Below, one piece after another: positions 1 to 64,000 of a DNA stretch of 64,000 nucleotides (position 1 is its first letter; the number at the start of each line of letters is the position of its first letter). The stretch is from an uncultured Clostridia bacterium (lineage in GTDB: Bacteria; Bacillota; Clostridia; Christensenellales; CAG-314): positions 64,205 through 128,204 of the forward strand of contig CAMRUG010000003.1 in NCBI GenBank assembly GCA_947053925.1. The letters run 5' to 3'. Below the pieces are notes generated by a model, which had not been told where the DNA came from, did no database searches, and saw nothing but the letters and a program-made list of their open reading frames with translations. The translations under genes and the position numbers were made by a program.

Positions 1-670
1 TTAAAATATTTGCCGTATTTTCTATGTAGCAGACGTTTGTTCCAGTGCCGTATATATAACCCAGATACGCAGAATACTGTTTGTCCGAATTTGCCATTCC
101 GCCGAGAAGGGTGGCTACGGTGTCGTTGAGAATAACGATTTTACGCTCTGCGTTGTCGAACTTTTTGCAAGCGGACAGCGTCTCATATCCCACCTTTGTA
201 CCGATTACTTCGGGAGCGTTAACTTCTTTACTGAACATTACGACTTCGCCGTCAATGTCAGCGCCCATATTTACCTGATAGGAAAAACAAAAGCCTATAT
301 TAGTTGCACCGCTTAAATGTCCCTTTATTCTTTCCGCAATTGTGTCGTAAAATTCTTCCTTGCCAAAATGCGTTCCGTCCGAGGCGGGCATTTTGCTCTT
401 TTCCAACTTTTCGATAACGACTTTGCCGTTACCGTCAAAATAGCCTGTAGCAACGCGGAAATTAGTTCCGCCGGCATCTATCAATACGCGCCTGTCGTTA
501 TATTTAATCAACGAACGGTTAACGTCCATCAGATATGTGGGAATCATCGGCATACCGCCTGCGCCTTTGAGTCCCAAACCCATTTTATAAATAAAATCGT
601 CGATACGACTCTTTACTTCTATACTTTCCGCGCTTTGGTTATGTTTCTTTAAAAATTCCTTTGCCGTCAT
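1..670 (-). CDS. hexokinase-family sugar kinase (partial; C-terminus lies beyond the window start)
   Basis: Absent from the ORF track because it runs off the edge. My minus-strand translation from the ATG at 670 gives MTAKEFLKKHNQSAESIEVKSRIDDFIYKMGLGLKGAGGMPMIPTYLMDVNRSLIKYNDRRVLIDAGGTNFRVATGYFDGNGK. This contains the hexokinase DxGGTNFRV phosphate-binding signature. The ATG overlaps the stop of the upstream gene (ATGA). Confidence 0.8.
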   Translation of the reverse strand, partial: MTAKEFLKKHNQSAESIEVKSRIDDFIYKMGLGLKGAGGMPMIPTYLMDVNRSLIKYNDRRVLIDAGGTNFRVATGYFDGNGKVVIEKLEKSKMPASDGTHFGKEEFYDTIAERIKGHLSGATNIGFCFSYQVNMGADIDGEVVMFSKEVNAPEVIGTKVGYETLSACKKFDNAERKIVILNDTVATLLGGMANSDKQYSAYLGYIYGTGTNVCYIENTANIL

Positions 671-1611
671 AGTTTACCTTCCAAAAATTTATTGACGCTA
701 ACCTTAGAAATCAATCTCTGCTCTACCAGTTCGTCGACTTTTTTCTCGCGCAAAATATCCTGCTCAGTTCTGTCATCACAGTAGATATATACATTCGCCT
801 TAGTCAATTTGGTAACGTATCTGCCGCCGTTTTCTTTAATTAGTTTTACAATGCTGTACAACTGTTCCGAATCGGACAACTCAAGCGACCTTGCAAGGCA
901 AAATGCCGTATTGTTGTATTTATCGGATTTTTTAGCAATATCGGAAGCGTATTCTTTTATCTTAGCCCACGCTATCTGCGTTACGCGTTTTTTTGACACC
1001 TGTCCGTCCAACGACACGGGGCGTTCCATTTTAAAATTGTTGTTTACTCCCTTGCGGATGTTGTACTTTTCCAGTAATCCGTCAACAGACAAATTGCTTT
1101 CCTGCACTAGATACTTCAACGTCATCATAGTAGCATAGGCGTCTTCTTCCGAATTATGCTGAGTAAATTCAACCCCTATTTCCGCCGCTATCTTATCCAG
1201 TCCTCTTACATTCTTTTCGCCCTTGTATAACCTGTACAAAAGTTGAGAGCAAATAAATTCAAAGTTAATAGACGGCAACTTGTATCTTTTGCAAGCCTCG
1301 TTCAGCATCCTTACGTCGGCATCCACTGCGTGTCCTAAAACCGTATATTCGGAGTCTTCTAGCAGTACCTTGATTTTGCCGTAAACTTGTGAAAAATCGG
1401 GAGAAGAATCCAACAGTTTTTTATCTAAGTGCAAGTCTATACCCACGTTTTTACGCGTGCCGTTTAGGTTATACCGCGTTTTGGGATTTATCCAAACATT
1501 CTCTCGGCTCACAATATTAAACTGTCCGTCGGCAATTACTATACCTATACTGCATATACTTGACGGTTGATAACCGTTTGCCGCCTCTATGTCAAAAGCC
1601 AAATATTTCAT
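667..1611 (-). CDS. DEDDh (DnaQ-like) 3'-5' exonuclease domain protein
   Basis: N-terminal FDIE (ExoI), GHAVDADVRML (ExoII) and HNSEEDAYAT (ExoIII, H-x4-D) motifs. The C-terminal ~120 aa are of unknown function. Confidence 0.7.
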   Translation of the reverse strand: MKYLAFDIEAANGYQPSSICSIGIVIADGQFNIVSRENVWINPKTRYNLNGTRKNVGIDLHLDKKLLDSSPDFSQVYGKIKVLLEDSEYTVLGHAVDADVRMLNEACKRYKLPSINFEFICSQLLYRLYKGEKNVRGLDKIAAEIGVEFTQHNSEEDAYATMMTLKYLVQESNLSVDGLLEKYNIRKGVNNNFKMERPVSLDGQVSKKRVTQIAWAKIKEYASDIAKKSDKYNNTAFCLARSLELSDSEQLYSIVKLIKENGGRYVTKLTKANVYIYCDDRTEQDILREKKVDELVEQRLISKVSVNKFLEGKL

Positions 1612-1958
1612 AATTTTTACCTGGTTAATACTTTACCAAATTAACGGAAAAATAGCAACAATTAATTACATATTGAACAAGGCGCACTTAAAATATTTGC
1701 CCGGTTTTTTATTTTCGGCTTTACGCATTACGAAGTTAATAATTTCAGAATAATCTTTCGTCCAAAACGGAAAATCAAAGACAACGCCGCCCAACAGTTA
1801 CGAATTGCATTTGGGTAAAAACTCTGCAAAAAGGTAGAACCGACTACTGTTAAAAAAGTCCTGCCGCAAAAATTACAGCAAGACTAGTTTATTTTTAATT
1901 TGCAGTTTAATACATTAACAAATGCGGATATCGGCATATAAACAATCAAACAACAGTT

Positions 1959-2426
1959 TTACTTTTTGCGTTTTTGATCGTGAGTATTACTTTCGGCATC
2001 TAAAATAACGGACGGCAACATAGGTTGCGCTATAACAGGCAAATTGGATTGTTTTTTATTCTTGACGATAAACTTGATTGCTACTACTAACTGCCAAATA
2101 CCTACAGAAATTAAAAACGCAGCAAAACACATTCGCAAAATCTTGTTCGTCGCCATATCCGCACACAGCGCGCCCGCCACTGCCATAGCGACGGCAGGGA
2201 TAATTATCCACCAAATATGCCCTGTTTTGATTAGTTTGTTTTTAGCGTGAAAACCCAGAGCGACACAGCACATAGGTAAAAAACTTATTAAATTTATTGC
2301 TTGTATAGTCTTTTGCTCCAAATCTAAAAAAGACAACAGCGGCGTAAGCAATGTGCCGCCGCCCATTCCCATTCCGCCTATTATTCCCGAAAGAAAGCCG
2401 AACAAAATCAGTAAAAATATTTGCAT
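1959..2426 (-). CDS. TSUP (TauE/SafE) family membrane transporter, half-size
   Basis: MQIFLLILFGFLSGIIGGMGMGGGTLLTPLL is the typical glycine-rich TM1 of the TSUP family. I place the start at ATG 2426 (GGAGAA RBS upstream) rather than at the track start 2510. Confidence 0.65.
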   Translation of the reverse strand: MQIFLLILFGFLSGIIGGMGMGGGTLLTPLLSFLDLEQKTIQAINLISFLPMCCVALGFHAKNKLIKTGHIWWIIIPAVAMAVAGALCADMATNKILRMCFAAFLISVGIWQLVVAIKFIVKNKKQSNLPVIAQPMLPSVILDAESNTHDQKRKK

Positions 2427-2633
2427 ATTATTCTCCTTATCAGTTACGCGAACTCCGCAGCCGAAAACATTTGATTTCGACTTGATTTTTTTAGTAACAA
2501 CCGTCATCAAACATATTTAAAGAGAAACTAAACAGTTTTTTAAGCGGTTAAAATTTTAAACACTTATGCGTAACGGCGAAAAATTCATTACTCATATTTA
2601 ATTAAACAAAACAGCAAACGCAGGGTGGCGTTT

Positions 2634-2999
2634 TCAAAAAAACATCTTTATTCCGCCGGCAATTAAAACTATTGCAAATATAATCTTGATTACGTTGCTT
2701 TTAAGTTTTGAAAGCAATAATGCGCCTACGATGCCGCCCGTAACAACGCCAAGCGTTACCCACAGAGTAGGAGTCCAATCGACAAGACCCTTAAAAATAT
2801 ATACCGCCGCGCTTACGAGTGTAAGAGGCAGAATTACAAGCAATGCCGTAGCCTGAGCGTTTTTTTGATTGAGTTTAATAGCCGACAGCAGTAATGCGAC
2901 GACTATAACGCCTCCTCCGCCGCCTAAAAAGCCGTTTACAAAACCTGCAACAGCCGAAAATATCACTAAAATCCATTTGTTTTTGGCAGATAAATTCAT
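2634..2999 (-). CDS. TSUP (TauE/SafE) family membrane transporter, half-size
   Basis: VAGFVNGFLGGGGGVIVVALLL motif and about 4 TM segments. The likely start is ATG 2999, preceded by GGAG; the track start at 3011 is a TTG. Confidence 0.65.
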   Translation of the reverse strand: MNLSAKNKWILVIFSAVAGFVNGFLGGGGGVIVVALLLSAIKLNQKNAQATALLVILPLTLVSAAVYIFKGLVDWTPTLWVTLGVVTGGIVGALLLSKLKSNVIKIIFAIVLIAGGIKMFF

Positions 3000-3118
3000 T
3001 TTATTCTCCAAATTACGCTTTGTTTGTCTTAATTTGATTGACCTTTAATTTAGTTTGTATTAAAATGTCTTTATATATGTAAAAGTATGCTAATTTTACA
3101 ATGAGGTACTTATAAGTT

Positions 3119-5659
3119 ATGAACAAGAAAAATGCAACAAAATTCGTTATGTCGGAAAGCACAAAAAGAACGGTAATAATTACGGCTATATGTTTAGTGG
3201 CTGTAATCGTTATATCTATTGTTCTTGCAGTTATGTTAAAACCGACGATAATCGACCCTGACACTAACAATCCCGACAATACACCGTCGTCAAACCTGAC
3301 TATCAAAAACGGCGACTTTGCTATTGTAAGATCTGAAGACACAACTTACCCTATGAGCGCTCTTAACTGGACGAAATACGGTTACAAATCTCCCGAAGGA
3401 AGTTCTCACAACTTTGAAACAATTGGAACTACCGAAAAAGTTGTTATGGGTACGGTAGATACCTCCGAAGAGAATTGGTCTAAAGTAGTAGAAGATATTG
3501 CTATCGAAAGTATAACAAACGTATCAAATCCCGGTACTCCTAGCAGCAGTACTCAAAATGACAACGTTTATATGATTGCAACAAAAGAACCTTCTTCTGC
3601 AAGCATTATTTCGGACAGTTTCTCTATACCTGCCACAACATCTTCTAAAATTACAGTATGGCTTAACACCTATCAACTTAAAGAAGGTTCGACAGCCACA
3701 ATAATGATTCAAAAATACACCACTACGCCTAACGCGCTTGAAGAAAACCGCTATGCGTACAAATTTGACATTCCCAAATCGGAAAACGACGAATGGATTG
3801 CATACGAATTCCACGTATTCAACCGTCAAACGAGTTCTCAATCGGTTAGATGCAGTGTCGGTATCGGTAATGTTTACGAAGCAGACAAAGAGTCCGAAGG
3901 CATTTTGTTCATTGACGATATCGAATACGAAGCAATAACCGCTAACGATTACCGCGAATATGTTGATGCAGACGGAATCGATCCCGAAGACAAGTCGTAT
4001 TACGCTATTACCAAAGAAGATAAGAAAGATAACAAAAAGTCCGAATATCTTACTCTTGTAGCGCAAGGCTCTACGCAGGTAGAATTTTTAGATACGGCAG
4101 ATAAGTATCTTAACGAAGCTATCGTAGACGGCAAAAAATATTCTCCGTTTACCGTACGCGAAGATTACAACAGAGACGGTCAACCGAGCGGCTTTGGAAT
4201 TTACAAACTTACTAACGACGGTACTGTACGCACCCCGCAAGTTTTAGGACTCGATAGTTCCATTCATTTGCAGATAACGCCTAACACACAAGACTACCAT
4301 CATATAAGTTTTTGGGTAAGAACCGATTCTGACAAAAACGCTCTTGCAAAAGCAAAAGTTTATGTTCAAAGTAAAGCCGATTCCGAAACGGAATACACCA
4401 CGTTATCTAACGGGACTATAATTATTGAAACAAGTCAAGAAATAGTTACCGATACAAACAACGGCTGGACGAAGTACGATATTTACCTTAAACCCGCATA
4501 TACAGGTAACGAAATCCGTATTTTGTTCGCTTTCGGAGATATTGACGGTTATCCCGAGGAAACTGCAAAGTATGTTCCCAAAGGAACGATGTACGTTACA
4601 ACGCCCGAACACGAAGCAATTTCTTCCGACACGTACGAAAGCGCAAGCAACGGTACTTACGTTAAGACATACAGTTTGATAGGTTCTGTTGCTAGTACAA
4701 TAACGGCAAACGGTTCTTTCTCGACTCACACATCGTCAACCGAAAACCAACCTTCCAGTTGGACACCGGTTTTCGCAGGAGAAAACGCAATTTATAAAGA
4801 CGGACAAGGCGACCGTATCCCCTCCAACGTAAAAACAGACGTTAACGCCGTTCAGGGAAGCGGTATTGAATTTAACAGCCCGATTGCTTCTCTTATAGAC
4901 GACAATGCCAAAAACGTATTAAAGATTGTTACTAACGGCACAAGTTTCGGATATATATCCAATAATATCACGCTTTCAAAAAATACCGTTTACGCAATTT
5001 CCGTAATAGCAAAAGTCGAAAACGGACAAAAACCTTATATTTATCTTATCAATAACGATAAAGCAAGAGATGACGGCGCGATTATGGCAAGTGTAACCGA
5101 GCAGTACGCTTCGGACGCGAATATTGACAATACACTATTCGGAGATCCTACCAACGAACAAATGGGTAACGGTTGGGTACGCTACTATATAATTGTAGTT
5201 ACAGGAACTACTGCTCTTGAACACGTTCGCATTGCACTGTTCAACGGTTCAATCGAAGGCGACACGACAAATTCAACAGTATATTACGACGATGTTAAAC
5301 TAACGGCGCTCGGAACGTATTCTGTCGGCGAAGATACGGAAAATAAAGACGCTACCGAATATGCAGTAACGTGGAAAGAAAATGACGGCTATGGCGACTT
5401 GTTTGAAAAAATCAACGAAGAAACGGACAGATTTGAAGACTTGGGAGTAACGCTTGTTGAACCGACAGATGAAGAATGGAAAGAAATGAAGACCATTCCC
5501 GAAGACGAAGACGACAAGAGCGACGATACAAACAGTCCTATCAAAAAGAGAGAAGTTGACTATGCACTACTGTTTTCGATACTCTCCAGCGTAATCTTGG
5601 TTGCCGCGTTAGCAGTTGTAGTCGTTGTAAGAATCTTCAAAAAAAGAAAACAACAATAA
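3119..5659 (+). CDS. large membrane-anchored surface protein with repeated CBM4/9-like (NGDF/NGSF ... W) modules
   Basis: 846 aa. N-terminal TM (VIITAICLVAVIVISIVLAV) and C-terminal TM (ALLFSILSSVILVAALAVVVVV followed by RIFKKRKQQ). Internal segments begin IKNGDFAIV and ANGSFSTH, as in carbohydrate-binding jelly-roll modules. An acidic stalk precedes the C-terminal anchor. Confidence 0.45.
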   Translation: MNKKNATKFVMSESTKRTVIITAICLVAVIVISIVLAVMLKPTIIDPDTNNPDNTPSSNLTIKNGDFAIVRSEDTTYPMSALNWTKYGYKSPEGSSHNFETIGTTEKVVMGTVDTSEENWSKVVEDIAIESITNVSNPGTPSSSTQNDNVYMIATKEPSSASIISDSFSIPATTSSKITVWLNTYQLKEGSTATIMIQKYTTTPNALEENRYAYKFDIPKSENDEWIAYEFHVFNRQTSSQSVRCSVGIGNVYEADKESEGILFIDDIEYEAITANDYREYVDADGIDPEDKSYYAITKEDKKDNKKSEYLTLVAQGSTQVEFLDTADKYLNEAIVDGKKYSPFTVREDYNRDGQPSGFGIYKLTNDGTVRTPQVLGLDSSIHLQITPNTQDYHHISFWVRTDSDKNALAKAKVYVQSKADSETEYTTLSNGTIIIETSQEIVTDTNNGWTKYDIYLKPAYTGNEIRILFAFGDIDGYPEETAKYVPKGTMYVTTPEHEAISSDTYESASNGTYVKTYSLIGSVASTITANGSFSTHTSSTENQPSSWTPVFAGENAIYKDGQGDRIPSNVKTDVNAVQGSGIEFNSPIASLIDDNAKNVLKIVTNGTSFGYISNNITLSKNTVYAISVIAKVENGQKPYIYLINNDKARDDGAIMASVTEQYASDANIDNTLFGDPTNEQMGNGWVRYYIIVVTGTTALEHVRIALFNGSIEGDTTNSTVYYDDVKLTALGTYSVGEDTENKDATEYAVTWKENDGYGDLFEKINEETDRFEDLGVTLVEPTDEEWKEMKTIPEDEDDKSDDTNSPIKKREVDYALLFSILSSVILVAALAVVVVVRIFKKRKQQ

Positions 5660-5680
5660 TCAATAACCTATAAGTAAAAA

Positions 5681-5710
5681 GTTGCATTCAATCTAGAATG
5701 CAACTTTTTT
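5681..5710 (+). terminator. rho-independent terminator
   Basis: gttgcattc-aatcta-gaatgcaac stem-loop followed by TTTTTT, 20 nt after the stop of the 846-aa ORF. Confidence 0.75.
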
Positions 5711-5845
5711 ATTGTATACAGAAAACAAGCACGCTGTCTTGTTTTAAACATACAGCGCGCCGCGTTAACTCTTTACTGCAATATGCCTAAAAAATGCAGT
5801 TATTACCGTAATATTTGTTGTTATAAATTCGTCGGCATATAATTT

Positions 5846-6349
5846 TTAGCTCTGATTTATCAATGCAGCATAGACTAATTCCGAAACTTGAAGCGACGTA
5901 AGACCGTCTGTTTCTATTGCAATATCCTGCGCACAAAGGGCGTAAACGGCATTTCTTTGCGCTAAAATTTTGTCCAGCTCACTTATACTCAAATTATCGA
6001 ATAACGGCCGTGAAGTCCCGTCAAGGCGGTCAAAAACGGTTTTAGCGTTTACTTTAAGCCAAACAATGGTAGATTCTTTTGCCAACGCTTCAAATTCTTT
6101 AAGCGTTGCGCTACCGCCGCCGCAAGCGATTACTGTATTTTCGATACCGTAACACGAATCAAGCGCACGACTTTCAAAATTGCGGAATTCCTTTTCGCCG
6201 CATTCAGTAAAAATATCCTTTATCGAACAACCTGCCAACCGTGTTATTTCATCGTCTATATCTACAAAATCATACCCCAGTTTTTTTGCTAAAATTTTTC
6301 CTACGGACGTCTTGTATGAACAAGCAAAGCCTATTAAAACGATTTTCAT
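5846..6349 (-). CDS. aroK: shikimate kinase (non-canonical Walker A)
   Basis: 167 aa with overall AroK layout (MKIVLIGF...KTSVGKILAKKLGYDFVDIDDEI, ...GGG). Last gene of the aro operon; it overlaps aroQ by 4 nt. The P-loop reads GFACSYKT instead of GxxGxGK(S/T). Confidence 0.75.
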   Translation of the reverse strand: MKIVLIGFACSYKTSVGKILAKKLGYDFVDIDDEITRLAGCSIKDIFTECGEKEFRNFESRALDSCYGIENTVIACGGGSATLKEFEALAKESTIVWLKVNAKTVFDRLDGTSRPLFDNLSISELDKILAQRNAVYALCAQDIAIETDGLTSLQVSELVYAALINQS

Positions 6350-6780
6350 TGCGCAACACTCAACCTACTCACCAAATAATCTACGGCATCATAATAACTC
6401 TGTATACCCTTGCCGTAAAAACAAGCCGAGCAAACGTCGCGCAACACGTCCGTATGACGGAAGTTTTCACGCGCATATATATCCGACATATGCACTTCGA
6501 CAACTGGGATATCGATACATTCGATACAATCGCGCAAGGCATAACTGTAATGGCTGTATGCGCCCGCGTTAAAAATTATACCGGCACAGTTTGCTTGCTG
6601 TAAAATATTGACGAGCTTGCCCTCTTCGTTATTCTGCGCGCAAACAACTTCCGCACCTAAACGCTTGGCATATTCGGATACTTTTTTTTGCAAAGCGTCT
6701 AGTGTATCCGTTCCGTAAAACTCCGTTTTACGCTTGCCTAACATATTCATATTTACGCCGTTAAGCAGTAGTATTCTCAT
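6346..6780 (-). CDS. aroQ: type II 3-dehydroquinate dehydratase
   Basis: MRILLLNGVNMNMLGKRKTEFYG ... NAGAYSHYSYALRD ... VEVHMSDIYARENFRH are the hallmark AroQ motifs. Confidence 0.9.
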   Translation of the reverse strand: MRILLLNGVNMNMLGKRKTEFYGTDTLDALQKKVSEYAKRLGAEVVCAQNNEEGKLVNILQQANCAGIIFNAGAYSHYSYALRDCIECIDIPVVEVHMSDIYARENFRHTDVLRDVCSACFYGKGIQSYYDAVDYLVSRLSVAQ

Positions 6781-8774
6781 TTGTTTTTTTCTCCCAAACG
6801 CTTACTTTCAACATATTTTAAAAATCCGTCAAAATCGTCCTGAGTACGGGTATCCGTCCAAAGCGCAAAACTTTTTGCTCCCTGATGATACAGCATTTCC
6901 AATCCGCTTACAACAGGGATATGACGGCGGCGGGCTTTTTCGGCAAGTCCGCTATAACCCTTATAGTCTGCAACAAAAACAAACTCTGCGCTTTCAGGCA
7001 GTCCCATACCCTGTTCAAATTCGCACTCTGGAACAAAACTTAACACTCCGTACGGCTTTTCGAGTTGATTTTCCAGATTGTACTTTTCTGTCAGTTCTTC
7101 TGCGTGCAACGCCGTTCGGTTCAGTACTTTCATCTGTGCGTTATACAACTGCAATTCGATTATGCACCTTTCGGCGGCGCCTCCTGCGCCCACTATCAAT
7201 AATTGTTTGTTGCGTATATCTATTTTTCTGTTGAATAACGATTTTGTTATACCGTAACCGTCAGTTGACTGCGGAAGAATATTTTTACCCACGGTATTGA
7301 CCGAAACGCAATTTGATTCTAACAATTTTGAAACCCTGCGCTTAAAAGGCATTGTGATATTCAGCCCGTCGAATTTGTCTATAATTTCAAGTAATTTACC
7401 GTCGGAAATAACGTCTGACAGCGTAACTGCTTTGTATTCACAGGCAATATTTGAACCTCGCGACAAGTAACGCATAAGCACGGGAGACAAACTCGTACCG
7501 ACATCGCTGCCAATTAAACCGAACTTTAATACATTTAAACCCAGCGACTGATAAAACGCAGGGAATGAAACGTCAAACGGAGCGTCATCTATACTTCCGC
7601 CGCCGCAAGCGATTGACAAAACCGCTTGACACATTGCAATGCGGTGATCGCCGAAACTTGTAAATTCCGGCAAAACGGGGCGTTGACCGTTGGATATAAT
7701 TGTCAGGTCTTTACCGTCAAAAACCGCTTTTTGTCCGCATACCGCCGCAATATGCTCTATGGCGCGGATACGGTTACATTCCTTATTTTGCAATTCGGCA
7801 ACGTTACGGAAAACGTGCGTTCCCTTTATTAACATCGCCATACTTGCAAGCGCAGGAATTTCGTCTATGCCGTCGGCTACGTCCTGCTCATCGGCATACA
7901 GCGGATTTAAAATGCTATTTTCGACAACGATACTGCCGACTTCTTCGCCGAATTGCAAGCGGACGTTTTTTATCTTGATATTCGCTTCGCTCTTTGTCAA
8001 AACGTTTAAAAAGCCTATACGACTGTCGTTTAACAAAACGTTATCTACCGTTACTTCGCTGTTTGTAAGCAATGCCAACGCCACCAAATACGCGGCAGAC
8101 GAAACATCGTTCGGCACGGTAATATCAAACGCTTTTACAGTACTTTTAGTTACCGCCGCCGTTACGCCGTCCGTTTTGATATCTGCGCCGCAATAATCAA
8201 GTAACAATTCCGTATGGTTGCGCGTAGGTATACTTTCGACATACTGCGTTGTGCCGTCGGCAAACAGTCCTGCAATCAAAACCGCAGACTTAACCTGCGC
8301 TGAATTGACTTGGGCATAAAACGTATTGCCTCTGAGTTTTCCGCCGAGGCATTCAAACAAGCCGTCTTCGATTACAGAAATATCCGCACCCATAGTTTTT
8401 AAAGGAGTTACCACTCTGTCCATAGGGCGTCTGACAAGGGAATTATCCCCCGTAAATTTTGCTTTTACGCCAAGTCCTGCCACAAGCCCCGCAAGCAGCC
8501 GAGCCGTCGTTCCGCTGTTTTCGCAATCTAATACCACGTTGCCGTTTGGCTTTTTTATCGGGGTAACGGTTGCCGTCGTACCGTTTAGATTTATTGTCGC
8601 GCCCAACTTACGGAGGCATATGACGGTAGTCAAAACGTCTGAGCAAATTGACAAATTGCGAATGACGCTCTCTCTATCGGCAACAGACGCCAATATGAGC
8701 GCGCGGTGAGAGATTGATTTGTCTCCGCCTATATAGTCTGGGCAAAATTTAAATTGTCCGTTTAAGTTAAGCAT
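6777..8774 (-). CDS. aroA: bifunctional EPSP synthase / shikimate dehydrogenase (AroA-AroE fusion)
   Basis: The N-terminal ~420 aa carry the EPSP synthase motifs KSISHRALILASVA and ENSGTTARLLAGL. The C-terminal ~245 aa carry the shikimate dehydrogenase motifs GLIGSDVGTSLSPVLM, NITMPFK, VNTV and LIVGAGGAA. Confidence 0.85.
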   Translation of the reverse strand: MLNLNGQFKFCPDYIGGDKSISHRALILASVADRESVIRNLSICSDVLTTVICLRKLGATINLNGTTATVTPIKKPNGNVVLDCENSGTTARLLAGLVAGLGVKAKFTGDNSLVRRPMDRVVTPLKTMGADISVIEDGLFECLGGKLRGNTFYAQVNSAQVKSAVLIAGLFADGTTQYVESIPTRNHTELLLDYCGADIKTDGVTAAVTKSTVKAFDITVPNDVSSAAYLVALALLTNSEVTVDNVLLNDSRIGFLNVLTKSEANIKIKNVRLQFGEEVGSIVVENSILNPLYADEQDVADGIDEIPALASMAMLIKGTHVFRNVAELQNKECNRIRAIEHIAAVCGQKAVFDGKDLTIISNGQRPVLPEFTSFGDHRIAMCQAVLSIACGGGSIDDAPFDVSFPAFYQSLGLNVLKFGLIGSDVGTSLSPVLMRYLSRGSNIACEYKAVTLSDVISDGKLLEIIDKFDGLNITMPFKRRVSKLLESNCVSVNTVGKNILPQSTDGYGITKSLFNRKIDIRNKQLLIVGAGGAAERCIIELQLYNAQMKVLNRTALHAEELTEKYNLENQLEKPYGVLSFVPECEFEQGMGLPESAEFVFVADYKGYSGLAEKARRRHIPVVSGLEMLYHQGAKSFALWTDTRTQDDFDGFLKYVESKRLGEKNK

Positions 8775-8792
8775 TGTTCCTTTCCTTAGTAA

Positions 8793-9692
8793 TTATAATA
8801 ACGATTTGACGGTATCTAACGGCAAACAAACGGTTTCAAATTTATCGGGTAAAACAAATGAAATATTGCCGTCGGTGTTTTTCTTGTCGTTTGACGTCAA
8901 ATTCAAAATTTCGTCTGTCAAAGGATACACCGTAAAACGTGTTAGTATTTCCCGCTGCCATTTGTCTAAATAATTTTTGGTACATAATTTCAGTTTGTAT
9001 GCAAGCAACGTTTCGTAATACAAGCCGTTTGCAACCGCCTCGCCGTGCGTGAGATTTAAAGACAATTCCATAGCGTGCCCTACTGTATGTCCGAAGTTAA
9101 GTTTGCGCCTAATGCCCAAATCGTACATATCGGCATTGCACAATTCCGTTTTGTAACTTACGCACGCTTTGATTAAATCAAGCATATCCTTTCCGCACGC
9201 ATTATCGATTCCTGCGCTTAACATACGGTATTTTAAAAGTTCGCCCTGTCCGTCCGTTAATTGCCTTTTACTAAGCGTTTTTAAAAAATCAGTATCTATA
9301 TTGACATCGGCATTGTAAAACGAGCCTACGGCGTTTTTTACCGTTCCCAAGTTTATTGCAGTTTTGCCGCCGATAGCGGCGTCTATTTGCGCAACAAGAG
9401 TGGTCGGCACAACCGTCAAATTTACGCCGCGCTTATATACGCTTGCCGCAAAACCTACAACGTCGCTTACGCTGCCGCCGCCTACCGCAACAATGCGTCC
9501 TTGTCGCTCAAGGTTTTTACTCAAAAACCACTCGCAAAGTTTTTCGACATAACAAAAACTCTTTGCTTGTTCTCCCTGCGGCAATAAGTAAACGTTGTCG
9601 CTTGCTATTCCGTAAAGACCGCTCAACTTTTCATCGGTAACAATCAAATAATCTTTGTAATCGTTTAAATTGAATTTTTTGAAATTTACCAT
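8793..9692 (-). CDS. aroB: 3-dehydroquinate synthase (short form, 299 aa)
   Basis: GGGSVSDVVGFAASVYKRGVNLTVVPTTLVAQIDAAIGGKTAINL and HTVGHAME motifs, in aro operon context. Confidence 0.8.
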   Translation of the reverse strand: MVNFKKFNLNDYKDYLIVTDEKLSGLYGIASDNVYLLPQGEQAKSFCYVEKLCEWFLSKNLERQGRIVAVGGGSVSDVVGFAASVYKRGVNLTVVPTTLVAQIDAAIGGKTAINLGTVKNAVGSFYNADVNIDTDFLKTLSKRQLTDGQGELLKYRMLSAGIDNACGKDMLDLIKACVSYKTELCNADMYDLGIRRKLNFGHTVGHAMELSLNLTHGEAVANGLYYETLLAYKLKLCTKNYLDKWQREILTRFTVYPLTDEILNLTSNDKKNTDGNISFVLPDKFETVCLPLDTVKSLL

Positions 9693-10736
9693 TTAAAATT
9701 TACCTTGCTTTAATAACTGATTAAGCAAAACGTAAGCCAAAATATTATCGGCAATCACGCCGACATTAGGAACTACGCAAGTATCGGCGCGTTCGTAATG
9801 CTGTATAACAGTCCGTTTTGTTACATTGTCTACCGTTTCTACTCCTTTGACCGTAGGTACGGGTTTGACTGTTAAATGACACAAAATATCGCGCCCGTTT
9901 GTTATACCTGCCACAATACCGCCGCAATTATCGGTACCGTATACTATTTTTCCGTTTTCGAGCTTTAATTTGTCCGCGCACTCGATGCCTGTCAGACCTG
10001 CGTATTTTTCTCCTATTCCGAAAGTTATTCCCTTTACAGACGGTATTCCCATAAGATTGGCGGATATTACCGCATCCAAACGTTCGCTGTACGGTAATGC
10101 TTCGCCTATGCCCATTTCTACGCCCGTTGCTCCTACGGCAACCGTTCCGCCGAGACTGTTACCCGTTTGAGCAACAGCGGTAATTTTGTCCAGCATCAAA
10201 TTTGTCGCATACCTGCACGGACAATGCAACAAAGCAAAATGTTCCTCGCGTTCAGATACTCCGAAACGGTATCTGTTGCGCGAAGCAATACCGCCGATTT
10301 TTTCGACATAGTGATAAGTGGAAATATTTTTACTTGCTAAAAGTTGTTTACAGATTGCGCCCAAAACGACATAGCAGACACTGCTTCTTGCCGAAGCCTG
10401 CTCGTTAAGTTCGCGGACGCTTTGTCCGTAACGAGCTTGTCCGACTAAATCTATATGTCCGCTTCTGAGAGCGGTAATTTCGGGACGGATTTCGATACTG
10501 TGATTAGGCACAAAAAATTCCAAATCGCCGCTGACAGTAACCGTATCGCTCTCAAAGCCTACAAAACTAACGATGTCATCGTATTGCTGTCTTCCGCTAC
10601 GCCCTACGCCGCTTTTACGCAACTTAAGTTGCTCGTTAACGTATGCAACGCTAAAAGACGCTCCTTCAGGCAATCCCGATATTTTGCCGCCGTATCCTTC
10701 GCCGTGCGACTTGCCGTAAAATTCAAAAGTTATCAT
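9693..10736 (-). CDS. aroC: chorismate synthase
   Basis: FGKSHGEGYGGKISGLP ... LRKSGVGRSGRQ ... RADTCVVP are chorismate synthase signatures. Confidence 0.9.
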   Translation of the reverse strand: MITFEFYGKSHGEGYGGKISGLPEGASFSVAYVNEQLKLRKSGVGRSGRQQYDDIVSFVGFESDTVTVSGDLEFFVPNHSIEIRPEITALRSGHIDLVGQARYGQSVRELNEQASARSSVCYVVLGAICKQLLASKNISTYHYVEKIGGIASRNRYRFGVSEREEHFALLHCPCRYATNLMLDKITAVAQTGNSLGGTVAVGATGVEMGIGEALPYSERLDAVISANLMGIPSVKGITFGIGEKYAGLTGIECADKLKLENGKIVYGTDNCGGIVAGITNGRDILCHLTVKPVPTVKGVETVDNVTKRTVIQHYERADTCVVPNVGVIADNILAYVLLNQLLKQGKF

Positions 10737-10771
10737 ACCAAAATTTATAAATACATTTTAAAATTGCAGAA

Positions 10772-12130
10772 TTATTTCCAACTTGACGGGCACGTTCGGT
10801 TATTTTTAAACCATTCGGTGTCTTTCAGTTTTACGTCCGACTCGGAAAAATACATTGACACTTGACCATTTGTGCACGCGTACACTATATTGCCGTTTAG
10901 CGAAGCAAAACCGACGTCTTTGTACGAATCGCCGTTCTTTTCGATTTCGCCGACAGTCGTAACGTAAACGGCGTCGGTATAAGGCGCAATACGGTTAATA
11001 AACTTTTGCGCAGGGAATGTGTTTTCGAGTTTTTTAGTATACTCTACACTGCCTGCACAACAGCAAATGCAAATACACTGAGGCTTTATTTTGTGCAGTA
11101 ACGACGCGCTTGCGGCAGTATAAGAACCGTGATGCCCGCCCTTGTATAACTGAACTTCGGGTAAATCAGGATTGCTGTTGACAAGCGACGTTTCGCCGCT
11201 GTCTTCTAAATCGCCTGTTAAAAGATAATGGTTGTCGCCCTGAGTAATAAGCACGCAAACGGAATAATTGTTTTCGTTAGACGTTTCCTGTTCGTAATAC
11301 TTTTGGTAAAGTATCTCCATTGTTACAGAGCCGTCGCCCGTCAAGTCGTAAACTTTCTGCGCGCCGTTTGCATTGTTTACGCAATCGAGAGCGGTATATA
11401 CGTTTGCGCCTTTCTGCTGTGCTTGGTCGCGCTTTGCGCAAAAATCTTTGTAAACTTGACTTGTTGCGTTTGTGCGGGAAAATTGAATGATATTCTCGCA
11501 TTCGTATCTGTCAAATATGCCTTGCGCCTCCTTTGTGCCTACAAAACCAGCAATATGGTCCTGATGGGCGTGAGTGGCTATGACGTATTCCAACTTGTTG
11601 TCGGTACAATAATTGTCGACATACTCGGCAATAGTTTCGGCACTGCCCGCTCTAGAACCGGCGTCGATTAAAATATCCGTTTCGCCTGCCTTTATATACA
11701 CCGAGTCGCCAGTAAAATTGTTGCCTAATTCCAAAAAGTGAATGGACAACTGCTCGTTTTTGATTGCCGCAACATCGTAAGTATTGCTGTTAAATTTTAA
11801 AGTATTGTCGGATATTATAAGCGGATCGAACCAACCCTTATAATAACCTACGCAACCTATGACAACAAAAGCAATTATTAAAATAACGGTAAGAACGATA
11901 AAAAACTTTTTCTGTTTTTTATTAGACGCTCTGCTTGCGCTTGTGGCAGTCGCCGCGACAATGCCCGTAAGCGCGTCCTTGTTCTCTTTAAAATTTTTAG
12001 ACGTATCGTACTTTTTTGCCGCCTTTACCACGCGGTTTACATTGGCTTTGGTCGTGCTTTTGCCGCCCGACTTCTTTTTTGCCGAACTGCCGGAAGTCTT
12101 TTTGTTACCGCCGTCGGATTTGTTTGCCAT
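10772..12130 (-). CDS. membrane-anchored MBL-fold metallo-hydrolase (ComEC C-terminal-domain-like)
   Basis: HAHQDHIAGF metal-binding motif and later GGHHGS. A Lys/Ser-rich N-terminus is followed by one TM. I place the start at ATG 12130 (GGGAGG RBS); the longer track ORF (to 12274) overlaps the upstream paralogue. Confidence 0.7.
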   Translation of the reverse strand: MANKSDGGNKKTSGSSAKKKSGGKSTTKANVNRVVKAAKKYDTSKNFKENKDALTGIVAATATSASRASNKKQKKFFIVLTVILIIAFVVIGCVGYYKGWFDPLIISDNTLKFNSNTYDVAAIKNEQLSIHFLELGNNFTGDSVYIKAGETDILIDAGSRAGSAETIAEYVDNYCTDNKLEYVIATHAHQDHIAGFVGTKEAQGIFDRYECENIIQFSRTNATSQVYKDFCAKRDQAQQKGANVYTALDCVNNANGAQKVYDLTGDGSVTMEILYQKYYEQETSNENNYSVCVLITQGDNHYLLTGDLEDSGETSLVNSNPDLPEVQLYKGGHHGSYTAASASLLHKIKPQCICICCCAGSVEYTKKLENTFPAQKFINRIAPYTDAVYVTTVGEIEKNGDSYKDVGFASLNGNIVYACTNGQVSMYFSESDVKLKDTEWFKNNRTCPSSWK

Positions 12131-12155
12131 ACGTTTTCCTCCCTGCCAAAATATT

Positions 12156-13880
12156 TTATGCCGTTTGCTGTCCGGTAGTTTCTTCCTGTTTTTTCCACGC
12201 CTCGGGGCATATCCTGTTTTGATTAAACCATTCGGTATCTTTAAACAAGGTATTATTGTTAGTACAGTTAACAAAAACGCCTTTTTCGTTGGACGTTACA
12301 CAAATATTGCCATTGAGAGGCGTAGAACTTGAGCCTTCAACGTTTACGTTTGTTAAAAACACCATATCCGTTTGCACGGCAATGCGGTCTATCGCTTCCT
12401 GAGCGGGAAAATTGTACTTTTTGTCGCCGCAGCAAGTGCAGATACAGACAAGTTTGGGCGTTATTGCCGCCATTAACTCCTGAGAAGAAGATGTGTCGCT
12501 GCCGTGATGTCCGCCCTTATACAAAACGCAATGGGGAAGCGGCTTTTCGATACTGTTATAATACTGTACCATTGCTCTTTCACCGTTTGACTCCAAATCG
12601 CCTGTAAATAAGTAATGGTTGACATATTTGTCGTTATCGGGGTTTTCTGCGTTTGTATTGTCGTAGTTCTGTCCGTACTGGTTAAACATAACGCATACCG
12701 AGTTTGAGTTTTCATCGCTCTTTATCGGAGACGCATAGTACTTGTTATATACTATCTCCATTTCGATATAATCGGTAAGTTTTATTTTGCGTCCGCTTTC
12801 GTTGTTCCACCACTCTAACGCCGTTATTACGTTTGCGCCGTTTTGCTTTTGAACGTCGCACTTCGCTTCAAAATCTTTGCTTACCTGCGAAGTCGTGTTT
12901 CTGTTTGCATAACGGATGATATTTTCGCATTTATACCTGTCCAGTATTCCCGAAACGGTACTGTTGCCTACAAAACCCGAAATGTGGTCTTCGTGCGCGT
13001 GAGTAGCAATGACGTATTCTAACACGCCGTCTGTGCAGTAATTAGAAATGTATTTGTCTATTGTTGCCGCGCTGGAATAGGTACTTCCTGCGTCAATAAG
13101 AATATCCGTGTCGCCTGCCTTGATGAAAACGCTGTCGCCTGCCAAATTGTTTTCAAACGCTATAAAATGTATTTGCAACTCGTCTTGGACATAGGACGTA
13201 TTTGTAATTTTGACAGAACCGTCCTGCTGCAAAATACCGTATTTGCCGTAATTTGCAACTTCGGGAGTTTTTTCTTTTACGGTAATTTCTACAACACAGC
13301 CGACTTTTATTCCGTCAGTGTAGGTTACGTTTACGCGCTTTACTCCAAATGTGGACGAGTCAAAACCGCTTACTTCAAAATCGGTTACGGCTTTATCGGT
13401 TGTATCGCTGTAATACGCCGTTACTTCTATATCTGCTTTGTTGAGAGTACCGCCGATTTCAATTTCCGGTCCGTTGTAAACCGCAGTAATAGAAACCAGC
13501 GTTACGGGTTCAGGATTTGTTTCAACAACCTTTACAGTAACGGTTGTGGTTTTTGTTACGTTATTTTCCGTATAACTGATTGTTACAACCTTGTCGCCTG
13601 CTGTTTCCGAACTGAACCCCGACAGTTCAAAGTTCGTTACGGTTTTATCGGAATTGTCGCTGTACTTTGCAGTAACGGTAATTTTGCTCTTTTCGAGAGC
13701 ACCGCCTACTTCTATACCGTCCCCGTTATATACTGCCGATATTGAATCTAACTTAACAAATATATTACACGCAATTAAGCCTGCGCCGCACACAACAAGC
13801 ACAGCAACAAGCAAAATAACAAAAAGCCTTTTAAATGCGTATAAGTTTAATTTTTCAGAACTTTTCATAATCTTCTCCAA
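12156..13880 (-). CDS. membrane-anchored MBL-fold metallo-hydrolase with two Ig-like repeats
   Basis: HAHEDHISGF and GGHHGS motifs; paralogue of the downstream gene. It has an N-terminal TM and two ~85-aa tandem repeats (I(S/T)AVYNG..IE(V/I)GG.L.K..I.VTA.YSD..DK.VT(N/D)FE(L/V)SGF). Confidence 0.7.
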   Translation of the reverse strand: MEKIMKSSEKLNLYAFKRLFVILLVAVLVVCGAGLIACNIFVKLDSISAVYNGDGIEVGGALEKSKITVTAKYSDNSDKTVTNFELSGFSSETAGDKVVTISYTENNVTKTTTVTVKVVETNPEPVTLVSITAVYNGPEIEIGGTLNKADIEVTAYYSDTTDKAVTDFEVSGFDSSTFGVKRVNVTYTDGIKVGCVVEITVKEKTPEVANYGKYGILQQDGSVKITNTSYVQDELQIHFIAFENNLAGDSVFIKAGDTDILIDAGSTYSSAATIDKYISNYCTDGVLEYVIATHAHEDHISGFVGNSTVSGILDRYKCENIIRYANRNTTSQVSKDFEAKCDVQKQNGANVITALEWWNNESGRKIKLTDYIEMEIVYNKYYASPIKSDENSNSVCVMFNQYGQNYDNTNAENPDNDKYVNHYLFTGDLESNGERAMVQYYNSIEKPLPHCVLYKGGHHGSDTSSSQELMAAITPKLVCICTCCGDKKYNFPAQEAIDRIAVQTDMVFLTNVNVEGSSSTPLNGNICVTSNEKGVFVNCTNNNTLFKDTEWFNQNRICPEAWKKQEETTGQQTA

Positions 13881-13890
13881 CCGTATTAGT

Positions 13891-14703
13891 TTAGCGTATC
13901 AGTAACAACTCTCTGATTTCGGACATTTTTTCCATTGCGGAGCGGTAACCCTCTTCCACCATTTGGTCTATATTGTCAAGACTTGTGTTTTTGTATTCGG
14001 AAAGTTCGGGTTCTATTACCAAATCGCTGTTTAAAAGCCCTTTGTACATTGTAGACTTTGTAGTTATATTCCACGTTGCCACAAGCGTATCTTTAAGTTT
14101 TTTAGACTTTGTTCCGCTTCCGCGGTTGTGATTCAAGTCCACCCCTATCACAATGTCCGCGCCCATTTGCCTACACACGTCCGCAGGCATATTGTTCAAG
14201 AGTCCGCCGTCAACAAGCAGCATACCGTCAAGTTCGACGGGCTTAAACAGCATCGGTACTGCACAGGATGCCGAAACTGCGCGCGCAACGCTACCTTCGT
14301 TTAACACAACTTCCCGTCCGCTGGATATGTCCACTGCAACCGCACAAAAGGGCATATTCAGTTCGTTAAAACTTTTGCCCGACAGCAGTCTGTCGGCTAT
14401 AGCCTCTACATTTGCAGATTCCGACCGCAAGACTAATTTCGAGTTTACAATATCTTTACGGCGCAAAGTTTTGGCTTCCTCAAGCATTTGTTCGCAAGTG
14501 ATACCTGCCGCATACATTGCTCCCACAATACTGCCTGCGCTTGTGCCCGCAACGCAATCGAATTTTATACGCGACTGCTCGAATGCGCGCAAAACGCCTA
14601 TGTGAGCAAAACCTCTTGTTCCGCCGCCCGAAAGCGCCAGCCCTAGTTTGTAACGGGATTTTATAAAACCGTCGCCGTTTTGTTTACGCTTAAATAATGC
14701 CAT
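13891..14703 (-). CDS. patatin-like phospholipase
   Basis: GLALSGGGTRG oxyanion motif, GTSAG (GxSxG) nucleophile elbow and VDGGLLNNMP (DGG). Start chosen at ATG 14703 (MALFKRK). Confidence 0.85.
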   Translation of the reverse strand: MALFKRKQNGDGFIKSRYKLGLALSGGGTRGFAHIGVLRAFEQSRIKFDCVAGTSAGSIVGAMYAAGITCEQMLEEAKTLRRKDIVNSKLVLRSESANVEAIADRLLSGKSFNELNMPFCAVAVDISSGREVVLNEGSVARAVSASCAVPMLFKPVELDGMLLVDGGLLNNMPADVCRQMGADIVIGVDLNHNRGSGTKSKKLKDTLVATWNITTKSTMYKGLLNSDLVIEPELSEYKNTSLDNIDQMVEEGYRSAMEKMSEIRELLLIR

Positions 14704-14876
14704 ATAATAAATTATATAATACATTGTCAAATTTTGCAATGCTTTAAAATTAACGGATATTAACAACGGTCGTTAAAAATAATATATTCTGCTATCAACA
14801 GTACGCGAAAAGCAAAAGGACGCTTTGCATTGCAAAACGTCCCTTGGTTTGTTGTAGTTAATTTACGTTTTAATTG

Positions 14877-16664
14877 TCAGTCAACGTTCATTATTTGAGT
14901 TTCAACATTTGTAACAACGCCAGTAAAATCAATCCTATATTCATGCGACCACGAAAATCTATAAGACGAATCGCTTATATTAAATGATTGCTCTACATAA
15001 TTATTAATATAACGCACATCTACAGGGTCCAATTCAAGTATCGCATCAATATTTACCCTTTCGCCTGTATCCAATTTTACAATAAATGTTACTTGTATCT
15101 TTTCTATTTTATTGTCATGATTTTCATCAAAATATACGATATTTACTGAAGAATCATTGATCAATGCCGCATTGTTATGATTGGGATATATATCTCGTAA
15201 TTGAAAAGCAAAAGCATCATATACCTTATTGTAATTATCTTCTAAAATTCGATTGCCATGTCGCGTGTTATATGAATTCAAAAATTCGTCAAATGTCATT
15301 TCGTTTTGAAATTCGTCCGTTTTGCGTAGTCCGCAATTCTTACAATACAGTAACATACATTCGTTGTGGTTATTATAATAAAAATAATTATGGTATGGAG
15401 GAATTATTAGCGGTCCAAAGCGTTGTTCAGCAATATAATTAGGACACCATTCATCTTCATATTCACTCATTATACCTGAATACCACCGGTGCGTTATTTT
15501 ACAACCATCGCAATCTTTGCAATACCAATATCCTGCATTTCCTTCCTCTGTACAACTTATTTTCGGTTGCATGTATACTGCATTGCTATGCGGACATGCT
15601 TCAATAACATAATCAGGCAATGACATTTCTACCCTAGCGAAAGCGACACCCGAAAAACATATAATTGGAATAATATATAAAACTGCAAATACCATGCCGG
15701 AAATTGACATCTTTTTACCGCGATCGTCGAATTTGACTCGCCTCTTGAAACCTATGATATCAAATGACAAAAACGATATTACGCTACATGGTACCAAAAT
15801 ACCTATTGCGAACATAAAATACAACCCTTGCAATGTTTCCGGATAGTGAATGAAACAAAAATACACGCTCATTCCCAACGCGCCCAATCCTCCAAAGACC
15901 GAGCATACAAAACCTGCTATCGCCCATTTGTTTTTGGGAGGTTTAGGTTTTTTAATACCTTTTTCCTCGTCAGTCATTTCTGACACGGGAGGAAGCGTTT
16001 CGGCGTCTTCTACAAAGGTATGAGATATTGTCCACTTTTTGCTTTTTACAATCAGCCAAAAAGAATAAATACCAAGCGTTACAACGGTCAGCAAAGTCCA
16101 CAATATACGTTTGCCGAAGTACTGCATACCCGTACCGTCAAAGTACATTGTATGCCCGTCTATTGTTTTGTGTTTTGCATACCAACGTTCCTTGTAGCAA
16201 TGCGCCCAATAGAAGCCAATGGTCAGAGTAATGACCGTTACTAAATTTGCTACGAAATTGATACCGAACAGTTGATACCACTTGCCGTCAAAGTGAGATT
16301 GATTGTTTTCCTCGTCTGCCTCTACTCCCTCAAAATGGATATGCTTTGTTTGCCACTCTATTATCAGCAACCTGCCCTTTATCAAAAAATAGATACCTAA
16401 CGTTATTATGCTCAACAATACCCACTTGATATAATTGCCGAACAGTTGACGCGCTTTGCCGTCAAATACTAAACGTCTGCCGTTAATGTATGTATGCGAG
16501 GCTTCCCAACGCATACGCCAGCACACCATTGCGGGATATGCCAACCCTAAAGTAATAAACGTAACGAACCCCGACAACAACCCTCTGAAAAAGTTAGCAA
16601 ACGCACCGCCCGTAAACGTAGATTGGTCGGGCGTGAGGTTTTCGACTTTTTTGTTTTTTGCCAT
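14877..16664 (-). CDS. polytopic membrane protein with an N-terminal DUF898/YjgN-like region and a Cys-rich C-terminal domain
   Basis: Two YjgN-like repeats (FTGGAFANFFRGLL...GLAYPAMVCWRMRW...GRRLVFDG and ...GHTMYFDGTG.QYFGK). More TM segments follow, then a soluble tail with CxxC-type pairs (CKDCDGC, CKNCG). Confidence 0.55.
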   Translation of the reverse strand: MAKNKKVENLTPDQSTFTGGAFANFFRGLLSGFVTFITLGLAYPAMVCWRMRWEASHTYINGRRLVFDGKARQLFGNYIKWVLLSIITLGIYFLIKGRLLIIEWQTKHIHFEGVEADEENNQSHFDGKWYQLFGINFVANLVTVITLTIGFYWAHCYKERWYAKHKTIDGHTMYFDGTGMQYFGKRILWTLLTVVTLGIYSFWLIVKSKKWTISHTFVEDAETLPPVSEMTDEEKGIKKPKPPKNKWAIAGFVCSVFGGLGALGMSVYFCFIHYPETLQGLYFMFAIGILVPCSVISFLSFDIIGFKRRVKFDDRGKKMSISGMVFAVLYIIPIICFSGVAFARVEMSLPDYVIEACPHSNAVYMQPKISCTEEGNAGYWYCKDCDGCKITHRWYSGIMSEYEDEWCPNYIAEQRFGPLIIPPYHNYFYYNNHNECMLLYCKNCGLRKTDEFQNEMTFDEFLNSYNTRHGNRILEDNYNKVYDAFAFQLRDIYPNHNNAALINDSSVNIVYFDENHDNKIEKIQVTFIVKLDTGERVNIDAILELDPVDVRYINNYVEQSFNISDSSYRFSWSHEYRIDFTGVVTNVETQIMNVD

Positions 16665-16696
16665 AGTTTTTCCCTCCTATGTAGTAATGTAACACA

Positions 16697-16727
16697 AGTA
16701 TACCCCCCCCCGATTAGAAAAAGTCAA
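16697..16727 (-). promoter_or_regulatory. sigmaA-like promoter with a G9 tract in the -35/-10 spacer
   Basis: The minus strand reads TTGACT-t-tttctaatc-GGGGGGGGG-TATACT, a 19-nt spacer. A GGAGG RBS and the ATG at 16664 lie downstream. Confidence 0.55.
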
Positions 16728-16807
16728 GTCATTTTTTTGAATTGCCGCAACGCAAAAAATAACAGCCTCCGCAAAACTGCAGAGACTGCTAAAATATTAT
16801 TTAAATA

Positions 16808-17350
16808 TTACTTTTTAAAATAACGGTTATACAATCCTTCAAAGGCTTTTCCGTGGCGGGCTTCGTCTCGAGCCATTTCGTGAACGGTATCGTGGATAGC
16901 GTCCAATCCTGCTGCCTTTGCGCGCTTTGCAAGGTCAGTTTTGCCCATCGTTGCGCCGTTTTCCGCTTCGATACGCATAGCAAGGTTTTTAGCGGTGCTG
17001 TCGGTTACAACTTCGCCCAACAGTTCGGCAAATTTAGCGGCGTGTTCGGCTTCTTCGTAAGCAGCCTTTTCCCAATAGAGTCCGATTTCGGGATAACCTT
17101 CGCGGAAAGCAACGCGAGCCATAGCAAGGTACATACCAACTTCGCTGCATTCGCCGTTAAAGTTAGCGCGAAGATCATCGATTATATCTTGAGAAACGCC
17201 TTGAGCAACGCCTACAACGTGTTCCGCCGCCCAACTGAGTTCGCCTGCTTGCGCAACAAACTTTTCCTTAGGGGCTTTGCATTGGGGACATCTTTCGGGG
17301 GCTTCCGTTCCTTCGTGAACGTATCCGCATACAGAACATACAAATTTCAT
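16808..17350 (-). CDS. rbr: reverse rubrerythrin (N-terminal rubredoxin-like domain + ferritin-like di-iron domain)
   Basis: [31 protein letters not shown] is followed by a four-helix di-iron domain with ExxH pairs ([19 protein letters not shown]). Start at ATG 17350 with an AGGAGA RBS. Confidence 0.85.
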
Positions 17351-17505
17351 TTTTAAAATTCTCCTATTTATTTTTTGCGGCATATAAATGCCTATTTAAT
17401 ACTTTATTTTACAGAAAATATATCCGCAGTAAATCAAATCTGCCTATAAAATACTTTTTATCATATTGGGGCAAATTAAAACAATGCGTTACATTACAAT
17501 GCGGC

Positions 17506-17619
17506 TTATTCTTCTTCAAGCGTAAAATCTTCTGCGCCTACTCCGCACAACGGGCAGATTTCGGGCGCTTCTTCGCCTTCGTGAACATATCCGCATACAT
17601 TACAAATCCATCTTTTCAT
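17506..17619 (-). CDS. 37-aa rubredoxin-like mini-protein (below the ORF-track cutoff)
   Basis: My translation is [37 protein letters not shown], with two CxxC knuckles as in rubredoxin. An AGGAGA RBS lies 7 nt upstream. It sits 12 nt downstream of the Fur-family gene. Confidence 0.6.
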   Translation of the reverse strand: MKRWICNVCGYVHEGEEAPEICPLCGVGAEDFTLEEE

Positions 17620-17631
17620 TTGATTTCTCCT

Positions 17632-18015
17632 TTATTGTTTATTTTGACTTGCGTCTTTATTATTACGACATTCGTCGCAACAGCCGTAAAAAGTTATCTC
17701 GTAACGGTCAACGCCTGCAATACTATGTTTAACGTCAACTTGAGACATATCGATATCTACGATTTTACCGCAGCAACTGCAAACTAAATGCGCGTGGTCG
17801 GAGACGTTTGCGTCGTATCTCTCCGCATATCCTTCCGCGCTTAACTTTTTTATTTTGCCGATACTAAGCAATTCTTGTAAATTGCGGTAAACCGTTGCTA
17901 TGCTTATGTTGGGAATAATCTCGCGCGTTCGGGCGTATATCCACGCAACGTCGGGGTGCGATGTGGTTTGACACAGCACATTGTACACCGCTTCGCGCTG
18001 TTTAGAAAATCTCAT
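17632..18015 (-). CDS. Fur-family transcriptional regulator (PerR-like by context)
   Basis: Winged-helix N-terminus (ATVYRNLQEL), HAHLVCSCCGKI and CCDECR metal sites. It is linked to rubredoxin-like and rubrerythrin genes. Confidence 0.85.
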   Translation of the reverse strand: MRFSKQREAVYNVLCQTTSHPDVAWIYARTREIIPNISIATVYRNLQELLSIGKIKKLSAEGYAERYDANVSDHAHLVCSCCGKIVDIDMSQVDVKHSIAGVDRYEITFYGCCDECRNNKDASQNKQ

Positions 18016-18040
18016 TGAAAGTTATCCTTTAATAATTATA

Positions 18041-18055
18041 TGATAAACTTTATCA
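18041..18055. promoter_or_regulatory. 7-1-7 Fur-family operator (TGATAAAcTTTATCA)
   Basis: Perfect inverted repeat 26 nt upstream of the Fur-family ATG. It closely resembles the B. subtilis Fur/PerR 7-1-7 boxes (TGATAATnATTATCA / TTATAATnATTATAA). Confidence 0.5.
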
Positions 18056-18223
18056 TTTATTTTGTCAATAGTTATTTTTATAATTTTTATAAAAATGTTT
18101 TAATTTTAGTACGGCGCTGCACTTTTACCGAATAATACTCCGCAAAACAAACTTTGACAACCGACACGGACAGAGACATTTAAAACGCTTGATAAAATAC
18201 CGCAAAGCGTTTACAATATTGTT

Positions 18224-18958
18224 ATGAATATGCAACAAATGCTCTCGCCCTTCAGACGGGCGATACAAGATTACAAAATGATAGAAAGCGGCGACAAAAT
18301 TGCCGTAGGAGTTTCCGGCGGCAAGGACAGTCTTGTTTTGCTGACGTTACTTGCCGAATATCAAAAATATTTTGACTGCAAATTCGACCTTATGGCGGTT
18401 ACGGTGGATATGGGGTTTACGGAAAATGCTTACACCCCTATTACTCAATACTGCAAAAAACTGGGAGTAGAATACTCCGTCGTAAAAACGGATATTGCCG
18501 AAATTATATTCGATATCCGTAAAGAGAAAAACCCTTGCAGTTTGTGCGCCAAAATGCGGCGCGGAGCGTTAAACAGCGAGATTACAAGCAGGGGGTTTAA
18601 CAAACTTGCACTAGGACACCACAAAGACGACGTTGTAGAAACGTTTTTGCTAAGTTTGTTTTACGAAGGCAGACTGAATACATTTCAGCCCAAGTCGTAT
18701 ATGTCAAGAAGCGGAGTAACGCTTATACGCCCTATGATTTACCTTGCGGAAAAGGATATTTCGGGCTTGGCAAAGACAATGCCCGTAGTACACAATCCTT
18801 GCCCTGCAAACAAACACACCGAGCGCGAAAGTATGAAACAACTGCTTGCCGACTTATCTAAAAAGTACCCTAACCTTTCGGAAAAATTTGCCAACGCCGT
18901 TATGCACCCCGAACGTTACAATTTGTGGGACAGCATCGACACAGACGGCAAAAAATAA
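18224..18958 (+). CDS. ttcA: tRNA 2-thiocytidine biosynthesis protein TtcA-family PP-loop ATPase
   Basis: VGVSGGKDSLVLL PP-loop, CSLCAKMRRG and a later CPANK cysteine motif. Confidence 0.8.
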   Translation: MNMQQMLSPFRRAIQDYKMIESGDKIAVGVSGGKDSLVLLTLLAEYQKYFDCKFDLMAVTVDMGFTENAYTPITQYCKKLGVEYSVVKTDIAEIIFDIRKEKNPCSLCAKMRRGALNSEITSRGFNKLALGHHKDDVVETFLLSLFYEGRLNTFQPKSYMSRSGVTLIRPMIYLAEKDISGLAKTMPVVHNPCPANKHTERESMKQLLADLSKKYPNLSEKFANAVMHPERYNLWDSIDTDGKK

Positions 18959-19225
18959 ATATGCTTTTACAAACCGTTCTCAAGTCAATTTAAACAATCT
19001 TTTGCATATTCAGGGTGCGCACTGATGTAGCAATTTGCACTAAAAACGGCACTGAATACATTTTAAAAATAAAACATATCGTATGCAGCAACAATATTTA
19101 TAATTACAATCCGCTTAGCAAATTTAGTGTTAAGCGGAATTTTCTTATTATATAAAAATCAAAAATTCGGTCTAAAATTGCAAATTCCGACATTTAATAT
19201 ATCAACACCACTGTCGGAGACGTTA

Positions 19226-19474
19226 ATGAAAGACTATATTGCGGAACGCGTAACGGATATTGCAACATACCTGTTAAAAAACAAGTGTACCGTACGCGAA
19301 GTCGCAAAGGTATACTGCGTGAGCAAATCGACAGCGCACAAGGACCTTGCCGAACGGCTTCCGCAAATTGACAAACAACTGTATAACGACGTTTACGAAA
19401 TACTGCGCGATAACTGGGACGACCGCTACATTCGCGGCGGCGAAGCCACAAAAAGGAAGTATAAAAGTGAATAA
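19226..19474 (+). CDS. spoIIID: stage III sporulation transcriptional regulator SpoIIID
   Basis: MKDYIAERVTDIATYLLKNKCTVREVAKVYCVSKSTAHKDLAERLPQIDKQLYNDVYEIL...RGGEATKRKYK aligns by eye along its whole length with B. subtilis SpoIIID. Start at ATG 19226 with a GGAGA RBS. Confidence 0.85.
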   Translation: MKDYIAERVTDIATYLLKNKCTVREVAKVYCVSKSTAHKDLAERLPQIDKQLYNDVYEILRDNWDDRYIRGGEATKRKYKSE

Positions 19475-20004
19475 AATTAAAAATAAAAATGCAAAAACCC
19501 GACTAAACCGTAAAAAGTTTAATCGGGTTATTTTGTTTAAAGCAGTTGTATGCATGACTTAAACTGCGAAAAAAAATTTCGATAATTTCTTACAATGAAA
19601 CAATAGCCGGCGCGTATATATTTTACACACTTCAAAGCACGATATTAAAACGGATATACACAAACGATAAGTTAAATTAAACCCAACCTTGTGATACCGA
19701 GAGCGAGTGTGTTCGCAACAAAAAGAAAAATTACTTTCGCTTACCGGTAACTCAGTAATTTTTGTTGCGCTGCGCTGCAAGTATCTGCAACGAGAACGCA
19801 ACTCCGTTGCGGACGAAGCAAAGCCTTTTTTTAGCCGAATGCACGAGCAACAAAGTTTAAACAATGTCCTTCCGCTTGACACAAGAGCGAGTGGTTCGCC
19901 CGAGCGACAATTTTAATTAAACGTATCCGCTTAACACTGGAGCGAGTGTGTATACGTTTTACGCCTCGCGAAGCGCGAAGTTAAAACGGATACACACGAG
20001 CGAC

Positions 20005-21009
20005 TTACCAATGGTTTTTCGCGTGTTCGCAAAACGCCAAAAACGGCGGGACATACAGACGTTGACCGTCGTCCAAAACGACGTAGCCGCACCACAAGCC
20101 GAAACGCTGATGACAACTGTTGTTTACAATTACAGCCTTTGTAGTAGTATAGTTGTCGTAGAGCATTTCGACGTCGAAAACAAACCGCCCTTCGTCATCT
20201 GTATAGCGGTAGTCATCGCCAATCTGCATTTCCTCTACCTTGCCGAGTTTGTACGCTTTGTTATCGTAAAAAAACATATTTTCGGTAGCGGCAGAAGTAT
20301 TTCCGAAACCCCAGCCTATATTAAAGCCGAAGTGTTTGCCGTCGACAACCGTTCCGCCGTTGCCCCACACCCAACTGTGAGAATACGGCCATACGCCGCG
20401 CCCCCAGTCCAAAAGACCAAAGCCGTTGTGTATTTCATACGCCATATCGTCAATACGGCATCGTCCGCTTGCAACAAAACAGTTTTCCTTGTAGTTGAGA
20501 TACCACTGATGACGGTTGGCAAAAGGAGTGGCAATTACCATTTTGTCCTTATTTGCAGAGCAGTTTGTAAGCAAAACGTCAATTTCTGCTTTTAAACCTT
20601 TTTTACCCACGCAACTTAAAGACAACCGTCTGGACTTTTCGGTTACTTCAAACTGACATAGAATATTGTCGGAAAAATATTTCAACGTGCTTGGTGTTTC
20701 GGGATTTTCGGACATTTTGTTTTTAAATGCGTTTTTAAACAAAATCTGTTTGCCTACGCTACGGCGTTTACCCGTATCAAGGTCGATAAGCGTTGCCGAA
20801 ACGGACGTAGCATAAGAAATATGCCCCATTGTCATCTGCAAGACGATATGCCCGAAGTGGATTTGGTAAAAATCCCATTCCTTTAACCTTAGCGGAGGGC
20901 ATTTAACGCGCTTGCGGTCATAAACGTAAAGCATACGTTTGGCATAACCTGCGTTGGATAACGCGCCCGACTTATTAAGTAATTTTTGTGTTGTAACTAT
21001 CTCGTTCAT
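20005..21009 (-). CDS. DUF2804-like protein
   Basis: 334 aa; N-terminal LLNKSGALSNAGYAKRMLYVYDRKRVKCPPLRLKEWDFYQI resembles DUF2804 family N-termini as I recall them. No catalytic motif recognised. Confidence 0.45.
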   Translation of the reverse strand: MNEIVTTQKLLNKSGALSNAGYAKRMLYVYDRKRVKCPPLRLKEWDFYQIHFGHIVLQMTMGHISYATSVSATLIDLDTGKRRSVGKQILFKNAFKNKMSENPETPSTLKYFSDNILCQFEVTEKSRRLSLSCVGKKGLKAEIDVLLTNCSANKDKMVIATPFANRHQWYLNYKENCFVASGRCRIDDMAYEIHNGFGLLDWGRGVWPYSHSWVWGNGGTVVDGKHFGFNIGWGFGNTSAATENMFFYDNKAYKLGKVEEMQIGDDYRYTDDEGRFVFDVEMLYDNYTTTKAVIVNNSCHQRFGLWCGYVVLDDGQRLYVPPFLAFCEHAKNHW

Positions 21010-21016
21010 AACTCAC

Positions 21017-21802
21017 TCAGTTTTTATTTCTTTGAAACAGCATAAGCAGGCGCAGTATCAACTCCAAAATTTCCACATACAAATATACAAGGGTCGTTAC
21101 AAGCGAAAACGCCACATTCCACTCGTACTTTTTGTCGGCACCGCTTTGTACTAAAATGTCTATATTTTGCAAATCCCATGTGAGCATAATCGTAGCCCAA
21201 ATTATACAAACTGCGGAAATGCCGAGTTGTATCCAAAAGTAAAACGTTTCGGCATAAGTAAACACTCCGAAAGCGCTAAGCGCCCACATAACAAGTTGTA
21301 CAATAATAAGGCTGAAAAACGCTATCATAATACAGCGCATAAACTTACTGCTGATTTTAACTTCCAGCAATTTGTTGACCGCAACGGATATAAGGAACAC
21401 TATTGCCGTACCCAACAGCGCGGCAATGGATATACCGAAACCGACGAATATATCTACAAACAGCGATAAACAACCTAAAAGCCCGCCCTGCAATACCGAA
21501 TAGATTATGCCTAGCACCTTGGCTGTTGACGGAACAAAAGCGATTACAAGCGACATAATCAGCAAAGGCAGAGTACACGCCGCAGTAGCAATGCCTACGC
21601 CGATGAGCGCAGAAGCAAGATCGTTTTTCATACACAAATAAACAACCAGTTCTGTTGCCAAGGCAGAGAGCATTGTAAGTACACCGTAAATTGCGGCTTT
21701 GCCGTAAACTCCCTTGTAGGTTGCAGGCTGTGTTTCCATACCCATTTCGCCGCGACCGGATTTTGCCACCCAACGTCTAAGCGACGGATTGCCCATTCTC
21801 AT
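21017..21802 (-). CDS. Bax-inhibitor-1/YccA-like polytopic membrane protein
   Basis: MRMGNPSLRR N-terminus followed by ~7 TM segments. Start at ATG 21802 with an AAGGAGA RBS. Confidence 0.45.
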   Translation of the reverse strand: MRMGNPSLRRWVAKSGRGEMGMETQPATYKGVYGKAAIYGVLTMLSALATELVVYLCMKNDLASALIGVGIATAACTLPLLIMSLVIAFVPSTAKVLGIIYSVLQGGLLGCLSLFVDIFVGFGISIAALLGTAIVFLISVAVNKLLEVKISSKFMRCIMIAFFSLIIVQLVMWALSAFGVFTYAETFYFWIQLGISAVCIIWATIMLTWDLQNIDILVQSGADKKYEWNVAFSLVTTLVYLYVEILELILRLLMLFQRNKN

Positions 21803-22012
21803 AGTAGTATTTCTCCTTATGTTGAGTATTTTACCATAATCTGGTAAATAATGCAAGTTTAACATTATGTTATAAACGCTACACCATTATATGTTATTTT
21901 AAACACGTATAATTAAAGCAACATTAAATTTAGATACAATACGGCATAATTTTGTTAAAAATATAAGCCAAATAGCATAATTGCGCAAATGTTTACAATT
22001 ATATCAACTTGC

Positions 22013-22041
22013 TTGACAAAAAAGCGTTAAAAAACTAGAAT
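22013..22041 (+). promoter_or_regulatory. sigmaA-type promoter (TTGACA-17-TAGAAT)
   Basis: Near-consensus hexamers with 17-nt spacing, ~180 nt upstream of glyQS. Confidence 0.5.
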
Positions 22042-22223
22042 AGAATAAAAATTGCTTTCGCTTTATATCGGCTCGACAATTTTTGTTGCAAAGGACAACA
22101 ATAACAATATAAAAATCTTAAACGGCATATAATGCAACGATTGCATATATATACACTTGTGCAAATGCAAGTGAGTTGATTTGAAAACCGTTAAATGTTT
22201 AAAACAGGAGATTTATATAAATT

Positions 22224-23612
22224 ATGGCAGAATTGACAATGGACAAACTGGTAAATCTTGCAAAAGGACGCGGCTTTGTATATTCCGGCAGTGAAATATA
22301 CGGCGGGCTTTCCAACTCGTGGGATTACGGTCCGTTAGGAGTAGAACTTAAAAACAACATAAAACAGGCGTGGTACCGTAAATTCGTAAAAGAACACCCG
22401 CTAAACGTCGGACTTGACTCGGCAATTATAATGAATCCCAGAACATGGGAAGCGACGGGACACTTGGCAGGTTTTTCCGACCCGCTTATGGACTGCAAAA
22501 GTTGTAAAACTCGTTACCGCGCGGACAATTTGATTGAAGAATACCAAGCGAAACACAATCTTGAAAATACGGTTGCAAGTATGTCGGACGACGATATGTC
22601 TAAGTACATTTCCGAACACCAAATACACTGTCCCGTGTGCGGCAAGTGCGACTTTACGCCTATACGCAAATTTAATCTTATGTTTAAGACGTTTATCGGC
22701 GTAACGGAAAACTCCACTTCTACCGTTTACTTGCGCCCTGAAACGGCTCAAGGTATTTTTGTCAATTTCAAAAATATCTGCCGTACAACCCGCAAAAAAG
22801 TACCTTTCGGCGTAGGACAAATAGGTAAGGCGTTCCGCAACGAAATAACCCCCGGAAACTTTATCTTCCGCCAAAGAGAATTCGAGCAAATGGAAATGGA
22901 ATTTTTCTGCAAGCCGAACACTGACCTTGAATGGTTTGACTACTGGAAAAACTTCTGCAAACAGTGGTTACTCGACCTAGGTATGAAAGAGGAAAATTTG
23001 CGTCTGCGCGACCACGACAAAGACGAACTGTGCTTTTACAGCAAAGCCACAACCGACTTTGAAGTTAAATTCCCGTTCGGTTGGGGAGAACTGTGGGGAA
23101 TCGCCGACAGAACGGACTACGACCTTACGCGCCATCAGGAAACGGCAGGTCAACCGCTTGATTATACCGACCCGATTACAAACGAAAAATATATTCCGTA
23201 CGTTATCGAACCGAGTTTGGGCGTAGACAGAGCGTTTTTGGCATTTTTAAGCAACGCATACGACGAAGAAGTTGTCGGCGACAATGATACGCGCGTTGTA
23301 CTTCACTTGCACCCCGAACTTGCACCCGTTAAGGTATGCGTACTGCCGCTGTCTAAAAAATTGGGAGACAAGGCAAGCGAAATATACAACGATTTACTTA
23401 AAGAGTTTGCTTGCGAATACGACGAAGCGGGAAGCATCGGCAAACGCTACCGCCGTCAGGACGAAATAGGTACACCCTACTGCGTTACGGTAGACTTCGA
23501 TACAGAAACGGACAACGCCGTTACGGTACGCGACCGCGACACAATGCAACAGGAACGCATACCGCTTGCCGAACTTAAAGAGTATTTGAAAGCAAGAATA
23601 AATATTTTTTAA
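22224..23612 (+). CDS. glyQS: glycine--tRNA ligase (alpha2 type)
   Basis: [45 protein letters not shown] and the class II motifs ([11 protein letters not shown]) are characteristic of GlyQS. Confidence 0.95.
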
Positions 23613-23620
23613 ATATCGAT

Positions 23621-23653
23621 GAGAAACGCAAACAAATGCGTTTCTCTTTTTTT
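23621..23653 (+). terminator. rho-independent terminator
   Basis: gagaaacgca-aacaaa-tgcgtttctc followed by a T7 run, directly after glyQS. Confidence 0.8.
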
Positions 23654-23892
23654 GAATATTTAATTTGTTCGTAAAGGTTATTATTTGTAGTTTGTCAAAA
23701 TGACAATACAATTCATATTGTTTCATATACAAAAAAATAGCGCTTTGATTTGTAATAACAAACCAGTTAAAATATCTTTTTTTACTCCAAAATTATTCTT
23801 GCAAAAACGCTCAAAAAGCATTATAATTAGAAAATCGACGCTTTATAATCAAGTTTTATAATAATGACTACGCGCCGATTAGGAGACAGTTA

Positions 23893-26037
23893 ATGGATAT
23901 AAATCTAAAAATTACCGAAGAACTAGACGTTGCAAAATGGCAAGTTGACGCGGCGGTAAACTTAATTGACGAAGGGAATACTATTCCGTTTATTTCGCGT
24001 TACCGTAAAGAAGTTACAGGACAGCTTAACGACGAACAATTACGCAAACTTTACGAAAGACTGACTTATCTAAGAAACCTTGAAGAAAAGAAAGAACAGG
24101 TTTTAAAAAGCATTGACGAACAAGGGCTTTTAACGGATGAACTGCGTGAATCAATCTTAAATGCCGAAACTCAAGTAGCCGTCGACGACCTTTACCGTCC
24201 GTACCGTCCTAAACGCCGTACACGCGCTATTGTCGCCAAAGAGAAAGGGCTTGAACCGCTTGCAAATATAATTTTATTGCAGGAAACCGACAAAAACGCA
24301 AAAGAACTTGCAAAAGAATATATAAACGAAGAAAAAGGCGTCAAAACCGCCAAAGACGCGTTACAAGGAGCGTTGGATATAATTGCCGAAATAATATCGG
24401 ACAATGCCGATTACCGCAAGGACATCCGCGAATTGACGTTCAGACTGGGAAAACTGGTCTCGGCGGCAAAGAAGCCCGACGTTAAAACCGTATACGACAA
24501 CTACTACGCCTACGAAGAAGACTTGACCAAAATTGCCGGACACCGCGTACTTGCGGTAAACCGTGGCGAAACGGAGAAAATTTTAACCGTAAAAATATCT
24601 GCTCCGACGGAACTTATCAACGATTACCTTGTTCGGCATATTATTATACGAGATAATCCCAATACTAAACCTTTGCTCGAACTGGCAATTGCCGACAGTT
24701 ACACCCGTTTAATCGCGCCCAGTATCGAAACGGAAATACGTAATATGCTTACAGAAAAAGCCGAAGAAGGCGCCATTGCGGTATTCGGTAAGAATCTCGA
24801 ACAATTGCTTATGCAGCCGCCCGTTACCGGACAAGTAGTTCTAGGGTGGGACCCCGCATTCCGCACTGGCTGTAAACTTGCAGTTGTAGACGGAACGGGA
24901 AAAGTGTTAGATACCACGGTAATATATCCTACCGCACCCACTACTCCAGAAAAAATAGCAAAAGCAAAATTGACTCTCAGTCAGCTAATAAAAAAATACA
25001 ATATCACCTTAATTTCTCTAGGCAACGGCACGGCTTCGCGTGAAAGCGAGCAGATTATCGTCGAATTGCTGCACGAAACCGGTCTGCCCGTCCAATACGT
25101 TATCGTAAACGAAGCGGGCGCTTCGGTTTACTCTGCAAGCAAGTTGGCAACAGAAGAATTTCCCGAATTTGACGTAGGTCAGCGCAGTGCGGCAAGTATT
25201 GCAAGGAGACTTCAAGACCCGCTTGCAGAACTCGTTAAAATCGACCCTAAATCTATAGGCGTAGGTCAATACCAACACGATATGAACCAAAAGAAACTGG
25301 GAGAAACTCTCGAAGGGGTGGTAGAAGACTGCGTAAACAAAGTCGGCGTAGACCTAAACACTGCTTCCGCACCGCTATTGACTTACATTTCCGGAATCAA
25401 CAGTTCTATAGCAAAAAATATCGTTACTTACCGTGAACAAAACGGACGGTTTACAAGCAGAGAACAACTGCTTAAAGTCGACAAACTGGGAGCAAAAGCG
25501 TACGAGCAATGCGCAGGCTTTTTGCGTATAACGGGCGGGGACAATCCCCTTGACGCCACAAGCGTGCACCCTGAAAGTTATGAAGCGGCGACTAAGTTTA
25601 TGGAACTGGAACACATTTCTCCCGAGAGTATAGGAAACCTTAACGGACTTTCGAAAACGGTTAAAAATTACGAGAAACTTGCAGACAAACTCGGCGTAGG
25701 AGAATTGACGTTGCGCGACATCGTTGCCGAACTGGAAAAACCCGCGCGCGACCCGCGCGAAGAAATGCCCAAACCTATTTTAAGAAGCGACGTCCTTGAA
25801 ATGAAAGACTTAAAAGAGGGAATGTTACTTAAAGGAACAGTACGCAACGTTATCGACTTCGGCGTGTTTGTAGATATAGGCGTACACCAAGACGGATTGG
25901 TACATATATCGCAACTTTCGGCGACTAAATTTGTAAAACATCCGCTGGAAGTAGTAAAAGTAGGAGATATCGTAGACATAAAAGTTTTAGGCGTAGACCT
26001 AGATAAAAAACGCATTTCTCTTACAATGAAAATATAA
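23893..26037 (+). CDS. tex: Tex-like transcription accessory protein (S1 domain at C-terminus)
   Basis: 714 aa; the N-terminus has TIPFISRYRKEVTG, followed by YqgF/RuvC-like and HhH regions. The C-terminal S1 domain contains GTVRNVIDFGVFVDIGVHQDGLVHISQL. Confidence 0.9.
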   Translation: MDINLKITEELDVAKWQVDAAVNLIDEGNTIPFISRYRKEVTGQLNDEQLRKLYERLTYLRNLEEKKEQVLKSIDEQGLLTDELRESILNAETQVAVDDLYRPYRPKRRTRAIVAKEKGLEPLANIILLQETDKNAKELAKEYINEEKGVKTAKDALQGALDIIAEIISDNADYRKDIRELTFRLGKLVSAAKKPDVKTVYDNYYAYEEDLTKIAGHRVLAVNRGETEKILTVKISAPTELINDYLVRHIIIRDNPNTKPLLELAIADSYTRLIAPSIETEIRNMLTEKAEEGAIAVFGKNLEQLLMQPPVTGQVVLGWDPAFRTGCKLAVVDGTGKVLDTTVIYPTAPTTPEKIAKAKLTLSQLIKKYNITLISLGNGTASRESEQIIVELLHETGLPVQYVIVNEAGASVYSASKLATEEFPEFDVGQRSAASIARRLQDPLAELVKIDPKSIGVGQYQHDMNQKKLGETLEGVVEDCVNKVGVDLNTASAPLLTYISGINSSIAKNIVTYREQNGRFTSREQLLKVDKLGAKAYEQCAGFLRITGGDNPLDATSVHPESYEAATKFMELEHISPESIGNLNGLSKTVKNYEKLADKLGVGELTLRDIVAELEKPARDPREEMPKPILRSDVLEMKDLKEGMLLKGTVRNVIDFGVFVDIGVHQDGLVHISQLSATKFVKHPLEVVKVGDIVDIKVLGVDLDKKRISLTMKI

Positions 26038-26326
26038 CTTATTATTAAGAACAAACGGGTTGACATATTGCCGACCCGTTTTAAATTGCACATACTAACG
26101 TTTGTATTAGAAACTGTATAATATTTAGAGAAACACTGCTTAGAATTTAATCTTTTGTAATGTATTTAAACAACGCATTATCCTTGTATGGAAAATACAC
26201 ATAAATAAGTTATGTGAATATAAAGACACAATACTTATGAAATTTCTATACTTTAGAGCAGGATATTCTAATCACAAAGCATACTGCCAATTGTACTCAA
26301 GTAATAATTGTTACGCGCTTTGTATA

Positions 26327-26533
26327 CTAATAGTCAACTAAACCCAATAGATAATCGGCGGAAACGTCGAAGAATTCTGCCGCCGCTTTAATATTGCTTG
26401 CAGTAGGCTCGCTTTTGCCGCGCTCCCACAAAGCGATAGCGCTTTGATTGACGCCTATTGCACTTGCAAGTTCAATTTGCGTAATATTGTTTTCATCACG
26501 CAAATTTTTTAGTCTTATTGCAAATAACGTCAT
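26327..26533 (-). CDS. XRE-family helix-turn-helix protein
   Basis: LKNLRDENNITQIELASAIGVNQSAIALWERGKSEP is a classic Cro/C1 HTH. Confidence 0.75.
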   Translation of the reverse strand: MTLFAIRLKNLRDENNITQIELASAIGVNQSAIALWERGKSEPTASNIKAAAEFFDVSADYLLGLVDY

Positions 26534-26742
26534 TGCGTGTAGTCCGCTCTACCCAATAGATAATCGCAACTTACGTTAAAATAATCTGCCAACTTTACTA
26601 AGTACGAAATTTTCGGTTCGTTTCTCTCATCCAGCCAGTTTAACACACATTGATTAGATACGCCTACGATTTTGGCTACTCTGTAAGCGGTAATGCCTTC
26701 TTCCTTTATTAACTTTTTCAATCTTTCGCTAAACACTTTCAT
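26530..26742 (-). CDS. XRE-family helix-turn-helix protein
   Basis: MKVFSERLKKLIKEEGITAYRVAKIVGVSNQCVLNWLDERNEP. The stop overlaps the start of the downstream XRE gene. The start is uncertain; the track gives a TTG at 26787. Confidence 0.65.
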   Translation of the reverse strand: MKVFSERLKKLIKEEGITAYRVAKIVGVSNQCVLNWLDERNEPKISYLVKLADYFNVSCDYLLGRADYTQ

Positions 26743-27084
26743 AAAATAAGTATACAAGTTTTTTTGAGCATATATTTGACTAGTCAAGAAAACTTGACTA
26801 TAATATACATTATAAGATTTGACAGATTTTATGCTTTGACCGACTAAGTTACCTTTAGAATCGGTAACTCTACAGTAAAAGTTTTAGGCAAGTTTGCTGA
26901 AGCAGGACGCAAGGCAATAGCAAGAAATTATACAAATCGCAACAAAACACAGATGAAGTCGTTGATTGTATTGTTTTTAATTGCTATTCTCATTAACAAT
27001 GTCATTATGTAAAGAAGTGTAACTAGAACTTTATATATTGTAGTATAAACATTTAAAACAAATTTATTAAAAGGAATTATTGAA

Positions 27085-27282
27085 ATGGAAATAAATACTC
27101 AACTTATCGAACAATATATTAAAAATAACAATATTTCTAAAGCGGAGTTTTGTAAACAATGCAATATATCTTCGCAGACACTTCGCCAAATTTTGAGCAA
27201 CGAACGGACAAATATGACATACAGCATTATAAATATTGCCGACATTTTAAATGTAGAAATAAACGATTTGTTACTAAAATAA
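27085..27282 (+). CDS. XRE-family helix-turn-helix protein
   Basis: IKNNNISKAEFCKQCNISSQTLRQILSNE is an HTH. The gene is divergent from the two XRE genes above. Confidence 0.65.
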   Translation: MEINTQLIEQYIKNNNISKAEFCKQCNISSQTLRQILSNERTNMTYSIINIADILNVEINDLLLK

Positions 27283-27348
27283 ATATTCCCAAAAAAGAAA
27301 CATCCCGACATAGTTTTGTCGGGATGTTTAACTATGGTTAGTTCAATA

Positions 27349-28995
27349 CTATTCATCCACTTCGGCAAAACAACTTCCGCCGATAAATTCGCGCAACAAT
27401 GAATTGCACGGAACCCATTTTTCATCCATTTCTTTGAAGTATTTCAAAAACTTAATGAGTCTGTTAGCAGTTATATAGTGAGCGCTATCCGACTTCACTT
27501 CCTGAAGCGCGGGCAGAGCGTACTTTTTTAAAACGCACAATTCGTAAGTCAATGCCGAGTTAAACACATAGTTACAGCCTTCCTGATAGGGATATATCCA
27601 CTTAAACTCGCCGCGGCGAACACTCGGCCACATTTCCAGCGTTCTTTCTGCCGAAGCGTTGCGGTATTTTTTGTCGCGAACTATGCGGCGGAGCAATCTT
27701 ATATCGGTATAACTTATCGGGTTATGATAATCGAGATTTATCTGGAATTGCGGCGCAATATAAATTTTAAACTTTTGGTGTTTTGTTACCGTATAAGTCA
27801 ATTGATCGTTAAGCGCGTGTATACCTTCAATAATGATAGGCGTGTCGGGCGTTATTTTAGTTTTTATACCTGTTGCCGCCCTACCGTTACCGAATTGGTA
27901 ATTTGGCAATTCAACCTCCTCGCCCTCGATAAGCGCTTGCATGTGCTCGTTAAACAATTTCACATCCAAAGCATCAATATGTTCAAAATCAGGGTCTCCG
28001 TACTCGTCGACGGGAATTTGGTTTCTGTCCTTATAATACATATCCAACGAAATTCGGAGCGGTTTTATTCCGCGAGACATAAGTTCTATCTTTAATCTGT
28101 TGGAGAAAGTTGTTTTGCCCGAACTTGACGGACCGGCAATGCAAATAAGGCGGATATTCTCGATATCCTGAGCAATAAGTCCTCCCAACTCGTGCAGCAT
28201 ACCGTTGTGCAAAGTTTCGTTCATATTGATAAAATCCACATAAGTGTCTTCGGTAACGTGCTCGTTCATCTTAGACACCAAATCGGCATTACACAACTTT
28301 GCCCACTTGTGCGCGTTGCGCAATACGCGCGAGAAAGTCGGTTCGTCGTTAAATTCGGGGATAACTCCCTTGGCTTCGTAGCGGGGATATTGTACAATTA
28401 AATTTCCGTCATAACAAAACAGATTGTAACTCTTTAAATATCCCGTAGACGGCGTCATATATCCGAACATATAGTTAAGATAGTCGCCGCACTTATAAAA
28501 ATGACATATTTTCTCAGGACGGTATTTAAGCGTTTCTGCCTTGTCAATTTCGCCTTGACTGACAAAATAGTCATACGCTTCTTCTTTGGTGAGCGAAGTT
28601 TTAACAAAGGGCAAATCTGCTTTTACAAGTCTGTCCAATTCCTTACAAACGGCGTTTAACATTTTTTTGTCTATTACCGTTTTAGGGTCTAACACCGTAA
28701 TCATCAACGAACGCGAAATAGCGTAGCAAATCTTTATTTGATAATTAGGATAAAGATTGTGAAACGCCATAGCAAGCAGATATCTCAAACTAGTTTCGTA
28801 CACTTTAACAGCGTCGGGCGAAGTTAAATCCAGCAATTTCACATCGGCGTCATAGCAAAGTTCGTAAGTTAACTCGCGCAGTCTGTTATTAACTTTAACC
28901 GCCATATATTTTTTGTCCGAATTGTCCGCCAAATTAAGCACAGGCGTGCGTTCGTCCAAACGGTAAGTTTTGTCAGAAATATTTATAGTAAACAT
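27349..28995 (-). CDS. uridine/cytidine-kinase-family nucleoside kinase with an N-terminal ThrRS-like (TGS/second additional domain) extension
   Basis: P-loop ICIAGPSSSGKTTFSNRL in the C-terminal half. The N-terminal ~250 aa resemble the tRNA-synthetase-like domain seen in long Firmicute Udk homologues. Confidence 0.7.
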   Translation of the reverse strand: MFTINISDKTYRLDERTPVLNLADNSDKKYMAVKVNNRLRELTYELCYDADVKLLDLTSPDAVKVYETSLRYLLAMAFHNLYPNYQIKICYAISRSLMITVLDPKTVIDKKMLNAVCKELDRLVKADLPFVKTSLTKEEAYDYFVSQGEIDKAETLKYRPEKICHFYKCGDYLNYMFGYMTPSTGYLKSYNLFCYDGNLIVQYPRYEAKGVIPEFNDEPTFSRVLRNAHKWAKLCNADLVSKMNEHVTEDTYVDFINMNETLHNGMLHELGGLIAQDIENIRLICIAGPSSSGKTTFSNRLKIELMSRGIKPLRISLDMYYKDRNQIPVDEYGDPDFEHIDALDVKLFNEHMQALIEGEEVELPNYQFGNGRAATGIKTKITPDTPIIIEGIHALNDQLTYTVTKHQKFKIYIAPQFQINLDYHNPISYTDIRLLRRIVRDKKYRNASAERTLEMWPSVRRGEFKWIYPYQEGCNYVFNSALTYELCVLKKYALPALQEVKSDSAHYITANRLIKFLKYFKEMDEKWVPCNSLLREFIGGSCFAEVDE

Positions 28996-29648
28996 TTTGT
29001 TCTCCTTGTGTCTGTAATTACGACACTTCTGATTAAATTTTATTAAAAAAACAATTTAATAATCTACAGCTTATAAATTTATTATACTAGACATTGCTGA
29101 ATATAACTTACAGAAATAACTCTTTACGCTGTCTGCTTGCAAAATTTTATTACCGATATAAACTATATCCTTTTGATTGGCTATTGCCAACAGTTTAAAC
29201 TAATATGCAATCTCTAAAATAATGCCGTATATTATTAAACATTTTTAATTGTCAATTTTTGTCCGAGTCAAAAGATACACACACTCAGTATCAATTCACA
29301 AATTTATTTTTATACGTAATTGTATGCCGACAGTATCTTATCTTGACAGGCACTGTATCTTACCATATTTTAAAAGCAAAGTCAATAGCAAATAAAAAAT
29401 AAACTATACAATTTAGCGCTATAACATATAAAAATTTTTAATAACAAGTAAATTATCAAAACACAATAAAACAACACATACAAAATTTGTTACACGAAAC
29501 AGCTTTTAAAAACAAATCTTGCCATACTATACTCTATTGAAAACAAAAAGTATTTATTTTACTTTATAAACTATTGGTAGTATAATACAAAAAACATATT
29601 GAGACAATAAACGATAATTTAACAAATATATTAAAGGGAGACGGATTT

Positions 29649-30257
29649 ATGAATGCGGAATTTAAAATCAACGGGAAACAAATCGAAACCGAAAGACTGA
29701 TATTAAGACCGTTTAAGCAATCCGATTTGAACGATTTTTTTGAATATGCTTCGGTCGAAGGCGTTGGAGAAATGGCGGGTTGGCAGCATCACGAAAACAA
29801 AGATATAAGTCAGCGTATATTGGATTCGTTTATATCCGAAGATAAAACTTTTGCCATCTGTTTAAAAAGCAATAATAAAGTAATCGGTTCGTTAGGCATT
29901 GAAAAATACGGATTAGAAGATAAATTAACCGAATTTAACAATTTGAAAGGCAGAGAAATCGGCTATGTATTAAGCAAAGATTATTGGGGACAAGGTTTAA
30001 TGCCGGAAGCAGTTAAAGCAATAATCGACTATTTATTTGTAGATCTCGATTTTGACTTTTTAACTTGCGGATATTTTACTTTTAACAATCAATCTAAAAG
30101 AGTTCAGGAAAAATGCGGCTTCAAGCCGTACAGAAAACTCGAATTGGAAACGCAATTAGGCACAAAAGAGCAAACGCTATTAAATCTTCTTCTTAATCCC
30201 AGCAAAAAACTCAATTTGGTTTATTCTCATCCTGAAACTTTAATTTACAAAAAATAG
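29649..30257 (+). CDS. GNAT-family N-acetyltransferase (RimJ/RimL-like)
   Basis: ETERLILRPFKQSDLNDFFEY and the later YWGQGLMPEAVKAIIDYLF motif A region. Confidence 0.8.
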   Translation: MNAEFKINGKQIETERLILRPFKQSDLNDFFEYASVEGVGEMAGWQHHENKDISQRILDSFISEDKTFAICLKSNNKVIGSLGIEKYGLEDKLTEFNNLKGREIGYVLSKDYWGQGLMPEAVKAIIDYLFVDLDFDFLTCGYFTFNNQSKRVQEKCGFKPYRKLELETQLGTKEQTLLNLLLNPSKKLNLVYSHPETLIYKK

Positions 30258-30301
30258 ACAAATTTAAACAACAAAATTTTACAAATTATCGGATATTAAA
30301 A

Positions 30302-30335
30302 ATAGCGGGGAACTTTAACAATCCCCGCTATTTTA
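30302..30335. terminator. bidirectional rho-independent terminator
   Basis: atagcgggga ... tccccgctat 10-bp stem flanked by A/T runs, between convergent genes. Confidence 0.75.
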
Positions 30336-30373
30336 TAATTGATTTTAAATTACTAGATAAGCCTTGGCTTAAA

Positions 30374-30892
30374 TTACATTTTGACAGGCTCGGGATAAAT
30401 TTCTCCGAAAGTATCTACGGTTACCGTTTTCATTACCTGCTTTTCGTAAGGACGGTCTGAGTAATCGGTATACTGATCGGCTATTTCGTCAACGACGTCC
30501 ATTCCGTCAATGACCTTACCGAAAGCCGCATACGCTCCGTCTAAATGAGGCGAATTTTGGTGCATAATAAAAAACTGACTGCCGGCGCTGTTAGGATTCA
30601 TTGCCCGCGCCATAGAAATCACTCCGCGCTCGTGCTTTAAACCGTTATTAAAGCCGTTTTGACTGAATTCGCCTTTAATAGAATAATTCGGTCCGCCCGT
30701 TCCGCGTCCGTCGGGACAGCCGCCCTGAATCATAAAGCCGCGAATTACACGGTGGAATATAAGTCCGTTATAAAAGCCCTTGTTTACCAAACTTATAAAA
30801 TTGTTGACGGTATTGGGTGCAATTTGCGGATACAGTTCTACAACGATTTTTTTGCCGTTTTCCATTGTAATTGTTACTTGCGGATTATTCAT
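30374..30892 (-). CDS. ppiB: cyclophilin-type peptidyl-prolyl cis-trans isomerase
   Basis: FHRVIRGFMIQGGCPDGRGTGGP and SAGSQFFI motifs. Confidence 0.9.
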   Translation of the reverse strand: MNNPQVTITMENGKKIVVELYPQIAPNTVNNFISLVNKGFYNGLIFHRVIRGFMIQGGCPDGRGTGGPNYSIKGEFSQNGFNNGLKHERGVISMARAMNPNSAGSQFFIMHQNSPHLDGAYAAFGKVIDGMDVVDEIADQYTDYSDRPYEKQVMKTVTVDTFGEIYPEPVKM

Positions 30893-31427
30893 AAAATTCT
30901 CCTTAAAATAAAACTGTACAAATTATAAATGAATAGAATAAAAATGTCAATGTAATATTTTTACACATTGAACTGAGTTGAGCGAGAATAACATAACTTA
31001 CACTACTGATACAGGTCGCCGTTAATCTTGTATTTTGTCAATATATTTAATTGCCTTACATTGAAATTGTGAATTTTTAAATTTATAGAGTTGTGTAATA
31101 TCTGTTTGAGACAATTTACATTATAAAACTTGAAGTACTCTCAAAATAATCAATCTTCGAGTTGTCTCTATTGAGTTGCAACTTTGTTTGACTTTATCTG
31201 TACGTTTTTGTATAATTTATATAATAGCAACTTAACGACAATTAAAACGATTAACTACTATTAAGTACTGTTAACCACTATTATACATCACATAACACGA
31301 ACCGTTAATATGTATGTGATATATAATATGATTTCAATTTTGATACCGCAAATAAAGTATTTGCTACCATTGTATTTTGCATCGCAATATGCCGTATTTT
31401 GTCGGTATTTGATTAAAGGAGACTACT

Positions 31428-32660
31428 ATGATTACAAACAAACAAATGGAAAAATTTGCCGAACTTGCCGTAAGAGTGGGCGCAAATATGCAACAAGGAC
31501 AGGAAGTCGTTATCCGTGCGGACGTAAACTGTCAGGACTTTGTTCATTTGATTGCCGCAAAAGCCTACGAATTCGGCGCAAAAAAAGTACATATCGAATG
31601 GCGCGACGAAAAACTAGACAGATTGAGTATGCTTAATGCCGACAAAGAAGCGATATGCGATATTCCGTCCTATCAGACGGCAATGTGGGATTATTCTGTT
31701 TCTCACAAGTGCTGTTTAATCTCCATATCGGCAGAGGACCCGAACAAATACAAAAACTGCGACGCCGACAAACTGTCCGCTTACCAAGTGGCTTTTCAAA
31801 CGGCAAGGCAGATGTTCCGTAACGCTACTATGTCTAACTACTTACGCTGGACTATCGTTTCAATCCCCACACCCGAATGGGCAAAACAGGTATTCCCTAA
31901 CGAGGACGTAGCCGTTGCTATTGACAAAATGTGGAATGCTATCGGACACATTATGCGCTTAGACCAAGACGACCCTACCGCAGCGTGGAAAAAACATATC
32001 GATACGCTCGTTAAGCGCGCAGAGTTTTTAAACAAACACAATTTTGAATTTATGCATATGACAAACTCACACGGAACGGACTTAACCGTCGGACTTGCAA
32101 CGGACCACATTTGGGTCGCCGCTCAGGAAGAAGGACAGGACGGTATTCCGTTTACTGCAAATATGCCTACGGAAGAAGTTTTTACCGCTCCGCACTGCCG
32201 CAAAATAAACGGTACTGTAGTAAACGCTTTGCCTCTTGTAAATAACGGCAATATCATAGACAATTTTAAAATAACTTTTAAAGACGGCAAGGTTGTAGAT
32301 TATTCTGCAGAGGTCGGTTATGACGCGTTAAAAGGACTGCTAACAAGCGATGACGGAGTACTGTCTTTAGGAGAAATTGCTTTGATTGGCAAACACTCGC
32401 CCATTGCCGAAAGCGGAATACTGTTCTACAATACGCTGTTTGACGAAAATGCAAGTTGTCATCTTGCATTCGGCGCAAGTTACCCCACAACGGTAAAAGG
32501 CGGCACAGATATGAAAAAAGACGAACTGTTAAAACACGGTATGAATCAAAGCATCCAACACGTTGATTTTATGGTCGGAACAAAAGACCTTAATATCGAC
32601 GGAATAGGCTACGACGGAAAAATTACGCCTATCTTCCGCGACGGCGAGTGGGTAATATAA
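31428..32660 (+). CDS. M29-family aminopeptidase (AmpS/PepS-like)
   Basis: 410 aa; N-terminal KFAELAVRVGANMQQGQEVVIRA and C-terminal DENASCHLAFG motifs typical of thermophilic metalloprotease M29. Confidence 0.8.
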   Translation: MITNKQMEKFAELAVRVGANMQQGQEVVIRADVNCQDFVHLIAAKAYEFGAKKVHIEWRDEKLDRLSMLNADKEAICDIPSYQTAMWDYSVSHKCCLISISAEDPNKYKNCDADKLSAYQVAFQTARQMFRNATMSNYLRWTIVSIPTPEWAKQVFPNEDVAVAIDKMWNAIGHIMRLDQDDPTAAWKKHIDTLVKRAEFLNKHNFEFMHMTNSHGTDLTVGLATDHIWVAAQEEGQDGIPFTANMPTEEVFTAPHCRKINGTVVNALPLVNNGNIIDNFKITFKDGKVVDYSAEVGYDALKGLLTSDDGVLSLGEIALIGKHSPIAESGILFYNTLFDENASCHLAFGASYPTTVKGGTDMKKDELLKHGMNQSIQHVDFMVGTKDLNIDGIGYDGKITPIFRDGEWVI

Positions 32661-32725
32661 ATTTAGGTTTGCGTAAAAATAATTACCGCATTAAAATGTC
32701 CAAAACTCACCTATAAAGGTCAACT

Positions 32726-33229
32726 ATGAAAAATACCTTTAAACAAACATTACTAAACATTGTCGGTAGCGAATTGGAACAAATAGGATTTAACTTGATT
32801 TCCACCAATGGATATCCTGTTTACCACAGAAGAACAGATGAACTCATAGAAATTATACAGTTTAGTAAAGCAAAATACGAAACTTACATTACAGTAGGAA
32901 TTGCCACGGTTTATTTAAATAATTCAAAAGAATTTTCAAATATAAGCTATCCTGCTTTTAATGAATTTTCCGACGGAGATTTAAATAAAATAACGGTTGA
33001 TGACTGTATAAAAAAACACTACTTAAAGGGAAATATCGGCAATGCGTTTCATTTCGGCAACATATATTTTGTTTTAGGAATGGGCATAATGGGCATTTCG
33101 GATAACACTAAAAAGCCGTTTGGTATAAGATTAAAGAAATATAAAGACACAACATTCGTTAATGTTTGCGAGTTGATTAACAAAAAACTTAAAAAGTATT
33201 TTGAAATGGTTGAAATAAAAAAGTGTTAA
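32726..33229 (+). CDS. hypothetical protein
   Basis: 167-aa ORF with plausible composition; no motif recognised. Confidence 0.4.
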   Translation: MKNTFKQTLLNIVGSELEQIGFNLISTNGYPVYHRRTDELIEIIQFSKAKYETYITVGIATVYLNNSKEFSNISYPAFNEFSDGDLNKITVDDCIKKHYLKGNIGNAFHFGNIYFVLGMGIMGISDNTKKPFGIRLKKYKDTTFVNVCELINKKLKKYFEMVEIKKC

Positions 33230-33310
33230 TATATTTTAAATTTGCTAAAAAACTGACAGGGACTGCACCAATGCAGTCCCTGAATTTTTAACAACGCTTA
33301 AATGCAGATA

Positions 33311-34927
33311 TTACTTGTCTTCCTGTACATCGCTATCGCTTTGACGGTTAGACGCAAGCGAAGAATCATCGGCAACACTGCCTATAATTACGCTTTCGCA
33401 AACAAGTACCGGCTTTTCTTTTTTACGTTGGATAATTTTTATAACGAATACCGAGCCCACAAACAGCAATATTGCCGTTGCAAGCGAAATTACAGCACAC
33501 CACGCAATGCCGAGATTTGCCGAAGCGCCTGCAACCAAATATGACAAAAAAGTTATTCCTGCTATCAATCCTGCATAAGGCATTTGCGTTTTAACGTGAT
33601 TAACGTGATTACAGTTTGCTCCCGTTGACGACAATATAGTAGTATCGGATATAGGCGAAATATGGTCTCCGAATACTGCTCCGCCAAGCGTTGCAGATAC
33701 GGTTACAAGAGTTATTGCATTTACGTCTGTGCCTAGGATTGTAGTAGCGATAGGTATAAGCACGGTAAACGTACCCCACGATGTACCTGTAGCGAACGCT
33801 ATACCGCACGCAAGCAAAAAGAATACGGCAGGGAAAAACGCACCGAGAGATACTCCCGTCAAAGTGTTTTGCACAAATCCGCGCGCATCGAGATAACCGC
33901 CCTTAGAGCCCATAATAGCCGAAAGCGTCCACGCAAACGTTAAAATCAGTATTGCCGAAGCCATTGTTTTAAAGCCCTCGGCAACGCTGGACATAATATC
34001 TTTAAACGAAACGGCGCGAGCGATAAGATAGTAGACAACAACAATAACCAAAGCGATTGTAGAGCCTATTGCAAGACTCATACCTGCATCACAATTTGCA
34101 AATGCTTCGACAATGTTAGCGCCTTTAAAAATACCGCCTGTGTACAGCATACCAAAAATACAGCAAACTATAAGTACCGCAACGGGAATAATAAGATTGC
34201 GAACTTTGCCGTTTGACGACGGTATTATTACCGTTTCCTGTCCGTCAAAATGTTTACCTGCGTCAACGTCGCCCGTTTGCTCTGCAATTTTATCATCTTT
34301 ACGCATTTTTCCGAAAGAAATACCTAACGCGCAAAAAACAAAAACCATTACGATTGTTAGTAAAGCGTAGATATTAAACGGTATCGTTAAAACGAAAATG
34401 GTCATATCGTTGCCTTGCAATTGTCCCATAACTGCCGCCGCCCAAGATGAAATCGGCGCAATTATGCATACGGGCGCGGCGGTACTGTCTATTATCCAAG
34501 CAAGTTTGGAGTGAGAAACCTTGAACTTATCCGTTACGGGTCTCATAACCGAACCGACTGTAAGACAATTGAAATAGTCGTCTACAAAGACCAAACAACC
34601 CAGCAACGCCGTTGCGCACAAAGCACCGCGTTGTGATTTGATTTTGCGCTGTGCCCACGCGCCGTATGCCGCTGCTCCGCCCGACTTTTGCATCAGAATA
34701 ACGAATATTCCCAAGACAACTAAAAACACTAAAATTGACGCATTTTCGCCCAATTTTTCACTCATTACCGTAAACATTGTTTCTAGAGCGTACAGAGGAT
34801 TGCCGCTTGCGTAAAACATAGCTCCAACAAAAATTCCTGCAAATAACGACAAATACACTTGCCTTGTTACAAGTGCCAAAACTATTGCCACAATTGCAGG
34901 TACAAATGCCCAAAATGTTCCTATCAT
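33311..34927 (-). CDS. NhaC-family Na+/H+ antiporter-type transporter (putative lysine transporter by riboswitch context)
   Basis: Polytopic membrane protein with an NhaC-like N-terminus, MIGTFWAFVPAIVAIVLALVTRQVYLSLFAGIFVG. Start set at ATG 34927 (GGAAGG RBS); the track start 34954 lies inside the leader terminator U-tract. Confidence 0.8.
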   Translation of the reverse strand: MIGTFWAFVPAIVAIVLALVTRQVYLSLFAGIFVGAMFYASGNPLYALETMFTVMSEKLGENASILVFLVVLGIFVILMQKSGGAAAYGAWAQRKIKSQRGALCATALLGCLVFVDDYFNCLTVGSVMRPVTDKFKVSHSKLAWIIDSTAAPVCIIAPISSWAAAVMGQLQGNDMTIFVLTIPFNIYALLTIVMVFVFCALGISFGKMRKDDKIAEQTGDVDAGKHFDGQETVIIPSSNGKVRNLIIPVAVLIVCCIFGMLYTGGIFKGANIVEAFANCDAGMSLAIGSTIALVIVVVYYLIARAVSFKDIMSSVAEGFKTMASAILILTFAWTLSAIMGSKGGYLDARGFVQNTLTGVSLGAFFPAVFFLLACGIAFATGTSWGTFTVLIPIATTILGTDVNAITLVTVSATLGGAVFGDHISPISDTTILSSTGANCNHVNHVKTQMPYAGLIAGITFLSYLVAGASANLGIAWCAVISLATAILLFVGSVFVIKIIQRKKEKPVLVCESVIIGSVADDSSLASNRQSDSDVQEDK

Positions 34928-34955
34928 TTTAACCGCCTTCCAACAAAAACTCAAT

Positions 34956-35165
34956 AAAAAAATCGCGAACTATTAAACGTCGCGACAAAAGCGGTAACAT
35001 CTAATAGCGCAACACACTCAAAGTGTGACAGTCGCAAAGATATTCTCCTTGCGCCCAGCAAGTCTGCCGTTAGGGACAGCAAACCGCTTCGGCAGTTTTT
35101 CCTTTACCGTTAAGACCCTTTAACCCTTTTATCTTAACTTATCTTAAAAACCGCGCCTCTATCTT
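34956..35165 (-). promoter_or_regulatory. lysine riboswitch (L-box) with intrinsic terminator
   Basis: The minus strand reads GATAGAGGCGCGG...CTGCCGAAGCGG...TGCTGGGCGCAAGGAG...GACTGTCACAC. These blocks match the conserved blocks of the B. subtilis lysC L-box (GATAGAGGTGCG / GCCGAAG / TGCTGGCCGTGC / GGCTGTCA). It ends in a TCGCGA...TCGCGA hairpin plus U7. Confidence 0.8.
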
Positions 35166-35328
35166 GATTTATTTATTTGTAAATAAATTATATATGAACG
35201 GCATAATTTGTGTCAAATAATTTAATATGATTTTTAAAATTATATCAGTTTGCCATTATATTGAACAAGTTACATAAAAAAATAAAACTCTCAAACCGAG
35301 AGTTTTACCGTAAACGCATTGAACAACG

Positions 35329-36111
35329 TTACATATTGGGAATATCCCCTACTCCGTTTAAAATCAGACGCGGACGGAAAGGAAAACGTTCGACCGTTTC
35401 ACGGGAAGATACTCCCGACAAGACCAGTACCGAATCGAGTCCGCTTTCGGTGGCGGCAATTATATCCGTATCCATTCTGTCGCCTATCATTGCAACGTCA
35501 GGCGAATGTATACCGAACTTATGGAACCGCGACATTGCCGCGCGCATCATCAGAGGATTGGGTTTACCGACATAATATGCCTTGCGGTTTGTTGCATATT
35601 CGATAGGCGCAACAAGTGCTTTACAAGCAGGAATTTCGCCGTGTTCTGTAGGCGTTGTCAAGTCGGAATTCGTACCGATTAAACGCGCCCCGCGGTTTAC
35701 CAGTTTGGTGGCTTTTTTTATGCTTTCAAAATTGTAATTTTCCGTTTCGCCTATTACAACATACTCGGGGTCGACGTCATTTAAAGTAATGCCAACATCG
35801 TACAAGGCGTTTGTAAGCCCTGCGTCGCCGATAACGTATGCCGTGGACGCGCCTTGCGCCTTTAAAAAGCTTGCCGTAGCAAGCGCGGCGGTATGAAAGT
35901 TAGATTCGTCCACTTTAAGCCCCATACGAGCCAACTTTTGCTGAAGTTCCTTAGGCGACTTTTGACTGTTATTTGTTAAAAATAAAAACTTTTTATCGTT
36001 TTTGTGCAGCCAGTCGACAAATTCTTTAACGCCGCTAAGCAACGTATTTCCGTGGTATATAACGCCGTCCATATCGCAAATAAAACCTTTTTTGTTGCGC
36101 AATGTTTCCAT
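35329..36111 (-). CDS. HAD-IIA family phosphatase (NagD-like)
   Basis: FICDMDGVIYHGN (DxDG motif I), LTNNS and a C-terminal GDRMDTDI motif. Confidence 0.8.
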   Translation of the reverse strand: METLRNKKGFICDMDGVIYHGNTLLSGVKEFVDWLHKNDKKFLFLTNNSQKSPKELQQKLARMGLKVDESNFHTAALATASFLKAQGASTAYVIGDAGLTNALYDVGITLNDVDPEYVVIGETENYNFESIKKATKLVNRGARLIGTNSDLTTPTEHGEIPACKALVAPIEYATNRKAYYVGKPNPLMMRAAMSRFHKFGIHSPDVAMIGDRMDTDIIAATESGLDSVLVLSGVSSRETVERFPFRPRLILNGVGDIPNM

Positions 36112-36218
36112 TTTATTTCTCCTATAATCAAACTTTTTTAAAGCCGTAATTTATTTAAGTTTATTTGTTTTACAACTTGATTGTACTATAAACAAAATAA
36201 ATTGTAAAGTTATTACCG

Positions 36219-37028
36219 CTACTTATTGAGCATTGAAAAAATTATGTAGCGTACATATTCTTCCGCTATATCTATATCGGTATTTGCATACAACATACGT
36301 GCGCCTACAACGTCTTCAATTTCGTTTAGCACCCATTTGCCGTTATCAATTATAAAATCGACGCCGACATAATCACACTTTAAATACTTGTATATTTTGG
36401 CGGCAATTTCAATCTGATAATCTGTCGGAACCGCCTTTTGAGCGTTACCGCCGAGAGAGTAATTGCTTTTAAAGTTGTTTGGATTGTGCCGTAAAATGCT
36501 TGCTACAACCTGACCGCCCAACATATACAGCCGCATATCTTTGCCCTGTTCCGAACACGGACGCTGTATAATAAACCGCTTGTTTAACTGCTTAAAACTG
36601 TGCGCAATTTGACCGTATTCGGTCGAGTTGTTTGCCATAAAGACCTCTTTACCGCCGCAACCGTCAATGCTTTTTACAATGCAGGGGTAATTTGAAATAG
36701 ACGAACATTCTGAACCGCTTCGAGTGTCGAGCACAGGGATACCTAACTTTCTGCACATAAGATAGGTCTGCCATTTGTCGTTTGCAATACCGGAAGTCAG
36801 ATAATTGTTAAATACTCTAACGCCGTTATCTTCCAGCCGCTTATTTATATTCGGAGCAATAACGCGTACAATAGCGAAATCGGGGATATTATTTAACGGC
36901 AAATCATCGTTATCGATAACTACAAGTTGTAAATCGACATTTAACGGCTTAAACCCATTTTTCAGTTTGTTTATATACCAATCGTTACGCTTTACGCCCT
37001 GCGCGTTATAAACTAAAATGCCTTTCAT
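36219..37028 (-). CDS. ATP-grasp ligase (RimK-like)
   Basis: ATP-grasp layout: PCIVKSIDGCGGKEVF, DMRLYMLGGQVV and YVGVDFIIDNGKWVLNEIED. Confidence 0.7.
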   Translation of the reverse strand: MKGILVYNAQGVKRNDWYINKLKNGFKPLNVDLQLVVIDNDDLPLNNIPDFAIVRVIAPNINKRLEDNGVRVFNNYLTSGIANDKWQTYLMCRKLGIPVLDTRSGSECSSISNYPCIVKSIDGCGGKEVFMANNSTEYGQIAHSFKQLNKRFIIQRPCSEQGKDMRLYMLGGQVVASILRHNPNNFKSNYSLGGNAQKAVPTDYQIEIAAKIYKYLKCDYVGVDFIIDNGKWVLNEIEDVVGARMLYANTDIDIAEEYVRYIIFSMLNK

Positions 37029-37894
37029 TTTTGTAATTCGCCCAGTATATGTTTTAAAATAAGTTCGCTCATATCCACTCCCGTGCAGTCAAATGTCGAC
37101 TTAAAATGCACGTTAGAATTAACTTCGCAAATATACGGCTTACCGTTGTCGCCCAAAAGTACGTCAACGCCGGCGAAATCCAGCCCCAAAATTTCACACG
37201 CGCGCAAAGCGATATCTTGCTGTTCCCGTGTGGGAGTAATCTGCTTCATTTTAGCGCCGTTAGTAATATTAGAGCGGAAATCGTTATCGTTATAGCGCAA
37301 TAAAGACGCCGCAACTTTGCCGCCCACAACGTTTATTCGGACGTCCTTGCCGCAACTTGAGGCGATAAATTGCTGAAAAAGACAATCTTTGAAATTTATC
37401 TTTTCGATAATACTTTGCGCCTGCTCGAAAGTAGTTGCCAGATATACTTGCTGACCGAAAGAGCCGTATGCTTCCTTTATTACTAGCGGTAAACCTAAAA
37501 TATCTATTGCTTGACGCAAAAAATCCAATTTGTTGTAGCCTACTCCTTCAAAAGTTTTGGGCGCTATAACCGTCTTGGGAATATTTACTTTATTTATTAA
37601 AGCGAGCGCGGTCAGTATTTTGTTGTCGCACAATTCTATTGCTTTTGCCGAATTGTAAACGGGGATATGAAGTTTTTCCATCCTTTGCGCCAAATAAATA
37701 TCCTTATCCCAAAAGATAACAAACTGCGGCAAAACAAACGAAGAAAAACTATCATCGATAGAACATAACAGAGAATCGGTAGTTTTTACTTCTAACTTGA
37801 TATTTAATTTATTGGCGGCTTTTTCAAAAAAGACATACAATTCTTTGAATTTGTTTGAATTGATAAAACTGTTTACCACTAACCAACCTAACAT
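37025..37894 (-). CDS. ATP-grasp ligase (RimK-like), paralogue
   Basis: LPLVIKEAYGSFGQQVY, DVRINVVGGKV and FAGVDVLLGDNGKPYICEVNSN. It overlaps the downstream paralogue by 4 nt. Confidence 0.7.
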   Translation of the reverse strand: MLGWLVVNSFINSNKFKELYVFFEKAANKLNIKLEVKTTDSLLCSIDDSFSSFVLPQFVIFWDKDIYLAQRMEKLHIPVYNSAKAIELCDNKILTALALINKVNIPKTVIAPKTFEGVGYNKLDFLRQAIDILGLPLVIKEAYGSFGQQVYLATTFEQAQSIIEKINFKDCLFQQFIASSCGKDVRINVVGGKVAASLLRYNDNDFRSNITNGAKMKQITPTREQQDIALRACEILGLDFAGVDVLLGDNGKPYICEVNSNVHFKSTFDCTGVDMSELILKHILGELQK

Positions 37895-38185
37895 TTTTTT
37901 AATCTCCGTAAACGCTGTTTAAATTTTGAACTACAAAAATTACGTATACAAATAGTATATCAAAAACCAGAATAAAACACAACGCATTGATTCTTTGTAA
38001 ATAAGTTTGTGTTCACGCATATCCAGTATAACATTTAACTTAAATTCGGACGAGTATTTTGAATTAAAATTCTTTGTTGTAATATCAAAAATGCACTGTC
38101 AAAAGTTTCTAACTTTTGATGTGCATTTCAAAATAAGTTTTAATGCATTTTACTTCGCAATCGAATACAATCTTATCCGCCGAAC

Positions 38186-38605
38186 AATTTGACTAGCTAT
38201 ATGATTACACCATTCTCAAATCTGGGCTCTTTCGGTTTTTTACGATGTTCATTTAAGCACATAGGTAAGATACTGGAAATTGGTCAACATTATAAGCATA
38301 ATATGTTTTGAATTCTACAATCAATTACACCGTTCTCAAACTTACCGCTACCCGTCGTACCTATTACTAATGTCTTATGTCTATATAGAACTACACAATT
38401 CTCAAACACGCGTCCATCGTGTCAAACTCTGCGAATCGTTTTAGACCTATATAGAATTACACCATTCTCAAACGATAGAAGGTAGCAAGATTGTGTATAT
38501 ATAGTTTTAGACCTATATGAAATTACACCATTCTCAAACTACTGCCGATTATGTACCCGACAAGTTTAAATTTTAAACATAATTCGAATTATATCATTCT
38601 CTAAC
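38186..38605 (-). CRISPR. distal (trailer-side) CRISPR block with decaying repeats
   Basis: Six recognisable repeats at 38186-38221, 38305-38341, 38372-38407, 38438-38473, 38504-38539 (identical to consensus) and 38570-38605 (degenerate). Four spacers are exactly 30 nt. One 83-nt interval possibly hides a further decayed repeat. Confidence 0.75.
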
Positions 38606-38612
38606 TTAATTC

Positions 38613-38825
38613 TTAATATATCGCAAAGGGATTTTCTTCATATTTCAAAACTTCTTCCCACGTTAACTTATGCTCAACACAATACTCATAAACGGCATTC
38701 TCATCGTTGTTGAATTTTTCGTACAAAATTTGATTACCCATTACTTGATACAGAGGTATTACAACCGTAGATATTTCTTTTTTGTATCGGTTAAACCAAT
38801 AATTGTTATCGTATTCTCCCATCAT
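38613..38825 (-). CDS. 70-aa acidic hypothetical protein embedded between the two CRISPR blocks
   Basis: MMGEYDNNYWFNRYKKEISTVVIPLYQVMGNQILYEKFNNDENAVYEYCVEHKLTWEEVLKYEENPFAIY. An AAGGAG RBS lies 7 nt upstream of the ATG. It has the same orientation as the cas operon and pre-crRNA, with 12 D/E against 6 K/R. Confidence 0.5.
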   Translation of the reverse strand: MMGEYDNNYWFNRYKKEISTVVIPLYQVMGNQILYEKFNNDENAVYEYCVEHKLTWEEVLKYEENPFAIY

Positions 38826-38884
38826 AAAAGCTCCTTCATATTATTATATATTTCTTCATATTTTGCGTGTGTTCTAAGCAAATA

Positions 38885-40107
38885 ATTTAAAATCTATATG
38901 GAATTACAGCATTCTCAAACACAACGGCAGCTGCACAGCCTGCACCCAAGTTTTAGACCTATATGAAATTACACCATTCTCAAACCCTTTCCATTGCGCA
39001 GTAAAATCGTCTAATGTTTTAGACCTATATGAAATTACACCATTCTCAAACTGCTGTACTTGTCGATGAGCAGTTCTCCGCGTTTTAGACCTATATGAAA
39101 TTACACCATTCTCAAACGCTTATTGACAGAAAGCGCACAAAGATATTGTTTTAGACCTATATGAAATTACACCATTCTCAAACGGAAGAATAGGCAATAT
39201 TCGGTATCCGGCAGTTTTAGACCTATATGAAATTACACCATTCTCAAACACTACTGATACCAGGATAAAACAGTCTTGCGTTTTAGACCTATATGAAATT
39301 ACACCATTCTCAAACTATCAACAAACACAAGCCTATAAATAATACGTTTTAGACCTATATGAAATTACACCATTCTCAAACAAGATTAGTACCAGGATTA
39401 ATGTTATCTTTGTTTTAGACCTATATGAAATTACACCATTCTCAAACCTTTGAATAACTTGTCCGTTGTATGTCAGTGTTTTAGACCTATATGAAATTAC
39501 ACCATTCTCAAACCTTGTTTGTCTTGATTTGCGAAGAATTCTAGTTTTAGACCTATATGAAATTACACCATTCTCAAACAGTTCATTTGGCGGTTGATGT
39601 CGTTTTGTTGTTTTAGACCTATATGAAATTACACCATTCTCAAACTTGCGTTTGCGGAGTATGGCTTTGCGTTTAGTTTTAGACCTATATGAAATTACAC
39701 CATTCTCAAACTTGATGAATGCGGTGGATATGCCGAAAATTGTTTTAGACCTATATGAAATTACACCATTCTCAAACGAGTGGGTATTGGTAAACCCCGA
39801 TATTGTGGTTTTAGACCTATATGAAATTACACCATTCTCAAACCCGCGCCCTGTCTTCTTTGCTTGGCGGTAAGTTTTAGACCTATATGAAATTACACCA
39901 TTCTCAAACTCGCCAGTATATCTTACGCCTTTTAATTTCGTTTTAGACCTATATGAAATTACACCATTCTCAAACCATAGGTTTGAATTTGGGCGAAAAA
40001 TTGAAGTTTTAGACCTATATGAAATTACACCATTCTCAAACACGAGAGCCGATTATATCCACACAACAGGCGTTTTAGACCTATATGAAATTACACCATT
40101 CTCAAAC
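38885..40107 (-). CRISPR. main type II-A CRISPR array (19 repeats, 18 spacers)
   Basis: 18 identical 36-nt repeats (plus strand gttttagacctatatgaaattacaccattctcaaac; transcribed sense GTTTGAGAATGGTGTAATTTCATATAGGTCTAAAAC), first at 40072-40107 and last at 38950-38985. There are 17 spacers of 30 nt and one of 29 nt. The terminal repeat at 38885-38920 is degenerate (6 mismatches, mostly at its 3' end in the transcribed sense). Confidence 0.97.
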
Positions 40108-40215
40108 CTCAAATTTGAAAATTTTTACGATTACCGGTCGCATTAATTCAATATAGGCATTTATAATTTACTAAATTTATCTTAAAAAGTCAAACAATCT
40201 AACGTGTTCATTACC
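40108..40215 (-). promoter_or_regulatory. CRISPR leader with candidate promoter
   Basis: AT-rich 108 nt between the csn2 stop and the first repeat. The minus strand has TTGACT (40188-40193), a 17-nt spacer and TAAATT (40165-40170). Confidence 0.5.
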
Positions 40216-40902
40216 TTAGTCGGTTTGCATAACAGGCAAATACTCGCACCTGTCTTCGTCATAAACGATTATTGCTTCGTCTTTGATTTTTGTTTTGAAA
40301 CTGCTGTCAATACACAAAATACTTATGCCGTTTATCTGACAATGCTTAAACAGCAACGACAATTGCTCGCTGTTTAAATAGCTTCTTAGACTTATACAAA
40401 CGATAACTTTTATTGACGTAAGGCGTGAAAGCAACGAAACGTAATCGCACAACTTTTCAAACAAATTATCGTATTCCTCTAAAAATGCTACGCTTATTGC
40501 TTTTAATAATATTGTAATATCAGCATCGCGTACTGTTAACGGATAATCGATATCTAATGTCAAATCGTTAAAATACATTGTTAACGACGTCAATAGTTCG
40601 TTAGTTGCAACGATATGATTTTCGTCAAATGCTAATTTTTTTAAGTTATCCTGTAATATTGCGGTCGCTTTTTTATCGTTTAAGTTCATATTGTGATAAT
40701 CAGCCAAATATACCGCATATTTGGCAAAATCAATATCCTGGCCTCCGCTTATAAGTCTCCACTTGCCCTGCTGCCCTTTGACTTGCATACACATATCGCC
40801 TGTAAAAGAAGCAAACATTGCCGAATGTTCGCAAATCAATGACCATGCGTTGCTAATATCAAAGTCTATTTCGTTTTCTAAATCGTAGTTTATTAACTTC
40901 AT
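40216..40902 (-). CDS. csn2: Csn2 (type II-A adaptation protein)
   Basis: 228-aa ORF immediately after cas2 and before the leader. Its size and position match short Csn2, and its layout resembles S. pyogenes Csn2 by eye. Confidence 0.8.
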   Translation of the reverse strand: MKLINYDLENEIDFDISNAWSLICEHSAMFASFTGDMCMQVKGQQGKWRLISGGQDIDFAKYAVYLADYHNMNLNDKKATAILQDNLKKLAFDENHIVATNELLTSLTMYFNDLTLDIDYPLTVRDADITILLKAISVAFLEEYDNLFEKLCDYVSLLSRLTSIKVIVCISLRSYLNSEQLSLLFKHCQINGISILCIDSSFKTKIKDEAIIVYDEDRCEYLPVMQTD

Positions 40903-41219
40903 ACCAATATGTATTTGTCTACAGAATCTATTACCTGACTTTTATTTTCACCAACCAAATATACGATATCTGCAAATTGTTTTTCGGTAATTACCATAAT
41001 CTGCACCGTTCCCTTTGCAGGTACTTGGTTTGCCAAATGCCGTTTAACTAGTTCTACCGTAGAACCGTTAAGCGCCAATTTAAAATAAACTGACTTTTGC
41101 ATCATTATAAAACCTTCTTTTATCAAAAAGGTTCTAAATTGCCTATATGCGGTTCTATCAGCCGCCGTTTCCGTAGGCAAATCGAAAAATACAATTATTC
41201 TCATAAATCTAAAACTCAT
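40899..41219 (-). CDS. cas2: Cas2
   Basis: MSFRFMRIIVFFDLPTETAADRTAYRQFRTFLIKEGFIMMQKSVYFKL closely parallels S. pyogenes Cas2 (MSYRYMRMILMFDMPT...). I chose the start at 41219 rather than the track start 41240. Confidence 0.9.
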   Translation of the reverse strand: MSFRFMRIIVFFDLPTETAADRTAYRQFRTFLIKEGFIMMQKSVYFKLALNGSTVELVKRHLANQVPAKGTVQIMVITEKQFADIVYLVGENKSQVIDSVDKYILV

Positions 41220-42084
41220 AACCGCAAAATTGCAACGCATTTACATCGCCGTTTTCTATTGCATAAATAACACGTTTAACATACAACCCTATGGCATTGT
41301 TTAAAGAATACTTCTTATTATCAAATAGTACTTCCTTGTTTATCAACTGCTGTAAAATATGCTTGTGCTCTTTATTAAAACTTTTAACATCCATTTGCAA
41401 AACCGTTCTGTCTACAAACGGACGAAAAGGCTCCATAAGGTCGCAACTCAAATTGAAGTGATTGTATTCGTTGTTGTGATTTATTCCGAAATTTGCAGAA
41501 TAGCCGTTAACTGCAACTTCGCGGTTAAATGCCGATAACAGTATACTGTAACCGTAATCTAACGCGGCATTGGTATCTGTTGCTATTTGCCTTGTAAAAT
41601 CGTTACCGAAAACAGCATTAAAGTAAACTTTCGCCGCGTGTCCTTCTCTGTTGGTAATGTCGCCTTGACGGACATCCGCCATATAATTAAACAACATATC
41701 TGCTTGAGTTTGATGACCGTACTTTTTAAGTACTAACATTTGCTGATAAATTTTATGCCGAACAATTTCCGTCCATATAATTTGTTTATTATATTCTGCC
41801 CAAGCAATCTGCTTTCGCAAACAGCCGCTGGTATCGTAACGTAACGAAGTGGGAACAAGTTCAAAAAACGGATTGTGCTTTTCATCGCAAAATATAACTT
41901 TAATTTTACGACGCGTAAGTTCACACAATAAACTGGCCGTAACCGCTACGGCAACACTTTCTACTATCAACACAGATATTTCCGAAAGATGAATTTTGAC
42001 AGTTTCTTCTCCGCGGCAAACCAAATAATCCAAACGGTGTTCAAGCTTGCATCTGTTTGTTACCGTTACCACGCGCCAACTCAA
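41209..42084 (-). CDS. cas1: Cas1 (type II)
   Basis: 291 aa with the type II Cas1 layout. It overlaps the cas9 stop by 4 nt, and cas2 follows. Confidence 0.93.
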   Translation of the reverse strand: MSWRVVTVTNRCKLEHRLDYLVCRGEETVKIHLSEISVLIVESVAVAVTASLLCELTRRKIKVIFCDEKHNPFFELVPTSLRYDTSGCLRKQIAWAEYNKQIIWTEIVRHKIYQQMLVLKKYGHQTQADMLFNYMADVRQGDITNREGHAAKVYFNAVFGNDFTRQIATDTNAALDYGYSILLSAFNREVAVNGYSANFGINHNNEYNHFNLSCDLMEPFRPFVDRTVLQMDVKSFNKEHKHILQQLINKEVLFDNKKYSLNNAIGLYVKRVIYAIENGDVNALQFCGYEF

Positions 42085-45000
42085 CTGTTATTCTCCTTGT
42101 CAAATTGACTCAGCGGTATTTTTTGTTCAAATATGCCTGTTACGGACCTGTGAACGATACTGATATCGTCCAATGATTCAAATACTGAAGAAGTCAATAT
42201 ATTTCCGCAAGACTTTCCTTCTTCTACCAACGATAAATTACTAGTTGTAGCATTGCACTGCAACGCTTTAGCTATCTCTGCTAGCACAACACACTGTTTT
42301 GCACGACATAAATTGGCAAATTTTTGTCTCAAATTTTCAGTCGACAATTTATGTACAAACGATTGAAGACTTGCCGCACCGCTATATTTGGAAGATGACA
42401 GTTTTTCCATAAATACGTCATATAAGATTTTATTCTGTTCCAACGTAATATCGTCATAATCAGTAACGTTATATGTTTGTTTTTGTACGCTTGCTTTATT
42501 GTATTTTTCTACAACGTTTACCACTTTTTTCAGATACCGTTCGGTTTCTTCATCACAGGCATTTTGCTGCGCAATGCGCCAAATAATTCTGTTACCCGTC
42601 ATTGCAGAAAGAGACAATAATGTATTTCCGAACTCAAACATTGTTTGAACCTTTATTCTAGGTATAAGAATTCTAGCATTTTGTAGCCCGCATTTTTCGC
42701 AATAATCAATTCGGCTTTTGTTATCCAATAATTTGTTCGAATCTTTTGCAGTTACGCCCAACAATTTATAGTAACATTTTTCATTTTGTTCCTTTTTAGT
42801 CTGCTTAACTTGGGTATACTTGACCAGCATATAGTACGCACGTGTTTCGCTGATATAACCGCCGTACTTTGCTGTATCGGACATACATTTGTATTTGCGG
42901 TTTGTGCTGTTCTCTCCCTTTAAAGGAACTAAATTAGCATTGTCGGCGTTTTTCTTTTGCAGTGTGGCTTCGAATAACTGTCCTTTTACCACTTTGCTTT
43001 CGCGAGTGAACAGCACTGCATTACTGCGCATTGTTTTTTCGACTTGCGCCATTGTTCCGTCTTCTCCGGCAATCCATGCTACTACAGATTTATTTTTGAC
43101 ATCGTGTTCAAACAGTTTTGCCGGCGAAACGAGTTTCTCTGTAGGATGGTTTTTCATCCAAAATCTTGCGTTATGCTCATAGCGGACATTATAAACGTTA
43201 CCAACCACTATGTTCAAATAAGCGTCCTTTGCGTGATGCAAGTCGTTAAGCTCACGGCACTTTACAAAACGGGATACGCGCTGTTCTCCCATTTGTTTCG
43301 GCATAGCACGGAAGTCGCTGATATTACCTGCTTTTGACCACACAATTTCGCTCTCGGGAAATACACCTTTAAGTAATTCTATTACTTCCTTAGTTGTTTG
43401 ACGCGTTTCGACAAGTTGCCTGTTAATAAAATCGGCAAGTTCATCATCGGTTAACGGTGTGTTACGGGTTAAACGTCTGTATTTCTCCTCACTCATCAAA
43501 CCTTGCTTCTTCAAGACTAGCCATTTGCTCTCCATTTTTTTGCGTACGCTTTCTTCAATGGGATATGTATCCGTTTTAACTGCATTGTGTGTGCGGTATG
43601 TTAACACAAGATTACTATGAATACTGTCGTCTTTTACTTTACTGCGGGGATATATGTGGTCTTTGTCATACAAATGCAAATTATTGTAATCAATAACATC
43701 TCCCGTATAAATATCAATGCCATTTTGCATAAAGTATAAAAACAACTTGGTATTTTGAAGACTTTCCGGCTTGAGTTCACAAAATTGTTTATAAACATTT
43801 TCGTTGAACATATCATCGCGTTGCTCTTTTAGTTTGTCCAGAGCAGCAGACAACATTTGGTAACGCGACGCATTACGTTTGCGTTCTTCTGACTTATCTT
43901 TTTTGCTATTTGTATCGCGTGCAACTTCTACAAATATTTTAGACGGCGCGCGTCCTAGTATATCGGTCAATTCCTTTACTATACATAGAGTCTGCCATAT
44001 TTGCTTTTTAACGGCAGGAGAACAGTATAATGAGTCGACAACATCATACGAAATCCCGCTAGATATATTATCACGAAGTTGATTGAATCCGTCTTTAAAA
44101 CCGTATACTTCGTTATTCCATATTTCCATAAAGTTATACTGACTGTTCCGCATAGCATCTATTATCGACAAAGTATGCAATTCTCCCGTATCGGGATCTG
44201 TTCCGATACGTTTTGTAAGCATTTCTTTAGAATAACGTCCCCAACCTTTAAGAGACAAGCCCTTGATTATACTGATTTGCTGCTCGGTTAAATAGTCAAA
44301 TTCCTTTTTTAAACGCTTTACTAGATTGTTTTTTTTCGGACCAGCTATGGTAGCATATAGAATTATTTTTTCAATATCTTCTCTGTGTTCTTCAACTCCC
44401 CTTACAGAGCCGTCAAATATTTTGACAAACTGATAGTAGGTACGTCGATGAACAGTTGCACCATCGTCAAAACCATCTATTTCAATTTTGTCATTATCTT
44501 CATATACGTTCTGTAATTTTAACCACTGTTTTAAAATTTTTGCAGTAAGTTTGCTTTCTCCATTTGTAGCATAATACTCCGACAATTTCAATTTTAAATC
44601 GACGCTTAAACGCGTGCCGTTTATTCTGATACAGTTAACAACATTGAGAAAAGCAAATTCCTCGTATAAAAGACTACATTTAGGCAAAACCTTTGCGCCG
44701 TCTACATACGGACATTTATTTGTCATACGCTGAACGAAATTATTCTCTGTGGCAAATAAATCAATTTTTTGTTCGTAATTCCAAGGAAGAATTTTGCCGC
44801 TTTCAGAACGTACTATCCAGTATTTGCCGCTATGATTATTTGTAGGACCAACATAATACGGCATTTTAAACGTCAAAAGCGATTTAATTTTGTCGTACGT
44901 TCTAATACCGCTTTTATCAGTTTCATTGATAAAAGCATAACGCGGATATTGGATAATGTTTTTTAAAATCGTTTCCAACTCTGCCAAATTAAGTTGATAC

Positions 45001-46286
45001 GGCAAAGTGGAATTACGTTTACTAACCTGCTTTGGCATAAACGTACCGTCAGCCATATCCGACAAAATACGTTGCACAGTTTCGTCGTTTTGTGCTTGCT
45101 CATACGAAGTTAATATTGATTTGACGTATTTTACGAAATCTTCATAGCTACGACTTTTAGCTGTTTCCAACAACTGCTTATTGCCGTCAACCTTCTTGCC
45201 GAAATTAACTTTACCGCTATAAGCAGTATAGTTAGTTTCTTTGTCGTTCTTTTTAAACATTAAGTCGTAAGTTTCTTGAGGAAAATACTTTTTTAGCACT
45301 CTTTTTAAATCCGCAAGATCTTTACTATGTTTTTTGTACCTTTCTACCATTCCTTCCGACAAAAAACTATAATTGCCCAAAATTGTTTTTAATTGTGCAT
45401 AATCATAAAGTAATTTAGCGTTTTCGATAAGTATATAGTCATCTTGCAACAACTCTCGATATTCCGATTCTTTTGCTTCCCATTCGCAATCGAAAGTAAC
45501 CGACAGCGAAGTTTCAGTGTCGGGAAACAATGCTTTGATCTTAACGGAATTACCCGCTATCAGTTTTAACACTGCTTCTAATCGGCTGTTTTTAGGTGCA
45601 TCAAAACAATCCTTATAACGCTGTGCGCGTTCGGATTTAGTACCTTTTTCGACTAAACAATTTTGGAATTTTTTAATTATTTCCTTGGTCAAATTTAATT
45701 GCTCAACTTTTTCACTACTTGACAAATAACAGGCAATTGAATTCAAAGGCGCCTCAATATTATCAATAACGCTTACGCTATCGCCTTCTTGCAAAAAGTG
45801 CCCGCGGTATTTGATAATATGATGCAACGCCAGATATACCAATCTCGGATCAGGATCGGTCTCGGTCATCATTGCCAACCGTAAATGGTAAATCGTTTTG
45901 TATTTTTTGTAAAATTCTTTATCGGTATAGTCTTTATCGTTAAACAACGAAAACTTAGTCTTTTCACGTTTGTCGCCGTCATATAAATTGCTGTCTGAAA
46001 GACGTGCGAAAAAATTGCCGTCAATTTGATTGATAACGGGCGCAAAAATTTCTTGCAGCAATTCTATACGCCATTTGCGTCGTTCTAATCTTCTGCGAGA
46101 TTCTCGGCTCAAACGTCTGTTACTTGCAGATTGAGCCGAATCAAACAAACGTACGCCCCACAAATTTTTATTATTTGCGCGTAAAAGTTTATAATTAGTA
46201 TCGGTAACCGCCCAGCCGACTGAATCGGTGCCTATATCCAAGCCCAAATAATAATTTTCGTAATTTCTTTTGTTTTTTTGACTCAT
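42081..46286 (-). CDS. cas9: Cas9 (type II-A, 1401 aa)
   Basis: RuvC-I YYLGLDIGTDSVGWAV; an arginine-rich bridge helix (NRRLSRESRRRLERRKWR); HNH YDKDHIYPRSKVKDDSIHSNLVLTYRTHNAVK. The operon continues with cas1-cas2-csn2. Confidence 0.97.
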   Translation of the reverse strand: MSQKNKRNYENYYLGLDIGTDSVGWAVTDTNYKLLRANNKNLWGVRLFDSAQSASNRRLSRESRRRLERRKWRIELLQEIFAPVINQIDGNFFARLSDSNLYDGDKREKTKFSLFNDKDYTDKEFYKKYKTIYHLRLAMMTETDPDPRLVYLALHHIIKYRGHFLQEGDSVSVIDNIEAPLNSIACYLSSSEKVEQLNLTKEIIKKFQNCLVEKGTKSERAQRYKDCFDAPKNSRLEAVLKLIAGNSVKIKALFPDTETSLSVTFDCEWEAKESEYRELLQDDYILIENAKLLYDYAQLKTILGNYSFLSEGMVERYKKHSKDLADLKRVLKKYFPQETYDLMFKKNDKETNYTAYSGKVNFGKKVDGNKQLLETAKSRSYEDFVKYVKSILTSYEQAQNDETVQRILSDMADGTFMPKQVSKRNSTLPYQLNLAELETILKNIIQYPRYAFINETDKSGIRTYDKIKSLLTFKMPYYVGPTNNHSGKYWIVRSESGKILPWNYEQKIDLFATENNFVQRMTNKCPYVDGAKVLPKCSLLYEEFAFLNVVNCIRINGTRLSVDLKLKLSEYYATNGESKLTAKILKQWLKLQNVYEDNDKIEIDGFDDGATVHRRTYYQFVKIFDGSVRGVEEHREDIEKIILYATIAGPKKNNLVKRLKKEFDYLTEQQISIIKGLSLKGWGRYSKEMLTKRIGTDPDTGELHTLSIIDAMRNSQYNFMEIWNNEVYGFKDGFNQLRDNISSGISYDVVDSLYCSPAVKKQIWQTLCIVKELTDILGRAPSKIFVEVARDTNSKKDKSEERKRNASRYQMLSAALDKLKEQRDDMFNENVYKQFCELKPESLQNTKLFLYFMQNGIDIYTGDVIDYNNLHLYDKDHIYPRSKVKDDSIHSNLVLTYRTHNAVKTDTYPIEESVRKKMESKWLVLKKQGLMSEEKYRRLTRNTPLTDDELADFINRQLVETRQTTKEVIELLKGVFPESEIVWSKAGNISDFRAMPKQMGEQRVSRFVKCRELNDLHHAKDAYLNIVVGNVYNVRYEHNARFWMKNHPTEKLVSPAKLFEHDVKNKSVVAWIAGEDGTMAQVEKTMRSNAVLFTRESKVVKGQLFEATLQKKNADNANLVPLKGENSTNRKYKCMSDTAKYGGYISETRAYYMLVKYTQVKQTKKEQNEKCYYKLLGVTAKDSNKLLDNKSRIDYCEKCGLQNARILIPRIKVQTMFEFGNTLLSLSAMTGNRIIWRIAQQNACDEETERYLKKVVNVVEKYNKASVQKQTYNVTDYDDITLEQNKILYDVFMEKLSSSKYSGAASLQSFVHKLSTENLRQKFANLCRAKQCVVLAEIAKALQCNATTSNLSLVEEGKSCGNILTSSVFESLDDISIVHRSVTGIFEQKIPLSQFDKENNS

Positions 46287-46326
46287 AACTATTGACTCCT
46301 TTGTATAAAACTGCTATCATATATAC

Positions 46327-46425
46327 ATCTATATGAATTACACCAGTTCAAATAAAGATTTATTCTAACCGTCGCTTTTTGCGACACACTGTTATCAGTG
46401 ATACCTGCTTCGGCAGGTTTTTTTT
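46327..46425 (+). ncRNA. predicted tracrRNA (divergent from cas9)
   Basis: Promoter TTGACT (46292-46297), 17-nt spacer, TATCAT (46315-46320). The anti-repeat CTATATGAATTACACCAGTTCAAA (46329-46352) pairs with the 5' 27 nt of the transcribed repeat as 7 + 10 + 5 bp with two bulges. Then come hairpins GTCGC-TTTTT-GCGAC and CCTGC-TTCG-GCAGG followed by U8. Confidence 0.75.
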
Positions 46426-47117
46426 GTGAGATTGATTGCCCAAGTTTGTACTGTAACAATCCTCTCTATTTAATAATAAAATACAAATAATAGTTTTTAA
46501 CGCAACAATCCAAATAAAAACCATATTATTTATTGTTAATTTAATAGATTAAATCAAACAGTGATTATTTTAAATAACGTTATTCTTTTACAACAACTAC
46601 TTATAATGATATCCCTAATATAATACTATGTCAATACAGAACTGAAAAATCAAATATGAATTTATTTAAAAACAATAAAAAATGTCAATTATAGCAAAAT
46701 GAATTCACCTTGATTTTTATTTAATTTTATCATACATATATTTTTAACCTTAGCGGTATTCTTAAAATACTCCTTTGTCTTATTTACCGCTTTTATTGAC
46801 TCTACGTCCATATATAATTATTTTTTGATTGACGTACAAATAAAAAAGTTAAACTTTTTATTGAGAAACATTTTTTGCAGTAAAATAACAATATTAGTCG
46901 ATTTGGTATAAATTAAAAATGTTTTTTACAAACCTAACGGCATTTTGATAAACAGAAAATATTACAAACTTATGTTTAAACACAACTACTAATATTTCTA
47001 AATTTGTTTAGTATTTTTATGCAAAATACACTTTAAAACTTCAATGTTCTTTACGGTGAACATTTTTATCTTATTGCAATACTGAACTGACTGTACAATT
47101 ACAATACAACCAACATT

Positions 47118-48506
47118 CTAAATTGCAATACTGCCTATTTTATTTGCTTTTATATTCTCGTTCCACATATTCTCATTAGCAAATTGAACACAATATAAAT
47201 AGTCTCCGTTGTATTCTTCTCCGTAAATACGCAAAAACACATCGTATTGTCCGCTTTGTAAATTTAATTTTGCAGAACAGTTAAAATTATTTGCACCGTC
47301 AAAATTTTTAACGTTTTCCGTCAGCACTGTCGTGCCGTCTTTATCGGCAAATATAAGTTGAGCATATTTTGCACGGTTAAGATTACCGAATCCGACATTT
47401 TTAATATCGAGCTCAATCTGCAGATTATCGGATTTAGTTGAATACTTAAAAACCGAATTTGTTAAAACGAATCTGTATCCCAAACGGTTTTCTATATATG
47501 TAAAGGCAGGCAAACCGTAATAAATCTTGTCCATTCCGCAATTTGCCGTATATAAACTGTTCTTCCATTTTGTTATTACTTCGTTATTCCACTCTATATT
47601 GAGATAACTCAAATGTAATGTATTCATTTCGGGCAAACAATTTTCGATATTATGCAGACTGCTTGAAGGTATTACTACTTCGCCACCGTAAGGCAAATGA
47701 CCGGTTTGTCTGCTTAAAAACTTTACTTCTCTCTGTCTGTCGGTATATGTTCCCAAGTCATTGTCAGAACCCAAATAACCGTCATTATACAGTCCCAGTC
47801 TGTATTCTTTTTTAGACGAATCTATCGAGTAATTATCAATATCGTTTAGAGATATGCCTAAATAATCGTAAATCATTTTGGGCGTCCGCACAAGAATGGG
47901 AATACTTTGAGTATTAGAAAGCAATGCCTCTATAATCGGCGTTATATTTGCAGCATTTGCAATAGCGCTAGAATGCATTTCTCCCCACGGACCTATTAAC
48001 CCTGCCTCGATAGCCGTTATTGTATTCGGGTAAGAATTAAGTACTACGCATACCTGTTCAATATGTTTTAAAATTACTTGTAAACTTGGCTCTTTGTCTT
48101 TACTTCCGCCGTAATACGGATCGTAAGCAAACCTGACAACAGCGTTTTTGCTGTTGGATTTTAGCAAAGCCAACAAGTCGCCAAGTCCGTCTAAGGCGGC
48201 TTGCGTCAACTGTTTATCTTTCTCTCCGTTTACTGCTTGCGAAAACTCGCTTATATCTATACGCAAATGATATAATTGCGTAGACGGTGAAATTATATTT
48301 TTATTGTAAGCCACACCGTCTTCTGAAACTTTTACAGATATGGGGCGGTAAAAACCTTGGTCGGGGTTATTTATTTTAGCAATACTTTCAACATAATTTA
48401 GCGGTTGTATATGCTTTTGAAGTGAATTGCACGAGTATAAACCCATACATACAAACAACATAGATAAAACTGCAAAACATAATGTTGTAAATCTTTTTAT
48501 TTTCAT
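47118..48506 (-). CDS. putative lipoprotein, glycoside-hydrolase-like (DUF4874/DUF4832-like)
   Basis: Signal peptide with lipobox (MKIKRFTTLCFAVLSMLFVCMGLYSC). NNPDQGFYRP and later DGYLGSDNDLGTY segments resemble DUF4874/DUF4832 proteins as I recall them. Start set at ATG 48506. Confidence 0.4.
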   Translation of the reverse strand: MKIKRFTTLCFAVLSMLFVCMGLYSCNSLQKHIQPLNYVESIAKINNPDQGFYRPISVKVSEDGVAYNKNIISPSTQLYHLRIDISEFSQAVNGEKDKQLTQAALDGLGDLLALLKSNSKNAVVRFAYDPYYGGSKDKEPSLQVILKHIEQVCVVLNSYPNTITAIEAGLIGPWGEMHSSAIANAANITPIIEALLSNTQSIPILVRTPKMIYDYLGISLNDIDNYSIDSSKKEYRLGLYNDGYLGSDNDLGTYTDRQREVKFLSRQTGHLPYGGEVVIPSSSLHNIENCLPEMNTLHLSYLNIEWNNEVITKWKNSLYTANCGMDKIYYGLPAFTYIENRLGYRFVLTNSVFKYSTKSDNLQIELDIKNVGFGNLNRAKYAQLIFADKDGTTVLTENVKNFDGANNFNCSAKLNLQSGQYDVFLRIYGEEYNGDYLYCVQFANENMWNENIKANKIGSIAI

Positions 48507-48833
48507 AATTTTAATACCCGCTACTTTTTTAGGAATAACCTGTCCCCAAAAACCCATTTGATTTTTACAATTACCTTACCCGCATTGTTAAGTTTAGCAT
48601 AATGATTTGTAAACTTTTTTGCGGATTTGAAACATTGACTTTACAAATAAATTTATCATAATTACATTTATATTTCAAGCGTATTAAACATTTGGTGCAA
48701 AATTTAGACTATAATAATTAAATAAAATATGTTTATTATTTTAGACACTATATTTAACTAAATAAATATTCTATATTTTAAGTGTAAGACGTTTACAAAC
48801 AATGTAAACTGTGTTAAAATATGTACACATTTG

Positions 48834-48909
48834 GACGATTAACTCAGCTGGGAGAGTGTCTCCTTGACGTGGAGGAAGTCACAGGTTCGAGTCCTGTATC
48901 GTCCACCAC
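48834..48909 (+). tRNA. tRNA-Val (GAC)
   Basis: It folds by hand into a 76-nt cloverleaf: GGACGAT/ATCGTCC acceptor, ACTC/GAGT D-stem, anticodon loop TTGACGT, T-arm ACAGG-TTCGAGT-CCTGT and an encoded CCA. Confidence 0.9.
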
Positions 48910-50328
48910 TCGTTCGTAAAGCGAACCCGTAGAAAAGTCTGTTACATTGTAACGGACTTTTCCTTTTTTATTGCCGTAATAAATTACTTTATTGACAAAA
49001 GTATCTATAAGTGCCTGTTTGTTTTCGGTTTTGGAATAGTCAAGGTGTTTGAAACGCTTTACGTAATAGCGCAAATCTTCCAACTTAAAATCAAGAATTT
49101 CAGACTCTTCAACTTCAAGTTGCAGTTCGACTTCTTTACGCTCTTTTTCGAGTTGGTCTAATTTTTCAAGAATCGTATTTTTCGCCTTGCCGTCCATAAG
49201 CAGTTGTAAAAGATTATCCGTTGCTTTTTTATTGGCGGTAAGCAATTTTTCTAATCTCGGTACGTTTCCGTTTTTTAGTTCGTTCTGTAAAATTTCGTAT
49301 AGTGCTTGCGAAATCTTATCGATTAGTTTATCGTCAAGCAATTTAAGCGTTTCCTGAATAACTGCATTTTCAATCAAGTCTTTTGAAACTGTTTCTTGCT
49401 TGCAACCGTCTTTTTTGCCGAAACAACGATAATAAGCATATTTCTTGCCTGTATGACTTGTTCCGCTTGCGCCCGTCATAGAACTCTCGCATAGACCGCA
49501 AAAGAGTTTTGTAGTCAACAAAAACGGCTCTCTCGCCTTCTTGGATGAGGGGGCTTTATTGTTTCGTTCTAAACGGCTTTGTACGGCTTCGTAAAGCTCA
49601 TCGGATATAATTTGCGGAATGCCGCCTTTAATTTCTTTATCGTGAAAAATATAATAACCGAGATAGCGGCGATTATGTAGAATACGTTTTACCGTACCGT
49701 GACCGATTGTTTTGCCTTTGTTAAAAATCTTATTGTCAAGCAAAAACTCCTCTATTTCAACAATAGTTTTCCCGTCTGCGTACATTTCAAAAATTTTACG
49801 AACGAATACGGCTTCGCTTTCGTTGATTTGATAGTGTTTGTCTTCGTCTATATAATAACCGAGCGGAATAGCGCCGCCGAAGAATTGACATTTGCTTGCC
49901 GATACTTCGATACCGCGTTTTATCTTCTGCGAGAGTTCGACGGAATAATATTCCGCCATACTTTCGAGTACGCCTTCTACAAGAATACCGCTTGCGTCTT
50001 CGGTTATGTTTTCTTTGGCAGATAAAACGCGCACGCCGTTCTTTTTCAATTTTGCTTTATAAGTTGCGCTATCGTAGCGGTTGCGTGCAAAACGGTCCAA
50101 CTGATAAACAAGAACATACTTGAAAGTCTTTTTCTTGCTATCTTCAATCATACGCAAAAATTCGGGACGCTTATCCGTAGTTCCCGTCAATGCTCTGTCT
50201 ATGTATTCCGCTATTACATTGTAGTCGTTACGCTTGGCAAATTCGTAACACTCTTTTAACTGACCTTCAATTGATTGCTCCGTTTGCGAATGGGAACTGA
50301 ACCGTGCATATATTACGACGTTTACCAT
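48844..50328 (-). CDS. large serine recombinase
   Basis: MVNVVIYARFSSHSQTEQSIEGQ (catalytic Ser motif), DRFARN, a recombinase domain, the zinc ribbon CGLCESSMTG...YYRCFGKKDGC and a coiled-coil. Start at ATG 50328 with a GGAGG-type RBS. The last 22 codons (stop included) overlap tRNA-Val. Confidence 0.9.
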   Translation of the reverse strand: MVNVVIYARFSSHSQTEQSIEGQLKECYEFAKRNDYNVIAEYIDRALTGTTDKRPEFLRMIEDSKKKTFKYVLVYQLDRFARNRYDSATYKAKLKKNGVRVLSAKENITEDASGILVEGVLESMAEYYSVELSQKIKRGIEVSASKCQFFGGAIPLGYYIDEDKHYQINESEAVFVRKIFEMYADGKTIVEIEEFLLDNKIFNKGKTIGHGTVKRILHNRRYLGYYIFHDKEIKGGIPQIISDELYEAVQSRLERNNKAPSSKKAREPFLLTTKLFCGLCESSMTGASGTSHTGKKYAYYRCFGKKDGCKQETVSKDLIENAVIQETLKLLDDKLIDKISQALYEILQNELKNGNVPRLEKLLTANKKATDNLLQLLMDGKAKNTILEKLDQLEKERKEVELQLEVEESEILDFKLEDLRYYVKRFKHLDYSKTENKQALIDTFVNKVIYYGNKKGKVRYNVTDFSTGSLYERVVDDTGLEPVTSSTSRRHSPS

Positions 50329-50352
50329 AAAAATTACTCCTTCCAAAAAGCA

Positions 50353-50423
50353 AAAACGGGTATCCTGTTTCTTTCCGAAATCGTAGCGAAAATCACGAAG
50401 TGAGTCTCGCTCTTATCCTGTTC
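50353..50423 (-). repeat. ~71-nt leader motif, copy 1 (upstream of the recombinase)
   Basis: In the gene sense: gaacaggataag-AGCGA-18 nt-TCGCT-...-aaacagg-ata-cccgttt-TTT, then RBS and ATG. It is the inverted counterpart of 51600-51669. Confidence 0.7.
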
Positions 50424-50498
50424 AAAAATTTAGGACTTTTTCGGCTTTTTAGAGTCAATTATATTTTATCACTTTTACCTAAAAACATCAACAAATAC

Positions 50499-50527
50499 TT
50501 GGCATTTTTTATAAAAAGTGTTATAAT
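50499..50527 (+). promoter_or_regulatory. sigmaA-type promoter (TTGGCA-17-TATAAT)
   Basis: Near-consensus hexamers ~35 nt upstream of the XRE gene. Confidence 0.55.
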
Positions 50528-50560
50528 CTTTACAAGAGTTAAAAGGAGCAATATATTGAT

Positions 50561-50758
50561 ATGACTTTTTCGGAAAAAGTGAAAGCCGTTCGCAATCAAT
50601 TACAATTAACGCAGGAAGAACTCGCCCACAAATTAGGCGTTAGTTTTGCAACGGTTAATCGTTGGGAAAGCGGTTCGTATAAACCGAGCAAAATGGGACA
50701 AAGAATGTTTGAAGAATTTGTAGAAAAGAACAATTTAAATCAGGAGAATAACGAATGA
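50561..50758 (+). CDS. XRE-family helix-turn-helix protein
   Basis: VRNQLQLTQEELAHKLGVSFATVNRWESGSYKPS. Confidence 0.75.
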   Translation: MTFSEKVKAVRNQLQLTQEELAHKLGVSFATVNRWESGSYKPSKMGQRMFEEFVEKNNLNQENNE

Positions 50759-51564
50759 AAAAGTCAATCAACGTACAAGGTTACCCTATCGGAATAAAGG
50801 GTATCGAAAAAGAAAATTATATTTCTTTAACGGATATTGCACGCTTTAAAAATCCGGAAGCGCCTGCCGACGTGGTTAAAAATTGGATGCGTACACGCGC
50901 AACGATAGACTTTCTCGGTCTATGGGAAGAGCTCAATAATCCAAATGTTAACGTGGTCGAAATCGACCAGTTTAAAAATCAAGCGGGGGCAAATGCTTTT
51001 ACGATGTCTCCAAAAAAATGGATTGAAGCGACAAATGCAATCGGTATCTATTCTTCTTCCGGCAAATACGGCGGCGGAACTTTTGCACATCAAGATATAG
51101 CGTTTGAGTTTGCAAGTTGGGTTTCGGCTGAATTTAAGTTGTATCTAATCAAAGAATTCCAGCGGCTTAAAATCAACGAACAAAAAGAACTTGAATGGAA
51201 CAGCAAGCGCGAACTATCAAAAGTTAACTACCATATCCATACCGATGCAATTAAAAGTAATTTAGTCGTTCCGACTTTGAACGATTGGCAAGTCAGTTTC
51301 GTATATGCGTCAGAAGCGGATATACTTAACACTGCTCTATTCGGTAAAACAGCGGCAGATTGGCGAAAAGAAAATCCCGATAAAAAGGGAAACATACGCG
51401 ACTATGCAACCATGGAACAATTGCTTGTAATAGCAAATATGGAAAGTTATAACGCTATTTTAATCGCACAGGGATTACCGCAATCCGAACGATTGAAACT
51501 ATTAAACGCAATGGCTGACAGCCAAATGCAAGTATTGCTGAATAGTCCTAAAAGATTGAAATAA
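50755..51564 (+). CDS. KilA-N domain DNA-binding protein
   Basis: ISLTDIARFKNPEAPADVVKNWMRTRATIDFLGLWEELNNP ... FAHQDIAFEFASWVSAEFKLYLIKEF is typical of KilA-N proteins found next to R-M genes. It overlaps the XRE gene by 4 nt. Confidence 0.6.
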   Translation: MKKSINVQGYPIGIKGIEKENYISLTDIARFKNPEAPADVVKNWMRTRATIDFLGLWEELNNPNVNVVEIDQFKNQAGANAFTMSPKKWIEATNAIGIYSSSGKYGGGTFAHQDIAFEFASWVSAEFKLYLIKEFQRLKINEQKELEWNSKRELSKVNYHIHTDAIKSNLVVPTLNDWQVSFVYASEADILNTALFGKTAADWRKENPDKKGNIRDYATMEQLLVIANMESYNAILIAQGLPQSERLKLLNAMADSQMQVLLNSPKRLK

Positions 51565-51599
51565 GTGAATCAGAGTACTTAAAAATCCCCTTATTTAGG

Positions 51600-51669
51600 G
51601 AACAGGATAAAGGTGGGATTCACTTGGTGTGCATGCCACCCACATAAACACAAACGGGATACCCGTTTT
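51600..51669 (+). repeat. ~70-nt leader motif, copy 2 (upstream of the R-M gene)
   Basis: gaacaggataaa-GGTGG-19 nt-CCACC-...-aaacggg-ata-cccgttt-T, then RBS and ATG 51690. The 30-nt box is 24/30 identical to copy 1, and the hairpin is conserved. Confidence 0.7.
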
Positions 51670-51689
51670 GAGAACAAAAAGGAAATACC

Positions 51690-54600
51690 ATGATTAACAA
51701 AAGTAACTTTAAAGAATTGATTATAAAACTTGGCTTTACGGATAACGGCACATTATTTGTAAAAGAATTCGCGCAATTTTCTTGTTCGATGTCCGTCGAC
51801 TTTGTAAATGAAAAATTAATCTATCCTACTTTTATCGTCGGCAGAGAGCGCAACGATTCTTTTAGCCAAGACGAAAATTTCGTTGTGTTTGAATGTGTAA
51901 ACCGACTTTTAGAAAAAGGTTATCGTCCCGAACATATCGAACTCGAAAAGGTTTGGACTTTGGGACATATTCAAAAAAGCGGGCGTGCCGATATTTGCGT
52001 TTATAATAAAGATAAGTCCGCTATGCTTTTCATCATAGAATGTAAATCTGCAGGTAGAGAGTATAATAAAGCCTTAAAAAACACTTTAAATGACGGCGCA
52101 CAGTTATTTTCCTATTGGCAACAAGAACAATCGACTAAATGGCTTTGCCTTTATCAGTCTGATTATGTGAATAATGAAGTTTGTTACAAAGCGACTACAA
52201 TCAATTGCTCTGACGATAAAAATATAGAAGATTTAGCGAAGAAAGATAAAACCATAAAACTTTATTCTTCCGCCTTTACTGCACCGGAAAAATATTTAGT
52301 ATGGAAAGAAACTTATAATCTTCAAATTCTTGATAATATCATATTTGCAGAAGATACGGTTGCATACGAAATCGGAATAAGGCCTTTACGTAAAAAAGAT
52401 TTAAAAGACTTTTCGCCGGAAGATAAAATAGTAAACCGTTTTGAAGAAATATTGCGCCACAATAACGTAAGCGATAAAGAAAATGCCTTTAATCGGTTAA
52501 TAGCGTTGTTTATTTGTAAACTCGTCGATGAAATAGAAAAATCCGATACAGACGAAGTAGAATTTCAATATAAACTCGGCACAGACACATATGAAAGTCT
52601 GCAAGACAGATTGCAAAGACTTCATAAACAAGGTATGGACGAGTTTATGAAAGAAAAGATTTTCTATGTAGAAAACGATTACGCCGAAAAATTGTTTTTG
52701 CAATACACCGGTTCTAAAAGAAAACAAGCGATAGAAGATTTAAGTAAAACAATAAGAATTTTAAAATTCTATACAAATAACGATTTTGCTTTTAAAGATG
52801 TACATAACGAAGAACTTTTCTTCCAAAACGGTAAAATCTTAGTCGAAGTCGTTCAACTTTTTGAAAATTACAGAATTGTCTATCCTGCAAAACATCAATT
52901 TTTGGGGGATTTGTTCGAACAGTTATTAAATAAAGGTTTTAAGCAAAACGAAGGGCAATTTTTTACTCCTACTCCCATAACCCGTTTTATATGGGATAGT
53001 TTGCCTATTGAAAAAATAATTAAGAACAAAGACAAATACAATTTACCGAGAGTTATCGACTATGCTTGCGGCGCTGGGCATTTCTTAACCGAAGGCGTTG
53101 AAGCAATCAATAGTTATTTTGAACATATCGGTAATGCGGCATTAGTGCAAAATAATGCGTGGGTTGAAACCAATATTTATGGGATAGAGAAGGACTACCG
53201 TTTGGCTCGTGTGTCAAAAGTTTCAATGTTTATGAACGGTGCGGGCGGAGCAAATATTGTTTTTGGGGACGGACTTGAAAACTATCCCGAAAAACAGATT
53301 GAAGCAAATTCGTTTGATATTTTGGTTGCTAATCCGCCGTATTCCGTTGAAGCTTTTAAGCCACATTTAAAATTAAAAAATAATTCTTTTGAATTGTTAA
53401 AAATTATATCTAATAACGGATCGGAAATAGAAACGCTATTTGTTGAACGAATTGCTCAACTTGTAAAGCCAAAAGGTATCGCCGCCGTATTGTTACCTTC
53501 TCCGATACTCTCAAATACTTCATCAAGTTACATTGTAGCACGAGAACAGTTTTTAAAACATTTTCTTATTCGCGCAATTGTCAGTTTAGGTTCGAAAACT
53601 TTTGGGGCAACCGGTACAAATACGGTAATTATGTTTTTGGAAAAACGTGATGAACCGCCCATACAAGAGAAGTTAGTTGAAGATAGTGCTAATGCAATCC
53701 TTTCTAATCTTAATTTAACGGATTGGATTGATAGCGAAATCAAATTACAATATTTATCTCAAATCGGCGTTGCTGATGACGAATACGCTGTATTGATTGA
53801 CGAAAATCAAGATATAAATTTATTGCAAGAATCCGATTATTTTAAAGGATATTTTACCGAATATAACAAAACTAAAAGAAAACAAACGGTAAGAGCGTTT
53901 ATAAAAGAACGGGAATTTAATAAACTCAAATATTTTGCTTTGGTTTGCAAACAAGAAACTTTAATAATCACAGCTCCTGCCGATAATATAAAACAAAAAG
54001 AATTTTTAGGATATGATTGGAGTAATCGCAAGGGTGCCGAAGGAATCGTTATCAATAAATTCGGCGGAATGATGTTTGATGAACAGAACCGATATGCAGA
54101 GAACACATTAGCGTTTCTTATCAAACAATCATTTTTTAACAATAAGTTATCATTGCTAGATAAAGAACATTATTATGCGTATTACGAATTAAAAAATTTA
54201 ATAGATTTTAGTAGATTAGAATTTCATAAAGCGATTAAGATTGTTAATGACAAAAAATTAACAATCAGTAGCAAATACAATTTATTACCGTTGGGACAAA
54301 TCTGCGATGTTCGTATAGGTGGTACTCCTTCTAGAAAAAATATGCAATACTTTACAGGAACTAACTTATGGGTTACCATTGCAGAAATGAATGGTCAAGT
54401 GATTAACGATACTAAAGAGAAAATTACTGAACAAGCAATAAAAAATTCTAACGTAAAACTTATTCCGAAAGGTACAACTCTGTTAAGTTTTAAGTTGAGT
54501 ATTGGGAAAACGGCAATAGCAGGTGTTGATTTATACACAAATGAAGCAATAGCCGCACTTATACCGCTTACAAAAAATTTATTGAATGCGTATTTATTCC

Positions 54601-54857
54601 ATTTATTTCACAGTGGTTTAATAGATTTAACGAATGTTGGAAACAAAGCATTTGGTAAAAGTTTAAATAGCACATATTTAAAAGAAGAAGTAAAAATCCC
54701 AGTACCCCCGCTTGATATTCAAGAAAAGATAATTGCGGAATGTCAAAAAGTTGATGAAGAATATAACTCTACACGCATGACTATCGAAGAATATCGTAGA
54801 AAGATTGAGAAACTATTTCGCGAACTCGACGTAATTTCTGGGGGGGGTATGAGTTAA
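51690..54857 (+). CDS. fused restriction endonuclease - N6-adenine methyltransferase - specificity (TRD1) protein, type IIB/IIG-like; frame ends just after a G8 tract
   Basis: N-terminal PD-(D/E)xK candidate (GRADICVY ... FIIECKS); methylase motif I DYACGAGHFL and motif IV LVANPPYS. The C-terminal HsdS-like TRD is LPLGQICDVRIGGTPSRKN...NEAIAALIP, followed by a conserved helix. Confidence 0.85.
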   Translation: MINKSNFKELIIKLGFTDNGTLFVKEFAQFSCSMSVDFVNEKLIYPTFIVGRERNDSFSQDENFVVFECVNRLLEKGYRPEHIELEKVWTLGHIQKSGRADICVYNKDKSAMLFIIECKSAGREYNKALKNTLNDGAQLFSYWQQEQSTKWLCLYQSDYVNNEVCYKATTINCSDDKNIEDLAKKDKTIKLYSSAFTAPEKYLVWKETYNLQILDNIIFAEDTVAYEIGIRPLRKKDLKDFSPEDKIVNRFEEILRHNNVSDKENAFNRLIALFICKLVDEIEKSDTDEVEFQYKLGTDTYESLQDRLQRLHKQGMDEFMKEKIFYVENDYAEKLFLQYTGSKRKQAIEDLSKTIRILKFYTNNDFAFKDVHNEELFFQNGKILVEVVQLFENYRIVYPAKHQFLGDLFEQLLNKGFKQNEGQFFTPTPITRFIWDSLPIEKIIKNKDKYNLPRVIDYACGAGHFLTEGVEAINSYFEHIGNAALVQNNAWVETNIYGIEKDYRLARVSKVSMFMNGAGGANIVFGDGLENYPEKQIEANSFDILVANPPYSVEAFKPHLKLKNNSFELLKIISNNGSEIETLFVERIAQLVKPKGIAAVLLPSPILSNTSSSYIVAREQFLKHFLIRAIVSLGSKTFGATGTNTVIMFLEKRDEPPIQEKLVEDSANAILSNLNLTDWIDSEIKLQYLSQIGVADDEYAVLIDENQDINLLQESDYFKGYFTEYNKTKRKQTVRAFIKEREFNKLKYFALVCKQETLIITAPADNIKQKEFLGYDWSNRKGAEGIVINKFGGMMFDEQNRYAENTLAFLIKQSFFNNKLSLLDKEHYYAYYELKNLIDFSRLEFHKAIKIVNDKKLTISSKYNLLPLGQICDVRIGGTPSRKNMQYFTGTNLWVTIAEMNGQVINDTKEKITEQAIKNSNVKLIPKGTTLLSFKLSIGKTAIAGVDLYTNEAIAALIPLTKNLLNAYLFHLFHSGLIDLTNVGNKAFGKSLNSTYLKEEVKIPVPPLDIQEKIIAECQKVDEEYNSTRMTIEEYRRKIEKLFRELDVISGGGMS

Positions 54858-54883
54858 GACTATCTGACAGAGAACTATTCAAT

Positions 54884-55363
54884 TTGTTTATCGGAAAGCG
54901 CGTATTAAATAGCGAACTTGTCGAAACAGGATTGCCCGTATTTAGTGCTAATACTTATGAGCCTTTCGGGTATATAAACTCGGATATAGTTAAAGACTTC
55001 TCTACACCTTCGGTTATTTGGGGAATTGACGGGGATTGGATGACGAATACTCTCCCTTCAAATTATGCGTTTTATCCAACGGACCATTGCGGTGTAATTC
55101 GTTTGAAAAAAAGCAATGTAATTGAATACAAATATTTGGCTTGGTTGCTTTTGCAAGAAGGTAAAAAGGCGCGGTTTTCAAGGTCGTATCGGGCTTCAAT
55201 TGATAGGGTAAGTCAAATAAAATTAGCCGTTCCTCCATATGAAAAACAAAAAGAATTTGTTGCTCAAGTTGATGTTTTAGAACAACAAATAGCAGAATTG
55301 GAATCAAAGCTGGGTGCAATAGATAAAGAAAAACAAGACATTATTTCTAAATATTTAAACTGA
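54884..55363 (+). CDS. HsdS-like target recognition domain 2 plus conserved helix (probably the displaced C-terminus of the upstream R-M protein)
   Basis: FIGKRVLNSELVETGLPVFSAN ... TDHCGVIRLK ... KYLAWLLL, then coiled-coil QVDVLEQQIAELESKL. This frame is open from 54809 through the G8 tract (54840-54847). The track start is a TTG, and I saw no RBS upstream of it. Confidence 0.7.
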   Translation: MFIGKRVLNSELVETGLPVFSANTYEPFGYINSDIVKDFSTPSVIWGIDGDWMTNTLPSNYAFYPTDHCGVIRLKKSNVIEYKYLAWLLLQEGKKARFSRSYRASIDRVSQIKLAVPPYEKQKEFVAQVDVLEQQIAELESKLGAIDKEKQDIISKYLN

Positions 55364-55573
55364 TTGGAGTTAAATATGGAACAATCAAAATGGCTGGACG
55401 AAGCATTGGCTTGTTATGAAGAAGAAAAGTCAAAAAACCCAGACTATCTTTCTTTCGATAACACAATGATTAAAGCCTTTGCCCGCCGAATTGTCAGACA
55501 AATAAAAGAACAAATGAAACTCGACAACGAACAATGTGAATTATTGTTAAATGCTATTTTTAAAAGGAGATAA
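55364..55573 (+). CDS. small hypothetical protein
   Basis: 69-aa acidic/helical ORF tightly packed between the S-like ORF and the ImmA-like gene. Confidence 0.4.
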   Translation: MELNMEQSKWLDEALACYEEEKSKNPDYLSFDNTMIKAFARRIVRQIKEQMKLDNEQCELLLNAIFKRR

Positions 55574-55579
55574 TGAGAA

Positions 55580-56737
55580 ATGGCAGAAGCTCTTACAGGC
55601 GTAAACGGCTCAATTATAAAATGGGCTCGCGAATATTACAACATGTCACCAATGGATGCTGCTTACACTATTGGTATTGATTTAGAGCGATATGAAAAAT
55701 GGGAAGAAGGGACAGAGTTTCCCACGTATGCAAAGTTAAAGCAAATAAGTGCTGTATTCCATAAGCCCTGCGCCATTTTCTTCTTTCCTACTCCACCAGA
55801 ATTGCCAAGTATAAAAGGTGATTTGAGAACTCTTCCATCTTCTATTGTGGACACTTTAAGCAAGAATGTAGTTCTTCAATTTGAGAAAGCTAAAGTATAT
55901 CAACTTAATTTGCAAGAGTTATATGGTAGTCGTGAAAGCATAATTGAAAAGTATCAAAATTTACAATTGGACAGAAATGCGCTATGCAAAACATTAAGAC
56001 AGCAATTTGAATTTCCAGTTAGCGCACAAAAAGCAAGAAAATCTGATAAAGTAGTTTTTGAAATATTTAGAGAAAAATTTTATAATTTAGGCATTTATGT
56101 TTTTAAAGATGCTTTTAAAGATAATAGCATATCTGGACTTTGTGTCAACGATAAAAATTATCCTATAATTATAATAAATAATGCGATGTCGTTTGCACGA
56201 CAAAATTTCACATTGTTTCACGAGTTATATCATCTTATTTCTAATACGAGTGGCGTGGAAATTATTCGCGATGAATACTATAATGAACTTAATGACTCTC
56301 AAAAAGCAATAGAGAAAGAATGTGATTGTTTTGCAAATGAATTTTTAGTGCCTACAACAGATTTCGAACTTGAATTAAAAAAACAAGAAATTACAGAAAA
56401 AAGAATTGCAGAATTAGCTACATTGTATTCTGTTAGTAAAGAAGCAATTATGTATAAGCTATATGCGCTTCATATTATTTCAGCAGATGATTATGCCGCA
56501 TTGAAAGAATATTTCTACGGAGATGCTATTCGAAGTAAACAAAATAATGGCGACACAAAGAGCAGTGGGAATTACTATTTTACAAAACTTTCATATTTGG
56601 GGCATCAATATACTGGCGAAGTATTTAGTCAATATTTCTCAGGCAAAATTGATACTTACCGCGCAAGTGAAATGCTATCAAGTAAAGTAGAACATCTCTC
56701 TAAATTGGAAGCGACATTTTTTAGGGGGATTAAATAA
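55580..56737 (+). CDS. ImmA/IrrE-family HTH-Zn-metallopeptidase (COG2856-like)
   Basis: N-terminal XRE-type HTH region (IIKWAREYYNMSPMDAAYTIGIDLERYEKWEEG) and HExxH in FTLFHELYHLISN. Confidence 0.8.
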   Translation: MAEALTGVNGSIIKWAREYYNMSPMDAAYTIGIDLERYEKWEEGTEFPTYAKLKQISAVFHKPCAIFFFPTPPELPSIKGDLRTLPSSIVDTLSKNVVLQFEKAKVYQLNLQELYGSRESIIEKYQNLQLDRNALCKTLRQQFEFPVSAQKARKSDKVVFEIFREKFYNLGIYVFKDAFKDNSISGLCVNDKNYPIIIINNAMSFARQNFTLFHELYHLISNTSGVEIIRDEYYNELNDSQKAIEKECDCFANEFLVPTTDFELELKKQEITEKRIAELATLYSVSKEAIMYKLYALHIISADDYAALKEYFYGDAIRSKQNNGDTKSSGNYYFTKLSYLGHQYTGEVFSQYFSGKIDTYRASEMLSSKVEHLSKLEATFFRGIK

Positions 56738-57219
56738 TGGTTTATGTTATTGATACTTGTGTCTTCCGCAAACTTTTAGATCATTTACCGCGCAAAGGTA
56801 GCTACTTTGAAAAAGTATGGAATAAATTTGAAAATGGAATTATAGCAAAAAATTATATTTCTGTAGATGAATGCTTTAATGAACTAGATAAGCATTACGA
56901 TGATAAAAGTGCAAATGCTCTATGGCTAAAAAAATATAAGAATATGTTCCTATCTCCTACAAACGCGGAATCTTTAATTATAAAGGATATTTTTACATCT
57001 GCCAAAATGAGAGAAAGCGTACATACTAAAAATATTCTTGATAATAGACCTTCCGCGGATGTGTTTTTAGCCGCAAAGGCAAAAACAACAAACGCCATTG
57101 TGGTAACAGTAGAATCATACAAACCTAATTCTGCACAATTACCAAATATATGCGAAAAAATTGGAGTTCAATTTATTAGTTATGACGATTTTATGGAAAT
57201 CTTAATGCAAGATGAATGA
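56737..57219 (+). CDS. DUF4411 (PIN-like) domain protein
   Basis: MVYVIDTCVF N-terminus (PIN-like acidic start). Its size and obligate pairing downstream of an ImmA/IrrE gene match DUF4411. The start overlaps the upstream stop. Confidence 0.55.
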   Translation: MVYVIDTCVFRKLLDHLPRKGSYFEKVWNKFENGIIAKNYISVDECFNELDKHYDDKSANALWLKKYKNMFLSPTNAESLIIKDIFTSAKMRESVHTKNILDNRPSADVFLAAKAKTTNAIVVTVESYKPNSAQLPNICEKIGVQFISYDDFMEILMQDE

Positions 57220-57450
57220 TTCATCAATCCACGCGTTTCGTCCGTTTGTAATTAAAGTTAGGTTCGTTTTTAAGAACGAGCGTTCCACCAAGCGCAGACT
57301 TGCTTATTAGTCGCAACAGATAAGGTACTGAAAACAGTACCTTTTTCTATTGTTTCCTTTTACTGCGTCTGCTTTATCTTAATGATATACGGATAACGAA
57401 ATAATGTAGCGCTCCACTTTGTTTCGCTTACCGTTGCTTAGGCAATCGGA

Positions 57451-57471
57451 CGAGTCCTGTATCGTCCACCA
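57451..57471 (+). repeat. attR core: duplicated 3' end of tRNA-Val
   Basis: cgagtcctgtatcgtccacca is identical to 48889-48909. Confidence 0.85.
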
Positions 57472-57683
57472 AACAATATCCTATTGAAGCCGTAAGGATT
57501 TGAGTGGGTATTGTTTTAGACATTTTATTATTTATCGAAAAACACTGCTTCTATCCCAAGTCAATTTTCCTACTACAGCAAAAGCAATTTCGGAAGCAAT
57601 AATATATGCTTGAATACATTATCAGTTTGTAGTATAATTAAATTCACTTAAAAATAACAAAATCAATTTTACGGTAATACACT

Positions 57684-58355
57684 ATGGAACTGGCAGATAT
57701 AGTTTTTAAAAGAAAAACATACGACGAATCACGTTTGACAGAATACGGTTTTAAAAAAGAACACGACACTCTTATCTACACAACCCCTATTTTAGACGGG
57801 CAATTTTTATTTACGGTAAATATTGTAAACGATAGTATCACAACTGACGTTATAGAACTTTCACTAAACGAGCCCTTTGCCCTTTACCACATAGACGAAG
57901 CTAACGGCGCGTTTGTCGGTCAAATACGGTCAGAAGCAGAAAAAATCCTGTCAGATATTGCAAGCAAATGTTTTGTTACCAGAATTTTTAAAACCGCACA
58001 GGCAAAAATGTGCATTAAATACATACAAAAAAAGTACGACAGCCAGTTAGAATTTTTGTGGCAAAAATTTCCGGATAATGCTATATGGCGTAGGAGCGAC
58101 AACGGCAAATGGTACGGCGCGTTACTTACCGTATCGGCAAAAAAATTAAATATCAATTCTGACGAGACAGTTGAAATAATAGATTTGAGAATGAATCCTG
58201 CAGATAAAGAAATTTTGCTTGACGGTAAAAATTTTTTAGAAGGTTACCATATGAACAAAAATAGCTGGTTTACCGTTATATTAGACGGAAGAGTTCCCGA
58301 CGACAACTTGCAAAAGTTGATTGATAACAGTTTTGTTTTAGCAAAAAAGAAGTAA
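57684..58355 (+). CDS. MmcQ/YjbR-family DNA-binding protein (two-domain)
   Basis: The C-terminal half (LEFLWQKFPDNAIWRRSDNGKWYGALL ... GYHMNKNSWFTVILDG) is typical of YjbR/MmcQ. Confidence 0.65.
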   Translation: MELADIVFKRKTYDESRLTEYGFKKEHDTLIYTTPILDGQFLFTVNIVNDSITTDVIELSLNEPFALYHIDEANGAFVGQIRSEAEKILSDIASKCFVTRIFKTAQAKMCIKYIQKKYDSQLEFLWQKFPDNAIWRRSDNGKWYGALLTVSAKKLNINSDETVEIIDLRMNPADKEILLDGKNFLEGYHMNKNSWFTVILDGRVPDDNLQKLIDNSFVLAKKK

Positions 58356-58541
58356 TATTACAATTCAGCATCAAACAGTATTGTTAAGTAACTTGTGCGT
58401 ATTACCTATTTAGTAAGTGATTAGTGCAATAATAGCATTGGTTAAAAGTATACTAATAAGTATTTGGTTTGTTAGACCAACGAAGCATTTTGTATTATTT
58501 GAATATTTTGACTGTAATTTGTAAAAATTTGTTTCAAATAA

Positions 58542-58570
58542 TTGACACAAAACAATAATAATGTTATTAT
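58542..58570 (+). promoter_or_regulatory. sigmaA-type promoter (TTGACA-17-TATTAT) for the tRNA cluster
   Basis: Consensus -35, 17-nt spacer and a good -10, 25 nt before tRNA-Ala. Confidence 0.55.
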
Positions 58571-58594
58571 TTATAGGCGCTTGACGAATTATAC

Positions 58595-58670
58595 GGGGGT
58601 GTAGCTCAGCTGGGAGAGCACCTGCCTTGCAAGCAGGGGGTCAGCGGTTCGATCCCGCTCATCTCCACCA
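58595..58670 (+). tRNA. tRNA-Ala (TGC)
   Basis: 76-nt cloverleaf: GGGGGTG/CATCTCC acceptor with G3:U70, anticodon loop CTTGCAA, T-arm AGCGG-TTCGATC-CCGCT and CCA. Confidence 0.95.
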
Positions 58671-58782
58671 CTCGTCAAGCGCAATATTAAAGTGTGGCTT
58701 TCAATGCTTAAAGCACTGCATAAATGCGCAATACATTGGGCAACAGCAGAGTAAATGCCCACAACTTAATACTTCCAATTAT

Positions 58783-58813
58783 AGGAGCATAGCTCAGCAG
58801 GTTAGAGCACCAC
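58783..58813 (+). pseudogene. truncated tRNA-Ile 5' fragment (acceptor 5' strand + D-arm + start of the anticodon stem)
   Basis: aggagcatagctcagcaggttagagcaccac is identical to the first 31 nt of tRNA-Ile at 58877, but it lacks a T-arm and a 3' acceptor strand. Its ~42-nt upstream flank is also duplicated. Confidence 0.75.
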
Positions 58814-58876
58814 AATGCAACACAGGGTGGTGAACAACGGCAGAGTAAGTGCCAAAAACTTAATATTTCCAATTAT

Positions 58877-58953
58877 AGGAGCATAGCTCAGCAGGTTAGA
58901 GCACCACCCTGATAAGGTGGGGGTCGGTGGTTCGAGTCCACTTGCTCCTACCA
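58877..58953 (+). tRNA. tRNA-Ile (GAT)
   Basis: 77-nt cloverleaf: AGGAGCA/TGCTCCT acceptor, GCTC/GAGC D-stem, CCACC-CTGATAA-GGTGG anticodon arm, T-loop TTCGAGT and CCA. Confidence 0.9.
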
Positions 58954-59121
58954 AAGTACCGCAAAGCGGTACTTTTTTTATGTTTACAAACAAGCATTGA
59001 ACTTGTTCATAAGCGAAGTTTGTGAGCATAAAAAGTACAATGGCGTAGCCGTTGTTGGTAGGAAAAGAGACGAGAACCGTTAGTTTGTTGAGACCACCAC
59101 CATTACATCGTAGATATAAGG
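58933..59121 (+). repeat. 189-bp direct repeat, copy 1 (tRNA-Ile 3' core + terminator + ~140 bp)
   Basis: About 98% identical by eye to 59258-59444. Differences are a 2-T indel and 2 substitutions. Confidence 0.85.
58956..58979 (+). terminator. rho-independent terminator after tRNA-Ile
   Basis: gtaccgc-aaa-gcggtac followed by T7. It is duplicated at 59281-59302 with T5. Confidence 0.75.
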
Positions 59122-59257
59122 CAAAGTGTTCGCTACGCTTGGCTAAGAAGGTGGGCGACTTTTTTTACTACTGCACCGCAACTTTTTTGTGCAACAGGAA
59201 TTATCGAAATAACGTAGCGCTCCGTTTCACTACGCTTACCCTGCGCTACGCTTGGGA

Positions 59258-59444
59258 CGAGTCCACTTGCTCCTACCAAAGTACCGCAAAGCGGTACTTT
59301 TTATGTTTACAAACAAGCATTGAACTTGTTCATAAGCGAAGTTTGTGAACATAAAAAGTACAATGGCGTAGCCGTTGTTGGTAGGAAAAGAGACGATAAC
59401 CGTTAGTTTGTTGAGACCACCACCATTACATCGTAGATATAAGG
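59258..59444 (+). repeat. direct repeat, copy 2, beginning with a second copy of the 21-bp tRNA-Ile 3' core
   Basis: cgagtccacttgctcctacca at 59258-59278 equals 58933-58953. The downstream 166 bp match copy 1. Confidence 0.85.
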
Positions 59445-59507
59445 TGGTCGGTGATGACGCGATTTGCGTAACAAATACGCTGAGGGGCGTTGCTGACGCT
59501 CCTTGCA

Positions 59508-59528
59508 CGAGTCCACTTGCTCCTACCA
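59508..59528 (+). repeat. third copy of the 21-bp tRNA-Ile 3' core
   Basis: cgagtccacttgctcctacca is identical to 58933-58953 and 59258-59278. A distinct terminator-like hairpin follows (aaacgaaccatcgttt...T-run). Confidence 0.85.
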
Positions 59529-60053
59529 TACCCAACCTAAAACGAACCATCGTTTTGGGTTTTCTTTTTTGTGTTTTTAATTTCAAGTAAAGGTTGTTAT
59601 TTACTTATTTAATTTATATCTTAATTATTTATTGTATTTTAATAAACAGCAATTTATAAAACTACAAATTCCCATAAAGCCAAACGCACGCCACAATCAC
59701 AATATTGTATTTATGTTATATACCATGTTTTGTGATTGTATCTATAGTATAAGCCACCGACACAGTAAATTTGACTTTTTTGACTGTGTAAAAGTATTGA
59801 TTTTAAATTTCAAATATGCTATACTGTTTATGCTAAACAATCATTATAGTCCCAAATTAGGAGTAAGGGCATTTTTTCATTTTATAGAAAAATTTTCAAC
59901 ATTACACAAATTGAATTTGACAAAAATGCAAATTCCTTTTATGTGTGTGTTGGACTATACCCTTACGCATAATGATTGTTTAGCGACTATTGGAGTTTGT
60001 GTTTTTTGTGCGCTTACTTCGGTAGGCGCACTTTTTATTTTACGGAGGAATAT

Positions 60054-60341
60054 ATGGGAGAAACTATTAAAGTAATTATTGTAATTTTGATAACTTTCGT
60101 GATTACTTTTTTTATCATAAAAAAATTTAAAAAGAAAGAGCTAGAAATTGAAGAAGAGACAAAAAATGATGAAATGATAACTAAAACAATTACAGGTGCA
60201 AGAGAATTAGTTGAGATGGCTGCTAACGATTATATTGCTAAAAAAACACGCGAAGGGTATGTCCTTATTTATAAAGCCCCGATTGAAAAATTGTATTGGA
60301 TAGTTTGTTCAACTACAATTACTATGAAAAAGATAAAATAA
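60054..60341 (+). CDS. small membrane-anchored hypothetical protein (95 aa)
   Basis: A GGAGG RBS lies 5 nt before ATG 60054. It has an N-terminal TM (IKVIIVILITFVITFFII). The track's longer frame (59976) lacks an RBS. Confidence 0.4.
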   Translation: MGETIKVIIVILITFVITFFIIKKFKKKELEIEEETKNDEMITKTITGARELVEMAANDYIAKKTREGYVLIYKAPIEKLYWIVCSTTITMKKIK

Positions 60342-60485
60342 TATAAAGACTGCCCGCGATAAATTTAAAATATTACACACAAAAGTATAACAATTAGTAC
60401 AAATAGTTTATAAATACGGTAGTTTTCTAATGAACGAGGTATTCTTTAGTGAATATAATAAAATTACTTTGGAGATGAAAAAAAT

Positions 60486-61100
60486 ATGTCAAAAGGATTA
60501 CTATACTTTGCTCGAAATTCTGCGTTTCAACATTTAATAAAAATAGGCAAAACTACACTTGCTACTTTTGAAGCGCGTGGACTGTCATCGTCTAATGTTC
60601 CCGAACCTTTTGAGGCAATAGCGATTTTTGAATGTGAAGATGTGGATTGGGTAGAAAAAAAGGTGCATAAACAATTTGAACAGTTTAGACATCACTCTCA
60701 AATTTGGCACAAAACAACTGAATTTTTTTGGAGCGGTTGTGTCGAAGAAGCAAAGATATATACACGCGATTTAAAAGGTGTAAAAGAAATTACCAACAGT
60801 GTTACGGAAGTAATCGAAACAACAACAGAGACTGGCGAAAAACAAACTAAAAGATTGCCTAATACAACTTTTGAAATGGTTGGCATTACAATCGGTGAAA
60901 AAATTTATTTTGAAAACGATACAACAAAAGTTGCGATAGTTAAAGATAAAATTAACAAGATTGAGTATGGCGGAAAAACTTACACACTTTCACAGTTGGC
61001 AAGTGAATTGGGCGGTGGCGGACGTGTTAGCGGTTCGTGGTATTTCTTTTATAATGGCAAACGGATATGGGAACTTCGCCCGGATCAACAAGAAAAATAA
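60486..61100 (+). CDS. T5orf172/MUG113 (GIY-YIG-like) domain protein
   Basis: GLLYFARN...IKIGKTT...EKKVHKQFEQFRH...TEFF matches the T5orf172 pattern (KIGxT ... E..lH..f...r ... EFF). Confidence 0.6.
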   Translation: MSKGLLYFARNSAFQHLIKIGKTTLATFEARGLSSSNVPEPFEAIAIFECEDVDWVEKKVHKQFEQFRHHSQIWHKTTEFFWSGCVEEAKIYTRDLKGVKEITNSVTEVIETTTETGEKQTKRLPNTTFEMVGITIGEKIYFENDTTKVAIVKDKINKIEYGGKTYTLSQLASELGGGGRVSGSWYFFYNGKRIWELRPDQQEK

Positions 61101-61179
61101 GTTTACAGATTATCATCTTTTCGTTTTAGGTTGTAATTACTCTACCAGTTGCGGCTTGTTTGTTGTCGCATATAAAAAG

Positions 61180-61202
61180 GGAGACAAAATGTCTCCTTTT
61201 TT
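61180..61202 (+). terminator. rho-independent terminator
   Basis: ggagac-aaaat-gtctcc followed by T6. Confidence 0.65.
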
Positions 61203-61242
61203 GTTATACTTTTTTGCTACTGCACCGCAACTTTTTTGATAA

Positions 61243-62154
61243 TTACTTTTTCTTTTCCTGACGGCGTTTATCGTTTATTACTGTCAATGCCTTTTCGTCT
61301 ATAAGCGTAATGCCTTCTTCTTTGGCGATTTTTACCATTTGCGTCAATGCCGCTTTTAAAAACACTCTCGGAATTTTTACAAGGTTTGCGCACGCTTCAT
61401 CGGTAAATTTAACATCTGGGTCTATCCGAGAAGCGGCATAAATAACCGATTTGACATCTCCATCGCGGGCAGGGATTTTCTCCGCAACGGGCTTTGTGAA
61501 CCTGGTATACCAAAAGTTTGTGCTGTCCCTATAACCGTAATCGACAGGTACACGCGGAAAACTGTTAGCCTTGACTCCGTTAACAATTGCGCTATGGTAT
61601 TTTTCTTGCATTAAAATACGGTCGATTTTTAATATGAAATGTGCGCCGAATTTGCTTGTTATTCCGTTAAAATTACGGTAAGGCGGTTCATACCCCTCCA
61701 AGAACCCTGCCTTGTCTAAATAAGCGTCTTCCAGGTCGCTTGCCCAACTGCATTCAAATACCTGATAGCTTTCTCCGACATATTTCGGTCTGTTCCCTTC
61801 AAGAGTGCTGTCGACAAGCGTAAACAGACAGCCTTTCATTTTTTCTTCCGTAGTATCCCCCGGAAAGCCGAGCCGCACCGCCTCTTTAAAATACTTGCGT
61901 TCGTCAGTGATAAAACTGAGCGTTACTTTGCCGTTACGCAAAATATTTTGTGCAGTGTTAGAACTGTTGCGGCATTCCAAAACCATTGCGTAATAGTCCT
62001 TGCCTGCTATGTAGTATGGAAAGCAAAGCGAATACGCTCCCAAATTAGTTTGTCCGTTTTCGCTAACTGTTCCTACCAAAGTTGTCGGCATAGGAAAGAA
62101 TGCCGAAGTCTGATAAAAATTATCTACGATGCGCAATTCTTTAAGTTTGTTCAT
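61243..62154 (-). CDS. flavin-reductase-like (FMN-binding split-barrel) domain protein
   Basis: The N-terminal FFPMPTTLVGTVSENGQTNLGAYSLCFP ... NTAQNILRNGKVTLSFI resembles the flavin reductase-like domain. The C-terminal ~130 aa are unknown. Confidence 0.45.
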   Translation of the reverse strand: MNKLKELRIVDNFYQTSAFFPMPTTLVGTVSENGQTNLGAYSLCFPYYIAGKDYYAMVLECRNSSNTAQNILRNGKVTLSFITDERKYFKEAVRLGFPGDTTEEKMKGCLFTLVDSTLEGNRPKYVGESYQVFECSWASDLEDAYLDKAGFLEGYEPPYRNFNGITSKFGAHFILKIDRILMQEKYHSAIVNGVKANSFPRVPVDYGYRDSTNFWYTRFTKPVAEKIPARDGDVKSVIYAASRIDPDVKFTDEACANLVKIPRVFLKAALTQMVKIAKEEGITLIDEKALTVINDKRRQEKKK

Positions 62155-62238
62155 TGTTACCTCCGAATATTACAATATATGACTACGTTTTAACTTTCGC
62201 ATATTTAAATTTAAAAACAGTTTAAAGATTAGCCTTTC

Positions 62239-63099
62239 CTAAAACATTACAAGCAAAAAGCCTACAAGCACACCGACAAACACGGCGAGAGCCGGCATTT
62301 TGCTTTTCCACATTAGGATAGATTCGGGCAGTAATTCGCCGAATACGACATACAGCATAGCGCCGCTTGCAAAGCCCAAAGACAACACCAGCATTATATC
62401 GTTAATACCGCCCAAAGCATACCCTATCAGCGCGCCCAAAACCGTAGGAAGTCCGCTAAGCGCCGTTAAAGGCACGGCTTTAACTTTACTCATTCCGCCT
62501 GATATAAGCGGCACAGACACGGACATGCCCTCAGGAATGTTGTGTAATCCGATTACTATCGCCATTATAAAACCGCTGCCCGAAAACAAGTCCGCAGTAA
62601 GGTTAGGCGTGGCGGCATAAGACGCGCCTATTACCATACCTTCGGGAAGATTGTGCAATGCTATTGCAAGCATCATAACAAGTCCCGCTACAAACAAATT
62701 AGATTTTTGCTTTTTGTGCGTTTGCAAATGGTTAGAGTGAATAAGCTCGTCCAAATCGTCTGCTGTTTGAGGATGCGCCTCGTCTATATGCGAGACTTCG
62801 TGATTCGTGCGCTTGTCGATTACTAAGTTGAGCAAATACACTAACGCATAACCGACAATTACTGCCGCAACAACTATCAAGGGCGTATAACTAGGCAAAT
62901 CGCCCGATTTCATCATTTCTATCGGTTCGCTCATCAAATCGAAGCACACCACCGACAGCATTATGCCGCCTGCAAAAGACAGCAGTAAACTGACTATCTT
63001 GTTAGACTCGCGCCGCAACAACGCGCCTACAAGACCGCCCAGTCCCGTACCGATAACGCCGGATATAAACGTAATTACTATAATTGCTAAATAATCCAT
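62239..63099 (-). CDS. ZIP-family divalent metal transporter (ZupT-like)
   Basis: Paired HNLPEGMVIG and HNIPEGMSVS motifs, a His-rich cytoplasmic loop and ~8 TM segments. Confidence 0.85.
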   Translation of the reverse strand: MDYLAIIVITFISGVIGTGLGGLVGALLRRESNKIVSLLLSFAGGIMLSVVCFDLMSEPIEMMKSGDLPSYTPLIVVAAVIVGYALVYLLNLVIDKRTNHEVSHIDEAHPQTADDLDELIHSNHLQTHKKQKSNLFVAGLVMMLAIALHNLPEGMVIGASYAATPNLTADLFSGSGFIMAIVIGLHNIPEGMSVSVPLISGGMSKVKAVPLTALSGLPTVLGALIGYALGGINDIMLVLSLGFASGAMLYVVFGELLPESILMWKSKMPALAVFVGVLVGFLLVMF

Positions 63100-63370
63100 A
63101 ATACTTTTCTTTCGTCCCGATAAAGTTGCATAAAATTGAACCGTGTAATTGTTAAAGTGTTACTAATTTATTGTCAGATTAAACGTGCAGTATTTTAATG
63201 CCGCAGTTTAACTTGCGTTTAATTTGTATTAGAGTTTACGCTAATCATTATTATATCACACATTAGTTATATAGCAAATAAACCTCGCTATTTAATATAA
63301 AATTTTATGTTTTAAAAGTGCAAATTTAAAAAGGGGAACGAGTAAGATCGTCCCCCTTATTGCTTTTAAA

Positions 63371-64000
63371 TCAGCCCTGCCAAAACTCCGTTTGTTCTAC
63401 ATAATTTGTTGCAACTCCGTATGTAGGTGTTTGCAAATTCAAATCTAAAGTTACGTCAAGTATGGATACCAACTTGATATTGCCGCCGAGTTTTGTCAAA
63501 TTGTAATCGCCGTCGTGATATATATTCAAATTTAATTCGCCAAGCATACTGTCGATTGCAGACAAATCTAATTTTAATACAAACGCCTGCGTTTCCGCAT
63601 TATATTCATACCATTTGATTATATCTTCGATACCGAAGTCGCTCTTCTTTTCGCCGTTCATAGCGTCGCGGATTTGACCTTCTATCATATTAGAGAAATT
63701 GACCATTTCTAAAATATAATCGAATGCTCCGTTTGCGAACTCTTGCGTTGTAAGATTTTCCGCCGCGTAATTGCGTTCGTCAATATATACGCCGTTTTTA
63801 GATTTCTCCACTTCTCTTTCAAGAGGACCGATAACGTTTTTGCCGCTTACGCATCTCCAACAATACTTATTGCCTGCAACAAGGTTACAGTCTATATCGT
63901 GCTTAGTGCAATGGTAATACGTTTCGGTTTCGGTATAATATATCGTCTTTTTTATATACGAGTTACGAATTACAGAAATGCGTTCGGTGTCGCCGTTGAA
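63371..64000 (-). CDS. hypothetical protein (partial; N-terminus beyond the window end)
   Basis: I checked codon by codon: the frame of the track ORF (GTG at 63811) stays open upstream to position 64000. The in-window N-terminal part contains Cys pairs (CTKHDIDC, CWRC). Confidence 0.5.
   Translation of the reverse strand, partial: FNGDTERISVIRNSYIKKTIYYTETETYYHCTKHDIDCNLVAGNKYCWRCVSGKNVIGPLEREVEKSKNGVYIDERNYAAENLTTQEFANGAFDYILEMVNFSNMIEGQIRDAMNGEKKSDFGIEDIIKWYEYNAETQAFVLKLDLSAIDSMLGELNLNIYHDGDYNLTKLGGNIKLVSILDVTLDLNLQTPTYGVATNYVEQTEFWQG

Follow-up and report, generated by a model that had tools for sequence, protein, structure and literature searches.

A nine-G tract in the spacer of a predicted promoter as a candidate length switch for a DUF898 membrane protein gene of an uncultured mouse-gut Clostridia bacterium

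Our analysis points to a homopolymeric tract of nine Gs (G9), lying between the -35 and -10 hexamers of a predicted promoter, as a switch, or rheostat, that would act on the downstream DUF898 membrane protein gene through promoter spacing, in the manner described for the porA and opc genes; we put the probability of this reading at roughly 0.6. According to the mechanism that we propose, the tract would be a hypermutable simple-sequence repeat in the spacer of a sigma-A-type promoter (TTGACT / TATACT), where slipped-strand mispairing at replication would lead to the gain or loss of single Gs. Each such change in length would move the -35 and the -10 closer together or further apart and also rotate them relative to each other, and promoter strength would be altered heritably but reversibly. 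We infer that TTGACT / TATACT is the promoter in use and that transcription follows tract length, with G9 and G10 (spacers of 19–20 nt) corresponding to low or off states and shorter tracts (G8, G7) to more expression, the benefit perhaps being the variable display of a surface-exposed protein that differs between strains.

Promoter architecture and spacing

The elements of the predicted promoter and its surroundings are listed below; positions here and throughout are those of the window, by which we mean the whole 64,000-nt stretch of DNA that was analysed.

16722–16727, minus strand: -35 hexamer TTGACT, matching TTGACA at five of six positions
16703–16721, minus strand: promoter spacer of 19 nt, made up of ttttctaatc (10 nt) and G9
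16703–16711, minus strand: poly-G tract G9 (C9 on the plus strand), directly abutting the -10
16697–16702, minus strand: -10 hexamer TATACT, matching TATAAT at five of six positions, without a TG extension
16673–16677, minus strand: ribosome-binding site GGAGG, 8 nt 5' of the ATG at 16664
14877–16664, minus strand: gene that the promoter would control, 595 aa, Pfam DUF898
16760–16791, minus strand: terminator-like hairpin followed by a T run, at the end of the rubrerythrin gene
16808–17383, minus strand: rubrerythrin gene, the upstream context

This layout agrees with the first-pass annotation of the region in the order of TTGACT, G9-containing spacer and TATACT on the minus strand, in the -35/-10 spacing of 19 nt at G9 (10 nt plus the tract), and in the gap of 8 nt between GGAGG and the ATG; the distance between TATACT and GGAGG, which had been given as 23 nt, is in fact 19 nt. 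In G10 alleles the spacer is 20 nt long. The hexamer pair sits on the sense strand of a 143-nt intergenic region, 3' of the terminator-like hairpin and at a normal distance from the ribosome-binding site, a placement that speaks for it, and this hairpin would insulate the DUF898 promoter from the upstream rubrerythrin gene. TATACT is also the -10 of three of the poly-G promoters described further below (L110, L120 and L127).

Our search of the spacer for inverted repeats found none, and an Rfam scan of the intergenic region returned nothing at the gathering score, the best match there being PyrR with 36 bits (54 are needed), located on the terminator hairpin. We also considered two alternative -35 boxes, GACTTT and ACTTTT, which would be 17 nt from the -10 with G9 or G10; they match the consensus at only 0–1 of six positions and were rejected by eye. 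Directly 5' of the -35, at 16733–16759, there is a 13-nt imperfect palindrome (TTTTTTGAATTGC / GCAACGCAAAAAA), which was rejected as an operator because it is not kept in a diverged strain (samples X34, X36 and X37).

G/C homopolymers of this kind are scarce in the window, which has a G+C content of 38.4% and for which an order-0 model predicts 0.04 G/C runs of nine or longer. The earlier statement that the G9 tract and a G8 tract in a restriction-modification (R-M) gene are the only G/C runs of at least eight in the 64 kb turned out to be too cautious, as they are the only ones of at least six: there are no runs of six or seven, only the C9/G9 and the G8 at 54840–54847.

To see how the 19-nt spacing compares with that of other promoter-like sequences, we scanned the whole window for TTGACA/TATAAT pairs with at least 10 of 12 matches and spacers of 14–21 nt, and compared the counts with those in block shuffles. 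A spacer of 17 nt was found in 33 pairs, compared with 12.8 in the shuffles, and was the sole enriched spacing; a spacer of 19 nt was found in 8 pairs, compared with 12.5, and all spacings other than 17 were at or under chance. Promoters of the window organism use a strict 17-nt spacer, and, with enrichment confined to this length, spacing should matter in this organism. At the same time, since 19-nt pairs are not enriched, a hexamer pair matching at 10 of 12 positions and 19 nt apart is not significant alone, and the case for the DUF898 promoter must therefore rest on its position together with comparative evidence. It had been proposed that the loss of two Gs would bring the spacer to an optimal 17 nt. 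That optimum is the only enriched length, but the G7 allele that would reach it has never been seen, nor has G8, and the natural alleles have spacers of 19–20 nt, so that the natural states are predicted to be weak or off.

Natural variation in tract length

The locus is present in mouse-gut and other metagenomes. We compared the tract in about 24 other assemblies, all with identical flanks, and found G9 in about 19 and G10 in 4–5 of them, which is the safe count considering that the assemblies may include re-deposits (this applies to X2 and X3, and X4 possibly comes from the sample of L004). The alleles are as follows.

G10: JGI contig Ga0137307_101473 (L004)
G10: Logan run X4
G10: SRR27143645 (L008)
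G10: SRR20718666 (L009)
G10: ENA ERZ27241776 (L196)
G9: the window itself; L005; L007; L195
G9: X1, X2, X3, X5, X6, X7, X8, X9
G9: X15, X16, X17, X19, X34, X36, X37, X40

The length variation that had been suspected from the window alone is thus seen in nature, and both lengths occur on one haplotype: the one marked by GGAGGGG and a 558-aa product carries G9 in L007 and G10 in L008 and L009. G10 occurs on the GGAGGGA background too, and the two observations together indicate that the change in length is recurrent, having arisen on more than one occasion. Neither G7 nor G8 turned up in the approximately 24 assemblies, which represent at least three haplotypes.

Assembly coverage was low (3–20x), and sample X47 served as a control for the calling of tract lengths. 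It contains two near-identical promoters of Pumilibacter muris that assemble as G9 and G10, matching exactly the lengths in the 356x isolate assembly, which suggests that assemblers call the length of such tracts reliably. The diverged strain found in X34, X36 and X37 shows 7 differences in the 26 nt just 5' of the -35, compared with a single substitution in the 31-nt core from the -35 to the -10, G9 included, where the length is unchanged (Fisher p = 0.018); the -35 TTGACT itself is identical in this strain. We consider it very probable that the window tract is hypermutable in nature.

The DUF898 protein and its host

The downstream gene had been described as encoding a 595-aa DUF898-type membrane protein, and Pfam supports this with scores above cut-off: DUF898 (PF05987, YjgN family) matches in two stretches with 65.2 bits (cut-off 28), and DUF6693 matches with 34.3 bits (cut-off 31), overlapping the DUF898 match. 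We found 317 homologues, most of them annotated as DUF898. The protein consists of a DUF898 membrane module (aa 1–225), a Lys/Pro linker, three further transmembrane segments and an acidic, Cys-rich C-terminal domain (aa 350–595) with 9 Cys; hydropathy predicts seven hydrophobic or transmembrane segments overall. With K/R counts of 9, 0 and 7 for the final loops, the C-terminal domain is placed on the outside in this prediction, and the domain is probably extracytoplasmic. Surface exposure is plausible, judging from the positive-inside rule and from a Cys motif shared with a lipoprotein, while a role as phage receptor or antigen, as raised in the first-pass annotation, is speculation. The first Cys motif resembles the module right after the lipobox of that lipoprotein (L162), and the only full-length relative of the protein, P0003, keeps six Cys. 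Neither a word-based homologue search nor Pfam gave anything for the C-terminal domain, and an AlphaFold model built from a 2-sequence alignment had a pLDDT of 45 and was unusable.

The open reading frame is intact in all alleles. Strain alleles of 595, 558 and 555 aa are about 97% identical over aa 1–225 and have unrelated C-terminal halves; the C-terminal portion of approximately 330–370 aa (14877–15990 of the window, minus strand) is swapped in other strains (L007–L009, L195 and L196). On these comparisons, the gene combines a mutable promoter with a C-terminal allelic cassette.

As for the host, its Tex protein is 88% identical to that of Clostridiales MAGs and 83% identical to that of Ca. 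Fimimonas, and its DUF898 relatives belong to Christensenellales; searches of the GTDB representatives with peptide words and with the exact promoter pattern did not recover the same species. RNA contigs X24–X28 extend over the rubrerythrin gene of a related strain and nothing else of the region. In metatranscriptomes X24–X26 the sequence of this strain departs from that of the window right after the rubrerythrin stop, at 16807, which means that the DUF898 gene is not at that place there.

Poly-G spacers at DUF898 homologues

A profile of the N-terminal DUF898 module retrieved 33 homologue loci from species-representative genomes (65 kb in total), all from Christensenellales-type Clostridia (Borkfalkia, Coproplasma, 'Christensenella' MAGs and Pumilibacter muris). 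Only four G/C runs of at least seven were present in these 65 kb. All four were G9–10 and all were found on the sense strand, within the -35/-10 spacer just 5' of the DUF898 homologue:

L102: TTGACG-cggta-G10-tgtgc-TACAAT, spacer 20 nt
L107: TTGACA-aattact-G9-TATTAT, spacer 16 nt
L110 (P. muris, cultured): TTGACT-tc-G9-tatgg-TATACT, spacer 16 nt
L120: TTGACT-tc-G9-atgc-TATACT, spacer 15 nt

Among the Tex loci of related genomes, 187 kb altogether, there was no G/C run of seven or longer. The chance of four tracts all landing in those spacers is p ~7e-10, and that of finding a tract in at least four of 33 upstream regions at the background rate of the window is ~4e-6. The tract-bearing genes are scattered over the tree of N-terminal domains, the nearest relative of L107 (L112, 78% aa identity) has a plain TTGACA-17-TATAAT promoter, and the position of the tract inside the spacer varies among lineages, all of which argues for repeated acquisition and for selection for a mutable spacer. 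Length variation is seen here as well: one study provides seven samples of the P. muris-type orthologue (P0078), six with G9 and one (L203) with G10, the flanks being identical; at G10 its spacer is 17 nt long. L102, like the window promoter, would need G7 to reach 17 nt.

Some of the homologues without a tract have a perfect palindrome in the -35/-10 spacer (L091, L092, L105 at about 570–620, and L010 at about 2420–2470; examples are CCTACAAATTGTAGG, TACCATTTTGGTA and TACCCAAAATGGGTA). These palindromes look like repressor operators, which suggests that the DUF898 family is generally under tight control. Separately, the DUF898 orthologue at L120/L167 (CAMUKG010000009.1, 284–850) reads as only 188 aa, with breaks in the frame relative to P. 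muris; this may indicate a pseudogene or a fault in the assembly.

Similar promoters in front of other genes

We searched a genome collection with CTTGACTTC followed by G8, a pattern that presupposes the -35 and the tract, and obtained 15 loci in low-GC gut Christensenellales, 25%-GC 'Bacilli' MAGs and a Gracilibacteria MAG, along with chance matches in high-GC genomes. At each of these 15 loci there is a -10 downstream of a tract of G8–G13, often extended by TGn, and behind it a gene for a lipoprotein, a BspA-type LRR protein, an SLH protein or another membrane-anchored protein. The promoters below belong to this type, with LRR_5 and SLH genes among those behind them.

TTGACTTC-G8-13-(TGn)-10 promoters: L142, L145, L148/L173, L150/L169, L153
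TTGACTTC-G8-13-(TGn)-10 promoters: L162, L175, L183, L184, L191

L145 has two tandem tracts, G8 and G9, and in two MAGs there are paired loci one G apart (L148/L173 and L150/L169). Most of these promoters reach 17 nt with G9–G12 and lie within one step of it, in contrast to the window promoter, which is two to three steps away. In P. muris, a promoter core of about 45 nt, TTGACT-tc-Gn-tatgg-TATACT, is present in two copies on contig NZ_CALPCN010000005.1:

L182, 7595–7660, minus strand: copy before the DUF898 homologue (the promoter listed above as L110), G9
L127, 6596–6660, minus strand: copy before a BspA-type LRR lipoprotein gene, 17-nt spacer at G10

The tract of the L127 copy is G10 in the isolate and in X47, and G9 in X50. 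It is possible, at what we would judge slightly below even odds, that TTGAC(T)-(tc)-G8-13-(TGn)-10 elements are switches making up a widespread system of phase variation, so far undescribed, in uncultured gut Christensenellales, low-GC 'Bacilli' MAGs and Gracilibacteria, controlling DUF898 proteins, BspA-type LRR lipoproteins and SLH proteins, with the module copied between loci of the same genome, as at the two P. muris loci and the paired loci of the two MAGs. The window locus would then be one member of this system.

The R-M tract and other features of the window

The second long G run of the window lies within a coding sequence.

54840–54847, plus strand: G8 tract close to the end of a fused R-M-S gene of 1055 aa, within ORF 51690–54857

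The R-M-S gene has HSDR_N, N6_Mtase, Eco57I and Methylase_S domains. At G8 its frame stops 10 nt after the tract, while at G9 (or G6) it would read into a second Methylase_S specificity domain to give a product of 1224 aa, the adjoining ORF being 54884–55363. Judging by this layout, the tract is of the classic phase-variable, frame-shifting kind seen in Type IIG/Type I-like systems, and its presence in the same genome speaks for a switch at the DUF898 gene as well. Four metagenomes with the DUF898 locus lack the R-M locus, which is thus strain-specific, and the R-M-S protein is not on record. Flanking the gene are a KilA-N domain gene (50755–51564, plus strand) and a gene with HTH and IrrE/M78 peptidase domains (55580–56737, plus strand), and a tRNA-Val is located nearby (48833–48908), which suggests that the R-M gene is on a mobile or prophage-like island.

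Other features of the window are these:

38950–40107: CRISPR array of about 17 units, with the 36-nt repeat GTTTTAGACCTATATGAAATTACACCATTCTCAAAC and spacers of about 30 nt
40216–46286, minus strand: type II cas operon adjoining the CRISPR array
42081–46286: Cas9, 1401 aa
34997–35169, minus strand: lysine riboswitch (Rfam RF00168, 91.6 bits), 5' of ORF 33311–34954
17506–17619, minus strand: 37-aa rubredoxin-like mini-ORF (RUBY_RBDX), called in JGI and Logan contigs

The mini-ORF sits between the gene for a Fur-family protein (17632–18015) and the rubrerythrin gene.

Discussion

A promoter-spacing switch is not the only way to read these observations. The tract could be a mutational hotspot without a working switch, in which case the promoter would be locked in a weak or off state, lengths of 9–10 would drift neutrally and the gene would be silent or decaying, an outcome to which we give a small but real share of the probability. 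The presence of only G9 and G10, without G7 or G8, in about 24 assemblies and at least three haplotypes is in line with it, as is the enrichment of window promoters at exactly 17 nt only, and the apparent frameshift of the L120/L167 orthologue at 188 aa could reflect such decay. Mutational bias alone can yield a modal G9 (PMC3401435); with this documented bias around nine, drift at 9–10 without selection for expression becomes plausible, and this also fits a switch that is not used. Against neutrality, the open reading frame is intact in all alleles and strains retain about 97% identity in the N-terminal half, the promoter core has been kept while the DNA upstream of it diverged, and tracts appear to have been gained independently in four other lineages, each time at this position of the promoter, which is hard to account for without selection. 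We regard it as unlikely that another promoter is in use, with the tract serving as an upstream, binding or structural element. The extended -10-like sequence TGtTACATT (16694–16686), 5 nt 3' of TATACT, is one candidate, a spacing of 19 nt is poor, and most other poly-G promoters have a TGn extended -10 and would be less dependent on the -35. However, TACATT matches at only four of six positions, transcripts starting after it would have a leader of just some 15 nt, no Rfam element was found in the intergenic region, and in 15 further loci the tract is flanked on one side by a perfect or near-perfect TTGAC -35 and on the other by a -10, with 15–20 nt between them, an arrangement that would be pointless if the -35 was not used.

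The difference between nine and ten Gs might instead have arisen in sequencing or assembly, the tract itself being stable. Depth was only 3–20x, Illumina quality falls after G runs, and several contigs end at or just past the tract (X10, X5, X15 and L207), which would fit an artefact; yet G9 and G10 were each obtained from several assemblers and sources (JGI, ENA, Logan), X47 gives G9 and G10 at near-identical promoters just as the isolate genome does, and no other homopolymer in the 600-nt region varies among samples of the same strain, and we consider an artefact quite improbable. Spacers of 19–20 nt are typical of MerR-family targets, and the spacer has this length in all alleles, which raises the question of whether it could be functional as it is, through a regulator that twists the DNA, with the G run incidental. 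We rejected this idea and give it very little weight: the spacer has no dyad, no MerR gene is found nearby (the neighbours encode rubrerythrin, a Fur family protein, a patatin and a PP-loop ATPase), and related poly-G promoters have spacers of 15–17 nt.

For a promoter-spacing switch at the DUF898 gene, the closest precedents are porA (poly-G) and opc (poly-C) of Neisseria meningitidis, which show phase variation through the promoter spacer (van der Ende 1995 and Sarkari 1994, as cited in PMC5084427). The likeness consists in a G/C homopolymer between the -35 and the -10 whose slippage by single units changes the spacing, and in control of an envelope protein with a graded, rheostat-like rather than strictly on/off effect, as predicted for the window locus. 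The differences are that the window host is a Gram-positive-type gut anaerobe (Clostridia, Christensenellales-like), that the gene encodes a polytopic DUF898 membrane protein, and that the window spacers are 19–20 nt long as opposed to 15–17 nt. The vlp genes of Mycoplasma hyorhinis have a poly-A promoter-spacer switch. A TA-repeat switch in the promoter spacer was described for hifA/hifB of Haemophilus influenzae (van Ham 1993, likewise via PMC5084427). Repeat number in the hif and vlp systems sets the -35/-10 distance and through it the transcription of surface structures, as we propose here, whereas the repeat unit and the taxa are different from those at the window locus; moreover, hif controls two divergent genes, while the window tract would control one gene 3' of a terminator.

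Campylobacter jejuni offers a parallel for the behaviour of the tracts themselves. Its poly-G/C tracts have a modal length of 9, with an insertion bias at G8 and a deletion bias at G11 (PMC3401435), and its Type IIG R-M gene cj0031 is a poly-G/C contingency locus (PMC4889913). As in the window, the genome is low in GC and has few G/C runs besides tracts of G8–G10, with nine the modal length, and the tracts lie in surface-structure genes and in an R-M gene, both kinds being present in the window; unlike the window tract, which is in a promoter spacer, they are mostly intragenic and act by translational frame-shifting. In Bifidobacterium breve, a poly-G switch controls the pilus (PMC9187656). 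Here too the host is a gut commensal and G-tract slippage controls a surface structure, but B. breve is an actinobacterium and its tract is intragenic, working on/off by frameshift. Our literature search did not turn up any description of repeat-mediated phase variation in Pumilibacter or Christensenellales, or for DUF898 proteins. To our knowledge, what has been learned about repeat-driven phase variation comes almost entirely from pathogens (Neisseria, Haemophilus, Campylobacter and Mycoplasma), and the switches that we know of in gut commensals are mostly invertible promoters and intragenic tracts.

The same architecture is present in a cultured organism, Pumilibacter muris CLA-AA-M08, which makes direct tests feasible. 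If the proposed switch is real, many uncultured gut Clostridia would vary a family of membrane or surface proteins by slippage, and tract length would be a hidden expression state that affects how single-genome assemblies and metatranscriptomes are read. This would have a bearing on phage-host and host-immune interactions, and it would open a first way into the function of DUF898 proteins, which could then be seen as envelope proteins that are expressed conditionally and have a domain varying between strains.

Follow-up and report, generated by a model that had tools for sequence, protein, structure and literature searches.

IS elements insert in CRISPR arrays, and in CreTA loci degenerate repeats flank a pseudo-spacer that partly matches the promoter of the toxin. 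Acquisition at ectopic positions inside arrays is reported for the type II-A system of Streptococcus thermophilus (PMC5338259, PMC7999890), and Tn7-like elements that target CRISPR repeats have been reported as well (PMC11837452). The PhiAP1.1 prophage integrates in the type II-A repeats of S. pyogenes (Varble et al., bioRxiv 10.1101/2020.10.09.333658); this is a whole prophage with its integrase, and its attP shares 8 bp with the repeat (bioRxiv 10.1101/2020.10.09.333658). As for genes that act in pairs, small ORFs directly after phage toxin genes have been proposed to be immunity genes, with 20% of MuF toxins having metallopeptidase domains (PMC5576092), and CDI/Rhs systems contain orphan modules composed of a toxin fragment and an immunity gene (PMC3150448). 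Arrays are thus known to be interrupted by IS, Tn7-like elements and whole prophages, and to store 30-nt phage fragments. The case presented here stands in between: a gene-sized fragment, very probably from a phage, sits exactly in a spacer slot and contains an intact, translatable, sense-oriented gene.

The array lies in a window of 64,000 nt (the whole stretch of DNA that was analyzed) from an uncultured Clostridia bacterium, downstream of a set of cas genes; a putative tracrRNA is encoded on the opposite strand.

46320 to 46425, plus strand: putative tracrRNA, read from the sequence, with approximate ends; anti-repeat at about 46325-46352, terminator hairpin and T-run at about 46403-46425
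42081 to 46286, minus strand: cas9 (1401 aa), from the ORF list; Pfam Cas9 domains on the gene of identical length in conspecific loci
41209 to 42084, minus strand: cas1 (291 aa), an ORF; PF01867 on its orthologue
40899 to 41240, minus strand: cas2 (PF09827, E 1.4e-15)
40216 to 40902, minus strand: csn2 (PF09711, E 2.5e-16)
40108 to 40215, minus strand: CRISPR leader, with a promoter-like TTGACT-17-TAAATT at 40193-40165 that is a consensus match only

The genes cas9, cas1, cas2, and csn2 form one operon directly upstream of the array and on the same strand, and the subtype is II-A because csn2 is present, in agreement with the original prediction. The consensus repeat (36 nt on the minus strand) is GTTTGAGAATGGTGTAATTTCATATAGGTCTAAAAC, and its predicted duplex with the tracrRNA anti-repeat reaches -28.5 kcal/mol, versus -8.7 ± 2.7 for shuffled repeats; the putative tracrRNA has no Rfam match at the gathering threshold. 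Since the anti-repeat, on the plus strand, complements the minus-strand repeat, the array is transcribed on the minus strand, which upholds the earlier view that the small ORF found inside it is co-oriented with the pre-crRNA. The array itself is built as follows.

38950 to 40107, minus strand: leader-proximal block, 18 perfect 36-nt repeats and 17 intervening 30-nt spacers
38921 to 38949, minus strand: 18th spacer, 29 nt, between the perfect block and R_up
38885 to 38920, minus strand: R_up, upstream flanking degenerate repeat with 6 mismatches; promoter-like TTGAGA-16-TAGATT inside
38606 to 38884, minus strand: insert of 279 nt (278 nt in the other allele), probably phage-derived, filling a spacer slot
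38822 to 38884, minus strand: remnant, apparently the 3' end of a phage HExxH-protein gene, encoding YLLRTHAKYEEIYNNMKELL and a stop; its TGA overlaps the ATG of the ORF (ATGA)
38831 to 38836, minus strand: AAGGAG Shine-Dalgarno sequence, 7 nt before the ATG and inside the remnant reading frame
38613 to 38825, minus strand: 70-aa ORF (stop included), member of an unannotated family of small phage proteins
38570 to 38605, minus strand: R_dn, downstream flanking degenerate repeat with 10 mismatches
38306 to 38569, minus strand: distal block, four 30-nt spacers alternating with four repeats (0, 2, 8, and 10 mismatches)
38186 to 38305, minus strand: ancestral trailer, an 84-nt stretch and the last repeat-like unit (38221-38186), common to all strains

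Every coordinate of the split array, as first reported with its 18 perfect repeats, degenerate repeat, 279-nt insert and resuming 30-nt units, checks out. Like a spacer, the insert consists of what is very probably foreign DNA and has full repeats on both sides. It departs from one in length, with 279 nt instead of 30 ± 1, the other 71 distinct spacers of the arrays examined being 29-31 nt long. Its GC content is 29.7%, versus 38.4% for the window.

We infer that the insert is, very probably, a fragment of phage DNA in a spacer slot, because it retains the remnant of one phage gene, the ATGA overlap and the phage synteny of both genes. Nucleotides 1-63 of the insert translate into YLLRTHAKYEEIYNNMKELL and a stop codon, and the first 60 of them correspond to the last 20 residues of a large phage protein. 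This remnant aligns with the C termini of phage proteins of ~420 aa (for example that of L012, which ends in YLPRTFAKYEEVYNGLADKI), and nothing else in the window matches L012, the closest of these proteins, as strongly (55% identity over 20 aa, E 0.034). With its stop/start overlap, the junction is of the type found in phages, so that the content of the insert comes down to the last 20 codons of the large gene, the complete coupled small gene, and 7 bases. Homology to phages begins at the first nucleotide of the insert, immediately after a full 36-nt repeat, and the insert ends 7 nt past the stop codon of the small gene, where another full 36-nt repeat begins, which leaves at most 7 nt unaccounted for at the 3' end. 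At the upstream junction, the TTTAAA of the repeat end could represent microhomology with the TTTAAA-GAG-TATTTG found in phages, a suggestive likeness. The donor phage was not found in IMG/VR and JGI metagenomes (by protein pattern), INPHARED (tblastn and blastn) or PLSDB, and the insert has no DNA match in the phage collection. R_dn shows no similarity to the DNA that follows the small gene in phages, where the sequences are terminators.

An origin as an IS or MITE, which had been offered as an alternative, was rejected because the insert has no terminal inverted repeats, target-site duplication, or multiple copies (none elsewhere in the window) and no transposase. It does resemble the transposable elements found in arrays in being a strain-variable interruption, but these have a transposase, terminal inverted repeats and second copies that are missing here. 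The "remnant of a mobile insertion" that the original prediction listed among its options was essentially right, the mobile DNA being very probably that of a phage.

The 70-aa ORF is as acidic as reported (12 D/E, 6 K/R; pI 4.5), with a product of 8.7 kDa. While a word-indexed search matched only the ORF itself, exhaustive phmmer retrieved 23 homologous clusters (best E 4e-18), which is why the ORF is not a chance reading frame. Against a profile of the family from which it was left out, it scores 90.2 bits, level with true phage copies, and all near-invariant residues of the family are kept. AlphaFold2 models the protein as four helices with good confidence (pLDDT 88.9, pTM 0.75), and the structure prediction that had been proposed thus gave a confident model but no known fold or match to an anti-CRISPR protein in the PDB: nothing significant was found in Pfam, PHROGs, PADLOC, NCBIfam, or the PDB by sequence and profile, and Foldseek found no fold match in the PDB and BFVD. 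The AAGGAG sequence does lie 7 nt before the ATG as claimed, and could well serve as ribosome-binding site, but it is not free-standing, since it is embedded in the remnant of the upstream phage gene, as is usual for translationally coupled genes. In the second allele (L001/L002), it reads AAGGAA.

In five phage or prophage contigs, a homologue of the small gene lies directly downstream of a gene for a large protein with an HEYGH motif.

L010: phage or prophage context; large and small genes overlap, terminase genes after
L011: prophage in a Christensenellaceae MAG; genes overlap, terminase genes after
L012/L013: closest homologue of the 70-aa ORF (59%); genes overlap in L012, terminase genes after
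L014: no terminase identified downstream, where there is only a weak tail-completion/neck match
L033: IMG/VR contig; module with terminase genes after

The large proteins are 401-474 aa long and, in the four compared, 29-43% identical to one another; HEYGH is invariant in the alignment of these four and present in the fifth as well. The two genes overlap or abut in all five contexts (L010, L011, L012, L014, and L033) and in the remnant of the window. The small gene is preceded by the HExxH gene and followed by a terminator and then terS, with terminase genes after the module in four of the five contexts, which places it where the early operon gives way to the packaging genes. No significant family match (none in Pfam or NCBIfam) and no MuF delivery domain were detected for the large protein, the C-terminal half of which, in L012, weakly matches PHROG 4728 "head morphogenesis" (E 1.4e-5). 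On this one motif and one weak match, the protein may be zinc-peptidase-like. The module can thus be defined apart from the array, as an unannotated pair consisting of a ~420-aa HExxH protein and a ~65-aa four-helix partner.

The small component also recurs as an orphan, which makes the module a candidate effector/antidote pair. In L003 and L004, the small gene is intact and only 79 aa from the C terminus of the large protein survive in front of it; other homologues are solitary, in variable islands. These arrangements are reminiscent of the orphan modules of polymorphic toxins, in which a small gene is kept beside the 3' remnant of a large one, as in the window and in L003/L004, and a small acidic ORF overlaps a larger upstream phage gene with an enzyme-like motif. 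In contrast to such modules, the large phage protein has no detected MuF or other delivery domain, the roles of toxin and antidote are putative here, and a site inside a CRISPR array is not described in the literature searched. No CRISPR array lies near the other family members, the array-borne homologue having been seen only in this species. A helix-turn-helix gene neighbors the family only in L005-L007 and L016, where it is convergent and not operonic.

The comparison of orthologous loci that had been suggested was informative. Two conspecific strains, L020 and L021, have contiguous arrays with no trace of the insert, although their Csn2 is identical and their flanks are 98.6-99.0% identical; the 70-aa gene is thus missing from equally close strains with the same cas genes. 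Two loci were left out of this scoring of presence and absence, since L040 ends early in the array and L041 starts inside distal spacer D2. Only two lineages that carry the ORF are known, both from one species. The distal block is identical in the other one (L001/L002), while L020 and L021, which have no insert, also lack its first three spacers (38408-38569); all strains share its fourth spacer and its repeats with 8 and 10 mismatches. The insert lies under at least 18 later spacers, of which the two array lineages have only 2 in common. Between the two ORF-carrying alleles there are 8 differences, all of them in the remnant and codons 1-3 and none in the 186-nt conserved core. This clustering could reflect a single gene-conversion tract rather than selection on the core. 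The two alleles hardly diverge in this region (~1 difference in 700 nt nearby), so that no conclusion can be drawn from the ORF being unchanged.

The two flanking repeats are the most aberrant in that part of the array. Four of their mutated positions coincide (12, 20, 30, and 36), with the same base at three of them (20, 30, and 36). The original prediction had claimed that the two repeats share derived bases, and this is its one weak point, as the hypergeometric P is 0.04, or 0.09 without position 20, C20 occurs in older repeats too, and T at position 36 is found in the terminal repeat of another species' array. Nor do their mismatches necessarily imply great age, because older repeats downstream are perfect or nearly so. 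The predicted duplex with the tracrRNA anti-repeat is retained by R_up (-22.4 kcal/mol) and lost by R_dn (-8.4 kcal/mol), the consensus value being -28.5 kcal/mol. In R_dn, TGATATAAT forms a perfect extended -10, and TTAAGA stands 17 nt upstream of it (38616-38588); in a promoter scan of this AT-rich region, the number of sites was no higher than in shuffled sequence. A CreTA-like module, which also has degenerate repeats beside a small, putatively expressed element in a CRISPR locus, was considered and rejected: there is no matching pseudo-spacer, the longest self-match of any window spacer being 14 nt, elsewhere in the window, with none near the ORF or the cas promoter.

The explanation that we place first, tentatively, is that a phage gene was captured and is transcribed as part of the pre-crRNA, and that its product may act as an orphan partner of, or antidote to, the phage HExxH protein. 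The fragment would have entered as an oversized "spacer," either by Cas1-Cas2-type integration or by another repeat-guided recombination, which would explain why both junctions fall at repeat boundaries. Such an entry is plausible without being clearly probable. It would resemble ordinary II-A acquisition by Cas1-Cas2-Csn2-Cas9 in that phage DNA stands between full repeats and is co-linear with the array, older units lying downstream of it and newer ones towards the leader; it would differ in that the insert is 279 nt long, far beyond the 29-31-nt spacers of these arrays, and contains a complete translatable gene. In addition, entry at the leader end predicts perfect flanking repeats, yet both are degenerate. 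Once in place, the ORF would be part of the pre-crRNA transcript, which would start either in the leader or at the promoter-like hexamers in R_up. With tracrRNA and RNase III still cutting R_up and no longer R_dn, it would find itself on a long 5' extension of the next crRNA precursor, to be translated from the inherited Shine-Dalgarno sequence. The 70-aa protein itself would be a binding partner of the phage HExxH protein, with an immunity-, inhibitor-, or chaperone-like role, and an orphan copy in the host could neutralize that phage protein. That the ORF benefits the host is conceivable, if somewhat doubtful; otherwise it would be a young passenger.

The most complete version of this scenario, in which a phage gene captured as an oversized spacer is co-expressed from the pre-crRNA as an antidote to the phage HExxH effector, is rather unlikely as a whole. 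It would make the array an integron-like site of gene capture that adds an innate anti-phage protein to an adaptive memory, and the mutations in R_up and R_dn would serve to stabilize and express the cassette, by abolishing the downstream pairing and by creating promoter-like hexamers. Should the adaptation integrase have placed the insert, the locus would be evidence from nature that DNA as long as a gene can be taken up by Cas1-Cas2, which would bear on the link between casposons and CRISPR and on the limits of the spacer "ruler." Should the host use the 70-aa protein, it would be an example of a protein-coding defense gene riding on a pre-crRNA.

Nearly as likely as the captured and expressed gene is a young neutral passenger. 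The fragment would have the same phage origin, and the ORF would have no function, being intact for lack of time to decay and prone to loss by deletion between repeats, as would already have happened in other strains; the locus would then be a curiosity of array microevolution. The passenger is consistent with the variability between strains, including the equally close conspecifics that lack the insert, with the scarcity of differences within the species around the insert, which leaves selection undetectable, with the lack of a homologue in any other array, and with the state of the next, older repeats, which have few or no mismatches. Weighing against it, by a rough estimate only a few percent of random 279-nt pieces of phage DNA would include a complete gene together with its ribosome-binding site, and half of these would have it in sense orientation. 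Moreover, the insert persisted under at least 18 later spacers, in two array lineages, the differences between alleles avoid the conserved core, and intact orphan copies beside truncated partner genes recur in other taxa.

It is very unlikely that the insert is all that is left of a prophage that integrated site-specifically in a CRISPR repeat, with the degenerate repeats as attL/attR hybrids. As with PhiAP1.1, the documented case of integration into II-A repeats (bioRxiv 10.1101/2020.10.09.333658), phage DNA here interrupts a II-A array at its repeats, where it can disturb crRNA transcription or processing and reshuffle spacers, and hybrid att sites would explain an aberrant flanking pair amid perfect neighbors. 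In contrast to PhiAP1.1, the insert amounts to 279 nt that correspond to an internal part of a phage genome and not to an integrase-bearing end; it has no integrase, and no att core was detected. To trim a prophage to this piece, two deletions would have had to stop precisely at the att sites; both flanking units are full-length repeats rather than the halves of a split one; no module-bearing phage locus has a repeat-like attP; and the same derived base in both flanking repeats at positions 20, 30, and 36 is not predicted for attL and attR.

The original prediction leaned towards an anti-CRISPR, Cas-modulating, or Cas9/adaptation accessory protein. That the 70-aa ORF damps the Cas9 of its own host, allowing it for example to tolerate self-targeting or prophages, is hard to credit in light of the HExxH-coupled phage setting, the PAM-consistent spacers and the absence of the gene from close conspecifics with the same cas genes. 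The protein is like AcrIIA proteins in being small, acidic, phage-encoded, and devoid of a detectable domain. It is unlike them in having no aca-type regulator adjoining, its phage gene standing between that of a large HExxH protein, to which it is coupled, and a terminator, and in showing no sequence or fold likeness to solved structures, among which are many AcrIIA. The ORF-carrying L002 does hold a spacer with a perfect self-match (30/30), in a chromosomal ATP-grasp gene just downstream of the array. Spacers were compared with IMG/VR in six scans, of which four gave no match. Four leader-proximal spacers of L002 match viral contigs over 29-30 of 30 nt, and the protospacers are followed by GTCAAC, GGAAAC, AACGAC, and GGTGAC, that is, NNNRAC. 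These PAM-consistent matches indicate that Cas9-dependent adaptation stayed functional above the insert. The self-target, however, is followed by ATTTAT and thus has no PAM, so no inhibitor is needed to tolerate it, and the self-targeting spacer was dropped as a pointer to an anti-CRISPR once the PAM had been inferred.

Last, the notion that there is no real gene, the 279 nt being repeat-spacer units that have decayed, or random DNA of the trailer, in which an ORF arose by chance, is virtually untenable: although promoter- and RBS-like strings are common in this AT-rich region and the promoter scan did no better than on shuffled sequence, it is refuted by the homology to 23 protein clusters, and runs against the confident structure model, the conserved phage synteny and the recognizable remnant of the upstream gene.

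The type II-A array is transcribed from the minus strand, in the same direction as the cas genes, since the anti-repeat of a candidate tracrRNA is complementary to the repeat as read on that strand (predicted duplex -28.5 kcal/mol, against -8.7 +/- 2.7 for shuffled repeats). The locus is laid out as follows.

About 46320-46425, plus strand: tracrRNA candidate, just upstream of cas9, its 3' end a strong hairpin and a T-run
42081-46286: cas9
41209-42084: cas1
40899-41240: cas2
40216-40902: csn2
40108-40215: leader, 108 nt, after which the array begins
Leader-proximal block: 18 perfect repeats and 17 spacers of 30 nt, then one 29-nt spacer
38920-38885: R_up, a repeat with 6 mismatches
38884-38606: insert, 279 nt without repeats
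38613-38825, minus strand: ORF of 70 aa within the insert
38605-38570: R_dn, a repeat with 10 mismatches
Distal block: four 30-nt spacers, separated by repeats with 0, 2, 8 and 10 mismatches
Array end: an 84-nt stretch, then a final repeat-like unit

All these repeats, spacers and insert coordinates agree with the split array of the original prediction, whose observation as a whole is confirmed. The 84-nt stretch (38222-38305), between the last two repeat-like units, is no multiple of the 66-nt unit and is conserved in all strains, insert-free ones included, with two substitutions. As for the mechanical ORFs of the array, one of 236 aa (39333-40043, minus strand) is mere read-through of repeats, without support, and one of 71 aa (38670-38885, plus strand), antisense to the real gene, has no match in PADLOC, the one library scanned.

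The 70-aa ORF matches nothing in Pfam, PHROGs, PADLOC, NCBIfam or PDB, and a word-indexed homologue search returned only the ORF itself. Exhaustive phmmer, however, recovered 23 homologous clusters at E <= 1e-3, the best with 59% identity (E 4e-18). These share a C-terminal signature, IPLYxVMGNxI..xF......VYxYCxE..K.WEEVL......Y, of which the window copy keeps every near-invariant residue, and against a profile built without it the ORF scores 90.2 bits (left-out genuine phage copies, 80-88 bits). Clusters, signature and profile score together bear it out as a real gene. Structure prediction, proposed along with the ORF, gave a confident AlphaFold2 model of four helices (27-sequence alignment, pLDDT 88.9, pTM 0.75), but no significant fold match in PDB or BFVD.

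The small gene lies directly 3' of a gene for a 401-474-aa protein, often overlapping it, in five independent phage or prophage contexts, with terminase genes downstream in four of them.

L010, phage contig: [423 aa]-[small]-terS-terL; large gene 6733-8004
L011, prophage of a Christensenellaceae MAG: Holliday-junction resolvase, then [426 aa]-[small]-135 aa-terS-terL-portal; large gene 1852-3132
L012/L013: closest homologue of the ORF, then a terS-like gene; large gene of L012 100-1320
L014: [474 aa]-[small], no terminase identified downstream, where the genes show at most a weak tail-completion/neck match; large gene 251-1675
L033, IMG/VR contig: [401 aa]-[small]-terS-terL-portal; large gene 1531-2736

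The large proteins of L010, L011, L012 and L014 are mutually homologous (29-43% identity), with an invariant HEYGH motif, also present in that of L033. None matches any curated family, and the C-terminal half of one weakly resembles the C-terminal part of a 'head morphogenesis' PHROG. The five proteins, of about 400-470 aa, make up a phage family without annotation, with a conserved N-terminal motif, GN.GLPFGL.KKYGI; in all five loci the gene of a small four-helix protein follows. In several native contexts, phage contigs L010 and L012/L013 among them, the next element after the small gene is an intrinsic terminator, so that the small gene closes an operon. Other members of the small family are solitary; their higher-GC genomes carry them in variable islands, with integrases and restriction genes nearby, and none of these members lies inside a CRISPR array. 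In L003 and L004, intact orphan small genes sit beside truncated large genes. L003, from a high-GC genome, has its orphan gene (8001-8213) and a 79-aa large-gene remnant (7712-7948) between direct repeats (7562-7727 and 8523-8688; 166 nt, 88% identical), an arrangement suggestive of a cassette that was duplicated or is mobile.

Translated in frame from nucleotide 1, the insert gives YLLRTHAKYEEIYNNMKELL and a stop. This peptide lines up with the C-terminal ends of the large phage proteins (...YLPRTFAKYEEVYNGLADKI in L012, ...LPKTYAKYEEIYKEYVK in L011, each before its stop). With the large protein of L012, the closest phage protein, as tblastn query, no part of the 64-kb window matches more strongly than this stretch, and its TGA shares bases with the small ORF's ATG, the same overlap that the phages show. 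The insert thus comprises 20 codons of the large gene, the complete small gene and 7 nt. Its GC content is 29.7% (window, 38.4%); it lacks terminal inverted repeats, occurs once in the window and matches no DNA of the phage collection. Judged by this homology, the insert is a fragment of phage DNA. Of the roles first suggested, the remnant of a mobile insertion was right, and a Cas accessory factor was not borne out. The AAGGAG ribosome-binding site noted at the outset is present, but as a coupled Shine-Dalgarno sequence within the last codons of the large gene, because the start of the insert encodes the large-gene C-terminus and stop and start overlap.

The orthologous loci proposed for comparison show the ORF in two lineages and contiguous arrays in others. 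A Csn2 identical to a 99% relative of the window's own lies on 22 contigs, and exact sub-sequences of the window's allele occur in two more metagenome assemblies (L029, L030). The second ORF-carrying lineage, L001 and L002+L023, mutually indistinguishable over 5 kb, shares with the window the flanking repeats, the insert (here 278 nt) and, without any difference, the distal block; its leader-proximal spacers are almost entirely different from the window's. The spacer directly upstream of R_up also differs (window 38921-38949, 29 nt, TTGGGTGC...; L001 9874-9903, 30 nt, TATTTCTG...), and the two preceding it are common to both lineages, which implies that the proximal block underwent deletions or an ectopic event at its trailer end. 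The ORF-lacking conspecifics L020 and L021 match the window at 98.6-99.0% identity in the flanks. Their perfect repeats are followed without a break by the 8-mismatch repeat and the shared trailer, and nothing of the insert is present. Arrays of this species are mosaics of deletion and/or recombination, because three mid-array spacers (CGTAAAG..., TATCCGC..., TCTGTCC...) are common to L002 (68-367) and L020 (7456-7653) and both sides of them differ. A different species, L032 (GCA_023663205.1; Csn2 56% identical), has exactly the same 36-nt repeat in a contiguous 10-repeat array (7614-8243), the terminal repeat ending in …TAAAAT; one source labels its Csn2 'Corallococcus sp.', a suspected binning or labelling error.

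A self-targeting spacer is a classic pointer to an anti-CRISPR. The ORF-carrying L002 (GCA_965647135.1) has one (38-67): it matches the strain's own RimK-like ATP-grasp gene at 30 of 30 nt (window 37700-37729), about 0.5 kb past the end of the array and 0.8 kb from its last regular repeat. In the same strain (L001/L023), four distinct spacers near the leader match, at 29-30 of 30 nt, two IMG/VR contigs of about 49% GC (host window, about 38%): L038 (1773-1802 and 7181-7210) and L039 (three protospacers). The 3' flanks of the four phage protospacers, GTCAACT, GGAAACT, AACGACA and GGTGACA, provisionally suggest NNNRAC as the PAM of this Cas9. The flank of the self-target, ATTTATT, lacks it, so this target is probably harmless. 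Above the insert, moreover, that ORF-carrying strain has spacers that were PAM-selected from contemporary phages, and at the phage loci no aca gene adjoins the small gene, which is coupled to the large enzyme-like protein. Since the self-target is PAM-less, PAM-selected spacers stand above the insert and the synteny is that of phages, the probability that the ORF is an anti-CRISPR, the original leaning, is low.

Phage homology starts at nucleotide 1 of the insert, immediately 3' of a full 36-nt repeat, and the insert ends 7 nt past the stop codon, immediately before another; no split spacer or repeat is left. Two such junctions would seldom arise if a fragment entered a 66-nt unit at random (by our estimate, in the order of 1e-3), which points to repeat-guided entry, by oversized, possibly ectopic Cas1-Cas2 integration or by recombination at repeats. 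Support is lacking for a double crossover by way of two ordinary spacers, no NNNRAC following the would-be first protospacer. Integration of a PhiAP1.1-like prophage, since decayed, would account for the aberrant flanking repeats, but it requires two deletions with endpoints exactly at the att sites, and the module-bearing phage loci showed no repeat-like attP. The 3' end of R_up (…GATTTTAAAT) could contain a microhomology junction with phage sequence (…TTTAAAGAGTATTTG…).

R_up retains pairing with the tracrRNA (-22.4 kcal/mol), while R_dn (-8.4 kcal/mol, the level of shuffled controls) is the only repeat in the array to have lost it; much older trailer repeats still pair at -22 to -25 kcal/mol. 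Because R_up pairs and R_dn does not, cleavage of a read-through transcript would occur in R_up and then not until the perfect repeat 38539-38504, so that the next crRNA precursor would carry the ORF on its 5' extension. In R_up, two mutations give rise to TTGAGA-16-TAGATT; in R_dn, one or two convert TGGTGTAAT into TGATATAAT, a perfect extended -10 that has TTAAGA 17 nt upstream. Both are consensus matches only, and the promoter scan as a whole gave no excess of sites over shuffled sequence. The R_dn site could drive the distal block by itself, like type II-C repeat promoters.

The two ORF-carrying alleles differ at 8 positions, all within 38817-38852, a 36-nt stretch of remnant, Shine-Dalgarno and start region. 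They include a remnant frameshift in the L001/L002 allele and codons 1-3, outside the conserved 186-nt core, which has none (P about 1.5e-4 under random scatter). A single conversion tract explains this clustering as simply as selection on the core, for which the trailer-side background, one difference in about 700 nt, is too low a test. Gene conversion, with a related phage as a possible donor, may have patched this stretch, or selection may have acted on translation initiation. Indirect evidence bears on selection as well: a random fragment would capture a complete gene and its Shine-Dalgarno with an a priori chance we put at a few percent, and in L003 and L004 intact orphan genes again accompany truncated partner genes. 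Most likely, a phage gene fragment was captured into a spacer slot and is transcribed along with the array, its product being the partner of a phage HExxH protein. That the host just carries the ORF and that it uses it are about equally likely, each short of probable, with use if anything slightly the less likely.

Among known systems, ordinary and ectopic II-A spacer acquisition shares the position of the insert but not its length. Prophage integration into II-A repeats (Varble et al.) and IS and Tn7-like insertions in arrays are also among the nearest phenomena; for the small protein, these are the toxin-fragment/immunity 'orphan' modules of polymorphic toxin systems (PMC3150448) and the small immunity ORFs downstream of phage MuF toxins (PMC5576092). 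Since each membership fails on at least one defining feature, where testable, we class the insert as a new form of foreign DNA inserted in a CRISPR array rather than as a member of any of these families. Elsewhere in the window, a lysine riboswitch (Rfam RF00168, 91.6 bits; 34997-35169, minus strand) lies upstream of a gene for an Na+/H+-antiporter-family membrane protein (33311-34954).

Follow-up and report, generated by a model that had tools for sequence, protein, structure and literature searches.

A large serine recombinase whose reading frame runs into the tRNA-Val gene occupied by its defence island in a gut Clostridia genome

Read from its sequence, the region that we describe here is an 8.56-kb integrative island of anti-phage defence genes, inserted by a large serine recombinase (LSR) in the T-loop of the tRNA-Val(GAC) gene of an uncultured Clostridia bacterium. 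The island probably rebuilds the tRNA upon insertion, with a crossover near the left end of the repeat that flanks it, and the C-terminal tail of the recombinase, which changes between the integrated and the excised state, would be a tolerated by-product of the overlap between the gene and the attachment (att) site. It is a further case of an LSR design that is already known and has been thinly described.

Results

The island and its target gene

The target is the tRNA-Val(GAC) gene found by ARAGORN at 48833..48908 (+ strand) of the window, i.e., the whole stretch of 64,000 nucleotides that was analysed. It is the sole copy in a genome in which all 43 tRNAs are single copy. The initial annotation had described an island in the 3' part of a tRNA gene, flanked by a 21-bp repeat starting in the T-loop, and the tRNA call and the positions of the repeats agree with this description. 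The first copy, the attL core (48888..48908, + strand), covers tRNA positions C56 to A76, from the T-loop to the CCA end, and the second, the attR core (57451..57471, + strand), is the displaced native 3' end of the tRNA. There are exactly two exact copies of this 21-mer, CGAGTCCTGTATCGTCCACCA, in the window (0 matches in 100 shuffles), and it is absent from the rest of the genome. The same left boundary, C56, was found in 12 further repeat copies, namely those of a tRNA-Leu island and two tRNA-Ile copies in this genome and nine second tRNA-Val copies in relatives. The native terminator of tRNA-Val follows the attR core (57472..57520, + strand; it aligns with four related species), the island being now placed between the tRNA and this terminator.

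Since none of the 43 tRNAs of the genome has a second copy, the element has to bring the 3' segment of the tRNA along. The island would bring its own tRNA positions 56-76 and rebuild tRNA-Val upon insertion, and the last 19-21 nt of the gene would be island-supplied once integration has occurred. It is because of this carried copy that the repeat is unusually long (21 bp).

The island body spans 48909..57450, as delimited by the repeat spacing and the flanks of unoccupied sites, and the element amounts to 8,563 bp with one core copy. At its left end, 24 nt past the end of the tRNA, there is a terminator-like feature with a 14-bp stem and a T run (48932..48971, + strand), its strong hairpin being placed at 48932-48962. 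It is island-borne, lies within the LSR coding sequence on the antisense strand and takes the place of the native terminator of the tRNA. Its opposite strand provides the codons for ...KKGKVRYNVTDFS..., and the DNA of this tRNA-Val terminator also codes for the conserved strand region ...KVRYNVTDF... of the LSR.

Beyond the LSR gene, and divergent from it, the cargo begins with an XRE-type HTH regulator (50561..50758, + strand; Pfam HTH_3), followed by a KilA-N domain protein (50755..51564, + strand) that matches the PADLOC candidate defence family PDC-S22 (E 4e-126). The largest feature is a split type IIG restriction-modification enzyme (51690..55363, + strand), composed of a 1055-aa R-M-S chain (51690-54857) and a second specificity domain that has been displaced (54884-55363), both pieces being covered by PDLC03624. 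A three-gene module comes last (55364..57219, + strand), with a 69-aa ORF, a protein combining an HTH and an ImmA/IrrE metallopeptidase (RmrA/CapP-like) and a DUF4411/PIN-like protein.

The right end, or P arm (57394..57450, + strand), abuts the core and has the conserved pattern ...CGAAATAATGTAGCGCTCC..CGCTTACC..GGA (alignment A3). Within this genome the motif is shared by the tRNA-Val element, the tRNA-Leu element and one of the tRNA-Ile elements, and three other genomes have it as well; the second tRNA-Ile copy aligned poorly to it. A reading of the motif as a hairpin with compensatory changes was inconsistent across copies, and we regard it as a sequence motif. In an excised circle, the complement of this right end would supply the last 7 codons and the stop of the LSR.

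The recombinase reading frame

The LSR gene (48844..50328, - strand; 494 aa) was defined from Pfam, the starts of homologues, the invariant residues and an AlphaFold2 (AF2) model. The mechanical ORF is slightly longer (48844..50346, - strand; 500 aa from a TTG at 50346), and the ATG at 50328 is likely to be the actual start, as it is in the homologues. Pfam identifies the Resolvase, Recombinase and Zn_ribbon_recom domains (PF00239, PF07508, PF13408), the first of them, the resolvase catalytic domain, at residues 10-150 (E 1.7e-28). Within the YARFSS motif the catalytic R9 and S11 show no variation among 60 homologues, nor do the zinc-ribbon cysteines, and in the AF2 model the long helices of a coiled coil (316-428) are inserted between the zinc-ribbon strands. 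No phage-integrase domain or tyrosine recombinase was detected by Pfam in any island ORF of at least 50 aa, and the LSR is the island's only recombinase, as the initial annotation had it.

The same annotation had made several claims about the sequence at the end of this gene, and all of them held. The element does not encode a stop codon for the LSR; the frame crosses the core and goes on into host tRNA sequence, overlapping tRNA-Val by 65 nt, and its stop codon (48844-48846) lies inside the tRNA. The last 22 codons, that is, 21 residues (VVDDTGLEPVTSSTSRRHSPS) and the stop, are antisense to tRNA-Val, and 14 codons plus the stop are found beyond the 21-bp repeat, in the host part of the gene. 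When the core is joined to the sequence left of the attR core, as in an excised circle, the frame reads ...VVDDTGL-VRLPKQR and stops. The integrated form of the protein ends ...GLEPVTSSTSRRHSPS and the excised-circle form ends ...VVDDTGLVRLPKQR (...GLVRLPKQR) before the stop, so that the two states predict two different C-termini, which at the level of the sequence is certain.

An open frame antisense to a single tRNA is by itself not unusual, and the significance of the LSR frame entering the tRNA comes from its recurrence throughout the family.

Related loci and their targets

The homologues (50-95% identity) end in ...LVExxG(L/F)EP..., which is the translated complement of the tRNA acceptor and T-arm. 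Among 80 related gut-Clostridia loci, 29 had a recognisable convergent tRNA or tmRNA gene at the end of the ORF, including the window locus and two further LSR loci of this genome (tRNA-Leu and tRNA-Ser), and in all 29 the LSR frame enters this gene. The codon phase is the same in 28, with the complement of the ACCA end plus position 72 reading (L/M/V)(V/A). The stop lies beyond 21 nt in 27 loci; in the other two it is found at 17 nt (L011) and 22 nt (L003), inside the core. A recombinase stopping before the repeat, which in the initial annotation was to count against its reading if seen in related islands, occurs in 0 of 29, although protein divergence reaches 50%. The part encoded by the tRNA adds between 0 and about 80 residues, and its length and sequence follow the target tRNA. 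Taken across these loci, a frame that enters a tRNA or tmRNA gene is a family trait. Two small "Bacteriophage sp." contigs (H1 and H2), with matches reaching the end of the query, belong to a different LSR group and are devoid of tRNA-like tails.

Altogether there are 13 targets (Val, two Leu, two Ser, two Ala, Lys, two Glu, Arg, Pro and tmRNA). A quick tree groups the tRNA users in one clade, within which the target has changed often, and very similar enzymes are found at different genes: 97%-identical LSRs at tRNA-Glu(TTC) and at tmRNA (L032 vs. L038), and 90.6%-identical ones at tmRNA and at tRNA-Ala(CGC) (L014 vs. L011). This suggests that discrimination among tRNA-like targets is loose at the protein level.

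The genome under study provides some of these loci. At tRNA-Leu(CAG) there is a second small LSR island of 5.27 kb (contig C15:22518-27812; locus L144 1019-6313), with a repeat of 21 nt that also starts at C56 and has one mismatch, and the excised form of its LSR would end ...GLVRL before the stop. Its cargo consists of a sigma-70 region-4 HTH protein, a nitroreductase-like protein and a TetR regulator, and its right end is homologous to that of the tRNA-Val island. The LSR of contig C24 (locus L003 501-2114; 47% identical by BLAST) enters tRNA-Ser(GCT), at 2093-2183, in a different codon phase and stops 22 nt into it; no second repeat copy for this locus was found in the assembly. Within the window itself, at 58928-59552, the 3' core of tRNA-Ile is present three times, delimiting gene-less mini-elements of 325 and 250 bp with repeats from C56. 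The first of them carries the right-end motif in common with the tRNA-Val island (..ACGTAGCGCTCC..CGCTTACC..GGGA). These mini-elements probably arose by deletion from LSR elements of this family, or are non-autonomous partners of such elements.

Insertion sites and mobility

Of the 82 family genomes, 34 carry the tRNA-Val 3' end. The comparison with unoccupied tRNA-Val genes that had been proposed in the initial annotation was possible in four related species (G004, G014, G031 and G015), in which the sole tRNA-Val(GAC) gene has immediately after it a terminator hairpin homologous to the window sequence right of the attR core; the empty (attB) sites reconstructed from three other occupied genomes align likewise. 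From these alignments we conclude that the insertion is precise and that the tRNA-Val site is used repeatedly. Evidence for an empty site in this same species, also proposed, did not appear, the exact attB junction pattern having 0 matches in metagenome contigs, in collections from which close relatives may be missing. DNA and protein searches with the island flanks detected no conserved synteny in the genus.

Several relatives have a second core copy, located 172-249 bp, 2 kb or 11.7 kb downstream. Identity starts at C56 in nine of ten second tRNA-Val copies, preceded by an element-side arm that in most of them ends ..GGA or ..AGA, and in this genome the same start and arm are seen at the tRNA-Leu island and in the two tRNA-Ile copies. 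The exception among the second tRNA-Val copies is that of G092, with a 25-nt repeat. The inner sequence of attP is in most copies close to a dyad, GGAC-RA-GTCC, and we infer that the crossover probably takes place near the left end of the repeat, at or near R57-A58 inside this dyad. The single mismatch of the tRNA-Leu repeat (position 61) is equally compatible with a crossover further 3'. The staggered 2-bp cut at a central dinucleotide between short att sites that is characteristic of serine integrases may apply here, to judge by the C56 boundary and the dyad.

The shortest second-copy intervals are mini-elements of 172-249 bp between two tRNA-Val core copies (L098, L113, L116 and L125, in G051, G036, G047 and G078, respectively), each with a terminator on the left and, preceding the second copy of the core, an arm of the element type. 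Those of G051 and G036, the only two of these minis that were aligned, share the conserved right-end motif. The 11.7-kb insertion at the tRNA-Val of G092 (locus L124, G092:C6:14627-26372) has a 25-nt repeat starting GGTT and a duplicated downstream flank, and is probably the product of a different integration system acting at the same tRNA-Val. In G095 (L133-L135, contig C1, about 45.7 and 52.0 kb beyond tRNA-Leu) a tRNA has a 23-nt repeat of its 3' end 6.3 kb off, which suggests a further small island.

Complete elements, and hence excised-form tails, were available for the two islands of this genome (Val and Leu). For L006, L024 and L025 a search of the whole genome allowing up to 1 mismatch returned no second copy of the repeat, and neither did one allowing up to 5 mismatches over 60 kb or as far as the contig reached. 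One of the closest homologues, P0005, is on a possibly circular contig of 9.7 kb. The closest LSR in the genome collection (89% identical, locus L005) adjoins, at 11430-11460, about 8 nt of core followed by unrelated sequence and has no tRNA nearby; we judged it a rearranged or decayed site and discarded it as an informative junction.

Discussion

The variable tail of the recombinase

There are several possible explanations for a recombinase whose last residues depend on where its gene is located. The one that we prefer starts from the position of the gene. The LSR gene occupies the very tip of the element, in a convergent arrangement with the tRNA, and attP overlaps its 3' end; on the simplest reading, the fold of the protein comes to an end within the att core. 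If the folded protein ends there, no room is left for an element-encoded stop, and translation therefore ends at the first in-frame stop beyond the core. This stop would be met 14 codons into the tRNA when the element is integrated and 7 codons into the other end of the element when it is circular.

The structural model points in the same direction. The AF2 prediction (60 homologues; mean pLDDT 76) has a fold ending with a weakly supported strand, 469-475 (SLYERVV; pLDDT about 50), the last two residues of which are encoded by the core, as the complement of the ACCA end and C72 of the tRNA. The tail that follows (477-494) has pLDDT values below 50, near 30, and is predicted to be disordered, and the state-dependent residues (481-494, replaced by VRLPKQR in the circle) fall within it. 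Moreover, across the 29 loci the tRNA-encoded tails have no shared motif or recognisable degradation tag. On balance, the model and the family comparison favour a variable tail that would be a tolerated by-product rather than a switch. As stability signals are themselves disordered, a tail of this kind may nevertheless serve as a signal for degradation. Also, the lack of a stop before the core in every relative could reflect selection for read-through, and not merely a lack of room.

The main alternative would be a switch between isoforms, in which the integrated, tRNA-encoded tail and the short tail of the circle alter the stability or the directionality of the LSR, biasing the circle towards integration and keeping the integrated copy quiet. 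That there are two C-termini, as it requires, is certain from the sequence, 27 of 29 relatives have their stop past the core and none has it before, and similar proposals have been made for DsiB (PMC3146451) and Shimadzu Int (10.1101/575076). However, the residues that vary are those predicted to be disordered (pLDDT below 50), and a tail of 0 to about 80 residues that follows the target tRNA, with no motif in common, also speaks against it. Besides, with a stop located in the core itself, the two forms of the protein would be identical in L011 and differ by at most one residue in L003, and the switch would be absent or almost so. The evidence from sequence and model thus leans against the state sensor that had been suggested for this island, and we consider the switch unlikely.

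Regulation could also take place at the level of the RNA and not of the protein. The mRNA of the integrated LSR gene would have to be transcribed and translated against a strongly expressed tRNA-Val, and convergent transcription or antisense pairing would lower the expression of the full-length LSR, an effect that the circle escapes. The convergent arrangement is found in every member of the family, and here the 3' end of the LSR gene contains a site resembling a promoter of the tRNA, together with a + strand terminator brought by the island. Yet no minus-strand terminator is predicted near the end of the LSR ORF; we would give this possibility an even smaller chance than the switch. It is very improbable, finally, that the island is an immobile remnant fixed after one insertion, with a frame running into the tRNA by decay of an inactive gene: the exact attB pattern had no match in metagenome contigs and an excision junction did not turn up, remnants devoid of genes are frequent at tRNA-Val and neighbouring tRNAs, and the 89%-identical LSR of L005 adjoins a truncated core, but the repeats are exact, the ORF is full-length with catalytic and zinc-binding residues invariant across 60 homologues, another protein, 95% identical, has the same tail, and the site is unoccupied in related species.

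A wider idea concerns targeting. From the nearly identical LSRs found at different genes (97% and 90.6%) we would tentatively propose, as a possibility well short of even, that the LSRs of this clade recognise generic tRNA-like features (the T-arm and the ACCA end) rather than one particular gene, and that the carried 21-nt segment mainly sets which tRNA is the target. If this were true, the enzymes could be retargeted by swapping a short att arm; one stretch of DNA would be used three times, as tRNA end, att half-site and last codons of the enzyme, and the rewritten tail could additionally be a mark of state. For the engineering of serine integrases, it is of interest that the clade changes its target quickly, among 13 tRNA-like genes, while the proteins remain highly identical.

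Comparison with known systems

Targeting of tRNA genes is still treated by reviews and tools as a hallmark of tyrosine integrases. The Islander paper of 2014 considered that serine-family integrases were not known to target tRNA genes (PMC4383910), a 2017 review attributes to serine-recombinase elements very short repeats and the disruption of their target genes, and a large LSR survey of 2022 groups the targets by disrupted protein-coding genes, tRNA being unmentioned in its main text. The island described here shares with those of tyrosine integrases (Islander/TIGER class; PMC4383910) the location in the 3' part of a tRNA, the direct repeat made of a tRNA fragment and the rebuilding of the tRNA, but unlike them it contains no tyrosine recombinase. 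It illustrates how the tRNA is preserved, by an element-borne 3' segment and a replacement terminator, and provides a clean and fully delimited example for an under-described clade of tRNA- and tmRNA-using LSRs of gut Clostridia.

An att core inside a coding sequence is a likeness to the cluster G mycobacteriophages. In these, reportedly described by Broussard et al. in 2013, attP is said to lie inside a coding sequence, so that integration changes the C-terminus of a protein. The integrase is reportedly a tyrosine integrase and the rewritten protein a repressor that loses a degradation tag, an effect said to have been shown experimentally. In our case, by contrast, the integrase is an LSR, and it is the recombinase and not a repressor that is rewritten.

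The idea of a C-terminal state sensor is not new, as it is in print for two serine recombinases. One is the integrase of the Roseburia phage Shimadzu, with an att site inside the LSR gene int (Cornuault et al., 2019; bioRxiv 10.1101/575076). Its lysogen and free-phage forms differ in their last 22 aa, a role in protein stability was proposed with the integration-dependent immunity of mycobacteriophages as the analogy, and insertion in a tRNA is mentioned only at a secondary site (10.1101/575076). This integrase, 43.5% identical to the LSR of the window, is likewise a gut-Firmicute LSR with an att core inside its coding sequence and two C-termini. However, it belongs to a phage of 45 kb vs. an island of 8.6 kb here, and unlike that of our LSR, the tail of its free form is not tRNA-like.

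The other, with the same architecture in the published description, is DsiB of Dehalococcoides, an LSR of ca. 540 aa whose islands are inserted in ssrA, in mid T-loop, with a 20-bp repeat (McMurdie et al., 2011; PMC3146451). The dsiB gene always overlaps attL and is without a stop codon of its own, its authors asked whether DsiB is fully functional only in the circular form, and the position that they gave for the crossover is the same as the one inferred here (PMC3146451). In both systems the LSR gene is located at attL, convergent with a tRNA-like gene, with a repeat of ca. 20 bp that covers the 3' end from the T-loop and a frame that overlaps attL with no stop of its own. The differences lie in the rest of the element. 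Here there is neither a second, small serine recombinase (DsiA) nor any homologue of RecF, ParB or Mom (Pfam, all island ORFs). The target is a true tRNA (Val) in a gut Clostridia genome, and the genes that are carried are for anti-phage defence, vs. the dehalogenases of the DsiB islands.

Follow-up and report, generated by a model that had tools for sequence, protein, structure and literature searches.

The window, that is, the whole 64,000-nucleotide stretch of DNA analyzed, carries an 8.5-kb island at tRNA-Val. The island is bounded on the left by a 21-bp repeat from the tRNA-Val 3' end (48888-48908, plus strand) and on the right by the second copy of this 3' end (CGAGTCCTGTATCGTCCACCA; 57451-57471, plus strand). 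These ends are the substrates of a large serine recombinase of 494 aa (48844-50328, minus strand; Pfam Resolvase, Recombinase and Zn_ribbon_recom), the last ~20 codons of which run antisense into tRNA-Val. A segment at 50561-51564 (plus strand; Pfam HTH_3 and KilA-N) encodes an XRE protein (50561-50758) and a KilA-N protein (50755-51564); in loci L005, L006, and L021 this slot holds other cargo. A Type IIG restriction-modification (R-M) gene follows at 51690-54857 (plus strand; 1055 aa; Pfam HSDR_N_2, N6_Mtase, Eco57I, and Methylase_S). It is truncated by a G8 tract (54840-54847); in L041 the tract is G9 and the gene is called at 1224 aa. The R-M gene varies through this poly-G tract.

Two copies of a motif, W1 and W2, lie on either side of the XRE-KilA-N segment. 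W1 (50349-50433, minus strand) is in the leader of the serine recombinase and scored 69.9 bits (E = 8e-14) with covariance model R1. W2 (51590-51673, plus strand) is in the leader of the R-M gene, the first gene 3' of this copy, and scored 70.6 bits (E = 6e-14). Each copy consists of a box, a stem (P1), a linker, and a hairpin (P2). On the minus strand, W1 is made up of box GAACAGGATAAG (50423-50412), P1 with AGCGAGA (50411-50405) facing TTTCGCT (50391-50385), the linker (50384-50371), and P2 AAACAGGATACCCGTTT (50370-50354). The corresponding parts of W2, on the plus strand, are box GAACAGGATAAA (51600-51611), P1 with GGTGG (51612-51616) facing CCACC (51636-51640), the linker (51641-51651), and P2 AAACGGGATACCCGTTT (51652-51668). 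An earlier note on this DNA had described the pair, and a sequence check agreed with its placement of the copies at 50353-50423 (minus) and 51600-51669 (plus). Inspection by eye also confirmed the 24/30 identity of the 30-nt boxes, the compensatory changes in P1 (AGCGA/TCGCT versus GGTGG/CCACC, in which three of five pairs differ and are complementary), and the hairpin word AAAC(A/G)GGATACCCGTTT in both copies. Some finer details required correction. The W1 loop is 17 nt rather than 18-19 nt, and 13 nt if the stem is extended to AGCGAGA/UUUCGCU; the loop word that is conserved reads (C/T)TCACTT and not (A/T)TCACTT; the copy 1 hairpin contains an A.C mismatch and is followed by two T, GC, and TTTTT instead of by TTT; and the ATG codons, placed by the earlier note within 10-20 nt, are 21-25 nt 3' of the hairpins.

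Pattern matches in the window numbered six, as compared to a mean of 0.39 in shuffles. The resemblance of W1 to W2 is more than chance and not a local duplication, because the same element recurs at other loci. Folded alone, the window copies were unimpressive (z about -1.2; P2 alone, -4.3 kcal/mol in W1 and -7.9 kcal/mol in W2), and the case for structure is therefore made by comparison with other sequences and not by energy.

Of 33 genome loci collected by a degenerate pattern, 27 contained the element according to the pattern scan and the covariance model, and all 27 are titled as Firmicutes/Bacillota lineages. In metagenomes, 79 model matches were obtained in 75 of 80 loci, many from human-gut assemblies. 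The model building and scanning that the earlier note had suggested as a check yielded about 100 instances with strong covariation. The motif heads integrase, conjugation, and defense genes of gut-Firmicutes mobile elements, strictly in the sense orientation to the downstream gene. For the 35 copies from the window, the recombinase-homologue loci, and the genome scan, a same-strand ORF started within ~370 nt 3' of the motif in every instance and within ~120 nt in 31; at L032, only a short GTG-start ORF is found within ~370 nt. These ORFs encode serine recombinases (homologous recombinases follow the motif in L001, L005, and L006), tyrosine integrases, HTH_17 excisionase-like proteins, T4SS pilins, and a 68-73-aa protein heading defense cargo. 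In most cases a family member is a lone copy adjoining a tyrosine integrase or pilin gene, and in L059 the motif is located between an HTH regulator gene (HTH_11) and xis-int. Two copies in divergent transcription units around a repressor-type gene were seen in the window, L005, L006, L021, L113, and L114. Cargo-side copies appear less constrained, scoring mostly 58-72 bits (82.6 for that of L113); the otherwise invariant box has a G-to-T change in L114, and L021b has lost 1 nt.

Rfam 15 does not contain the family, and no description of it was found. Rfam 15 gave no relevant match for the window at the gathering threshold, none for 50250-51800 at E up to 10, and none for the six loci with the best-scoring members at E up to 1. 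A literature search on sequence words and related topics was likewise negative, in agreement with the earlier note, which had recognized no known element. With blastn of one motif copy, the plasmid collection returned nothing and phages gave just a chance 32-nt match; pattern scans of viral contigs found no motif.

Across the family, the motif is 70-85 nt long and is composed of an invariant ACAGGAUAA box, a variable stem P1, and a bulged conserved hairpin P2. The single-stranded box has the consensus (G)AACAGGAUAAG, and it and the P2 apex (AAACGGGAUACCCGUUU) are nearly invariant, even though P2 is paired; the search pattern itself partly forces this invariance of the box and P2 core. P1 is free in sequence and its pairing is always kept. 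In the genome set, 93.1% of cells were paired compared to 78.1% in shuffles and 36-58% in slid controls, with 88 double-change cells versus 23 in shuffles and compensatory changes at 12 of 17 pairs. The metagenome set, a separate collection gathered by the same pattern and model, was 94.2% paired and contained 110 double-change cells versus 29. RNAalifold returned the same two helices from a plain MAFFT alignment and from the model-fitted alignment, and G.U pairs occur in the helices. These results indicate with high confidence that the motif is a real structured RNA family.

Other pairings were considered. An upstream helix between a semi-conserved CCUCAAAA and a U/G-run 5' of the box was paired in 49% of cases, compared to 52% in shuffles, and was rejected. 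A helix between the box and the P2 3' arm was also rejected because the box does not follow the A/U swap of P2, remaining GAACAGG where P2 is AAUCGGG/CCCGAUU. An extension of P1, joining box AGGAU to linker AUYYU, is tentatively predicted from several minimum-energy folds; the box is invariant, which puts this extension beyond the reach of covariation testing.

Scanning for promoters revealed a promoter-like site, TTGATG-17-TAAAAT with a TG-extended -10 (50463-50491, minus strand), that is also present in L021, L005, and L006 and would start the recombinase transcript about 35-40 nt 5' of the W1 box. For the recombinase-side copies, a promoter of their own lies about 40 nt 5' of the motif. The promoter-like site TTGGCA-17-TATAAT (50499-50527, plus strand), identified by the same kind of scan and conserved in L021, is positioned for the XRE-KilA-N operon. 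It was correctly reported by the earlier note but is not the sole promoter, given the divergent site facing the recombinase. The hairpin described as terminator-like is P2, a conserved structural part of the motif. No sense-strand terminator was called by the scan at either window copy, and the U-run of P2 is not free but paired to an A-run in the extended hairpin. About half of the family members have a separate canonical terminator just 3' of P2, and a third hairpin with a U-tract was predicted 0-7 nt after P2 in all eight conjugative-element leaders that were folded (z -2.6 to -7.0). Members without an abutting terminator have a Shine-Dalgarno sequence 5-15 nt after P2. Neither W1 nor W2 is separated from its start codon by a further terminator.

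The best overall explanation, to which we assign a probability of roughly 0.4, is that the motif is a structured leader RNA acting in cis on transcriptional read-through, possibly by antitermination. W1 and W2 are members of a widespread family of structured leader RNAs carried by Firmicutes mobile elements, each copy presumably being transcribed in the sense of its gene and folding into the box, P1, and P2. In the tRNA-Val island, W1 occupies the 5' leader of the recombinase and W2 follows XRE-KilA-N in the leader of the R-M cargo. The RNA may then act on the complex transcribing it, so that transcription continues into the downstream genes or does not. This could take the form of antitermination or insulation like that of put, canT, and conAn2, with the recombinase and the cargo read through under one rule. 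Position and orientation make cis-acting control of the downstream gene likely. Antitermination as the specific mechanism is proposed by analogy, tentatively and at less than even odds; for W1 and W2 its logic is borrowed from other members, because these two copies have no terminator of their own. Minimal islands have in common only a recombinase and an XRE protein, and the lack of an obvious shared trans factor is consistent with an RNA that needs no partner or only host factors. Family covariation and the sense orientation uphold the earlier proposal that the copies are a common cis-regulatory leader whose RNA structure is conserved; its operator and terminator details are not upheld.

Where a terminator abuts the motif, the motif would also be part of read-through transcripts from upstream, and this is no worse a fit to a conditional attenuator than to a constitutive antiterminator. 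The motif would in that case be a riboswitch sensor or the site of a host- or element-encoded RNA-binding protein, and occupancy of the box and P2 would control formation of the neighboring terminator or access to the nearby ribosome-binding site. The abutting terminators in about half of the members, the Shine-Dalgarno sequences soon after P2 in the remainder, and the near-invariance of the box and paired P2 apex agree with this possibility. Two similar words, AACAGGAUA and AACGGGAUA, are spaced about 45-55 nt apart and resemble dual sites for a dimeric RNA-binding protein; CsrA is such a protein and recognizes GGA motifs. However, inspection of the folds by eye revealed no conserved, mutually exclusive pairing of motif and terminator, pairing of the box with the P2 3' arm is unsupported, an aptamer of two simple hairpins would be small, and no candidate ligand or protein was identified. 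Conditional attenuation is possible but rather unlikely. Very strong primary-sequence conservation in the box and at the P2 apex, together with repetition of the word AAC(A/G)GGAUA, suggests recognition by a specific factor or ligand. That the motif is a compact sensor (a riboswitch or a conserved host-factor site) common to unrelated Firmicutes mobile elements is doubtful. If it is, one host signal would switch on integrase/excisionase, transfer genes, and defense cargo together in conjugative elements, mobilizable islands, and serine-recombinase defense islands. A role in RNA processing or stability is improbable. The hairpins would set or shield a 5' end, acting for example as an RNase III or RNase Y site or as a barrier to a 5' exonuclease, and so uncouple downstream from upstream messages. 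This would suit the frequent location of the motif 25-60 nt past an upstream same-strand stop codon (L013, W2, L005b, L006b, L021b, and L008) and the occasionally long, perfect P1 helix (up to 12 bp in L009), but it leaves both the invariant single-stranded box and the frequent terminator between motif and gene unexplained. Uncoupling is also superfluous for recombinase-side copies, since these have their own promoter.

Two further explanations would place the function in DNA. P2 is a near-perfect 17-bp palindrome (AAACGGGATACCCGTTT in W2), the box resembles one of its halves, and TCACTT, the word in the P1 loop, is similar to the TCACTTTT/AAAAGTGA repeats that surround the divergent promoters (50469-50582; inverted repeats I4 and I8), so that the motif might be an operator for the XRE/KilA-N proteins or a promoter for an element-specific sigma factor. 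This is very improbable. A palindrome bound by protein would show the reverse of the observed pattern, in which the stems vary and the loop, box, and flanks are conserved; beyond its palindromic part, the P2 helix extends past a bulge through pairs that covary or are G.U; and orientation to the downstream gene is strict. The neighboring regulators also differ, the motif being found in conjugative and mobilizable elements beside other proteins such as the HTH_11 regulator of L059, so the operator suggested by the earlier note is unlikely. The same note had raised the alternative that the pair bracket a 1.2-kb cassette that can invert and thereby cut the R-M gene off from its promoter; the serine recombinase would be the enzyme responsible. 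The repeats are inverted, a recombinase adjoins them, and a spacing of about 1157 nt is the same in L056, L109, L113, and L114. However, in the assemblies of the window, L040, L041, L114, L056, L109, L113, L005, L006, and L021, XRE is divergent from the recombinase and the inner segment has a single orientation relative to it. Inversion is unsupported because the inverted pair around the XRE cassette is always in the same orientation across at least six island types. Box identity between the repeats is just 80% and their stems have diverged, family members are mostly single copies beside other kinds of genes, the recombinase has the island ends as its substrates, and the G8/G9 tract accounts for the variation in R-M. 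None of the evidence supports inversion, which is extremely improbable and already weakly refuted.

The preferred reading, control of read-through by a leader RNA, can be compared with known cis-acting elements. EAR (eps-associated RNA, the Rfam epsC family) acts in cis in Bacilli to promote terminator read-through in a long operon. It belongs to a chromosomal exopolysaccharide operon, whereas the motif belongs to mobile elements, and no Rfam match to it was found (50250-51800, E up to 10; six best loci, E up to 1). The lambda sites nutL and nutR, made of boxA and boxB, are located one in each of the two early operons that diverge around the repressor gene; the divergent pair of motif copies around a repressor has the layout of nutL/nutR and of putL/putR. 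Like nut, the motif combines a short linear box with a small hairpin, but its box is unrelated to boxA, and nut sites need the phage N protein, for which no counterpart is evident here.

The put RNAs of HK022 are about 70 nt long, form two adjacent stem-loops, and need no phage protein (PMC8191782, PMC11658703). As with the motif pair, one copy is present in each divergent operon flanking the repressor region. The motif has a comparable form, with two adjacent stem-loops supported by covariation and, in recombinase-side copies, a promoter about 40 nt upstream; this is a likeness only and not evidence of membership. Unlike the motif, put has an Escherichia coli phage host range and no invariant single-stranded box, and R1, with filters off, scored at best 4 bits on HK022 27500-30200 (nun to cII region). 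The conAn2 RNA of pLS20 and related conjugative plasmids is 260-600 nt long and needs the protein ConAn1 for long range (PMC8191782). Both conAn2 and the motif are leader RNAs heading conjugation operons in Gram-positive elements, and conAn2 allows RNA polymerase to pass terminators. The 70-85 nt of the motif sets it apart from conAn2 by length and not by sequence comparison; no ConAn1-like gene was noted in the islands, the genes of which were not compared with ConAn1 directly. The cis-acting RNA antiterminator of Tn916, canT, requires 341-452 nt and lacks a defined consensus (Wirachman and Grossman 2024, PMC11658703). It shares with the motif its presence in Gram-positive mobile elements and, with L059, a position between an HTH regulator and xis-int (PMC11658703). 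It acts in cis, is orientation-specific, and has terminators downstream; the motif is known here from its sense orientation and downstream terminators. R1, again with filters off, gave at best 5.7 bits (E = 3) on the 6.2-kb orf9-int region of Tn916 in pCF10 (L043). There are only a few read-through cis-RNAs of mobile elements (put, conAn2, and canT), and most of them are long, with structures that are poorly resolved. The motif, by comparison, is short and sharply defined, with covariation across about 100 instances, and in uncultured gut Firmicutes it is repeatedly found at the start of recombinase, excision, conjugation, and defense operons. If it does control read-through, it would offer a tractable model for the timing of excision, transfer, and expression of restriction or other defenses, a sequence marker in metagenomes for such elements and their cargo boundaries, and possibly a compact expression-control part for Gram-positive bacteria.

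Two copies of the motif are present as had been described, one at 50353-50423 (minus strand) in the leader of the serine recombinase gene (W1) and one at 51600-51669 (plus strand) in the leader of the Type IIG restriction-modification (R-M) gene (W2). Both begin with GAACAGGATAA(G/A) and end with AAAC(A/G)GGATACCCGTTT; their 30-nt boxes are identical at 24/30 positions, and the 5-bp stem carries the three compensatory changes claimed for it. The earlier note had the overall layout right but needs small corrections on how long the copy 1 loop is, on the letter that opens the loop word and on the count of trailing Ts. The W1 hairpin contains one A.C mismatch. The exact 12-mer and 17-mer occur in the window at W1 and W2 only, with 1- and 3-mismatch matches elsewhere, and mismatch-tolerant motif counts in the window exceed the shuffle expectation. 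Folded alone, W1 and W2 have a z-score of about -1.2.

W1 and W2 lie well within an island of ~8.5 kb that is inserted at tRNA-Val (48833-48908), since the 21 nt at the 3’ end of this tRNA (48888-48908) recur as a direct repeat at 57451-57471. Cargo between the repeats, assigned by Pfam, comprises the large serine recombinase (48844-50328, minus strand), whose ORF enters the tRNA antisense, and, on the plus strand, XRE (50561-50758), KilA-N (50755-51564), the Type IIG R-M enzyme with its specificity domain (51690-54857), an extra specificity-domain ORF of 159 aa (54884-55363), M78 peptidase/HTH (55580-56737) and DUF4411/PIN (56737-57219). A poly-G tract (54840-54847) lies inside the R-M gene. 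With G8, as in the window and L040 (the same island in another sample), the R-M protein ends at 1055 aa and the second specificity domain is left as the separate ORF; with G9 (L041, also the same island), the gene is called at 1224 aa. From these alleles, the tract looks like a site of slipped-strand phase variation of R-M specificity or activity. The window also holds a Cas9 gene (1401 aa; 42081-46286, minus strand) ~2.5 kb from the island, a lysine riboswitch (34997-35169, minus strand) and a tRNA-Ala/tRNA-Ile pair (58595-58953, plus strand).

Recombinases 80-84% identical to that of the window were found on other metagenome contigs beside different cargo (AlwI-type R-M with Hachiman; R-M with SIR2 and DUF87; a HATPase protein). 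The motif is upstream of the recombinase in each of these loci, and two of them (L005 and L006) have a second, inverted copy before a second defence operon. At all loci checked, the end of the recombinase ORF overlaps a tRNA or tmRNA gene in antisense: tRNA-Val in the window, tRNA-Ala(cgc) in L001 and L005 (9421-9496) and tmRNA in L006 (8823-9171). Protein conservation is ~90% to about residue 475; beyond it come divergent tails, G(L/F)EP, encoded by the antisense strand of the T-arm GGTTCGA. These overlaps and divergent tails indicate that the recombinases use the T-arm ends of different tRNA-type genes as insertion sites, with C-tails that span the attachment site, which is unusual among serine integrases. 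In L010, a motif-led recombinase with a short tail (479 aa; 5724-7163, plus strand) abuts the C-terminal part of a second serine recombinase (7120-7809, minus strand), an arrangement that suggests insertion into, or beside, another recombinase gene.

A degenerate pattern was built from seven copies (window and recombinase-homologue loci) and scanned over one genome per species. It matched 33 loci, 27 of which are clear members by a covariance model of the family (54-95 bits); all 27 are titled Firmicutes/Bacillota (Clostridia, Clostridiales, Christensenella(les), Subdoligranulum, Bacilli, Bacillales). In metagenomes, many of them human-gut assemblies, the same pattern matched 87 stretches; of the 80 returned as loci, 75 contain model matches, 79 in all (40 distinct sequences). 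None was found in viral contigs, plasmids or phages. The covariance-model scan proposed in the earlier note yielded many more members, and recurrence in other islands and genomes excludes a fortuitous local duplication. The window's two copies fall into separate sub-lineages: W1 with its 5’ flank is like the recombinase-side copies of L021 and L010 and the adhesin-pilin intergenic copy of L013/L023, and W2 is like the cargo-side copies (those before defence genes) of L005, L006 and L021. The ~35 nt upstream of W1 (50434-50470, minus strand) almost match the stretch before the L013 motif (1944-2012, minus strand), which in part codes for the C-terminal end (..KTDSKKPKKD) of a surface protein of 1632 aa, whose gene lies ahead of a T4SS pilin gene. 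This likeness to a coding flank is evidence for movement of the leader module from one type of element to another.

Alignment of 33 copies (MAFFT) and RNAalifold gave an invariant box, ACAGGATAA, and two helices, a variable stem hairpin (P1) and a conserved bulged hairpin (P2). A candidate helix upstream of the motif was tested and rejected. Cells were paired at 93.1% in the genome set (34 distinct rows) and 94.2% in the metagenome set, as compared to 78.1% and 77.7% in shuffles and 36-58% and 33-55% in slid controls; the metagenome set, though a separate collection, was gathered with the pattern and model used for the genomes, and each alignment is fitted to the model. Double-change cells numbered 88 (vs 23 shuffled) and 110 (vs 29), and 12/17 pairs show compensatory change in either set. 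All 7/7 P1 pairs covary. In P2 the apical CGGG/CCCG is without variation, which is partly forced by the search pattern; the third A-U pair becomes U-A in 7-10 sequences, and three pairs extending past the bulged nucleotide covary freely, G.U pairs included. Full leaders of conjugative-element members have fold z-scores of -2.6 to -7.0.

A same-strand ORF starts within ~370 nt downstream in 35/35 copies (window, recombinase-homologue loci and genome scan) and within ~120 nt in 31/35; in L032 the sole downstream ORF is short, GTG-started and 371 nt away. The downstream genes encode serine recombinases, tyrosine integrases, HTH_17 and other small excisionase-like proteins, and T4SS pilins (Maff2-like) heading transfer operons. 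Defence cargo follows directly or via a conserved 68-73-aa protein, and in a small mobilisable element the motif is located after the MobL relaxase gene. Recombinase-side copies have a good sigma-70-type promoter ~40 nt upstream, and cargo-side copies lie 25-60 nt past the preceding stop codon. In about half of members a canonical terminator (hairpin and U-tract) follows P2 by 0-7 nt, before the ribosome-binding site (8/8 leaders folded, plus inspection by eye); W1 and W2 have no such extra terminator. L059 carries, in this order, an HTH regulator, the motif, a terminator, an xis-like gene and a tyrosine integrase. A repeat, TTTTGTC(A/C)ACGGATATAT(A/G)AGGGGAA, precedes the motif-led xis/int region of tyrosine-integrase elements (L020 4390-4500, twice; L059 5530-5560) and may be a promoter or binding site of these elements.

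The 68-73-aa protein (EWLxxALxCYExEKSxNPxYLSFD..ARRIVGQIKEQMKL), which has no Pfam match and is absent from the window's island, is the conserved first gene after the cargo-side copy. It is encoded on the minus strand at L005 3547-3768, L006 ~2950-3168, L021 2694-2900 and L010 2605-2877, and heads unrelated defence cargo (Hachiman; SIR2 with DUF87; cyclase with membrane protein; ATPase). No cargo-side motif copy was detected in L010, where TetR and MFS transporter genes fill the slot between the motif and the gene for the 70-aa protein.

The data show the motif to be a structured element of RNA type with a fixed orientation, which is conserved in many mobile elements and located in leaders and intergenic regions. 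Family covariation and sense orientation support the proposal that it is a cis-regulatory leader common to both genes and conserved in RNA structure. A DNA operator for the island's XRE/KilA-N proteins, also proposed, is unlikely because the neighbouring regulators differ between elements carrying the motif, because the stems vary while loop and box are conserved, and because orientation is strict and G.U pairs are present. The other suggestion, that the inverted pair forms the ends of an invertible cassette, found no support. The XRE gene stays divergent from the recombinase in the same island in other samples (L040, L041), in the ~90% identical variant L114 (with L056 and L109 of equal copy spacing), in L113, a relative with Type I R-M cargo, and in islands with other inner cargo (L005, L006, L021). 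Moreover, single copies make up most of the family, the recombinase acts on the island ends at the tRNA, and the R-M gene appears to be switched by its poly-G tract instead (G8/G9). The promoter TTGGCA-17-TATAAT at 50499-50527 is present; it had been given as the only strong one found, but a divergent promoter-like TTGATG-17-TAAAAT (50491->50463, minus strand) also faces the recombinase.

We infer that the motif acts in cis on expression of the downstream gene, and any function given to the family is likewise putative. P2 itself, described previously as terminator-like, is not canonical; its U-run is paired, and a sense-orientation terminator scan makes no call. The tentatively preferred mechanism is that the motif RNA would control transcript read-through, by antitermination or insulation, because terminators directly follow it, because it heads long operons and precedes xis-int, because copies sit in two divergent units around a repressor gene, like nut/put, and because minimal islands lack any common candidate protein. 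The chief rival is a conditional attenuator, a sensor binding a ligand or protein; in its favour are the terminator directly adjoining the motif, the near invariance of the box and of the apex of P2, and the recurrence of the word AAC(A/G)GGAUA.

Rfam 15 holds no family matching the motif, and literature searches on its sequence words and related topics found no description. The covariance model did not match the Tn916 canT region or the HK022 immunity region, the site of putL and putR. The canT functional region (L043, the Tn916 copy in pCF10, about 2661-2675) contains TGTTCTTTGAAAACT, which is not part of the motif and resembles boxA of Bacillus rRNA operons. The motif is genuine and represents a new RNA family within a known general class, the leader RNAs of mobile elements. 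In L059 it occupies the same place as canT in Tn916, the interval from HTH regulator to xis-int (PMC11658703), and conAn2 of pLS20 has several times its length and comes with a protein partner (PMC8191782). While a member of none of canT, put and conAn2, the motif is similar to them in form and position.
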